A stretch of DNA of 36,394 nt, from IMG/VR virus record IMGVR_UViG_3300020045_005093, positions 1-36,394 of that record; one strand, written 5' to 3'. This document shows positions 1-36,394 of the stretch, in pieces; the first letter of the stretch is position 1, and each line of letters begins with the position of its first letter. Source of the stretch: a virus. Lineage: Duplodnaviria; Caudoviricetes. The notes under the pieces are model-generated. The model made no database searches. It was not told the DNA's origin and worked only from the letters and a program-made list of their open reading frames with translations. The position numbers and the translations under genes are program-made.

Positions 1-113
1 GCTTTTTTAGCTTTTGCCCACGTTCCCATGTTATTTAATAAAACATTCCAATACCAGCTATTCTTTAAATCTGTGTCCGAATGCCCAACTAACTTATGCT
101 TTTTGTATTTCAT
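1..113 (-). CDS. hypothetical protein, runs off the left end (partial)
   Basis: ATG at 113, open to position 1 (MKYKKHKLVGHSDTDLKNSWYWNVLLNNMGTWAKAKK...); start overlaps the upstream ORF. Confidence 0.5.
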   Translation of the reverse strand, partial: MKYKKHKLVGHSDTDLKNSWYWNVLLNNMGTWAKAKK

Positions 114-264
114 AAGTTAAGATTGCTTTTATTAAATTATTTGGCATTTCTTCGGCTTGCGGTTTCTTCCACACGATAATTGGTAAGCCATTGACATGAC
201 CGACAATCTGAAATTGTCCATCTAAGCTATTATCCCAAGAATAGCTGTAAGTCATTGACATCAT
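94..264 (-). CDS. small hypothetical protein (56 aa)
   Basis: Hand-translated MMSMTYSYSWDNSLDGQFQIVGHVNGLPIIVWKKP...; fills the gap after the GT17 gene. Confidence 0.5.
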   Translation of the reverse strand: MMSMTYSYSWDNSLDGQFQIVGHVNGLPIIVWKKPQAEEMPNNLIKAILTYEIQKA

Positions 265-269
265 ATGTT

Positions 270-1088
270 CTATAATAGCATATTTAGGTATTTTTGTCTA
301 TTTTTCTTTAAATATTCAGGCCAATCACTCTCATCTGTCCAAAATTTAAAATCTCTACCGCCGAATCTACCAGCAAATATATCCCTATTATTCTTAGCGT
401 TTTCAATTATTAACTCAGTTGGAGTACCATAATAACTATCTGTCTGGTCTTGTTCGCCTATTGTACGGGTACTCTTTACTTTATGTTTAATTCCTTCTTC
501 TCCACCTTGATAAGTAAAGTGCCAGCCACCATTAGGCAGACTTACTTCACCTTTTTGCTTTATATCATTAATCTTTTCACTTTTAAGCCGTTTATAAGTT
601 GTACAAACACTCCCTACCCATTCTTCTGAACACCTGTTGTTTAACTGATAGTAGTAAACTAATTGTTTTAATCCCCACACCCTATCATCGTGGATAATCT
701 TACTTATTCTACGATTCCATATTTCATCACAATCGCTTATAAACACAATATCCTCATCCTTACATACCGCCTCAAGAGGTTTTCGCATCATTTCCATTGC
801 GTAATATACTTTCATCCAGTAAGGGTTGCCATGGCTTGTATTGGGCGAATTCTTAGCTTGTTCAACTATCTCTTGGTCTTCTAGTAAATTAAACTGGAAA
901 TGTATTATCTTATCTTCCCATTGTTTAAACCTGTCTTTGTTCGCTAGGTAATAAGAGTCATGTGGCACGCCACTAAAATACTGCCTAGCTTCACAGATAA
1001 CAAACTTATCTACCACTTTGTCAAGAACGTGGAGTCTAATCTCAAGTATATCCAGCTCACCATTAAACAAAAATGTATCGTATATCAT
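270..1088 (-). CDS. GT17-family (MGAT3-like) glycosyltransferase
   Basis: MIYDTFLFNGELDILEIRL N-terminus, ISDCDEI (DxD) and GGWHFTY motifs. Confidence 0.85.
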   Translation of the reverse strand: MIYDTFLFNGELDILEIRLHVLDKVVDKFVICEARQYFSGVPHDSYYLANKDRFKQWEDKIIHFQFNLLEDQEIVEQAKNSPNTSHGNPYWMKVYYAMEMMRKPLEAVCKDEDIVFISDCDEIWNRRISKIIHDDRVWGLKQLVYYYQLNNRCSEEWVGSVCTTYKRLKSEKINDIKQKGEVSLPNGGWHFTYQGGEEGIKHKVKSTRTIGEQDQTDSYYGTPTELIIENAKNNRDIFAGRFGGRDFKFWTDESDWPEYLKKNRQKYLNMLL

Positions 1089-1639
1089 AAAGTTTGAGCT
1101 ACTATCACCTTACCTGTTATTTTTGAATTTAAAATCAATTTTACCGCTTGTATTACTTTGTCCATACTCTGGCTCTTTCTGCCCTTCTGTATATTTTTAG
1201 TCATTTTAGTTCGTATAAACCCAGGGGCTATACAGTTAATCTGAACATTAGGGTATTCTTTGGCTATCGTTTCGGTGAACCTCACCACTCCCGCTTTGCT
1301 TGTAGCATAAGCACTAAAGCGTGGCCTTGGATAGAACGCCCCTCCACCACTCATGTTTATTATCTTACCTTTCTTCATTCGCTTTAAGACTGCGTGGCAT
1401 ACATTCACAGTCCCTAACAAATTTACGTTTATAGTTTTGTGCCATTCTTTTAGGTCATTTGTATGAAACTTACCAATACACCCATAAATACCAGCACAGT
1501 TTATAACAATATCACCATTTTGTATACCCTCTATTTCCTGAACTTTTGTTACATCTAATTGGCTATGTTCAAAAAGAACACCTCCCAATGCTTCATGTAT
1601 TGCTGTCCCTATTCCACCACCGCCTATTACAATAATCAT
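1085..1639 (-). CDS. short-chain dehydrogenase/reductase (SDR)
   Basis: GGGGIG Rossmann motif, NCAG, catalytic YATSK (YxxxK), INCIAPG. Confidence 0.9.
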   Translation of the reverse strand: MIIVIGGGGIGTAIHEALGGVLFEHSQLDVTKVQEIEGIQNGDIVINCAGIYGCIGKFHTNDLKEWHKTINVNLLGTVNVCHAVLKRMKKGKIINMSGGGAFYPRPRFSAYATSKAGVVRFTETIAKEYPNVQINCIAPGFIRTKMTKNIQKGRKSQSMDKVIQAVKLILNSKITGKVIVAQTL

Positions 1640-2253
1640 AAAGACTCCAGTATTTTTAAATCTCTTAATAAATGCTTACTAGGCTGTCCGGGAATAAGGT
1701 AGGCTTTCTGCCCTATTCTACTGTCACTCTTTATTCCTTTTACTACATCCTCATACTCAGCCCCCACATCTTCACAGTTTTTAGCTATCTTGTTAGCATA
1801 TCCAATAGACATTGCAAGGAATCCGTTTGTTGCATGCTTAACCATCGCCGCACTCTCTAAAGACATAAACAATAAATCCCCTTTGTACCATTTGTAGAAA
1901 TCTTCCATTTGAGGTTTCAACTTTTTAGAACAACCGATTATCTGTCTGTCTGCGTTTATAAACAACTCAACACCCTCTGCTATCCGTAAATTCTCAGGGT
2001 TGTAAACAAAATCCCTACCTAACACTTTACGGGCTGTTTTTAAATAACTTACAGGGATTGGACTCATTATAATCACTAAACTGTCATTCTGTCTTGCCTT
2101 AACTAAAGCTCCCTCAATCTCCTCTAAATCCACGCTAAAGTCTGTGTTTATTGGAGTGTCTATGGCAATTATCACAGCATTCCCCGCAAGTCCAAGCTGT
2201 TCAATACTCTCTCTTATTGTTTTAGCTAAATGTCCATTGCCTATTATTTCCAT
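1636..2253 (-). CDS. UDP-glucose/GDP-mannose dehydrogenase-family protein (shortened, non-canonical)
   Basis: IIGNGHLA, AIDTP, YNPENLR, SAAMVKHATNGFLA and SDSRIG motifs; the GGxC catalytic motif and C-terminal domain are absent. Confidence 0.75.
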   Translation of the reverse strand: MEIIGNGHLAKTIRESIEQLGLAGNAVIIAIDTPINTDFSVDLEEIEGALVKARQNDSLVIIMSPIPVSYLKTARKVLGRDFVYNPENLRIAEGVELFINADRQIIGCSKKLKPQMEDFYKWYKGDLLFMSLESAAMVKHATNGFLAMSIGYANKIAKNCEDVGAEYEDVVKGIKSDSRIGQKAYLIPGQPSKHLLRDLKILESL

Positions 2254-2855
2254 AAAGTATACAAGCTCCTTTCTACATAATGTGCTTCTGCAGGTAGAAC
2301 GGCGTGTTCTAAAGTATCACGCATTTTAATATAAAACTCTTTAGGATGTTTATGTACTGTTTCTGGCGTTAAAATATAATTCCCACCTGGAGCGAAAACT
2401 AAATATTCTGGTTTCGGAAGTCCCATATAATCAGCCCAGTCATTATATGTTTTAAACTTACTTTCAAACTGTGGAGCATACCAACTATTATTCAACTCTT
2501 CAAACATTCCATCCACATATCGACATATTGGTTCATAAACCTTGTGTCCTTGGGTTAAAAGTGGAGTGAAAACCTTGTTATCCTTAACTAAATCAAACTC
2601 TTCTTTAGTTATATAATTCAGTAAATTAGACTTAGCTAACAAAAATACATCGGGTAAATTGTCGTAGTTATCAATCAAATAAGTTAAACGGTCATAGTCT
2701 GCATTCCCTATATTTTTTGTATTTATTATATATTCTTTTGGAAACGCTTTTAGCCACTCATAATTATCGCTTCTGTCATAAATTACAAAATTACTAGGCT
2801 CATAATCACCTAACCACTTCGGCGTATAATTATAATTTACTAAAACCCATTTCAT
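2244..2855 (-). CDS. glycan-related protein, DUF3431-like
   Basis: NIGNADYDRLTYLIDNYDNLPD, FAPGGNYI and AHYVERS...W pattern; cluster context. Confidence 0.55.
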   Translation of the reverse strand: MKWVLVNYNYTPKWLGDYEPSNFVIYDRSDNYEWLKAFPKEYIINTKNIGNADYDRLTYLIDNYDNLPDVFLLAKSNLLNYITKEEFDLVKDNKVFTPLLTQGHKVYEPICRYVDGMFEELNNSWYAPQFESKFKTYNDWADYMGLPKPEYLVFAPGGNYILTPETVHKHPKEFYIKMRDTLEHAVLPAEAHYVERSLYTLWK

Positions 2856-3640
2856 ATATAAATTATATTACTACGCTTGTAAAAATTAGATGGCATACTC
2901 CAGGTCTTGGTGTTTCTTCTTGCCCAATAACGTGGACAAATAGCTTCTTTTAAGTTTTCGTTCAATAACATTGGGAGAATCCCAAACGCTGAATTAGAAA
3001 GAATTAAGTGTCTAGCATATCTAACTGAACGCCAATTTAAAGCTATGTCTTTAATTACTTCATAATTTTGGGCTGGTAAATATATTAACTTCTTTGCTAA
3101 TTCTGGGTCATCAGTATGTATTTCAAAAGTGGGAATATATCTTATAGGTAATTTAGTATGAATTAAATCAATAGCTTCATTCCAATATTCTTTAGGCAAA
3201 AACAATTCAGACACGGTCGCAAATTCCCCACCTCTAAAATTAATTACACATAAATCATCAGGCATCTCCAAAGGTTCAACCTTTAGCCATTCCCTTATCT
3301 CATTTAACCTATGCCCCCAATACTTCTCATCCTGAGCACAAGTAGCGTCTATTACAGTTCCGTCTTCAATAAAAAAGAATTCTGGATTAAAATAAGGCGT
3401 ATTTAACTCAATTAAATTATGAGGTTCGTCAATAATCAATTTACCTGTTCCCTGTTCTATATGATGTTTAAAAGAAACATCTTCTCCCCAATCAAGATTT
3501 AAGAAACTATTTCCTTTAAAGTATTCTTTTCCAATAAAACCAAAAGGTACACCTAAATCCAAAGCTCTTGTCCGAACTGTGATATAGGTAAACAAAGAAT
3601 CTCCCAACCCACTTCCCGAATGAATAAGCCCAAAAATCAT
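2852..3640 (-). CDS. GT11-like (alpha-1,2-fucosyltransferase-like) glycosyltransferase, divergent
   Basis: GSGLGDSLF, INFRGGEF (HxRxGD variant), HTDD, ILSNSAFG. Confidence 0.7.
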   Translation of the reverse strand: MIFGLIHSGSGLGDSLFTYITVRTRALDLGVPFGFIGKEYFKGNSFLNLDWGEDVSFKHHIEQGTGKLIIDEPHNLIELNTPYFNPEFFFIEDGTVIDATCAQDEKYWGHRLNEIREWLKVEPLEMPDDLCVINFRGGEFATVSELFLPKEYWNEAIDLIHTKLPIRYIPTFEIHTDDPELAKKLIYLPAQNYEVIKDIALNWRSVRYARHLILSNSAFGILPMLLNENLKEAICPRYWARRNTKTWSMPSNFYKRSNIIYI

Positions 3641-4104
3641 ACAATCTTATTTAATAATGCAAATTCACCAAAGTTTTTTATCATCATTTTATTATAACCA
3701 ATGGCAGCTTCCCTCTTAGTCTTAAAATATTTAACAAAATGCTTCCTATTAACTTTAATATTAGCTGTCCAATACTGTAAATTTCTATTCCAACTAACAC
3801 CCTTATAGCCTGAAGTATTGTTTTTATTTATTTTTTGATTTGCATTGTTCTCTGAACGAGTTACCACTCTCAAATTTTCACGTCTATTGTCAAGTTTATT
3901 GCCATTAATATGGTCAGTATCTTTCCCTTTAGGAGTATTTAGAATTAAACGATGCATTTGCCTTGTACCGCTTTTTTTTAAAGCATACCCATTATTTGTG
4001 ATTGACCATCTAAACTTATTCACCTTATCAAAATCTTCATCATCCACCAAAGCAAAATGCTTGTCCTTGTTTTTCCCTTGCTGACTTAATGGTATTTTTT
4101 TCAT
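3637..4104 (-). mobile_element. free-standing HNH homing endonuclease with AP2 DNA-binding domain
   Basis: ALVDDEDF, MHRLIL, DHINGNKLDNRRENLR, NNTSGYKGV, AAIGYN...FGEFA. Confidence 0.9.
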
Positions 4105-5057
4105 AAACTTTTAAAGAAATTGTAATCAGTCATTATTATATCCTCAATAGTTCTCTTAGGCTTCCAACCAAGCTCTCGTTCAGCTTTACCAGAATCTCCA
4201 ACTAATCTATAAGGGTCGCTTGGTCTTTGAGGCATAAACTTGTAGTTAAGTTTCTGGTTTAACAGTCTTTCCGCAGTCGTTATCATTTCCATTAACGAAT
4301 AACCTTTATTCATTCCCAAGTTATAAACCTTGCAACCGTCTAAGTGTTCAAGTGCAAGCAAGTGGGCTTCAGCTAAGTCGTTTACGTGGACATAGTCTCT
4401 TATTGCCGTGCCGTCAGGAGTAGGATGTGTATTCCCATAAGCTTCAAATATTGGCTGTTGCCCTAAAAACGTCTTGACTAAGTTCGTTACTAACTGGGTT
4501 TCAGGATTATGATAACAACCCACTTCTAAATTCTCGTCTACCCCGCTTGCACAGAAAGGACGGAACGAAATTGAATTAATCCCATAAGCTCGGTGGTAGT
4601 CTTTAAGCACTTGTTCAATTACCATCTTACTAAATCCATAAGGGTTGTCAGGGTTCTTTTCTGAATCCTCGGTTAAAGGGTCTGGTGTATGCTTGTAAAT
4701 TGCCGCTGTTGAAGAGAATATAATCTTGTTACAATCCACCGCTCGCATGCAGTCTAAAACATTTAAACTGCCTAAAATATTCACATCATAATACTTAGCA
4801 GGGTCAGACAAAGAAGGAGCTACATTCGCTATTGCAGCAAAATGGTCAACTACATCTGGTTGGAAATTATTAAATACCTTAAAAAGTTTCTTGTCCCTAA
4901 TGTCTGCAGGATAGTAACGCACGTTCTTATCCTTAATTCTGTTCCTTAGAGTCTGAGAAAAATTATCTACTACCGCAATTTTATGCCCTCTTTTACGAGC
5001 TTGATTAACAAAGTGTGCACCGATATACCCAGCTCCGCCTGTAACTAAAATTTTCAT
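4101..5057 (-). CDS. galE: UDP-glucose 4-epimerase
   Basis: VTGGAGYIG, HFAA, FSSTAAIY, NPYGFSK, TPDGTAIRDYVHVNDLAEAH. Confidence 0.9.
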   Translation of the reverse strand: MKILVTGGAGYIGAHFVNQARKRGHKIAVVDNFSQTLRNRIKDKNVRYYPADIRDKKLFKVFNNFQPDVVDHFAAIANVAPSLSDPAKYYDVNILGSLNVLDCMRAVDCNKIIFSSTAAIYKHTPDPLTEDSEKNPDNPYGFSKMVIEQVLKDYHRAYGINSISFRPFCASGVDENLEVGCYHNPETQLVTNLVKTFLGQQPIFEAYGNTHPTPDGTAIRDYVHVNDLAEAHLLALEHLDGCKVYNLGMNKGYSLMEMITTAERLLNQKLNYKFMPQRPSDPYRLVGDSGKAERELGWKPKRTIEDIIMTDYNFFKSL

Positions 5058-5548
5058 ATTCTCTCCAAAACGGTTAAACCGTTGTTATTTTGATAATGTT
5101 GTTTAACTTTCCATGCTCCTACTTTTAGTAAATACCCAATCGCTACCCAGAGTTCTTTAGCACTCTCTGTGTCATGTAATACAATATACTTTTTTGCTTT
5201 ATGTGCATGAAGTCTAAATTCTTTTTTAAGGTGTTCTGTTGTATGGTCAGTATCTATAAAAAGTAAATCGGTTTCTTCAATCTCAATCTTAGTTGTATCT
5301 CCTAATCTAAACTCAAAATCAATTTCTAATTTTTTAGCCGTATCCTTAACCGCTTGTAAGTTTTCCTCAGGCGGATTAACTATATCTATACTCACTAACT
5401 TACCTTTTGTTTTAGCTAATCCCTCTAAAAAAGCCCAAGTAGATACACAGTTTCTAACTCCCATTTCTGTTATATGCGAACACTCCTCGCTCAACTTAGC
5501 AAGTGTGCCTAAGTGTTCATGTATGTCTGTTGATTCTATTACAATCAT
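5054..5548 (-). CDS. class I SAM-dependent methyltransferase (Methyltransf_24-like)
   Basis: EMGVR...ST, SIDI, DLLFIDTDH, IVLHDT, NNNGLTVL. Confidence 0.8.
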   Translation of the reverse strand: MIVIESTDIHEHLGTLAKLSEECSHITEMGVRNCVSTWAFLEGLAKTKGKLVSIDIVNPPEENLQAVKDTAKKLEIDFEFRLGDTTKIEIEETDLLFIDTDHTTEHLKKEFRLHAHKAKKYIVLHDTESAKELWVAIGYLLKVGAWKVKQHYQNNNGLTVLERI

Positions 5549-6168
5549 ATCTCAAAGTTCGGAAAAATCCGATTCCTTCCCATAGTTTTATGGTACATAA
5601 ATGTTCTTGGTATCTGATAGTTCTCAGGGACTTCATTCTCCCGTCCAAAATATACAGCCTCCTCTAAGGGAGCGAACCTGCAACCGTTTTCTTCAAATAC
5701 GTGCCTCATGTTCACGCTTATATAACCGTCTTCATTAAAATAACCATACCAATCTCGCCATTCCATTCCTATCTTCTTTGGTAGTTGCATTAACTTCTTG
5801 CTTCTTAAACTCACAGAGTTCCCTACTCTCTGCACCACACCATTTATATCTCGGTAGCTAAAATTATCTGTCGGTAAAGGGAAAGGCGCACCTATAAAGT
5901 CATACTCTAACCACTTCTGTCGCCACATATCAGGTTCAGCTACACCGCCGTCAGGATGAACAAACAAAGCGAAATCAGTTTTAATATAATCCCCTAAATC
6001 AAACACTACCGCCTTATTCCATTCGTCTATCGTGTTTGTCGGGACAATAATATTCTTCACATCTCCAAACTCAATCCGGGCTGACGAGTACTCTAGTTGG
6101 CGTTGTTGTTGCCCTTTGTACTTTTCTGAACCAAAAGCACAAAGAGTAATCTGCGGAAGCTTAAGCAT
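5545..6168 (-). CDS. DUF5672-like putative glycosyltransferase
   Basis: VHPDGG, W...WLEYDFIGAP, VGNSVSLRSKKL, NEDGYI, FAP. Confidence 0.7.
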   Translation of the reverse strand: MLKLPQITLCAFGSEKYKGQQQRQLEYSSARIEFGDVKNIIVPTNTIDEWNKAVVFDLGDYIKTDFALFVHPDGGVAEPDMWRQKWLEYDFIGAPFPLPTDNFSYRDINGVVQRVGNSVSLRSKKLMQLPKKIGMEWRDWYGYFNEDGYISVNMRHVFEENGCRFAPLEEAVYFGRENEVPENYQIPRTFMYHKTMGRNRIFPNFEI

Positions 6169-6775
6169 AGTCGTTTGGGATAGGCACTTTCATATCTTTA
6201 ATTGAATTAGGAATTACATCAGGCTTAGTTTTAACTGCAATATCGTAAATACGCTTTCTACCTGTACCAACATAAATCATCCTTTTCCCTACACCACTCC
6301 AATCATTAATCTCTTTTTCAATCAAAGGTGCTATTATATCAACTGAATCGCCCATAGTCCATTGGTCTATAAAAGCCTTTTCAAATTGCCAAGGAGTAGC
6401 TTTAAAAAGAGTACGAATAATCAAATAATTTGAATGCGTTTCTACTAATTCTTCTGCTAATTTTTTAGTAAGAGCATAAAAATTAGTCGGCTTTCCTGCG
6501 TATTCAGACGAAATATAAACTATTGGGGTATTAGGATAAGCTAACAAAAGATTTAAAGTACCATTTACATTTACATCAAAACATTCTTTCTTTTGTACCT
6601 CAGCTTCTTGTACTTTAGTATAAGCTGCGCAATGAATAATCAAATCAAAATTTAATCGTTCTATCGGTTCAGTTATGTCCATTTCCTCATGTGTAGGTCT
6701 GTCCGCTTTTATTTTTAAATTCCGCCCTAAAAGTCCACTACCCCCTGTCATTAATATCATAAAATTCGTAGACAC
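6161..6775 (-). CDS. RmlD-like NDP-4-keto-sugar reductase (short)
   Basis: TGGSGLLG, IIHCAAYT, VNVNGT, YISSEY, YALTK. Confidence 0.8.
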   Translation of the reverse strand: MSTNFMILMTGGSGLLGRNLKIKADRPTHEEMDITEPIERLNFDLIIHCAAYTKVQEAEVQKKECFDVNVNGTLNLLLAYPNTPIVYISSEYAGKPTNFYALTKKLAEELVETHSNYLIIRTLFKATPWQFEKAFIDQWTMGDSVDIIAPLIEKEINDWSGVGKRMIYVGTGRKRIYDIAVKTKPDVIPNSIKDMKVPIPNDYA

Positions 6776-7835
6776 TTTTAATAATATACTCTACCTCCCT
6801 ATTAGTTAAAGCATTATGGCAAGGCAAAGAAAGCAATCTTATCCAAATCTTATTTGTTATAGGCAACGGATTTCTAACACACTTGCGATAATAAGTCATC
6901 TCAGATAAAGGCTTAAAATGTACACTGGTAGTAATACCTTTTTTGCCTAAATACTCGCCTAATTGGTCTCGTTCCTTAAAACATTGTGTATAATACTGAA
7001 CTGTATGCGAATCTTTTAATTTAAAAAACCAATTCTTGCCCTTAAAAGCTTCATTATACTTAGCTTGTATTTCTCTTCTCCTAGCAGTCAGCTTGTCTAT
7101 TCGTCTTAAATTACCTAACCCTATCACAGCAGTTAAATCAGTCATGTAACTTTTTTGTCCACCGTGTTTTATGTCGTAATCCCAAGTATATGATTTTCCA
7201 ACTCGGTCAAAGGTACTTTTTTCAACTCCAACCCAAATCATACCTTTTAACTTTTTGACCATCTGTTCGTCATTGGTTGTAATCATCCCTCCATCACCTG
7301 TCGGAAGACTTTTAACCGCTTGAAAGCTCCAAACTGCTATATCTCCGCCTTTACCCGCCCCAGGTGTGTAGCAAGCGTGGGCTGCGTCTTGAATTAAAAG
7401 TACCTTACGTTTTCCAATCTTTTTTCTTATTCCTTCATAATCCGCCAATCTGCCATGTGAATCTACTGCGATTATCGCTTTTGTTTTAGGTGTAATTTTA
7501 ATTGCTTTAGGGTCTATACAAAGGTCATCAGCTTTAATATCTGCAAAAGTACACTTCATTCCGTTCCATTCTGCAACCACCGCATCAGAAACAAAAGTCA
7601 TTGGGGTTGTTATCAACTCGCCGCCTTTAATTCCGTAAACTTTCAAGCACAAATCTAACGCTGAAGTTGCAGAATTGACCGCAACTGCGTACTTAGAACC
7701 AACTTTTTTCGCAAACTCCCGTTCAAATTCCAAGACTTTCGGGCCATTTCCCCACCACCCGCTATCTAAAACTTCTAATAACTCTTGTTTGGTTTTCTCG
7801 TCAATTGTTGGTTTTAGCACCGCTATATTTTTCAT
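6738..7835 (-). CDS. DegT/DnrJ/EryC1/StrS PLP-dependent sugar aminotransferase
   Basis: GPKVLEFE, AVNSATSAL, QDAAHA, SFQAVKSLPTGDGGM (PLP lysine), LSLPCH. Confidence 0.93.
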   Translation of the reverse strand: MKNIAVLKPTIDEKTKQELLEVLDSGWWGNGPKVLEFEREFAKKVGSKYAVAVNSATSALDLCLKVYGIKGGELITTPMTFVSDAVVAEWNGMKCTFADIKADDLCIDPKAIKITPKTKAIIAVDSHGRLADYEGIRKKIGKRKVLLIQDAAHACYTPGAGKGGDIAVWSFQAVKSLPTGDGGMITTNDEQMVKKLKGMIWVGVEKSTFDRVGKSYTWDYDIKHGGQKSYMTDLTAVIGLGNLRRIDKLTARRREIQAKYNEAFKGKNWFFKLKDSHTVQYYTQCFKERDQLGEYLGKKGITTSVHFKPLSEMTYYRKCVRNPLPITNKIWIRLLSLPCHNALTNREVEYIIKSVYEFYDINDRG

Positions 7836-8388
7836 ATAATATTTGGTGTTCTTTTAATTTTACTTCATTAGAAATTAAATTAGTGGCTTGTTCGTCATGA
7901 ATTCCTATATTTACATTTACTTCATCTAAAATTTGTGGTTTGCCATATCTATTGAATAATTGCATATAAAAATCACAGTCCACCATCCAAGACAAATCCC
8001 CAAAATATATAGGCTCTTTATTTCCATTTTCTATGGTTAAGCAACTTGGTGCGCCTAATTTATTATTTCCTTTCCAAATATCATCTGTCCAATAAGGATG
8101 AGGGTTGTTGGAAGACCCTGTTATCAACCAACCTGTTTTAAAATTATCTTCTATGTGTTGTAAAGAATATTTATTTGTAAAATAATCATCTTGGTGTAAA
8201 AATTTTATTAATTCGCCTTTACTTTTTCTTATACCGGCATTATGATTTTGCGCCCAATTACCTTCTTCTACTGCGACAATTTCATAATCAGAAAAAGTTT
8301 GGTTATGTATAGACTCTAAGCACCTATTCAAAAGTGGTTGCCAGTTTTTTATTCCTTTGTATATTGGGACTACTATACTAAATCGCAT
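7801..8388 (-). CDS. GT2-family glycosyltransferase
   Basis: FSIVVPIY, NAGIRKSKGELIKFLHQDDYF, LGAPS, MVDCDFY. Confidence 0.85.
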   Translation of the reverse strand: MRFSIVVPIYKGIKNWQPLLNRCLESIHNQTFSDYEIVAVEEGNWAQNHNAGIRKSKGELIKFLHQDDYFTNKYSLQHIEDNFKTGWLITGSSNNPHPYWTDDIWKGNNKLGAPSCLTIENGNKEPIYFGDLSWMVDCDFYMQLFNRYGKPQILDEVNVNIGIHDEQATNLISNEVKLKEHQILYEKYSGAKTNN

Positions 8389-8923
8389 ACCACTCCTTTA
8401 AAAATCCGACTCGTTGAATTTTATCAGAAAACCATTCTTTCGGATAAACGACTTTCTTATTTGGATTACCTAGAAAACCGCCCCACCAACTTAAAGACGA
8501 ATTAGCCATTATCATTCCTTTACAAGAAGCCATTGCCTTTAAGTCTTCTTCTACTGTTTTCCCTTCTGAAAACTCAAATCTACTATCAAAATACTTTTTA
8601 CAGAACTCTATATCATCACTAAACACCACAAACTTTTCATTAGGAAATTGTGAAATAGCATCTGCATAGTAAGTAGTCTTGGTTAAGTCTACATAAAACG
8701 AATTTCCAACATAATCTCCACGTCTAACATGAATTGCTACTCGCTCATCATTACCAATTCCATCTCCAAACAATTGCCTTATCTCGCTTCCATACTTATC
8801 AAAATACTTAGGGTCTTGGACAAAGATATCCGGTATCGCACCATCTCTAAACTGAGAATAAATATAAGCATACTGAAAAAGTGAATTCCCTAATCTACCA
8901 AAATGTTTTTGTACAAAATTCAT
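8378..8923 (-). CDS. GT11-family alpha-1,2-fucosyltransferase-like protein
   Basis: GRLGNSLFQYA, IHVRRGDY, VFSDD, ANSSLSWWG. Confidence 0.9.
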   Translation of the reverse strand: MNFVQKHFGRLGNSLFQYAYIYSQFRDGAIPDIFVQDPKYFDKYGSEIRQLFGDGIGNDERVAIHVRRGDYVGNSFYVDLTKTTYYADAISQFPNEKFVVFSDDIEFCKKYFDSRFEFSEGKTVEEDLKAMASCKGMIMANSSLSWWGGFLGNPNKKVVYPKEWFSDKIQRVGFLKEWYAI

Positions 8924-9600
8924 TAAAAATCCAATCCGACTTCGGGGAAGTCTTTATTAATTTGTCCTAAAAGCTTCTTATGATACTGAATTGCTTTTGT
9001 ATACATACTCTGACTTTTAATTCGGTACATCCATAAAACTTCTGGTATTGTATATAACTTATATCCTCTAGTTAGCAAATTCACCCACAAATGAAGGTCT
9101 TCATAACCTTCCACCATTTTGGGAGAATAGCCGCCAATCTCTAGCAAAGCGGAACGTCTTATTGCGGCACAATAGCCAAGCCTATTTCCTGTTTTAAAAT
9201 CTTCTAAAGTCGGATTTCCTAGTATTACTTCTCGGTTTCCAAGTCCGAATTCCTTAAAAGAAGGAGCGACAATATCTGGCGAATTAATTTCTATAACTTT
9301 TCTAATATGATAACTACAATTTTTTAACAAAACATCATCAGCGTCTAAAAATAGGCAATATTCTCCGCTTGCGTTCATAATCCCAGTATTTCTCGCACTA
9401 GCCAAACCTTTGTTTACTTGCTTTATTACTTTAACTAAACCCCTAGTTATGTCAGCATACTTTTTAGCAATTGCCCAAGAACTGTCTGTACTTCCATCAT
9501 CTACAACAATAATCTCACTTTCGTACTGAATTAAGGCCGATTCAATCGCTTCTGCTAAATATTCTGCTTGATTGTAAACTGGTATTATTATAGAAATCAT
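8923..9600 (-). CDS. GT2-family glycosyltransferase
   Basis: ISIIIPVYN, VVDDGSTD, NKGLASARNTG, FLDADD, YEDLHLW. Confidence 0.93.
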   Translation of the reverse strand: MISIIIPVYNQAEYLAEAIESALIQYESEIIVVDDGSTDSSWAIAKKYADITRGLVKVIKQVNKGLASARNTGIMNASGEYCLFLDADDVLLKNCSYHIRKVIEINSPDIVAPSFKEFGLGNREVILGNPTLEDFKTGNRLGYCAAIRRSALLEIGGYSPKMVEGYEDLHLWVNLLTRGYKLYTIPEVLWMYRIKSQSMYTKAIQYHKKLLGQINKDFPEVGLDF

Positions 9601-9779
9601 AATTCTTTAATAGCTTTTTCAACCAATTTATTTAGATAATCATAACCCAAAGATTTATAATTTGAATCATAAAACCGCCATTTTTTATTAGTCTTCCATT
9701 CATAAATGGTTGAAAAATAAAAACTAATAGGGACACTTGCTATTAACAAAATAAAAATTGACCAAATTATTATTATCAT
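9597..9779 (-). CDS. small membrane protein (60 aa)
   Basis: N-terminal hydrophobic helix; ATGA overlaps on both sides. Confidence 0.6.
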   Translation of the reverse strand: MIIIIWSIFILLIASVPISFYFSTIYEWKTNKKWRFYDSNYKSLGYDYLNKLVEKAIKEL

Positions 9780-10786
9780 TTTTGTATCATCTTAGCTACT
9801 GCTTTCCCGCCCTCTTTGGAAACAGAAAAAGCTTTGGTTAAAGTTATAAGTTTAGGTGGAAAAGAACAACCCCACACTATCGGTTCGTAATATTCTTTAA
9901 TCAAAGAATCAGGATAGATGTAAGAAGGAGTTAAGAAGATTAAGTCTTGTGGGGTTTTCTCAAGATACTTGTTCCATACCGTCTCGTCATTCCAAATTGG
10001 CGTGTATCCGTGTGCCATATCTCGGTCTACAATGTCTTTCATCGCCCGCATAGCTTTAAACCATTCCACACTCGTTCCTCCCTGAAACCCGCCAGCAAAA
10101 TACATTGGCATAAATCTTGGCTTGCCACCGTCATTTATCACTAGTCCAGGTCGGTTTATGTAAGCTTGAGAATCCTTATTTGGCTCGTAAGGAGGGTAGA
10201 GCTCTTTTCTAAGGTAATACCCTGGGTGTGGAGCAGCAGTAAGCCCTGTACCAAGAATCTCATCTCCTACAATATTCACAAATTGCATATCTACATCACA
10301 GTAAAAAATGTAATCATAGTCTTGTAGAACTTCTTCTTGCTGTAAAAACAAGTGGTATCTCATTAAAGTAGGAAGCGGCCAAGGTTGGGGTTCTGTGGGG
10401 AAGAGTCTCGCCCCAAACGCTGTTGGGTGTTCTATTATCTCTACCGCTTCGTTAAAACCGTCTGCATAAGCATTCTGTTCTGTCTTTTTAGTTGGGATGA
10501 CTTTCTTTTCAGCAGGCATATCTGTCCACAAAAAATAATCTACATTGTGTCCTGGAAGGAAGTATTGCTTCGCTCCGTCAATCATAGGCTTTATAAACTC
10601 CCAATACGGAGGATTCAAACAAATACAACAAAAAGCTACTCTCTTTTTAGGAAGTTTCCCTAAATTACCGTTTAAAAAATTATAGAGGTTAATATCTAAA
10701 TTATACCTATTTATATCTACCCCAAGATTATTTTGGGTATAAAAGTTATTTGCTACCCTAATAAACTCTTCTGCGGTTATTTGCAT
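9776..10786 (-). CDS. GT6-family (ABO blood group-like) alpha-1,3-Gal/GalNAc transferase
   Basis: YFLPGHNVDYFLWTD, WPLPTLMRY, YCDVDMQF, YFAGGFQGG, WNDETVWNKY, LTPSY. Confidence 0.9.
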   Translation of the reverse strand: MQITAEEFIRVANNFYTQNNLGVDINRYNLDINLYNFLNGNLGKLPKKRVAFCCICLNPPYWEFIKPMIDGAKQYFLPGHNVDYFLWTDMPAEKKVIPTKKTEQNAYADGFNEAVEIIEHPTAFGARLFPTEPQPWPLPTLMRYHLFLQQEEVLQDYDYIFYCDVDMQFVNIVGDEILGTGLTAAPHPGYYLRKELYPPYEPNKDSQAYINRPGLVINDGGKPRFMPMYFAGGFQGGTSVEWFKAMRAMKDIVDRDMAHGYTPIWNDETVWNKYLEKTPQDLIFLTPSYIYPDSLIKEYYEPIVWGCSFPPKLITLTKAFSVSKEGGKAVAKMIQK

Positions 10787-11292
10787 ATTAAATGTAAAAT
10801 TAATGTTTGAAAACTCTCTGTATATGGAGTAATCATTCCTTTAACCTCTGGTACTCGTACACAAACATCAGCGTTGACAAAAGTATAACCACCTTCATAC
10901 CCAGTAATCCCCCCTATCTTTGCTCCCCGTTCTTTGGCAAAATCTATTGCGTTTACTAAATTTTTGCTTACCTTTTCAGTCCCGCCATTCACACTCAAAA
11001 TCAAAACCATATCTTTACTATTTAATCTACTTGTATCTAACCACAAATTAAACACATAATCCCAACCTACATCATTAGTATAAGCAGTCAACTCAGCTAC
11101 ATTATCTACTGGACTATAAGTTTCTTTACCCATTATTTTCCTAAAATCATTTACAGCATGGGAAGCATTAGCCGCACTCCCCCCCACCCCAAGAATAAAC
11201 AACCTATCACAACTCTTGATTAAATCTCTTAATCTATCTACCTGTACCCAATTTAAATTGTCAACTATATATTTTATTTCGTCAGCCCACAT
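10777..11292 (-). CDS. gmhA: SIS-domain phosphoheptose isomerase (GmhA-like)
   Basis: GVGGSAANASHAVND, LTAYTNDVG, LSVNGG, ITGYEGG, ESFQ...H. Confidence 0.8.
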   Translation of the reverse strand: MWADEIKYIVDNLNWVQVDRLRDLIKSCDRLFILGVGGSAANASHAVNDFRKIMGKETYSPVDNVAELTAYTNDVGWDYVFNLWLDTSRLNSKDMVLILSVNGGTEKVSKNLVNAIDFAKERGAKIGGITGYEGGYTFVNADVCVRVPEVKGMITPYTESFQTLILHLICK

Positions 11293-12034
11293 ATTCGCTT
11301 CCCTTAAAAGTAAATTTAAAATTTGATTCTACATCACCATAAAAAAGAAAGAACCCACCACCGCCGCTTCCTAACAACTTCCCCCCTTCTGCACCTGTTT
11401 TTAAACCTTCTTCGTAAATTTCGTCTAATTCTTTATTCGTCATCCCATTCATCATCCTCTTTATGGTCCAATGTTCGTTCATCAAAGTCCCAAAATTCTT
11501 TATGTTTCCCGATTTCATTTCGCTTAGCATCGTCTGCCCAATTTCTTTTATCTTGAGCATACCGTTTAAGTCTAATCCTTTTTCTTGCTGAATCTTTGTA
11601 TCGTGGGTTAGTCCTGTCCATTGAAGCATTAACTTAGAGTTAAGTTCGTCAATTAAATCTTGTTTAAACTTTAATCTCTCAACCTTAACCTTTCCTTGCT
11701 TGTTTATTTCTAAAGCTATAAATCCCCCATAAGCCGCTAAATACTGGTCTTGTTTGCCTTTTTCGTCTGCGTGTTCTGCTAACCATTTAGGAATTGCTGT
11801 TGGATTGTCTGCTAACAGTCTCCCTACTTTATAAGCTCCACTTCCGCCCATTCCGCTTCCTATCGGTAAGTCGCTTTTAACAGAATACTCAAATACCCCC
11901 TCTTCTTTTTTATCTATCCAAACGTATCTATCAATCGTAGCTCCCCAGCAGAACCCGCCGTATTTCTCATAGAACTCTGGTAAGTCTGTTCCTCCTCCTC
12001 CCAAGGGGATTCTGTAGGGTGTTTTTGTTGGCAT
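11282..12034 (-). CDS. hddA: GHMP kinase, heptose-7-phosphate kinase (HddA-like)
   Basis: TPYRIPLGGGGTDLP, LPIGSGMGGSG, GKQDQY, GGKLLGSGGGGF. Confidence 0.8.
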   Translation of the reverse strand: MPTKTPYRIPLGGGGTDLPEFYEKYGGFCWGATIDRYVWIDKKEEGVFEYSVKSDLPIGSGMGGSGAYKVGRLLADNPTAIPKWLAEHADEKGKQDQYLAAYGGFIALEINKQGKVKVERLKFKQDLIDELNSKLMLQWTGLTHDTKIQQEKGLDLNGMLKIKEIGQTMLSEMKSGNIKNFGTLMNEHWTIKRMMNGMTNKELDEIYEEGLKTGAEGGKLLGSGGGGFFLFYGDVESNFKFTFKGSEYVG

Positions 12035-12411
12035 TTTTTTCTTATATTAGTTGAAGAATAATCATGATTCCTAGAAGTATAAACTATCTTAGCTTTAGTG
12101 GGGTTTCGGGTTTCTCCTTTGTGGTCTGCTCCTACAAAACGCACATCTGGCAACCACAAGTCTAAAAGTTTAAGTTCTTCTTCGGTCTGATAAATTAACA
12201 CGGCATCTACCCATTTATTTGCCCTTAACATTAGGTACCTCTCGCCTGGATTCATTATTGGCTGGTTTTTTTCTTTCCTATCAATACTAGGGTCTGTCTG
12301 TAATGCGACAATTAGGTAATCACAATGTTGTTTACACTCCTCAAAATGCAAGCAATGCCCCGCATGAACAAAATCAAAGGCACCCGCTGTCAAACCAATT
12401 TTAAGCTTCAT
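11914..12411 (-). CDS. HIGH-family nucleotidyltransferase (TagD/RfaE-domain-II-like cytidylyltransferase)
   Basis: GAFDFVHAGH (HxGH), DYLIVAL, ER, RNHDYSST; probable start MKLKIG at 12411. Confidence 0.85.
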   Translation of the reverse strand: MKLKIGLTAGAFDFVHAGHCLHFEECKQHCDYLIVALQTDPSIDRKEKNQPIMNPGERYLMLRANKWVDAVLIYQTEEELKLLDLWLPDVRFVGADHKGETRNPTKAKIVYTSRNHDYSSTNIRKKCQQKHPTESPWEEEEQTYQSSMRNTAGSAGELRLIDTFG

Positions 12412-13012
12412 ACGCTTTGGTGAATTCATCTATACTCGCTTGCGTCTTTAAATGAGTAAAACTCTTTTCCAATAAATCAGGATTAATTGTTAAAATATCC
12501 GCATTGGTTAAAAGTGCTTCTTCTACATCTTTTGGTGTCCGTAAAGAACCTACAATTATCTTTGCTTTCAGTTTCCCTAAATTAATTTCTCTAACAGAAT
12601 CAATCCCAGCGTCTTTAGCCCTACAAAAAAACTGGCTTACATAATCCGCTCCTAAAAGCGAAGCAAAAGCCAGTTGTTTAAAAGTCATTAACCCTGTTAT
12701 ATTAAGTTTCATTTCACTTTTTAAAATTCTAATAGCCATTAGCCCAGCCATATTCCCTGGTATTTTAACAATAATATTAGACGCTAACCCCGCTAAAATT
12801 CGTGCTTCATCACAAATTTGTTCTGTAGAAATAGCATACACTACTTCTGCGCTTACTGGAAGAGTCGGGACTAAGGAACAAATCTTTGGCAAATGTTCTT
12901 CTTGTTTTTTCCCTTCTTTTGCCATAATTAAAGGATTCGTTGTTATCCCATCTACCAATCCTTTATATTTTGCAATAGCCTCTAAATTTGCACTATCTAG
13001 GTAAATTTTCAT
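12401..13012 (-). CDS. tal: transaldolase (TalC/MipB type)
   Basis: IYLDSAN, GITTNP, VKIP Schiff-base Lys; Glu in SAEVV and Phe in SQFFCR favour transaldolase over FSA; start placed at MKIYLD (13012). Confidence 0.88.
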   Translation of the reverse strand: MKIYLDSANLEAIAKYKGLVDGITTNPLIMAKEGKKQEEHLPKICSLVPTLPVSAEVVYAISTEQICDEARILAGLASNIIVKIPGNMAGLMAIRILKSEMKLNITGLMTFKQLAFASLLGADYVSQFFCRAKDAGIDSVREINLGKLKAKIIVGSLRTPKDVEEALLTNADILTINPDLLEKSFTHLKTQASIDEFTKAYEA

Positions 13013-13154
13013 AAATGTCTTCCTCTCGTTTAGCACCATAATAATTCCTACCATTGATACGAATAGCCCAATTGTCCTGCTTATACCACCTCACAAACTT
13101 AACATCTTTATCATAAAAGGGCATAACTTCACTAAAAAAGATTCCGTCTTTCAT
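12993..13154 (-). CDS. small hypothetical protein (53 aa)
   Basis: Hand-translated MKDGIFFSEVMPFYDKDVKFVRWYKQDNWAIRINGRNYYG...; TAATG coupling to the upstream gene. Confidence 0.6.
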   Translation of the reverse strand: MKDGIFFSEVMPFYDKDVKFVRWYKQDNWAIRINGRNYYGAKREEDIYENLPR

Positions 13155-13459
13155 TAGAACAAGCTTTTAGCTGGCTGGTTAATCGTTTGCAAAATCTTAC
13201 AGTAAGAATCGTGGGGTTTACCTTGAGTGTTAGAAATACAGCAAAAATTATTTAAACTTTCTTTTATACTAACCATTCGGTAGTCTTTCTGTCCCCTTAC
13301 TCCGTGTTCACATTTGCGGGGGATAAATTTATAATCACCCATAGCTTCTATTTCAGAACGTCTTTTGTGCGGGCTAAAAGCATATAAAGCACGGAACTCA
13401 TTTTGGCAATGCCACGCTTCGTCTTTGCATAATTCAATTATCTTTTGGCGTTGGGTCAT
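13154..13459 (-). CDS. hypothetical Cys/His-rich protein
   Basis: ORF track; ATGA coupling. Confidence 0.6.
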   Translation of the reverse strand: MTQRQKIIELCKDEAWHCQNEFRALYAFSPHKRRSEIEAMGDYKFIPRKCEHGVRGQKDYRMVSIKESLNNFCCISNTQGKPHDSYCKILQTINQPAKSLF

Positions 13460-13806
13460 TCTATTACATGTTTATAACTCTGTGGTAAATACTTTTCTTG
13501 GCTTAGTAAAAGTTCCTTATGGGATTCTAGGTTTCTGCGCACCGCGCGAATATCGCTTAAAATACCTTGCTTATTCTTCCATTCTTTGTAAGGTTCGCTA
13601 ACTTTCCAGTTAGATTTTTGGAGTTCCACGCCTTTGTTTTCTTTTAAAAGCTGGTTTAAATATAAATCCGAGCGAAGTTCAGCCTCGTTTGCTTCCAGTC
13701 TTAATTTGGCTAGTTCGTGGTTAAGCTGTGAAAGTACGTCCATAGCTTCACGAGAAGAAGCAATTAAATGTAAGTTGCCAGCTTTTTTTAAAAGTTCATC
13801 AAGCAT
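13456..13806 (-). CDS. hypothetical coiled-coil protein
   Basis: ORF track; operon packing. Confidence 0.65.
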   Translation of the reverse strand: MLDELLKKAGNLHLIASSREAMDVLSQLNHELAKLRLEANEAELRSDLYLNQLLKENKGVELQKSNWKVSEPYKEWKNKQGILSDIRAVRRNLESHKELLLSQEKYLPQSYKHVIE

Positions 13807-13815
13807 ACTTTTTTA

Positions 13816-14193
13816 TTATTTCTTCTGTTTCCATACATCAACCCCATTACTATACTTAGTAATTATATCTTCATAAAATTTTCGTGCATTTGTAAGCTTG
13901 TTCCTTTTAGTTCGCTCAAATTCTTTTAAAATATAAACACCGTACTGTTCTACAAGACGGAATGCGTAAACTGTCATATTGCCGTTTCTAAATACATTAC
14001 AGCTCACACATTGTGTGTGAACATTATCTGGCGAGTACCGTAAAGCGAGATAAGAACGGCTAACAAAATGCCCCGCCTGTAAGTTAGAAGTAGAATCACA
14101 AGTATAACAGCGTTTTTCCCTCTCCCGAATCCATTTAGAGAAAACTTTATCTGCTTGCTTTTTTAACTGGCTTATTGTTTTTAGTTTCTTCAT
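13816..14193 (-). CDS. ninG: NinG/Rap-like recombination endonuclease
   Basis: ADKVFSKWIR, CYTC, AGHFVSR, NVHTQCVSCN. Confidence 0.85.
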   Translation of the reverse strand: MKKLKTISQLKKQADKVFSKWIREREKRCYTCDSTSNLQAGHFVSRSYLALRYSPDNVHTQCVSCNVFRNGNMTVYAFRLVEQYGVYILKEFERTKRNKLTNARKFYEDIITKYSNGVDVWKQKK

Positions 14194-14414
14194 CTCCCAA
14201 GTTCATTAATTTTGTCTTCTATGTCCATAGTTCCGTTTTTAAACCAATCTTTTAAATCTTTCTGAATATCAACCGCTTCATCTTCTCGTCCCATTTGATA
14301 AATCTCCATTATCCTGCGACGAGCTTCACTCTTGCTCATAAAGCCAACTTTGGTTATGTCTTTTATTAGTTTGTCAATTAGTATATCTAAGTCTGTTGTT
14401 GTTAGGGCGGTCAT
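14190..14414 (-). CDS. hypothetical protein
   Basis: ORF track; AGGAGGAG upstream of ATG. Confidence 0.6.
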   Translation of the reverse strand: MTALTTTDLDILIDKLIKDITKVGFMSKSEARRRIMEIYQMGREDEAVDIQKDLKDWFKNGTMDIEDKINELGR

Positions 14415-14554
14415 ATTTTCTCCTCCTTATTCAATAAATCTCTAATATCTAAAAGAACTTCCATAATTACAGCAAATTGTTCTAAATTTTTAGTAGCATA
14501 AAATCTACTCTTAAATTTCATCACATTACTCTCAATTTCTTTTCTTGTTCTCAT
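14411..14554 (-). CDS. small hypothetical protein
   Basis: MRTRKEIE...EVLLDIRDLL; start reassigned to 14554 because the upstream extension lies in a stem-loop. Confidence 0.55.
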   Translation of the reverse strand: MRTRKEIESNVMKFKSRFYATKNLEQFAVIMEVLLDIRDLLNKEEKI

Positions 14555-14578
14555 ATTTTCTTTAGTTAAAGATTTACT

Positions 14579-14658
14579 TATGGAGAGAGCCGAAGCTCTG
14601 CCCATTCACACTTCAGGCTCATACGGCACTGTGAACGAATCCGTAATCACCCTCCACA
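14579..14658 (-). ncRNA. candidate structured RNA (three-way junction with cUUCGg hairpin)
   Basis: Closing stem UGUGGAG/CUCCAUA, inner stem UUCACA/UGUGAA, AGAGC-UUCG-GCUCU. Confidence 0.45.
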
Positions 14659-14677
14659 AATAAACCTTATAATTTAC

Positions 14678-14863
14678 TTATTTCCAAGTCTTTCCTCTGG
14701 TAAAATACGAGACCCATACGCCTATTAAAAGCACAAAAGCTATTACAGCTATAAGTGTACAGAATGCATATGCCCAACTGTTTAAGTAGTCTTTCAGACT
14801 ACTAGCAAAAACAAATACCGCACCCCAAAACATCAATGCCGACAAATAGATAAAGGTTTTCAT
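14678..14863 (-). CDS. two-helix membrane protein
   Basis: ORF track; two hydrophobic segments. Confidence 0.7.
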   Translation of the reverse strand: MKTFIYLSALMFWGAVFVFASSLKDYLNSWAYAFCTLIAVIAFVLLIGVWVSYFTRGKTWK

Positions 14864-15067
14864 TCTAGTATCTTATTAATTAACAAATTTAATGTATAGA
14901 TATATCCACAAGAACGTTTCTACCGCAAATGTAGCAAGAACAACCATAGGGTGTTTATCAAAATAATCTACACCCCGGTATTTAGATATCCTCCACGTCT
15001 GTACCTCTGTAAGCCCTAACCAAACTAATGTCCAAAGTATAAATTTCATTTTAGTATCTTATTAATT
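14858..15067. repeat. 24-bp direct repeat (23/24 identical) at 14858-14881 and 15044-15067, flanking one gene
   Basis: tttcattctagtatcttattaatt versus tttcattttagtatcttattaatt. Confidence 0.85.
14876..15049 (-). CDS. small two-helix membrane protein (57 aa)
   Basis: Hand-translated MKFILWTLVWLGLTEVQTWRISKYRGVDYFDKHPMVVLATFAVETFLWIYLYIKFVN; ATGA coupling. Confidence 0.65.
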   Translation of the reverse strand: MKFILWTLVWLGLTEVQTWRISKYRGVDYFDKHPMVVLATFAVETFLWIYLYIKFVN

Positions 15068-15309
15068 CGTTTATTTAACTCACGGACTGCTTCATTATAA
15101 CCTACTCTAAAATTTAAATTCTGTTCTGCCCAAACACCTACTTCTTCTTTTTTCTCCATCTTTAACTCTTCTAGGAGAGAAGTTAGGGAGGTGCGGTAAA
15201 ATATTTGTATATATTCCAACTGTTTGTCTGTCCCATTAGGGTCTTGGAATACCCAGCTATGTTTTACAATCTTTTCTTTAAACTCCTGCTCTATTTCTTT
15301 TAGTGTCAT
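15046..15309 (-). CDS. hypothetical protein
   Basis: ORF track; AAGGAG RBS. Confidence 0.7.
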   Translation of the reverse strand: MTLKEIEQEFKEKIVKHSWVFQDPNGTDKQLEYIQIFYRTSLTSLLEELKMEKKEEVGVWAEQNLNFRVGYNEAVRELNKRINKILK

Positions 15310-15335
15310 AGTTTATCTCCTTTAGTTAGAGGGGG

Positions 15336-15491
15336 TTAGCAATAAATTAAAGGCACTTCAAAACCCGTTATCTTTCCACAAGAGGGACATTCGTAAGTGT
15401 GGTGTCCAGGTGCTAACACAATATGGGTCGGAGGGTTATGTTCAGGACTTAAACAAGGTATTTCTGCTGGTGTGTGTTCTATGAATGGCAT
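15336..15491 (-). CDS. small putative Zn-binding protein (51 aa)
   Basis: Hand-translated MPFIEHTPAEIPCLSPEHNPPTHIVLAPGHHTYECPSCGKITGFEVPLIYC. Confidence 0.65.
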   Translation of the reverse strand: MPFIEHTPAEIPCLSPEHNPPTHIVLAPGHHTYECPSCGKITGFEVPLIYC

Positions 15492-15503
15492 ATATTTTAT
15501 TTA

Positions 15504-15686
15504 CTAATTAACTTTACTAAAACACAATTCATGCTCTTTGTGTTCTCTACAAAACTTTCTAGGGTTTTCTTTAAAAGCAGATTTATTCCTAGCCGAGTTT
15601 AGGGCAACTAATACTACAGAGGCTAAAAGTCCGATTATAGCAATAACCACCACCAATTCAATTAATGTGAAACCTTTATTTTTCAT
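15504..15686 (-). CDS. miniature type IV pilin-like protein (prepilin N-methylation motif)
   Basis: MKNKG|[28 protein letters not shown]: class III signal with Gly-1, Phe+1, Glu+5. Confidence 0.9.
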
Positions 15687-15687
15687 A

Positions 15688-16545
15688 TTATTTGTTTAGG
15701 TTAATAAATGGTACTGCACTACCAGGTACAATAGAAGCGGGTAGAACTCCATTCCATTTTTCAATAGCCTTAAGCTGAACATAATCCGAACCACCTTGCG
15801 CTGCCAAACTTTGGGATTGAATCCTCTGCGCTTCAGCGGTTGCTTTTGCTGTTTCAATCGTCTGTTGCGCTTCAAATTTAATCTGTTCCAATTTATTTTT
15901 AGCGGCTTCTGCGTTCTGTGTTGCCGTTACTTTAGACTCAATCGCTTTACTAAATTCTTTGGAAAATTCAAAATTGGTAACTGAAAATCTTTCTAAAACC
16001 GAGTTCTTGTCAGCAAATCGTTCGGTTAAAAGAATGTTCACTTTATCAGAATACTCTAACCTCTTAGTAACCAATTCTTCTGCTGTGAACTGTGCAGAAG
16101 TAGATTTAACCACTTCCCTTACTATTGGCTCAATAACATTAGATTCATAATTATCTACCGAACTGTAAGAAGAGTAAATGTCATTAACTTTTTCCGGGCT
16201 AATGTGGTAAGTAACTACAACCCCAATTTGAACGTCTTGTAAGTCTTTAGAGGCACCAAACAATTGAGAGGTCTCAGCACTATCACCTTCAAAACCGTTT
16301 TTATCGTAATTTATTGTACGAGTTTTAACGTCCATTTTTTTAACCTTTTCTACAAAAGGCAGTTTAAAATACAACCCTTGGTCTAAAACCCCTACTACAG
16401 CACCAAATCTAAGCTTAACACCTCTTTCACCTGCACCTACTGTGCCAAAAGTACCCCAGATGATAATCACACTAACCAACGCTATCACACTATGCCACAC
16501 TATTTTGGAGACATTTACATCTCCTGTTTCTTTCATATAATTCAT
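15688..16545 (-). CDS. SPFH/prohibitin (band 7) membrane protein
   Basis: N-terminal [43 protein letters not shown]. Confidence 0.92.
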
Positions 16546-16571
16546 TGTTTTTTTGTTAATTAATTAACTTG

Positions 16572-16756
16572 ATTTCCCCCCAAGCCCCATTACGCAGAGC
16601 GTCAAGGCATACTCCCGAAGGAATATATCCTGGCTAAATGCCAGCAACGCACAATGGGGTTAGGAGTCTTTTCTTCCGAGCTTTGGAAAGCCCAGTCGTA
16701 TTGTTCTCCAGTCAAGCTGGAGGGGAAACCTCCGACACTCAGTCGGGGCTAGAAAG
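16572..16756 (-). ncRNA. candidate structured intergenic RNA
   Basis: GC-rich island; long G-U-containing stem CCCCAUUGUGC/GCGUAAUGGGG enclosing CUGGC/GCCAG and AUAUUCC-UUCG-GGAGUAU; three further hairpins upstream. Confidence 0.55.
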
Positions 16757-16919
16757 GTGTAATTCCGTTTTTAACATCTTCGTTAATCTTTTCAAAGGCT
16801 TCAATTTTTTTCTGTATTTCTTCCTGTTCTTCCATAGTAGGGTCTACCTCATCAGGCCAAAGGATAGGGTGTTCTTCTCTAAATATTTGGTCTAATAAGT
16901 CGTCTGCCATATCTCCCAT
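16749..16919 (-). CDS. small acidic protein ending in Pro-Phe (56 aa)
   Basis: Hand-translated MGDMADDLLDQIFREEHPILWPDEVDPTMEEQEEIQKKIEAFEKINEDVKNGITPF. Confidence 0.65.
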   Translation of the reverse strand: MGDMADDLLDQIFREEHPILWPDEVDPTMEEQEEIQKKIEAFEKINEDVKNGITPF

Positions 16920-16920
16920 A

Positions 16921-17418
16921 TTAACCTTTCTTAAAAGGGTCTAAACCCAAATAGAGTGCCTCTAAGTTTATATACTTTTCTGTAAAGGCAACTTTAATTT
17001 CTGCACTTGGTTCTTCTATCGGAGGTTCACCTTGCGTTGAATATTCGGTATCTAAATCTTTGCCGGTCTTAGTAATCGCAATATCATAACCTTTGGGGTC
17101 GCCCCATTTTGGGTTTCCTACTAAAGCTTGGATAGAAGTCATTATAGTTTTCTGTGTAAGTTCAAGTATCTGTATTCGGTTTTCTTGATAATTCCAAACA
17201 ACAAATGCCCAAAAAGGTTTTATCTTACCACCAACTTTTAAGTCGCTTGGTATTTCTTCAAAAGCTTCTTTTTGTCTTACGGGTTTATTCTCTTTAGTAA
17301 AATACTCAAACCCAACTATCGCAGAGCTTAAAATTCTAATTCTATTAAGCCCGTCTTCAAATCGCATATAATCGCTTGGGCTTTTTGGTATCTTATAATC
17401 TGGTGGTAGAAATGTCAT
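16921..17418 (-). CDS. putative phage ssDNA-binding protein
   Basis: YMRFEDG..RIRIL, FWAFVVWNY, IQILELTQKTI, WGDP..YDI.IT.TG pattern resembling phage SSB-like proteins. Confidence 0.55.
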   Translation of the reverse strand: MTFLPPDYKIPKSPSDYMRFEDGLNRIRILSSAIVGFEYFTKENKPVRQKEAFEEIPSDLKVGGKIKPFWAFVVWNYQENRIQILELTQKTIMTSIQALVGNPKWGDPKGYDIAITKTGKDLDTEYSTQGEPPIEEPSAEIKVAFTEKYINLEALYLGLDPFKKG

Positions 17419-17555
17419 ATTTTTTCTTCGCTTAATGTTCTAGGAACGTAAACTTGCTTCTTATAAATACTAGCTGGTTCTCGGTGTTCAATTAACGCCT
17501 CCCTCTTTTCTTCACGGGTTAACTGTTCCCATTGTTCGTTAGTTAGTTTGTTCAT
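17415..17555 (-). CDS. small hypothetical protein (46 aa)
   Basis: Hand-translated MNKLTNEQWEQLTREEKREAL...; ATGA coupling. Confidence 0.55.
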   Translation of the reverse strand: MNKLTNEQWEQLTREEKREALIEHREPASIYKKQVYVPRTLSEEKI

Positions 17556-17556
17556 A

Positions 17557-17730
17557 TTACCAATATAAATTATATAATCTTAAATACTCATCCTCGCTTA
17601 TCCAGTTCTTAGAGTACCACCATCTAATCAGGTCAAGCATTTTTATTAGTTCTACAACAGTTGGCTTTTCAGCTTCTTCTCTTAGTTCTTCTAAATTTTC
17701 GTTCCAAATATCATTGATTTTGTGGCTCAT
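17557..17730 (-). CDS. small hypothetical protein (57 aa)
   Basis: Hand-translated MSHKINDIWNENLEELREEAE...; GAGGAGG RBS. Confidence 0.6.
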   Translation of the reverse strand: MSHKINDIWNENLEELREEAEKPTVVELIKMLDLIRWWYSKNWISEDEYLRLYNLYW

Positions 17731-17861
17731 TTTGCCTCCTCATAAAGATATTTGAATAAGTCAAATTCTTTTACTTCTTCCATATATTCATTCTCAAAAC
17801 TAGCTTTGTCTACCAGTTTTTGGACTAATTCGTGGTTATATTTTTTGATTGTTTCGTTCAT
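17727..17861 (-). CDS. small hypothetical protein (44 aa)
   Basis: Hand-translated MNETIKKYNHELVQKLVDKASF...; ATGA coupling. Confidence 0.55.
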   Translation of the reverse strand: MNETIKKYNHELVQKLVDKASFENEYMEEVKEFDLFKYLYEEAK

Positions 17862-17862
17862 A

Positions 17863-18099
17863 TTATTGAATATCATTATTACTTAATGTTCTAGCTTCTT
17901 TTAAACTGTCTAAGTCCATTAAACATTGGACTCTGCTATTCCACACGCTCAGGTAGCTTTCTGCGTGTCGGCTTACTACCGGGGTTTGTAGCGTGTAGTT
18001 AGAAATAAAGAGTTTAACTATCACCGCTGTCATTAGAAGAAAAAGTAATTGGTACTTTATTCTCCATAACTTATTTAGACACCATCTTATTACAAACAT
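17863..18099 (-). CDS. hypothetical membrane-anchored protein
   Basis: ORF track; one hydrophobic segment. Confidence 0.55.
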   Translation of the reverse strand: MFVIRWCLNKLWRIKYQLLFLLMTAVIVKLFISNYTLQTPVVSRHAESYLSVWNSRVQCLMDLDSLKEARTLSNNDIQ

Positions 18100-18257
18100 A
18101 TTTTTCCTTTCGGCTTGCTATTTTGGCAAGCTATTACGCACCTTTTTGTTTAATTTGGGGGCTATTAGCACAATCTTCAAGTTATTTGTAGGATTTGCTT
18201 TTAAGCCCCCTGGCTATATTCGTACCCCAAGTCTGTCGGCTGAGGGTAGATTTAAGC

Positions 18258-18419
18258 TTAAATTTTGCCCTGTGGCGCTTCTTTTTCCCGTAAGTAGGTT
18301 TGTATCACCTGGTAGACATAACTCTTGCTCACGCCCAGTATTTTCGCAATCTCGCCATAACTGGGGTGTACCTGCTTTACCTTTTCATATTCTTTTATAA
18401 CTTCTTCTTTTCTTAGCAT
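18258..18419 (-). CDS. small HTH DNA-binding protein (53 aa), not in ORF track
   Basis: Hand-translated MLRKEEVIKEYEKVKQVHPSYGEIAKILGVSKSYVYQVIQTYL...; EIAxxLGVSxxxV HTH signature. Confidence 0.8.
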   Translation of the reverse strand: MLRKEEVIKEYEKVKQVHPSYGEIAKILGVSKSYVYQVIQTYLREKEAPQGKI

Positions 18420-18425
18420 AATTGT

Positions 18426-18454
18426 ATTGTACTCCTATTAAAAACATCTGTCAA
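18426..18454 (-). promoter_or_regulatory. sigma70 promoter TTGACA-17-TACAAT, probably leaderless start at the HTH ATG
   Basis: -35 at 18449-18454, -10 at 18426-18431, only 6 nt to ATG at 18419. Confidence 0.85.
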
Positions 18455-18463
18455 GTGTACGAT

Positions 18464-18501
18464 TGTGGATAACCCCTCATTTATCATTATTAGTATCCAC
18501 A
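18464..18501. promoter_or_regulatory. inverted pair of DnaA-box-like 9-mers
   Basis: TGTGGATAA at 18464-18472 (consensus) and GTATCCACA at 18493-18501 (one mismatch). Confidence 0.55.
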
Positions 18502-18521
18502 GCCCCTCATATTGGTAATTA

Positions 18522-18683
18522 CTAGAAGTTAGTTTTCAAAAGGGGGTATTCTTTTTCTACTTCTGCCTTTGTCATTAGCTGTTTAACAATCATATAATCA
18601 GCGTCTTGTAATTCTGGAACTTCAATATCAGGCAAACTATCGTCATCTGACTTTCTGTAAAATTTTCGTTCTAGTAGTTTCAT
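18522..18683 (-). CDS. small hypothetical protein (53 aa)
   Basis: Hand-translated MKLLERKFYRKSDDDSLPDIEVPELQDADY... Confidence 0.6.
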   Translation of the reverse strand: MKLLERKFYRKSDDDSLPDIEVPELQDADYMIVKQLMTKAEVEKEYPLLKTNF

Positions 18684-18948
18684 AGTCTTTTAGTTATCTG
18701 CTTAGAAATGGGGTGCTTCCCAAAAATTAGTAAGTTTACTTTTATCAAAAAACAAGACTTCGTATTTTCTATGCCAGCCAAATTTAGCCATTAGTTTAGT
18801 AAACCAGCTCAATCCTTTAGGCAACGCTTTTTCTTCCATTTTATGAATAAAAGTAGCCGCTTTTTTTAAATCTTCCATTGTTACTATGGGAGTATTTAAG
18901 TTTGTTGTAGTTGTTTGGTTCATAGTCTTTTAGTTATCTGTTAGAAAT
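18679..18948. repeat. direct repeat (22 bp identical plus 8 bp after a 1-nt indel) at 18679-18709 and 18919-18948
   Basis: ttcatagtcttttagttatctg(c)ttagaaat occurs twice, each copy containing a gene start. Confidence 0.9.
18702..18923 (-). CDS. hypothetical protein
   Basis: ORF track; lies exactly between the direct repeats. Confidence 0.7.
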   Translation of the reverse strand: MNQTTTTNLNTPIVTMEDLKKAATFIHKMEEKALPKGLSWFTKLMAKFGWHRKYEVLFFDKSKLTNFWEAPHF

Positions 18949-19802
18949 TAAAATAAAGTTTGTAAAGAATTATCAATTTTTTTAATATGGTCAACTAATT
19001 TAATACCAGCTTCATAAGTTAATTTACTATAATAATATTTCCTATTATTGTATTCTACTTCAAAATAAGATTTACCTAATTTATAAAACATATATTTAAT
19101 TGCATTTTCAATATAATGAAGATTTTTTGCAGTATCTTGTTTCCAATCAATCTCAGTCAGTCCTTTTTCATAAATTGGGTAAGGTAATTCCCGCAATCTA
19201 ATCTTGCATTTTTTATCTAGTAAGTAAATATATCGGTATGTTTTTGTGCTAAATTTCTTAAATTGCCCATTTATCATTAATAGGTTATTTGTTATTACTA
19301 ATGGACGAGTAGAATTGTGAAATATTTGTTCGTGATAAACTTTTCCAGTTTTAGTATCTTCAAAAAATTCCGTTTCATGATAGCCATAGTATTTAAAGTT
19401 AGATGCTTTATAAATCGTACCACAACCCAATCTCCCATCTGCAAAAGATTGTATTATTTTAATATCATAGTTAGCTTTTATACTTTTTAAGCAAAGAGCA
19501 ATAAAAGCACTCTCGCTATTTTTCCCTAAACAGTCGTCAATCCATAATCTGTTTAATTCAAGTATCTGGTCTTTAGTAATGTCTTCAGAAAGTTTATTAA
19601 ATGATTTAGGGACTTTTAGACTTCCAAAACTAGCTACTCCCAAAAGTTTATTATCAACATATAAGCCATAATTTATTTTCCCAAAAGTATGATACCAAGT
19701 TTTTGAATAATGATTTTTCTTAATAAGTGCTTTTGCCAAACTTTTAGACATCTCCTTAGCTATAAATAATCCGTACTTTGTAATTTTTTCATAAATTTGC
19801 AT
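18948..19802 (-). CDS. Mom-family (GNAT-fold) DNA adenine-modification enzyme
   Basis: IKKNHYS, LELNRLW, NSESAFI, IQSFAD, GTIYKASNFKYYG, YRYIYLL. Confidence 0.8.
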   Translation of the reverse strand: MQIYEKITKYGLFIAKEMSKSLAKALIKKNHYSKTWYHTFGKINYGLYVDNKLLGVASFGSLKVPKSFNKLSEDITKDQILELNRLWIDDCLGKNSESAFIALCLKSIKANYDIKIIQSFADGRLGCGTIYKASNFKYYGYHETEFFEDTKTGKVYHEQIFHNSTRPLVITNNLLMINGQFKKFSTKTYRYIYLLDKKCKIRLRELPYPIYEKGLTEIDWKQDTAKNLHYIENAIKYMFYKLGKSYFEVEYNNRKYYYSKLTYEAGIKLVDHIKKIDNSLQTLF

Positions 19803-19859
19803 TATAAGTCGTCTTATTTATCATTTCGCTTAAAATCATGTTTAGCTTTTAGTAGGTCT

Positions 19860-20156
19860 TTAAATCTTACGCTTTTTATGTTTTTTTAAATAACTATTTT
19901 CTATAACATCAACCAATGCCTCAACAATATTACTTGCAATGTTGTAATCTAGTAAATTTAAAGGCGTTCTTTTTCCACCCATAGACTTAATTAAATCCGA
20001 ACTTGGCAATCTCACCATAGCTTTATAACCCAAAACGTCAACAGCAACCTCAGGACTTTCACCAATAAAATCTTTTACCTGAACCTTAACAAGCCTGTCC
20101 GCCACCACTCTTTGAATGTATGTAATAAAAATATCTGGGCTTGGGTGTTTCTTCAT
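19860..20156 (-). CDS. hypothetical protein
   Basis: ORF track; ATGA coupling. Confidence 0.65.
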   Translation of the reverse strand: MKKHPSPDIFITYIQRVVADRLVKVQVKDFIGESPEVAVDVLGYKAMVRLPSSDLIKSMGGKRTPLNLLDYNIASNIVEALVDVIENSYLKKHKKRKI

Positions 20157-20305
20157 TTCTTTAACCTTTCAATTAGTTGTTTAATAAAGTTAGTCCAAGT
20201 TAGGTTGCTTTTTAATTTGGCGTTTTTAAACTGTTCCCAGACTTCATCGGAAACCGTAATCTTGTGCGGAGGATAAGCTTCAAACTTCTTTGTTTTCTTA
20301 GGCAT
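20153..20305 (-). CDS. ribbon-helix-helix-like DNA-binding protein
   Basis: MPKKTKK...HKITVSDEVWEQFKNAKLKSNLTWTNFIKQLI; ATG at 20305 preferred. Confidence 0.6.
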   Translation of the reverse strand: MPKKTKKFEAYPPHKITVSDEVWEQFKNAKLKSNLTWTNFIKQLIERLKK

Positions 20306-20307
20306 AT

Positions 20308-20363
20308 CATAATGGGCTACATAATGGGCATTATACTGCTCCCTCAATCATAATTATGATTGA
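20308..20363. promoter_or_regulatory. candidate operator: perfect 20-bp palindrome, TATAAT and two 10-bp direct repeats
   Basis: TCAATCATAATTATGATTGA at 20344-20363; minus-strand TATAAT at 20330-20335; CATAATGGGC at 20308-20317 and 20320-20329. Confidence 0.65.
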
Positions 20364-20561
20364 CCGCATTGTGAGCCTCTTGTTAGAGGAAGGGTAGTCG
20401 GCTCCCCGTCTGTAGTCTTCACTAAGCAGAAGAACTATGAATCGCTGGCTGAGAAACTAAAATCCGCTAATTAAGGGTAAGGTGATTGAGGCACCAAACC
20501 TTTAACTAACGGACTTAAATACTCTGCCTCAATCAGAGTTCGGTTGTATTCAGTTAAATCA

Positions 20562-20590
20562 AGTATAGCACATAAAAATTGTTTTTTCAA
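20562..20590 (-). promoter_or_regulatory. sigma70 promoter TTGAAA-17-TATACT with extended -10 TG
   Basis: -35 at 20585-20590, TGnTATACT with -10 at 20562-20567; DnaA-like ATATCCACA at 20596-20604. Confidence 0.8.
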
Positions 20591-20610
20591 CTCAGATATC
20601 CACAGGGCAA

Positions 20611-20637
20611 GAAAATGCCAGTATAACGCTACTGGCA
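20611..20637 (-). terminator. intrinsic terminator ending the late/lysis transcript
   Basis: 8-bp stem TGCCAGTA/TACTGGCA with 6-nt loop, followed by TTTTCTT. Confidence 0.7.
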
Positions 20638-20686
20638 AGCGTTGCAGGTCTAGGCAATTCCTGCTGCCTGGATTGTAAATCACCCC

Positions 20687-20860
20687 CTAGTTTACCATTA
20701 CCTTTTTTCTTCCGTTCTCGGTGAAGCGGAAAACCAGTTGTTGTTGCGGTTGCTCTTTTGGCTTGTGGTACTTGTGGTACATCTTGCCGTCCACCTCCAC
20801 TAGAGGGTCGCCGTTTTCGGTGTTGCAGAACGCACAGCGTAGTTTCGTTTTCTCAGTCAT
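20687..20860 (-). CDS. small CxxC...HxxH putative Zn-finger protein (57 aa)
   Basis: Hand-translated MTEKTKLRCAFCNTENGDPLVEVDGKMYHKYHKPKEQ... Confidence 0.6.
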   Translation of the reverse strand: MTEKTKLRCAFCNTENGDPLVEVDGKMYHKYHKPKEQPQQQLVFRFTENGRKKVMVN

Positions 20861-20996
20861 CAGTTACATCCTTTTCCATCTCTCCAATCGCCTGTAAAAG
20901 GCAGTCTAAACAACAGGTGAATAAGTCCCCAAGGGTTACCCACTTGGTTCGTTTCTTGCAAAACAAACAGTCGTTCCAATGAACTGCGGTACACAT
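20853..20996 (-). CDS. small CxxC...CxxC Zn-ribbon protein (47 aa)
   Basis: AGGAGGA RBS; MCTAVHWNDCLFCKKRTKWVTLGDLFTCCLDCLLQAIGEMEKDVTDD. Confidence 0.65.
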   Translation of the reverse strand: MCTAVHWNDCLFCKKRTKWVTLGDLFTCCLDCLLQAIGEMEKDVTDD

Positions 20997-21007
20997 TTTG
21001 TCCTCCT

Positions 21008-21137
21008 AAACAAATTACCCTCCAAAGAAGCACCTAGTTTATGTGCGGGCTTTTGGAGGGGTTATCTGTCTACAATCGCTGTCCTGTCGCACGAAAGGTT
21101 ACCCAGTCATCTGCCGTGCGTAAAGGAAAGCTGATTG
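21008..21137 (-). ncRNA. candidate structured leader RNA (two long hairpins)
   Basis: CAAUC..UCCU..CGCACG / CGUGCG..AGGA..GAUUG and AGACAGAU..CCCUCCAAA / UUUGGAGGG..AUUUGUUU with G-U pairs. Confidence 0.45.
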
Positions 21138-21317
21138 CTAAGGTTTAAGGTTCTCGCTAAAGCGGTCTGCTGTGCGGACAAACACACTGCCAAGAAGAAC
21201 TAAGGTAACTCCATCCGAAACTTCTTTGCTCACAATGCCTTGAGTGTAAAGGAACTGGACAATCGCCGTCGCAAGAAGTTTGTAAAAACGCATACTCTTT
21301 AAAAATTTAAAATCCAT
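21138..21317 (-). CDS. putative holin (59 aa), not in ORF track
   Basis: Hand-translated MDFKFLKSMRFYKLLATAIVQFLYTQGIVSKEVSDGVTLVLLGSVFVRTADRFSENLKP; two hydrophobic segments, charged tail, next to the CHAP gene. Confidence 0.6.
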   Translation of the reverse strand: MDFKFLKSMRFYKLLATAIVQFLYTQGIVSKEVSDGVTLVLLGSVFVRTADRFSENLKP

Positions 21318-21739
21318 ATATATCCTATTATCCTATCGTCATTTAATTGTAAAGTTCTTATTCCTGCTCTCTCAGAGCCTAGTGGTACGTTGGACTCGTA
21401 AATTATTACTTCGGTGTCCGTAAAGGAAAGCACCACTCCAACATGTCCCCACTTACTCTCATTTGTTATTATTACTGCTCCGACTTCGGGTGTGTCCGAA
21501 TTGCTTTCATTATTCTTCGCCAAACCCTTGATTTGGTCGCTTCCCAGTCCGAGGAAGTTTCTAACGGCCACAGTACATTGGCCTTGTTTCGTGCCGACCA
21601 GGCGTTTAGCTTTTTCCGTAAGTCTCCAGGAGTAGTATTGTTGTTCGCTTGTTTCATTTGTAAGATATTCTATTGTTTCTACTGGTTGTAGACTCACCAC
21701 TTTCTTCGGGAAAGCCATTAAGCTAATGCCTAACCCCAA
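21299..21739 (-). CDS. CHAP-domain peptidoglycan hydrolase (true start uncertain)
   Basis: GQCTVAVR (Cys), PEVGAVI, WGHVGVV (His), IYESN, IIGYI. Confidence 0.85.
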   Translation of the reverse strand: MGLGISLMAFPKKVVSLQPVETIEYLTNETSEQQYYSWRLTEKAKRLVGTKQGQCTVAVRNFLGLGSDQIKGLAKNNESNSDTPEVGAVIITNESKWGHVGVVLSFTDTEVIIYESNVPLGSERAGIRTLQLNDDRIIGYIWILNF

Positions 21740-21819
21740 AAGTAATAAGCCCTTTAAAAATTTCGCATTTATCCTCTAAACGCTTGTAGTGCCTCCCTCC
21801 GGCGTTTTCCAGCGTTTAC

Positions 21820-22599
21820 TTATAAACCTGAAACTTCTTTAGGTTTTGTGTAGTCAATATTCCCTGTGTTGTCTAAAATATCTATTCCGAAGTTTAGAGC
21901 CTTATCTTTAATGGCTTCCTCGTTAGTAGCCGGAATATAGAAACCATACTCTGCTGTCCCTTGCTTGTGGACAAATTGTGTATTAGACATTGAAACTCCT
22001 TTCAAAATAATTTTACACACCGTGTGGATACTCTTTTGGGGTTTTACATACGGAACGTAAGAGTCAAATTCTTCCGTAAGGTTAATCATCTCAACTGCGT
22101 GGTAGGGGTTGGTTTTTTCAATAACCATCTGTAAAGGGGCTTGTTTAAGGTCTTTTAGGTAGTCGGTGCTTCCAAATTCATAGCTAATATCAAATTTTTG
22201 GGCTTTAGCGAGGACTTCTGGGGGTATGTCGGCATAATACTCGTCCCAGGTAAAAGAGGCTGGTGTAGGATAATCTGCTTCCAAAACCAACCCATACTTT
22301 CTTATAGTATCTAGGACTTTTTGAATAGAATTGCCTTGCGGTGTCGTCCCCGAAAGTTTGGCTATAAATCGGTCGCTAAAGTTAATCTTTTGTCCTGTCA
22401 GAAACTTGTACTGCGTTTCAAGTACATTGAGTGCAGAAAAGGTGACACACGCCATACTATCAGCATGGTTGGAAAACTGGTTCTCTCCAGGCGGAGTGAA
22501 ATTCCTCCACTCACCTGTAGGGTTAATTACTTCATAAGGCAACGCTCCAGCAAAAAAGTCAGTAGGTTTAGTTTCAATTATAACTCCAAGATTTTTCAT
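21820..22599 (-). CDS. papain-like (C1) cysteine peptidase
   Basis: ENQ...SMACVTFSALN, NFSDRFIA, IRKYGLV, YHAVEM, FDSY. Confidence 0.75.
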   Translation of the reverse strand: MKNLGVIIETKPTDFFAGALPYEVINPTGEWRNFTPPGENQFSNHADSMACVTFSALNVLETQYKFLTGQKINFSDRFIAKLSGTTPQGNSIQKVLDTIRKYGLVLEADYPTPASFTWDEYYADIPPEVLAKAQKFDISYEFGSTDYLKDLKQAPLQMVIEKTNPYHAVEMINLTEEFDSYVPYVKPQKSIHTVCKIILKGVSMSNTQFVHKQGTAEYGFYIPATNEEAIKDKALNFGIDILDNTGNIDYTKPKEVSGL

Positions 22600-22600
22600 A

Positions 22601-22951
22601 TTATTTATTTATTACCAAATAAACTAAAGCGGTTATTACAGCGGTTAAAATAATCCCTGCCATTCCAAAGACTAAATTTTCAACGACCGAATACTTACCG
22701 TCTTTCCCTACATATTTAACGTCAGCGTCTTTGGTGTTCTGCATTTGGGACATTGAGATAGCTATATTTTTAACTGCGGTTGACACCTCTTTAACGGCTT
22801 CTTTAATTTCTAGCTGTCCTTCGTGTAAATCTAAAACACTTTTACAAAGAAGGGGTATACGTGCCACCACAGCGTTCATTTTACTCTCGTCATCTTTGTC
22901 AATAGTTTTTCTTAAGAGGCTTATTAATTCCTCACTATTTTCAGTAGACAT
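22601..22951 (-). CDS. holin-like or membrane-anchored coiled-coil protein
   Basis: Coiled coil plus C-terminal TM (LVFGMAGIILTAVITALVYLV), upstream of the peptidase. Confidence 0.55.
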   Translation of the reverse strand: MSTENSEELISLLRKTIDKDDESKMNAVVARIPLLCKSVLDLHEGQLEIKEAVKEVSTAVKNIAISMSQMQNTKDADVKYVGKDGKYSVVENLVFGMAGIILTAVITALVYLVINK

Positions 22952-23117
22952 AAGCGGTTGTCATTCCGAACTTATCGTAAAGTTCTAAATACCTTTCCAA
23001 AGTGATAAGTTCACTTTTTAATAAGTTATTCCCTTTTTTATCTACATATTTAAGAACGTGGGTATACCCGTTTTCCGTCTTACTTATTGCTTCAGCTTTT
23101 AAAGTGTAGTTTTTCAA
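22941..23117 (-). CDS. small hypothetical protein (58 aa, TTG start)
   Basis: Hand-translated MKNYTLKAEAISKTENGYTHVLKYVDKKG...; TTGA overlap with the upstream stop. Confidence 0.5.
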   Translation of the reverse strand: MKNYTLKAEAISKTENGYTHVLKYVDKKGNNLLKSELITLERYLELYDKFGMTTAYVY

Positions 23118-23758
23118 GTTCCTATTCCTAATAATGGTAAGTTCTTTGTTGTGGATAAAGGGGCTATGGCAGCTTGTATCCCTACAGAAACCGAATTACC
23201 AACTAAGTAAGTGGTCATTGTTGTGCTTCCTGCGGGAGTGATAGCTCCTCCTGTATCTGAGATAGCTCCCCCAAAATTAGGGTCAGAAGCCCTAAAGGTT
23301 GTGTTTGCTCCGTCGCTTTGACGTGGAAAAGTACCCCAAGCCCAAACTATCCAAGAATTATCTGTTACTGTTGTTATAGATTGACTCAGAATTGAACTGG
23401 AAGCCGTCCTAATACTTGAAACTGCGTTTATATTATTAACTCCTGAATAAGAAGTTGAAACTGCGTACTTAGCATTTGCCCCCGCATCACTTGTTCTTAT
23501 AACTATATTATTTGCACCTGTTGGTGGGTTTAATAAACTAAACAATTCTATATTAGTAGTGGCTGTTGAAACCTTAGCATTAACACTACTCATTGTATTA
23601 CCAGCATAAGTAACACTCATTACCGAATTTTGAGGAAAATTAGTGGCTACTTCCGCAAACAAAACTAAACTTGACCCAGTACACGTATGGGCATAGGTCA
23701 AAATTGACGAACCGTCATTATTCCCTGCTTGTGCTTGTGCATCAAAAGCAATTGGCAT
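23114..23758 (-). CDS. Ser/Thr-rich beta-sandwich virion accessory protein
   Basis: IAFDA...TYAHTCTGS...VTYAG...PPTGANNIV; structural-module context. Confidence 0.6.
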   Translation of the reverse strand: MPIAFDAQAQAGNNDGSSILTYAHTCTGSSLVLFAEVATNFPQNSVMSVTYAGNTMSSVNAKVSTATTNIELFSLLNPPTGANNIVIRTSDAGANAKYAVSTSYSGVNNINAVSSIRTASSSILSQSITTVTDNSWIVWAWGTFPRQSDGANTTFRASDPNFGGAISDTGGAITPAGSTTMTTYLVGNSVSVGIQAAIAPLSTTKNLPLLGIGT

Positions 23759-24162
23759 TAAATTAAATCAATAAATGATAAATCAAAACTAGCTTGTAAA
23801 GACGCAAGAGCATCTATATAAATTTGGTCTTTATCAGTCATTAAACCTAATTGAATTGCCCTTTGGCATGAACGAACCCGCCTTAAAGCTGCCATAAAAG
23901 CTTCTTGAGTAGTCGCTGGATTAGAAGTAGGGGTAAAAGCTCCTAAAGGAATTTGAATATCCAAATTCTCACTAGCTTGCAATCCTCCCAAACGGGCTTT
24001 AATTCTTTCATTGACGATATCTAGACTTCCTCCGGTCATGTCAAAAGATTCATTAAACATTTCATTACCATTTGAAAAAACCACATTTAAAATCAAGACT
24101 CCTTTATTATAATTTTTACTCTCAATAGTTGATGTCCACATATATTTAATTAGCTGGGACAA
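23758..24162 (-). CDS. hypothetical protein (tail region)
   Basis: ORF track. Confidence 0.65.
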   Translation of the reverse strand: MSQLIKYMWTSTIESKNYNKGVLILNVVFSNGNEMFNESFDMTGGSLDIVNERIKARLGGLQASENLDIQIPLGAFTPTSNPATTQEAFMAALRRVRSCQRAIQLGLMTDKDQIYIDALASLQASFDLSFIDLI

Positions 24163-25402
24163 AGTGTCCCGTAGCTAGTGCGTTAGTAGCCCAAGAAATA
24201 TCTGTCCCATAACTAGTTCCCTGGCTATTAATTGCATAAGCCCGATAATGATAAGTTGTACTTACTAACAAATTAGTTATTAAAGCTGTGTATGCTCCTG
24301 TTGTTCCGCTTACTACTATTTTATTGTTTGAAGTTGTGGGGTTTATAGTAGTCGCCCAAACTATTCCTCTTTCAGTTATGGTTGCACCTCCATCGCTAGT
24401 TACATTCCCATTGGCTACCACATAAGTATTTTGCCCATCTGTTTGAGTATTTGAAACGACAGTAGGAGGAGAGGAAGCACCTGCAGAGGAATCAAATTCT
24501 TCATTTGAACCGTAAACTGAACCAATAGCATTGAATCCAAAAGCTCTTGTGTAATAATGTGTACTAGGGCTGAGTCCTGTAATACTTGACTGAAAGAAAC
24601 CTGTTGTTCCTGGAGTGTTTGCAAAACTGTTAGCTGTTGTTGGGTTAGTGGACGTATGCCAAGCGACACCTCTTTGAAGTATTGGCGAACCGCCATCAGT
24701 AGATATATTGCCCCCGCCAATCGCTGTGGTAGATGATATATTGCTAACTACTGAAGTTGTTACAGTAGGTGTAGTGGCAGGAATTAACGCTATTGTGGCT
24801 GTTACATAATTACTCGAAGCCCAAGTCGTCCACGCCGTAGGAGTTATCGTTCCTGCTGTTGCTATTACGGAAGCTGCCCCTGCGGCTGAGAAGTCGTCTG
24901 TATCATTAGACCCTCCTCCTATGTTGGCTGAAAAATTTGTAACCGTCCCAGGAGAACCATCATTTACATCATTACCACCTACTGCTAGAATTATGTCTCC
25001 GTTATTAACCGTAATGATTGAAGGAGACTGAGGAACACCAGTAGCGACGGTAGAAAGGACTGCTGTACTAAGAATACTAGTAAGATTCGTAATACCTCTT
25101 AAAACATAAACTCCATACGCATTCGGGTCAGCGGCATCACCTGAACCTGCAAGCAGGACAGACGGGTCTGGGCTTGCACCCATTCTTTTCCATTCAACCT
25201 TGAAGTCATTATTAGCATCATCCCTAGAAAAGATACTCGTATAACCAGAAGGGGAAATAACCCCAGGCGCAGTCGCTGTTCCTCCTGCAAAACCACCCCA
25301 AGCTACTACAATGTCATTCGCCGCCGCACCATCAATCGGAAGCGTAACATTCGCCCCACTAGCAGCCGAAGTAAAAACTGAAGCTACGATAGTTATAGCC
25401 AT
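24146..25402 (-). CDS. virion accessory protein with two Fn3-like domains
   Basis: Two repeats PTV..GN..DGG..I..RG..W.T..NPT...Y..RA...N..G..YG. Confidence 0.75.
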   Translation of the reverse strand: MAITIVASVFTSAASGANVTLPIDGAAANDIVVAWGGFAGGTATAPGVISPSGYTSIFSRDDANNDFKVEWKRMGASPDPSVLLAGSGDAADPNAYGVYVLRGITNLTSILSTAVLSTVATGVPQSPSIITVNNGDIILAVGGNDVNDGSPGTVTNFSANIGGGSNDTDDFSAAGAASVIATAGTITPTAWTTWASSNYVTATIALIPATTPTVTTSVVSNISSTTAIGGGNISTDGGSPILQRGVAWHTSTNPTTANSFANTPGTTGFFQSSITGLSPSTHYYTRAFGFNAIGSVYGSNEEFDSSAGASSPPTVVSNTQTDGQNTYVVANGNVTSDGGATITERGIVWATTINPTTSNNKIVVSGTTGAYTALITNLLVSTTYHYRAYAINSQGTSYGTDISWATNALATGHFVPAN

Positions 25403-25403
25403 A

Positions 25404-27218
25404 TCACGGGGCTTTAAATCCTTTTACTGTTGCATAAAGAACCGAAGTAGATGTCGTGGCTTGAAAGTCAAAAGTTTCATTCGCTAACGTTCTTAAAGGA
25501 GTTTGAAAACCAATCATATTAGAACCTCCACCCGTGGGTGCTATTCCATACCCAAGAACTGAAGTTCCGCCACCTGACCTAAATGTTACAAGAGTTGTTG
25601 TCGCACCCGTGTTAGCTAAAATAATGTCTGTAATATAATTTCTTATCCCTGCTCCAGCCGCTGCCACTAAAGTAGTTACGGAAGTAGAAACTACTGAATG
25701 ATATCCCTCAATCCTTGATTCTTCAGCAGCAAAAGGTTTTATTAAATTTCTACCTGCTGAGTCTACTCCGATAGGAGCATAATCAAGGTTAGCTGAAACA
25801 AACGAAGCGGTGTTATCGTTTCTTACCCCCCAAGTAGGGAAACCATAATCTCCTGTGGTATGGGCAGAATCTTCTGCGAATGGCCCAGTAACTGGGACTG
25901 TACCTTGTATGGAAGCGTTAAACGTCCCACCAGTAGTTGCAACTGAACCCTGAACAATAACTATTGTAGAACCTACAGGGACTGAGAGAATAGAGGAGCT
26001 TTTTTCTACTGTAATTATTGAACCGGTAGAAACAGTAATTGTAGAACCAACTGGAACTGCGAGAATGGAGGAGTTAGAAAAAGTCGTTATCCAAGGGTTT
26101 GTTCCTTGTAAAGTAGCCACTGAACCTAATACCGCTGTTCCTGCAGGTAGTTGTCCGAATATTGAAGCACCCACTATTACGCTTGAAGGGACAGTTGAAA
26201 CCAAAGACGTAGTCCTCGTGCCTACTTGAGTAATAATTGACGAGTTTTGGAAATTAACAACCCAAGGGGAAGTCCCTTGAAATGCAACTACTGAGCCAGC
26301 TGTATTTACTGGCACTGTTCCTGATATAAAAGCTACAACCGACCCAGATACATTTTGGTTTGTTGGAAAGTTGCCTACTGCTACTGAACCAGATATCGGG
26401 AAAATTCCCCCTGTGAGAGAACTTTTTACTGTCCATTCTGGCGTTCCTTGTAATGCGGTAACAGAACCTATTACATTAGCACTGTTTAAAAGCATTACTG
26501 AAGAATTTGTTGTTGCAGTAGCAATAGAACCGCCGATAACAACAACAGCAACAGACCCTTGGACATCTGTCTGCACAGTACCGCTAACACTTTGGTTAGC
26601 CGCTGGAGTAACCGAAACTGCCACAGAACCTTGAATCAAAGTAATGACACTCCGATTGTTTGTGTCTACTGCCCAAGGGCTAGTGCCTTGAAAGGCAACG
26701 ACACTCCCTGCGGTATTAACAGGGACAGTACCATTTATAAACGCAACAACCGACCCAGAGACGTTCTGATTGGTTGGGAAATTTCCCACTTGCACAGTAC
26801 CGCTTATACTTGGGTTACCAGAAACTTGAACTGTTCCCGAAACGCTTTGATTAGCAGGCGGAGTAAATGTTGCCGCTATTGAACCGCCTATAATAACTGT
26901 ATTCACAGAACCAATAATTCTAACATCACCAGATATGCTAGGAGTCCCAACTATCCCTACAGAACCTGACACAGACTGATTTGCTACTGGAGAGCCGACA
27001 GTAATTACAGAAGCGTTTGAACTATTAAGCCACGCTGCTACCGAACCATTATTAACTAAAACTGTTCCACTAACAGATTGGTTTCCAGTAGGAAAAGCAA
27101 CCACAGACCCTGATTGAGTACCAATATTAACAGTACCAGATACTGAAGAATGGGTTAAAAGTTTTGTTGGGTCGCTTTGGAAAGCAACTACACTATTTGT
27201 TTCTGGTATGTATGCCAT
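25404..27218 (-). CDS. repetitive Ser/Val/Gly/Thr-rich fibre protein
   Basis: NQSVSG and GSVVAF repeats, 39-aa internal duplication, globular C-terminus. Confidence 0.7.
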   Translation of the reverse strand: MAYIPETNSVVAFQSDPTKLLTHSSVSGTVNIGTQSGSVVAFPTGNQSVSGTVLVNNGSVAAWLNSSNASVITVGSPVANQSVSGSVGIVGTPSISGDVRIIGSVNTVIIGGSIAATFTPPANQSVSGTVQVSGNPSISGTVQVGNFPTNQNVSGSVVAFINGTVPVNTAGSVVAFQGTSPWAVDTNNRSVITLIQGSVAVSVTPAANQSVSGTVQTDVQGSVAVVVIGGSIATATTNSSVMLLNSANVIGSVTALQGTPEWTVKSSLTGGIFPISGSVAVGNFPTNQNVSGSVVAFISGTVPVNTAGSVVAFQGTSPWVVNFQNSSIITQVGTRTTSLVSTVPSSVIVGASIFGQLPAGTAVLGSVATLQGTNPWITTFSNSSILAVPVGSTITVSTGSIITVEKSSSILSVPVGSTIVIVQGSVATTGGTFNASIQGTVPVTGPFAEDSAHTTGDYGFPTWGVRNDNTASFVSANLDYAPIGVDSAGRNLIKPFAAEESRIEGYHSVVSTSVTTLVAAAGAGIRNYITDIILANTGATTTLVTFRSGGGTSVLGYGIAPTGGGSNMIGFQTPLRTLANETFDFQATTSTSVLYATVKGFKAP

Positions 27219-27219
27219 A

Positions 27220-28254
27220 TTAGGTTATGTTCCAATTAGAATTATCACTGACTATATCTACTGAAGTAAATTGTATAGGCATAATTATTGTGGATTGAGT
27301 ATCTATTGTTTGAGCTGAAACTGTATTAATCAAAACAGAAGAACTGCCTACATTTTTAATCGTATAAAGGTTAGTATCCGAAACCGCAGTCGGAAGAGTT
27401 ATCTGTAATCCTCCATTGACTAAGTAAACTTGGTCTGTACCTGTTAAAGTTCCTATTTGAGAACTAACGGTAAGAGTTTGAATTTGCCTAACTGTTCCAC
27501 CTACACTCCCCCCACCCCCACTTGAAGCAATCGTAATATCTGTGTATTTGGTAGTGTTGTTGTTAGTATAAGTTATCGTTACATTAGAACCTGCTTTTAA
27601 ATTTATATCTGTATACCTGGACAAAACCGAAGTATTGCCGCCAATAGCAATATTGCGATTCATGCTACCGCCTCTTCCTACTTGTTGGAAAAGCGACTTA
27701 ACTTCTTTAATTTTCTTTTCAACTTCTACAAACTGAGTTTGAACTACTTCTTTCTCTTTCTCGTCTTGAAGGGTATCTAAAATTTTTGCTGTATCTATGA
27801 CACTTAATAATTTAGTTTCAGTATCTTTAATCTGTTTACCAAAGTCAGGGATTTCTACTTTGCGAGCCGAGAGAACCGAAACCTCATTTAGCAAGGTATC
27901 AATTTCCGCCTTTAAACTTTGGTCGCTTTGGTTAGCTTGTTCATTGCTTTGTTTAATAACCTCACCTAATTGGACAAGTTTCTCATCTAGTGCAGATAAA
28001 AGCTGGCTATTTTTATCTGTAATATTTGTTTTTAGTTCATCAAAAGCAGTTAAGACAGGTTCAAAGTTTATCCGTCTGCTGAATTTAGTTAATTGAATAT
28101 TTACGTCTTCTAAAGTTTTAACAGTAATTTTTTCTTTTAAAGATTCTTTAAGTTTGTTTATTTCATTATCAAAAGACGAGAAATCTACTTTAGTTTCATC
28201 TGGTGTTAAACTTTTAAGAATCTTTTGAAGTTTCGTCTTGTTCATCTTCTTCAC
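27220..28254 (-). CDS. coiled-coil protein with C-terminal fibre-like beta domain
   Basis: Long charged helical N-terminus, GRGG linker, ITLPTAV...YTIKN C-terminal domain. Confidence 0.65.
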   Translation of the reverse strand: MKKMNKTKLQKILKSLTPDETKVDFSSFDNEINKLKESLKEKITVKTLEDVNIQLTKFSRRINFEPVLTAFDELKTNITDKNSQLLSALDEKLVQLGEVIKQSNEQANQSDQSLKAEIDTLLNEVSVLSARKVEIPDFGKQIKDTETKLLSVIDTAKILDTLQDEKEKEVVQTQFVEVEKKIKEVKSLFQQVGRGGSMNRNIAIGGNTSVLSRYTDINLKAGSNVTITYTNNNTTKYTDITIASSGGGGSVGGTVRQIQTLTVSSQIGTLTGTDQVYLVNGGLQITLPTAVSDTNLYTIKNVGSSSVLINTVSAQTIDTQSTIIMPIQFTSVDIVSDNSNWNIT

Positions 28255-28564
28255 TTAATGCTTCTTGAATAGTTGCTTTTAATTCGTCAATTTCTCTTTG
28301 ATTGTCTTCCTTTAACTCTTTTCGTATCTCGTCTAGTTTGGTGGTAAACATAAGTTCCATGTCTTTCATGGGGTCTTTTTCTTCTGTGGGTTGTTTCTCC
28401 TCTTCTGGGTTTTCCGCCTCTTGTGGGGCAGTTTCTTGCGTTTGGGTGGCTTCCTGGGGGGCTTGGGGTAGATGTTGTTCCATAGCTCTAGTACTAAAAG
28501 CTAAATTCTCTGATATATTATCAGGGGTTAGTTGACTTTCTTGTGGATTTATGGTATTGTCCAT
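28214..28564 (-). CDS. acidic hypothetical protein
   Basis: ORF track; E/Q/D-rich. Confidence 0.7.
   Translation of the reverse strand: MDNTINPQESQLTPDNISENLAFSTRAMEQHLPQAPQEATQTQETAPQEAENPEEEKQPTEEKDPMKDMELMFTTKLDEIRKELKEDNQREIDELKATIQEALSEEDEQDETSKDS
28532..28560 (+). promoter_or_regulatory. antisense sigma70 promoter TTGACT-17-TATTGT with extended -10 TG
   Basis: -35 at 28532-28537, -10 at 28555-28560, 6 nt to ATG at 28567. Confidence 0.55.
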
Positions 28565-28566
28565 AT

Positions 28567-28641
28567 ATGGGTATTATTCTTACAATTTTATTAGTCGTGT
28601 TCGGATTTGCATTTATAATGCATTTCTTTGATTCTATTTAG
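28567..28641 (+). CDS. antisense 24-aa single-helix membrane peptide
   Basis: MGIILTILLVVFGFAFIMHFFDSI; fills the intergenic gap exactly and has its own promoter. Confidence 0.55.
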   Translation: MGIILTILLVVFGFAFIMHFFDSI

Positions 28642-30202
28642 TTAAGTCCGCTAATGTTTTATCAATATTTTTAACTGCTGGGGAGTTTTCACTCAATCCT
28701 TGTTCCAGCAGTTTTTTTCTTTGTAATTTTAACCGTTGAAAAGTTTCAGCTATTTGAGTTGATTTCCCCACATCTTTAATTGAAAGACCTACGGGAGGAT
28801 TTTTTATATATTCTGAAGCAGAAGATTTAAAGGATTGTTCTGCTTTTAAAACTGCCGCTGGAGTTATGTCAGCTCCTATAATATCTTGTACTTTTTTAGC
28901 ACCAGATTTCCCTATAAACTCTAAACCTTCGCCTGTTTTATATAAAATATTACCAGAAACTGTTGCAACTGGAGTAACCGCTTTATCCATTAAGAAATGC
29001 CAAACATTACTGGATATGCCTTTTTTAGCGGGGTCGCTAACCGATTTAATCCCAGCTTTCATTATACTTTTTAAATTTCCATAATCTATATAAGCTTGTT
29101 GAATTCCTTCACCACCATTTTTATAAATAATTCCCCTAGCTTTTTCAGCAGCTAAATCTTTAACAGCTTTTAAAGAAGAAGCTATTGGCTTTCCTTTATA
29201 AGTAGCTTCTGGTACAAATTCAGCCCAGCCTTCTTTATAGGCTTGTAATTTAGGTAAATTAATATTGCCTACTTTTTTGTAAGATTCTTTTAAAGCACTT
29301 AACCCTTCAAGTAAATCAGCTCTTCTTGCTAAATCTGCTGTCTTTCTAATATCTCTTTCTAATTCAGTAAAAAAAGATTTCATGTTAACTTTAGCCTTTG
29401 AAGATTCTAAGGCAGGTTTGATAGTTTTGTCCCACAACTCCCCTGCTACTTGTTTAGCTTGAACACCCAATTTCCATTCTGTCCCCATAAGCCCTTTTCT
29501 TGCTGCAGTGTTAGCTTCAGTAATAGGTGCGCCTTGGTTATCTCCCTTGATAAGATTTTTTACTCGGTTAAATAAAGACCCTTGGCTAGCCTGATAAGAC
29601 TGCATTAAACCTCTGGTACTTTCTTCAGGAATTACAGTAGTCCCATAAGAAGATTCCCCTGCACTTTTTAAAACACGCCCGGTAGCATTTGCAACAGGTT
29701 TCACAGCTTGAAGAGTTTTATCCACTCCTGTCTGTAGCGTTTTAGCCCCACCACCGACAGCTAGAATATCGCCTGCTATACCTCCTAAATTAGCCACAGT
29801 CCCTAGTTTATCTTCTATCTTGGCATAAGGGTCAGGATAATTCGGTGTGCCTATATTAGGGTCTTTAAATAGCGAAGTGTCTGCTAATTTACCCCCAACC
29901 CAATTCATTCCCTTACTTATTCCTTCGCCAGTCTTATCTAAAACATTTTCTGCTCCTTGAGGCAAAAGGTCTTTAGCTGTACCTAAAATAGTTGAAAATC
30001 CAGCTCCTACCATTCCAGTAGCTTTTCTGGCAATAGATTGGTCTGCATACTCTCCTTGTCCTGCGTATATGTCAGAAATTTTAGAACCTGCTTCTGATAC
30101 TCTTGACCTAACTTCATCAAAAGTACCTTGTTTTGGTTCTTCACCAATAGGTTTAATAAGGTATGTTTCTCTGTATTTAGCTATTTGTTCAGGAGTAAGC
30201 AT
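28634..30202 (-). CDS. probable internal virion (DNA ejection) protein
   Basis: Large Gly/Ala/Lys-rich helical protein after tail genes, as in podovirus gene order. Confidence 0.5.
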   Translation of the reverse strand: MLTPEQIAKYRETYLIKPIGEEPKQGTFDEVRSRVSEAGSKISDIYAGQGEYADQSIARKATGMVGAGFSTILGTAKDLLPQGAENVLDKTGEGISKGMNWVGGKLADTSLFKDPNIGTPNYPDPYAKIEDKLGTVANLGGIAGDILAVGGGAKTLQTGVDKTLQAVKPVANATGRVLKSAGESSYGTTVIPEESTRGLMQSYQASQGSLFNRVKNLIKGDNQGAPITEANTAARKGLMGTEWKLGVQAKQVAGELWDKTIKPALESSKAKVNMKSFFTELERDIRKTADLARRADLLEGLSALKESYKKVGNINLPKLQAYKEGWAEFVPEATYKGKPIASSLKAVKDLAAEKARGIIYKNGGEGIQQAYIDYGNLKSIMKAGIKSVSDPAKKGISSNVWHFLMDKAVTPVATVSGNILYKTGEGLEFIGKSGAKKVQDIIGADITPAAVLKAEQSFKSSASEYIKNPPVGLSIKDVGKSTQIAETFQRLKLQRKKLLEQGLSENSPAVKNIDKTLADLTK

Positions 30203-32256
30203 TATTGTGCAATTATTTGAATGATATCGTCATAAGTTAATTCGGGATTATCTTGAAGCATCTTGGAAATATTAGGGTTTAGAATAGATTTCTGTTCTAT
30301 ATAGGTTCTATTTAAATCACCTATTCCACTTACACTTTGGGAAGAATATCCTCCATATTGAGAAGCTAATGTTTTGTATCTGTCATCAATAGTAGTTTCA
30401 ATCATCTTTTTCATATTTTTAATTCCAGCCTCTGTCCCTTTAGAAGGATTGTAAATTCCAAAAGATAGCCCTTGCAAAGTGGCACTGGTGTTAGTAGGGT
30501 CAGGGAGTACGCCTCTTAAAATTTTCTCATCTGGGCCATTTAAAACTCCTAAATTAAAAAACTCTTTTAAATTAAGTATGGCGGTATTATATTTAGCTTT
30601 TAAGTCTGCATTTTGGCGTGGGCTAAACACAGCAGAAGTAGAACCTGTCTTTTTAAACGTTTCTTCAAATCCTTTTAAGAATTGCAAAGAGTCTTTAGCT
30701 TTAGTAAGTGCTTTATAAGCATCACTAGAATACATTTCCTTATTAATTTTCATTGCATCAACTGGTTTAGGCACTACCTTACCTGCTTGGTCTACTTGTA
30801 CAATATTAGCAATGTCTCTATTTTTTATTTCATTATAAATATTAGCTGTTTGTGCTTTAACTTGATTTATTTGTGCTTTTTTGTACTCATTCTCTAATGG
30901 CATTTGCGCAATTTCTGCCTCTGTTTTTCTTAATTGGGTACTTTTAAGCAACATTTCTAATTCAGCAACTTTTTGTTGCCTTTGAATCTCACCTTGCTGT
31001 TGATAAGCTAAAGAAGTTACAGTCCCGGGAGCAAAACCCATTATTTGGTCAGCGTAAGCAGCTTGTCTAGGGTCATTCATATAAGCCGCCAAACCCCCAG
31101 GTGTATTCATCAAAGTTTTAACAGAATCTCTTGCCGCATTTTGTATGTCTCTTTGATTTTGTTGCACTAATTGATAAATCTGAGAGCGTTGATTAAATTG
31201 TTGGGCAGCCATTTGCTTCTCTTCTTGAAGCAAACTAACTTCATTATTTATTAAATTTTGTTGCGTATTTATTTTTTGACGTAATAAATTTTGGTCTTTA
31301 ATAAGCGTGTTATTGCGGGCTACTGTAAGTCCCATGATTTGACTTTCAGTTGCAAACCCTCCTGTTTTTGTTATTTCAGACCGAATATCATCTGCTGTAC
31401 CAGATTTTATTCTTTCAATATTCATATCTTGCAAATTCAAACCAGCTAAAACATCTTTATCAGCTTTAATTTTAGCAGCTTCTTCAGCAAACCTTTTTGT
31501 TTGTTCAGGTGGACTTAAAAAGTCCATCAATTCTTGTGTTTGTTGTTGTAGAGTTTGATTTGTCGCAAAGAAATTATCAACATTAGGGGTAGTTGGTGGG
31601 GGCGGGGTTATTGAAGGAGTAGCCCCGTCTATGGCTGTTTGAACTTGTCCACTAGCTTCGCTTGAAGTTTGGGGGGCAGTTTTTCCACTTGCTTGGGTGG
31701 CATTAAAAGCCGCTTCTTGGGGCGAGACTTGCTTTCCGCTTATAGGGTCAAATACTGAACCTGCGGCTATGCCAGAAGGCATTTGTAAACCGCCAGGGGC
31801 TTGTCCGTTAGCCAACACAGCTCCTACTTGAGAAGTGCCAGGAGCGGCGTTAGATACAGTTCCCATAGGGGCAGTAGCGTTATTCAGTCCTGCGGTAGTC
31901 ATTGCCGCTGAAGAGTTGGGATTGTCAGCATTGGCAGTAGCAAAAGCCTTTTGTTGATTAACAAGTTGAGAATTGGCATAATTCCCTTCTAAAGTAGGGA
32001 ATAATTTACTCCAATCAAAGTCCATTTCAGTCTGCGAAGCACCGGAAACCTGTCCTGCTGTTTGGCTGGGGTCTAACTCCCTAGCCGTAATACCTGAGAA
32101 TTGGCTTAAATCGCTAATAGCATATTGTTTTGCCCTCCCACCCGAATACTGTCCTGTATCTGTAAGGTAATAAGACCCAGTTGGTTGGGCATTGGTTGCT
32201 GCGGTTTGGTGGACTAAAGAAAGTCCATATTTATCTAAGTCTGCTTGTGTTGGCAT
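30202..32256 (-). CDS. probable internal virion (DNA ejection) protein
   Basis: Gln/Ala-rich, disordered N-terminus, coiled coils, LGVLNGPD motif; position. Confidence 0.5.
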   Translation of the reverse strand: MPTQADLDKYGLSLVHQTAATNAQPTGSYYLTDTGQYSGGRAKQYAISDLSQFSGITARELDPSQTAGQVSGASQTEMDFDWSKLFPTLEGNYANSQLVNQQKAFATANADNPNSSAAMTTAGLNNATAPMGTVSNAAPGTSQVGAVLANGQAPGGLQMPSGIAAGSVFDPISGKQVSPQEAAFNATQASGKTAPQTSSEASGQVQTAIDGATPSITPPPPTTPNVDNFFATNQTLQQQTQELMDFLSPPEQTKRFAEEAAKIKADKDVLAGLNLQDMNIERIKSGTADDIRSEITKTGGFATESQIMGLTVARNNTLIKDQNLLRQKINTQQNLINNEVSLLQEEKQMAAQQFNQRSQIYQLVQQNQRDIQNAARDSVKTLMNTPGGLAAYMNDPRQAAYADQIMGFAPGTVTSLAYQQQGEIQRQQKVAELEMLLKSTQLRKTEAEIAQMPLENEYKKAQINQVKAQTANIYNEIKNRDIANIVQVDQAGKVVPKPVDAMKINKEMYSSDAYKALTKAKDSLQFLKGFEETFKKTGSTSAVFSPRQNADLKAKYNTAILNLKEFFNLGVLNGPDEKILRGVLPDPTNTSATLQGLSFGIYNPSKGTEAGIKNMKKMIETTIDDRYKTLASQYGGYSSQSVSGIGDLNRTYIEQKSILNPNISKMLQDNPELTYDDIIQIIAQ

Positions 32257-32257
32257 A

Positions 32258-32551
32258 TTATCCTACTACTGAGCCTGTGGGGGAAACCCAGGCGTTATTA
32301 GTGTTTCTAAAAATTGGATAACCTAAATCTGTTGCGAAATATTGTTGTCCTATAACCGAGTTCTGGGGTCTTCCTGATACTGAACCGTACATATTCACAT
32401 ACTTACGGGGGACTACTTGTAAATTATCTGTCGGAGTGTCGGTTATCTTTCTGTCTATAAAAGCGTGGGAAGACAAGTAAATCGGTAAAACCTTACTAAC
32501 AATTTCTTTGACTTTATCTTCTAATTTATTTTCCTCCGTCGTCATAGTCAA
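32258..32551 (-). CDS. small virion-associated protein
   Basis: RPQNSVIGQQYFATDLGYPIF...W...G carbohydrate-binding-like module. Confidence 0.55.
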   Translation of the reverse strand: MTMTTEENKLEDKVKEIVSKVLPIYLSSHAFIDRKITDTPTDNLQVVPRKYVNMYGSVSGRPQNSVIGQQYFATDLGYPIFRNTNNAWVSPTGSVVG

Positions 32552-34115
32552 TCTCCACTTTCATAATTGTATGATTTGCTGAACCTGAATTTGTAATCCT
32601 TAATCCTACAGTATAAGTTGGGACGATTGCCGGGTCATACCAAGCAAAGTCGTCTCCTATTGTTAAGTTTGTTCCAGCAGTAAAAGTCTTGCTTCCATTC
32701 GTTATAGCACTTCCATTAGAACCTATTAAGGCTACTGTAAACTCGTTGTTAGCCACCCAGGGTTCACCATAAATTCTTACTTGCTTTATCTGAACCTTTT
32801 TAGAAAATAATTCGTTTTGTGTTTCGTACACGCCTGAAATTGCTGTTCCTGTTGTAGTAGGTACAGGAAACCATTTATAAAACTTATACTTAGTCGTAGG
32901 AGCTGTGGATGTCTCTAAGGTAGAAAAATAAGCTTTCCCAGTTCCTGCCACTCCGCCCGCGTAACCGTTAGTAACAGACCCTAAAAGGAAATTAGACACT
33001 AAGAGTTGAAAAGGGACTCTTACTACGTCTGTCTCTGTCCCTTGAGCGGATTGAGCAAACTGTCGCCACCAACCTGTTGTAACTTCGTTATCTAAAGACC
33101 CGTATACAAAACTAACCATTCTTGAAAAACCGTTATAAAACTCAGTAGCCGCCCATCCAATTATATTGGCATTAGAACCTAAAGCATTAGGGATAGGGGC
33201 TTGAGACAAAACAGGGGAAAGTATCTTTTGGGTCGGATTAAAGATAGCTGCCCCTGCTAAGTCATAGCCAAAAGTATATTGATTCCCTGTAAACGTAGCG
33301 TTAGCATTTAAAGAAAACGAAGGGAAAGTGTCAAACGACGTGTAGCCGACATCAACACCGTTCCATCTGAAAATAAAAGAAGAAGAATTAGAAATCAGAG
33401 TGGTATCCTGAGTTGTTGCGGTTAAATCAGGAAGAGCTAAATTAGATACAACAATTTCTATATAATTTCCGTCAGTAGACACATCCATATCCCTAACTTG
33501 AGAATTAGTCGGAAAACCAGGAGAAAGCTTGGCGTAAGAAGCTACTGTCGCTGTTGAGTCTATTATGGCTATATTAGAGCCGTTTCCTACTACTAAATTG
33601 CCTAAAAACTGTTTTAAAGGCCTTGGGACTGTTTGTGTCCAACTTCCCGCCACCCCGACAACTGTTTCGTTAGAGCCGTTAAAATCTACTCTGGTTACCC
33701 CTTTGTCGTGTCCAATATAAATTCGTTCAGTAGCACCATAAAAATCAATTGAAGCCCCTCTGGTGAAGGTAGGCGTTCCCGAAGTCAGAGTCGTGAGTAA
33801 AACAGGATTATCATAATTAGGATTATAAGAAGCGGGGTCATTTACTTGAATTTTATAAACTCGTCCTGTATGTCCGATAGCATAAACGTATGAAATACCT
33901 GACTCAACCCTCTCTTTACCATCCATTATTAAATCCGTAATTACTGAATAAGAAGGGTCTATTTGAGTGGCTGTTTCTGCCCAAGTCAAATTACCAGGGT
34001 CTCCAAAAGGTTCAGAACCAAAAGAAGTGGTGTATTTAACTAATCCGCTGTTAATATCCCCGTCATTATACCGGGTAAGTCGTCCGCCAAAGTTGTCAAT
34101 AACAAGAGTCTTCAT
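32526..34115 (-). CDS. probable tail nozzle/stabilisation protein
   Basis: IDNFGG N-terminus, beta-rich 529 aa, position downstream of the adaptor. Confidence 0.55.
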   Translation of the reverse strand: MKTLVIDNFGGRLTRYNDGDINSGLVKYTTSFGSEPFGDPGNLTWAETATQIDPSYSVITDLIMDGKERVESGISYVYAIGHTGRVYKIQVNDPASYNPNYDNPVLLTTLTSGTPTFTRGASIDFYGATERIYIGHDKGVTRVDFNGSNETVVGVAGSWTQTVPRPLKQFLGNLVVGNGSNIAIIDSTATVASYAKLSPGFPTNSQVRDMDVSTDGNYIEIVVSNLALPDLTATTQDTTLISNSSSFIFRWNGVDVGYTSFDTFPSFSLNANATFTGNQYTFGYDLAGAAIFNPTQKILSPVLSQAPIPNALGSNANIIGWAATEFYNGFSRMVSFVYGSLDNEVTTGWWRQFAQSAQGTETDVVRVPFQLLVSNFLLGSVTNGYAGGVAGTGKAYFSTLETSTAPTTKYKFYKWFPVPTTTGTAISGVYETQNELFSKKVQIKQVRIYGEPWVANNEFTVALIGSNGSAITNGSKTFTAGTNLTIGDDFAWYDPAIVPTYTVGLRITNSGSANHTIMKVEIDYDDGGK

Positions 34116-34933
34116 GATAAGTTAAGTGAATAAGCATGAATTGTCCCTGTTACTACTGAACTGTAAACATTAAAAGTAACAGTTGCTAGATTATTAGAAT
34201 CTCCCGTAAGTGCGCCATAGATTATTTTTTCACCATTTCCGTCTGTAGCTATATCGGCTTGCACCATTTTTACTCCTGCATTATGTTTTCCTGTAAGTAA
34301 CATTTGCCCGACAATTATTGTATTTGGTATAGAAACAACAAAAGCTGCCTGCCCTGACGATTGCGCAATTGCAGTAGACCCTAAGCTGGTATAAGAATAC
34401 CCCGTTCCGGCTACACTGTTCATTTGCATATCTAAACGGGTGGTTTGGTTTAGTTTTAAAATAAGATTGTACAAATCTTTTCCTGCATTTGTAAAAGTTA
34501 AAGTTTTATTAGTGCTTTCTGCTGTCCAACTTACGCTTCCTTCATCTACCCAGGCTGGAACAGCATTGCTCCCTGAAGCCCACTTTACTCCGGTAGATTC
34601 GTTGCTATCAGCGGTTAAAACATAAGCATTAGTACCAACGGTTAATTTGCTTAAAACCGAAGCTGAAGAAGCGACTAATAAGTCCCCTTTAGCAAAAGAA
34701 GTCTGCCCAGTCCCACCCTTATTTGCAGTCTGAACGTGCCCGCCGCCATTTGAAGCCGTAGCTCGTACGTCATACATTAAAGTCCCTACTGCTGAAGAAG
34801 TAGTCCCTACAAAAGTCTCCAAAGCGGTAATCTCTGTATTTTGGTTGGTTTCTATCGTGGAGTGAGAAGGCGAATTTAATTTATCCGAAGCTGCCGGATT
34901 AGTTAAAGATGCAATTGTTGAGGGGTATGCCAT
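34112..34933 (-). CDS. tail fibre/spike-like structural protein
   Basis: GGTGQTSFAKGDLLVAS...LTVGTNAYVLTADS...GVKW fibre motif. Confidence 0.65.
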   Translation of the reverse strand: MAYPSTIASLTNPAASDKLNSPSHSTIETNQNTEITALETFVGTTSSAVGTLMYDVRATASNGGGHVQTANKGGTGQTSFAKGDLLVASSASVLSKLTVGTNAYVLTADSNESTGVKWASGSNAVPAWVDEGSVSWTAESTNKTLTFTNAGKDLYNLILKLNQTTRLDMQMNSVAGTGYSYTSLGSTAIAQSSGQAAFVVSIPNTIIVGQMLLTGKHNAGVKMVQADIATDGNGEKIIYGALTGDSNNLATVTFNVYSSVVTGTIHAYSLNLS

Positions 34934-35131
34934 TTAAGGTTTTGCTATATTAGTCCAACTTGTTGAGGGTTTAGTTATGTCAGTCCATTGGTTTGAATTT
35001 CCGCCGTCATAATAAACACCTGAATCATCAAAACTTATAGAAGTCTCATCATAACTAGGTTTAGCTGCATTAAGATTGGTATAAGTCTGCGCTCCTGGTT
35101 TTGCTACGTTTGTATAGCTCAAAATTGCCAC
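34934..35131 (-). CDS. small structural protein
   Basis: Repeated (Y/W)TN(V/I)AKP and YD/FD motifs. Confidence 0.65.
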   Translation of the reverse strand: MAILSYTNVAKPGAQTYTNLNAAKPSYDETSISFDDSGVYYDGGNSNQWTDITKPSTSWTNIAKP

Positions 35132-35805
35132 CCGGTAATTTGGACAGGGGTCGCCTGCAGAGGTTGCTGGACTCCTTTTGCCAAAGTATTAATGTATTGT
35201 TGAACCCTCTCCTCGTATTTAGCGTTAAACTTATCACCCTCGTTAATCTTATTAAGTGCGTAGTAGTACATCGCTGCTATTCTCCAACCTAATAAAGTGG
35301 TGTCTAGGTTTTCAGGGTAAGCTACTGTGTCAGAAACTGAAGTGTATTCGGTAGGTTTAAGGTAATAAAAAATCCTAATAAGCTGGGACACATTGTCAGC
35401 ACTAGTAGGTGTCGGGAATATTTCAAACCAATCGCCTCTGTCGTCAAACTGAGGTGAGTTTCGGTCTGCATTTCCCCGAAGCCAGCTAAAACTAGAATTT
35501 CCAGCTAAATTAGCTACATCTACTTGGTGAGCAACTTGATAGTTATTCGCTTGTGTGTCGGTATAGTTAAGTTCAATTGCTTTAAGAAACATCATATCTG
35601 TAGGGTACAAATAAGTTCCTGTATTAGCCGTCCCGTTAGTATACGATTCCTGAAGCTGGGAAGCGTCCACTCCTTTAGCAACCAATCGGCGGTGAAAATC
35701 CTGTAAAGCTTCATTGGCAAAAATAATACCATTGGCATTAGTAAGACCATTGGAATCTGTTTGTGCTTGTGCTCTGGCAAAAGCGAGTATTGTAGATAGT
35801 ATCAT
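35119..35805 (-). CDS. probable head-tail adaptor protein
   Basis: Follows capsid; ANEAL, YLYPTD, IFPTP, IFYY pattern. Confidence 0.6.
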   Translation of the reverse strand: MILSTILAFARAQAQTDSNGLTNANGIIFANEALQDFHRRLVAKGVDASQLQESYTNGTANTGTYLYPTDMMFLKAIELNYTDTQANNYQVAHQVDVANLAGNSSFSWLRGNADRNSPQFDDRGDWFEIFPTPTSADNVSQLIRIFYYLKPTEYTSVSDTVAYPENLDTTLLGWRIAAMYYYALNKINEGDKFNAKYEERVQQYINTLAKGVQQPLQATPVQITGWQF

Positions 35806-35821
35806 TGCTGTTGGTTAATTT

Positions 35822-35879
35822 CCTTATCCCAAGGCTGGATAAACCAGCCGCAGGGAAGAAAACTAGTCGGGAGAACTAG
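35822..35879 (-). terminator. two hairpins after the capsid gene (possible terminator or processing site)
   Basis: CTAGT/ACTAG stem followed by TTTTCTT, then a TCCC..GGCTGG/CCAGCC..GGGA stem. Confidence 0.4.
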
Positions 35880-35882
35880 GGG

Positions 35883-36394
35883 CTAATTAGAAATAGCCGA
35901 TTCTATACGTTGAATTCTTTGTGTGGTTACAGTGTCTTCAAACCTGGTTACACCCAAAGTAACCTTGCCACCAATAGAGGTGTACAAGTTAAGCGGGTTG
36001 TAAGCATCCGGTGTTGACACAATAATCGGAGTAGGTTGCTGGAAGAAGCCCCAACCGAACGAATCTTGTCCAACAAGAGTTGTCGGGAAGACCGCTACGG
36101 TAGAGTTAAAGTAATTAACCCAAGAGCTTTCCAAATAGCGAACACCTCTAAAGGAAGACATTGTGCCTTTTAGAATGTCATCTACTGACGTGTAACGTCC
36201 AGCGTCAATCCATCCGCCGGAAGCTGTGGTTGACATTAAGTCAGCCATAACTTGAGGGTGGATGACGGCAGCGAAGTAATCACCACTAAACGGCTGAACA
36301 CCAGCAGCGTTCGCAGAGCGAAGCATCTTAACTGCACGGGTCATATCGTTTTGAGTAATTAAATCTCCAGCACCCAAACCTGAACGGGAAGTTT
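35883..36394 (-). CDS. major capsid protein, C-terminal part (N4-gp56-like), partial
   Basis: AVIHPQVMADL, G...FRGVRYLES, NPLNLYTSIGGK, RIESA; frame open to the window end. Confidence 0.8.
   Translation of the reverse strand, partial: TSRSGLGAGDLITQNDMTRAVKMLRSANAAGVQPFSGDYFAAVIHPQVMADLMSTTASGGWIDAGRYTSVDDILKGTMSSFRGVRYLESSWVNYFNSTVAVFPTTLVGQDSFGWGFFQQPTPIIVSTPDAYNPLNLYTSIGGKVTLGVTRFEDTVTTQRIQRIESAISN

What the first reader, a model, noticed from the sequence alone, without database searches (positions are those of the whole stretch)
270..13012. Phage-encoded 13-kb glycan factory, probably for virion glycosylation
Seen: about 17 tightly coupled sugar genes (six recognisable GTs from GT2, GT6, GT11 and GT17, two GT-like DUFs, donor synthesis, aminotransferase, methyltransferase) on the same strand as the virion genes. 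There is no flippase, Wzy, GtrAB or undecaprenyl transferase, and the GTs lack TM segments. Established: serotype-conversion cassettes need such membrane components, and GT-dependent virion glycosylation is known in some mycobacteriophages and giant viruses. Inference: a cytoplasmic pathway builds a complex glycan on phage proteins. Devoting a third of the window to it is unusual for a small podovirus-like genome.
Basis: partly seen in the sequence, partly recalled or inferred. Interest (0 to 1): 0.85.

Follow-up and report, generated by a model that had tools for sequence, protein, structure and literature searches.

The report
Podovirus glycan operon with serine tags
A whole group of small uncultured phages devotes up to about a quarter of the genome to a fixed set of sugar-adding enzymes, and several unrelated particle proteins carry a repeated short serine motif, so these phages likely coat their own particles with a phage-made, possibly blood-group-like sugar chain, although no sugar has been measured.

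Summary
The cluster is real and phage-borne. None has a transmembrane segment.

All 16 genomes mapped in detail (window plus 15 relatives, 36-44 kb, seven with terminal repeats) carry GT6, GT2, GT11, a GT11-like gene, DUF3431 and GT17, usually just ahead of the terminase. The donor-synthesis genes vary. No GtrA, TET/JBP or thymidylate synthase was found in the records searched, and an integrase in only one genome.

New here: a small-Ser-Val/Ile motif tops an unbiased trimer scan across non-homologous particle proteins. It is serine-specific, sits in a clade-specific ~50-residue capsid insertion, occurs 26 times in the window's fibre, and is at background level in sister phages lacking the cluster. 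Against this: 37 variable tail proteins showed no enrichment, and the motif and cluster were gained together only once.

Best reading: cytoplasmic serine O-glycosylation of the virion, possibly ending in a GT11/GT6 blood-group-like cap (about 0.65). Host and initiating enzyme are unknown. It is a new variant of known virion glycosylation.

The parts
12401..13054 (-). Transaldolase/FSA (probable start 13012); would supply sedoheptulose-7-P. Only in the window among the 16 mapped genomes
11914..12429 (-). HIGH-family nucleotidyltransferase (RfaE domain II / TagD-like); in 4 of 16 genomes
11282..12034 (-). HddA-like heptose-7-P kinase, compact form (250 aa against about 330 aa in most homologues)
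10777..11292 (-). GmhA-like sedoheptulose-7-P isomerase
9776..10786 (-). GT6 (ABO/BoGT6a family) with DxD and WxDE motifs; core gene, 16 of 16
8923..9600 (-). GT2b; core gene, also in the minimal cluster of G030; candidate initiating enzyme (inferred)
8378..8923 (-). GT11 (alpha-1,2-fucosyltransferase family), HxRRGD motif; core gene
7801..8388 (-). GT2a; a second GT2 is present in 15 of 16 genomes
6738..7835 (-). DegT-family PLP enzyme, best match PseC-like aminotransferase; relatives carry this type or an RfbH-like type
6161..6775 (-). RmlD-like reductase
5545..6168 (-). DUF5672, putative GT; 15 of 16 genomes
   Evidence: no solved relative found
5054..5548 (-). Methyltransf_24; the same domain is fused to DUF5672 in G003 and G009
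4101..5057 (-). GalE UDP-glucose 4-epimerase (above the TIGR01179 cut-off)
3637..4104 (-). HNH-AP2 endonuclease inserted in the cluster; not a sugar gene
2852..3640 (-). GT11-like protein (no Pfam hit; clusters with GT11; RGGE motif); core gene
2244..2855 (-). DUF3431; confident model resembling the GT-A fold; core gene
1636..2253 (-). Short UDP-glucose-dehydrogenase-like protein (205 aa; same length in L019)
1085..1639 (-). Short-chain dehydrogenase/reductase
270..1088 (-). GT17; core gene and usually the last gene of the cluster, ahead of the terminase in most relatives
25404..27218 (-). Probable fibre/appendage protein (604 aa) with 26 [GAS]-S-[VI] motifs; candidate acceptor
34112..34933 (-). 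Probable tail protein v273, 3 motifs (one Ser column invariant in relatives); candidate acceptor
32258..32551 (-). Small virion protein v97, 2 motifs; candidate acceptor
32526..34115 (-). Probable tail nozzle (name inferred from gene position), 2 motifs
27220..28254 (-). Probable virion protein v27220, 2 motifs
35883..36392 (-). 3' half of the major capsid protein (N4-gp56 family). The motif-bearing insertion is in the missing 5' half and is seen in L017 (91% identical) and L019 (88%)

Best explanation
This is the conserved glycosylation operon of a clade of ~42-kb podovirus-like phages, and it likely builds an O-linked glycan on serines of the phage's own particle proteins in the host cytoplasm. 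Shown: a fixed set of soluble transferase-family genes (GT6, GT2, GT11, GT11-like, DUF3431, GT17, usually DUF5672) with exchangeable donor-synthesis and methylation genes. Also shown: a serine-specific small-Ser-Val/Ile motif concentrated in conserved particle proteins of this clade. Inferred: the motif is the attachment site. The smallest natural set (GT2b, GT11, GT6 in G030) would make Ser-beta-Gal(NAc), add an alpha-1,2 deoxy sugar, then an alpha-1,3 Gal(NAc), giving a blood-group-A/B-like cap. The other transferases would extend or branch it. Swapping donor genes (amino sugar, 3,6-dideoxy sugar, fucose-like sugar, and in the window a heptose) would vary the coat between phages.
For: Cluster core in 16 of 16 mapped genomes. 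GT6 in all 15 clade records at least 90% complete (G001, G003, 11 of 11, G029 and G031). No cluster TM segments in the window. No GtrA in 17 records; no flippase or Wzy among 133 scanned non-window family representatives. No tyrosine integrase in 17 records. No TET/JBP or ThyA in 15 records, no 2OG-FeII_Oxy_3 in 17, and no DNA polymerase hit. Motif [GAS]-S-[VI]: 231 against 53.5 expected in fibres, 257 against 116 in other exterior families, 56 against 52.8 in internal/assembly proteins, 45 against 72.3 in enzymes; the Thr version is 127 against 124 in the exterior families. z of at least 2.5 in 14 of 16 genomes. An unbiased scan of all trimers puts SSV, GSV, SIL, SVL and ASV on top across 10 exterior families. 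Eight of these families show no detectable homology to each other (hhalign probability at most 2.1%). At motif columns Ser 291: Thr 3, against 1219: 89 at other Ser-majority columns. A ~50-residue Gly/Ser/Thr-rich capsid insertion with invariant Ser-Val in 26 of 26 sequences is absent from phage Pony and from sister capsids. Sister loci have background motif levels and no core GT upstream in 0 of 4 testable loci. GT6 keeps the DxD and WxDE motifs and matches BoGT6a and the ABO transferases.
Against: No glycan, transcript or protein has been observed. The motif was first spotted by eye. A hold-out set of 37 variable tail-region proteins showed only 55 against 46.7 (1.18x, z 1.4). G006 and G016 show no enrichment, nor does G030 (10 against 8.3), and G029 is marginal (1.63x, z 1.8). 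Portal and terminase reach 1.6x and 1.5x in the larger set, with the Thr version similar. Two sister loci reach 1.6-1.9x (L248, L168). The sister set is small (12 loci), and cluster, insertion and motif map to a single clade, so their co-occurrence is one event. The protein after the portal in sister phages is not homologous to F20, so that comparison is positional only. The capsid model is unreliable (pLDDT 46.6), so the outward position of the insertion rests on recalled HK97-fold topology. No cluster family resembles the Che8/Corndog essential enzymes gp110/gp38; only Che8 gp108 hits the GT2 profile weakly (E 1e-5). The cluster is inverted relative to virion genes in G012 and G029.
Confidence: 0.65

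Rival explanations
1. The enzymes modify a host surface glycan (S-layer, pilus glycan or polysaccharide), using the host's own lipid carrier and export machinery, to block superinfection or change adhesion. This is the usual reading of the cyanophage 'LPS' clusters and of sugar genes in Patescibacteria phages.
For: P-SSM2's 15-gene cluster shares GT6, GT11, GT2, epimerase and FkbM-type families with this one and is interpreted that way (PMC7824862, PMC12801897 passages). GT6, GT11 and GT2 act on O-antigens in bacteria (PMC3516806 passages). Cytoplasmic O-antigen GTs need no TM segment (established knowledge).
Against: No integrase in 17 records (one in G016), so there is little sign of a lysogenic phase in which a host surface change would pay off. 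No GtrA or flippase found. The transferase core is fixed over a clade spanning 35-49% GC. This reading does not explain the motif or the capsid insertion.
Confidence: 0.15
2. The cluster hypermodifies phage DNA with an oligosaccharide through an unrecognised handle on a base, as 5mYOX- or ThyS-linked GT clusters do.
For: Phage GT clusters add mono- to trisaccharides, including heptose, to 5hmC and are often near terminase genes (bioRxiv 10.1101/2023.12.21.572611 passages). This cluster usually abuts the terminase, and the window makes a heptose donor.
Against: No TET/JBP or ThyA in 15 records and no 2OG-FeII_Oxy_3 in 17; no DNA polymerase hit. Members carry ordinary DNA methylases or Mom. The cluster is not beside the terminase in G012 or G029. 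Only three handle families were searched in six frames.
Confidence: 0.08
3. The virion is glycosylated, but the small-Ser-Val motif is only a structural beta-strand signature and the sugar goes elsewhere, for example on the capsid's penultimate Ser/Thr. Or the pathway makes a free oligosaccharide or glycosylates a host protein.
For: The capsid's second- or third-last residue is Ser or Thr in 26 of 26 sequences. Glycans are reported at capsid C-termini in mycobacteriophages (PMC12619734 passage). The hold-out test of the motif failed.
Against: Beta-strands usually favour Thr over Ser (established knowledge), yet only the Ser form is enriched. Orthologous F15, v97, nozzle and capsid proteins of sister phages are at background. 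Pony's capsid, without GTs, also ends in a penultimate Thr.
Confidence: 0.12

Closest known systems
Mycobacteriophage virion glycosylation (Che8, Corndog, Myrna; Freeman et al. 2023, not held, seen only as cited in PMC11256854, PMC12363180, PMC12619734 and PMC12582341)
   Same: Small tailed phage with soluble phage-encoded GTs and no membrane parts; proposed acceptors are capsid and tail proteins.
   Different: Che8 has three annotated GTs and no donor genes in the region fetched. Here there are 7-8 transferase-type genes plus donor synthesis and methylation. No match to gp110/gp38. The candidate sites are many internal motifs and a capsid insertion, not one C-terminal site.
Cyanomyovirus 'LPS' clusters (P-SSM2 15-gene cluster; S-SCSM2R with 13 GTs)
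   Same: Shares GT6, GT11, GT2, epimerase/dehydratase and FkbM-type families.
   Different: Those are in T4-like genomes of about 200-250 kb, are patchy between relatives (PMC7824862 passage), and are assumed to act on the host surface. The 15 P-SSM2 genes tested gave no GT17, DUF3431 or DUF5672 hit. Here the core is fixed across a clade and fills 13-29% of a ~42-kb genome.
Histo-blood-group antigen synthesis by GT11 + GT6 (ABO transferases, BoGT6a, PaGT6; E. coli O86 pathway, gene roles recalled)
   Same: GT6 with DxD, WxDE and the conserved acceptor His, always with a GT11 and a GT2. The characterised bacterial GT6 enzymes use a 2'-fucosylated galactoside (PMC3516806 passages).
   Different: No lipid carrier or flippase found. 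The window has no Gmd/Fcl, so the GT11 donor is unknown. Specificities are untested.
Phage DNA sugar hypermodification clusters (5mYOX/TET- or ThyS-linked GTs)
   Same: GT cluster with sugar-tailoring genes near packaging genes; heptose can be a donor.
   Different: The base-handle enzymes were not found.
Autonomous glycosylation in chloroviruses and giant viruses (search listing only; otherwise recalled)
   Same: The virus encodes both donors and transferases; the best viral fold matches of DUF3431 include giant-virus proteins.
   Different: Eukaryotic hosts and genomes roughly ten times larger.

Membership tests
Virion glycosylation system (mycobacteriophage type) | Phage-encoded soluble glycosyltransferases inside the phage genome | tested here: met
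Virion glycosylation system (mycobacteriophage type) | Glycans covalently on capsid or tail proteins | not testable with these tools
   needs virions; only indirect motif evidence
Virion glycosylation system (mycobacteriophage type) | Homologue of the essential Che8 gp110 / Corndog gp38 enzyme | tested here: not met
   no hit of gp110 or gp38 to the clade family profiles; sequence profiles only, no structure comparison
Serotype-conversion cassette (GtrABC type) | GtrA flippase and membrane transferase | tested here: not met
   0 of 17 records with PF04138; no multi-TM protein in the clusters
Serotype-conversion cassette (GtrABC type) | Temperate phage with an integrase | tested here: not met
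   0 of 17 records with PF00589; one integrase in G016; serine integrases not searched in six frames
DNA sugar hypermodification cluster | 5mYOX/TET dioxygenase or thymidylate-synthase homologue | tested here: not met
   0 of 15 (PF12851), 0 of 15 (PF00303), 0 of 17 (PF13640); divergent handles not excluded
CAZy GT6 (ABO family) | Family match with DxD and catalytic WxDE motifs | tested here: met
CAZy GT6 (ABO family) | Transfer of Gal/GalNAc to a 2'-fucosylated galactoside | not testable with these tools
   needs an enzyme assay
CAZy GT11 (for 2852-3640) | Pfam PF01531 match | tested here: not met
   0 of 9 proteins; linked to GT11 only by BLAST clustering and RGGE motif
GT-A fold glycosyltransferase (for DUF3431) | GT-A fold | tested here: inconclusive
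   model pLDDT 95.8; top PDB rows are GT-A transferases and nucleotidyltransferases but best Z 8.0, rmsd 3.6, 145 aligned; viral GT-A-domain protein E 1.7e-10
GDP-D-glycero-alpha-D-manno-heptose pathway (GmhA, HddA, GmhB, HddC; composition recalled) | All four steps | tested here: not met
   GmhA- and HddA-like present; no GmhB phosphatase; the nucleotidyltransferase is HIGH-type, not HddC-type

The most novel reading that the evidence does not exclude
A widespread clade of ~42-kb podoviruses runs a complete, sequon-directed O-glycosylation pathway. It evolved a dedicated capsid loop and spread a small-Ser-Val/Ile address over unrelated virion proteins, wraps the particle in a GT11/GT6 blood-group-like glycan, and switches 'glycotype' by exchanging donor-synthesis cassettes under a fixed transferase scaffold, as bacteria do with O-antigens.
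Probability: 0.4. Interest if true: 0.87.

Novelty: new variant of a known kind. Interest (0 to 1): 0.72.

Why it matters
Virion glycosylation in tailed phages is reported for a few mycobacteriophages with two or three enzymes. If the reading holds, this clade shows a small phage spending about a quarter of its genome on a complex, variable glycan coat with a definable attachment motif. That gives a short, soluble, in-vitro-testable pathway and candidate activities for DUF3431 and DUF5672. It would also challenge the habit of labelling phage 'O-antigen/LPS' genes as auxiliary genes acting on the host surface.

Tried and rejected
N-linked sequon test: only the fibre family was enriched among virion families (106 against 70), and N-x-x-x-S/T was equally common (129 against 112). 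Capsid, adaptor and nozzle were at background. Rejected.

Promoter and terminator scans were at chance level. No tRNAs and no informative repeats.

Capsid structure prediction was too poor to place the insertion, so it was not used for a fold search. The DUF5672 profile found no solved relative; 2852-3640 found none either.

Host not identified. The portal scan of GTDB genomes gave one hit, a phage-sized 43-kb contig in a binned genome labelled Cellvibrionaceae. The nearest long-contig transaldolase homologue (68%, 949-kb contig) carries no name. One DUF3431 hit is labelled Nanoarchaeota on a 1.5-kb contig, and one HddA hit Parcubacteria at 36%. Low Shine-Dalgarno use and no spanin hit fit Patescibacteria but prove nothing.

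No isolated relative among 50,697 phage records; the best capsid matches were 25-31% identical. No sequencing run was listed. The fibre C-terminal domain search gave only 3 loci and no usable control. The portal tree is the quick tree; the careful search did not finish. Metagenome contigs L167 and L173 could not be searched whole. No complex prediction was run. Earlier-findings look-ups by place, by 8 words and by sequence were empty.
Full report
Observation. The window is a whole 36,394-nt linear virus record, 84% complete by CheckV, with nearly all genes on the minus strand. Positions 270-13054 hold 19 ORFs, 17 of 18 junctions overlapping. In reading order: transaldolase/FSA, HIGH nucleotidyltransferase, HddA-like kinase, GmhA-like isomerase, GT6, GT2b, GT11, GT2a, DegT aminotransferase, RmlD-like reductase, DUF5672, methyltransferase, GalE, HNH, GT11-like, DUF3431, short Ugd-like, SDR, GT17. 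None has a transmembrane segment. GC content is continuous with the adjacent early genes. Five GTs are confirmed by Pfam. The sixth is GT11-like only by clustering and motif.

It is inside the phage and defines a clade. Searches with the tail, capsid and portal proteins, which do not depend on sugar genes, returned a large family of phage contigs. L019 links DUF3431-Ugd-GT17 to terminase, portal and a capsid 88% identical to the window's, so the window's missing part is likely the packaging module. I mapped 16 genomes in full; one, G001, was first found by GT6. GT6, GT2, GT11, GT11-like, DUF3431 and GT17 are in 16 of 16, DUF5672 and epimerases in 15, DegT in 14. All 15 clade records at least 90% complete have GT6. 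Core genes fill 13-29% of each record. Donor and tailoring genes vary: of 11 DegT proteins scanned, 4 are PseC-like and 7 RfbH-like. Gmd-like, Fcl-like and dTDP-glucose-dehydratase-like genes, FkbM, TylF and C-methyltransferases and B12 radical SAM enzymes come and go. The full four-gene heptose module is only in the window; G015 has the HddA/GmhA pair. G030 (89% complete) has a minimal version: GT11, GT6, GT2b, one unknown ORF and FkbM. The cluster is inverted relative to virion genes in G012 and G029.

What the acceptor is probably not. Six-frame searches found no TET/JBP (0 of 15), no thymidylate synthase (0 of 15) and no 2OG-FeII_Oxy_3 (0 of 17). These are the handles that known DNA-glycosylating clusters need (bioRxiv 10.1101/2023.12.21.572611, passages; PMC13326640, abstract). 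There was no GtrA (0 of 17) and no tyrosine integrase (0 of 17; G016 has one). A Pfam scan of 133 representatives (all non-window families in two or more genomes, and singletons of at least 170 aa) showed no flippase, polymerase or undecaprenyl transferase. A host-surface role through host carriers is not excluded by this.

Evidence for virion acceptors. N-linked sequons were not enriched. I then noticed small-Ser-Val repeats in the fibre and capsid and tested [GAS]-S-[VI] against composition-preserving shuffles. Results: fibres 231 against 53.5, other exterior families 257 against 116, internal/assembly proteins 56 against 52.8, enzymes 45 against 72.3. The Thr version in exterior families was 127 against 124. 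'Exterior' is my assignment from gene position and composition. In the window the fibre has 26 motifs in 604 aa and the 19 cluster proteins have 2 in 4,285 aa. Per genome, 14 of 16 reach z of at least 2.5.

Because the motif was chosen after looking, I ranked all trimers by how many families enrich them. The top five in 10 exterior families were SSV (6), GSV (5), SIL (5), SVL (5) and ASV (4). In 15 interior and enzyme families no trimer passed 4. Eight exterior families compared pairwise show no detectable homology. Motif serines are almost never replaced by threonine (291:3, against 1219:89 at other Ser columns).

The capsid has a ~50-residue Gly/Ser/Thr-rich insertion with invariant Ser-Val in 26 of 26 sequences. 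It is missing from Bacillus phage Pony and from the nearest sister capsids. From recalled HK97-fold topology it lies in the E-loop, on the outer surface; my model could not confirm this. In 169 long-insertion loci the motif is enriched 1.7-4.9x in capsid, F15, F20, v97, v273 and nozzle. In 12 short-loop sister loci the orthologues are at 0.7-1.3x, and 0 of 4 testable loci have a core GT upstream (L167 and L168 fell between the length cut-offs and were in neither group). Some sisters carry a different GT4-type mini-set before the terminase. The complete sister provirus G027 has neither GT2 nor GT6.

Evidence against. A hold-out set of 37 variable tail-region proteins gave 55 against 46.7 (z 1.4), so the motif is not a property of all exterior proteins. 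G006, G016 and G030 show no overall enrichment and G029 is marginal. Portal and terminase reach about 1.5-1.6x for both Ser and Thr forms. Sisters L168 and L248 reach 1.9x and 1.6x. The long-insertion phages form one clade in a quick portal tree (support 99), so cluster, insertion and motif co-occur through a single gain. Related sequences inflate all z values despite de-duplication. Nothing has been measured on a virion.

Mechanism (inferred). GT6 keeps DxD and WxDE in every intact copy and matches BoGT6a and the ABO enzymes. Characterised bacterial GT6 enzymes use a 2'-fucosylated galactoside (PMC3516806, passages), the product type of GT11 (established knowledge). The minimal set GT2b-GT11-GT6 therefore suggests Ser-beta-Gal(NAc), then an alpha-1,2 deoxy sugar, then alpha-1,3 Gal(NAc), with GalE supplying the galacto donors. 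DUF3431 folds confidently and resembles GT-A enzymes. It, DUF5672, GT11-like, GT2a and GT17 would extend or branch the chain, and methyltransferases would cap it. Which enzyme initiates is unknown; none matches Che8 gp110 or Corndog gp38. O-glycosylation of Ser after an invariant Gly in a trimeric beta-helix has a structural precedent in the pond glycofibril TLP-12, attributed to a eukaryote (bioRxiv 10.1101/2025.09.30.679562, passages). The purpose is open: stability, shielding from proteases or grazers, or adhesion.

Known and new. Virion glycosylation is known in mycobacteriophages (Freeman 2023 not held; seen as cited in PMC11256854, PMC12363180, PMC12619734 and PMC12582341, passages). Large GT clusters sharing GT6, GT11 and GT2 are known in cyanomyoviruses and read as host-surface genes (PMC7824862, PMC12801897, passages; record). 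Nucleotide-sugar genes in Patescibacteria phages are read the same way (PMC12911398, passages). PMC12960796 (passages) added nothing on this point. Nine literature searches listed no paper that, by title or abstract opening, describes this clade, its cluster or the motif. Subscription papers and supplements were not seen and could do so. Other AI notes of this scan report analogous tags in other phages; they are leads, not support. Verdict: a real, clade-defining phage glycan pathway, likely virion O-glycosylation (0.65), a new variant of a known kind; interest 0.72.

Noticed in passing
window 18948-19802 (-): Mom-family DNA modification gene, found only in the window among the 16 mapped genomes.
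   Followed up: no
window 15688-16545 (-); L001 8767-9558: SPFH/Band 7 membrane protein upstream of the cluster in the window and G001.
   Followed up: no
L117 16164-17950 and four other genomes: GroEL (5 of 16 genomes) with GroES-like genes between the cluster and the terminase.
   Followed up: no
window 11282-12034, 1636-2253, 8378-8923, 1085-1639: Several cluster enzymes are compact: HddA-like 250 aa against about 330 aa in most homologues; Ugd-like 205 aa, conserved at that length in L019.
   Followed up: partly
L167 870-3278, L168 123-2594, L258 2331-5183: Sister phages with short capsid loops carry a different GT4-type mini-cluster just before or around the terminase.
   Followed up: partly
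L292 548-3938 (G030): Minimal GT11-GT6-GT2 cluster with FkbM, a shorter capsid insertion and no motif-rich fibre; a possible early stage or a reduction.
   Followed up: partly
L124 14001-16222 (G010): Amidoligase plus glutamine amidotransferase pair on the opposite strand right after GT17.
   Followed up: no
L114 14387-16894 (G005); L297 14032-15456 (G031): GT47-like and B12-dependent radical SAM genes added to the cluster.
   Followed up: no
L004 4255-4644 and 5134-5652 (families F20 and F15): Two small conserved proteins between portal and scaffold with no Pfam hit and strong motif enrichment; possible capsid decoration proteins.
   Followed up: partly
LR756502.1 444204-450929; LR745206.1 425995-427999: Two unannotated huge-phage records carry GT6 near GT17 or GT2 homologues.
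   Followed up: no
all 16 mapped genomes: Low Shine-Dalgarno use (0-7 of 18-31 conserved genes per genome); host unknown.
   Followed up: partly
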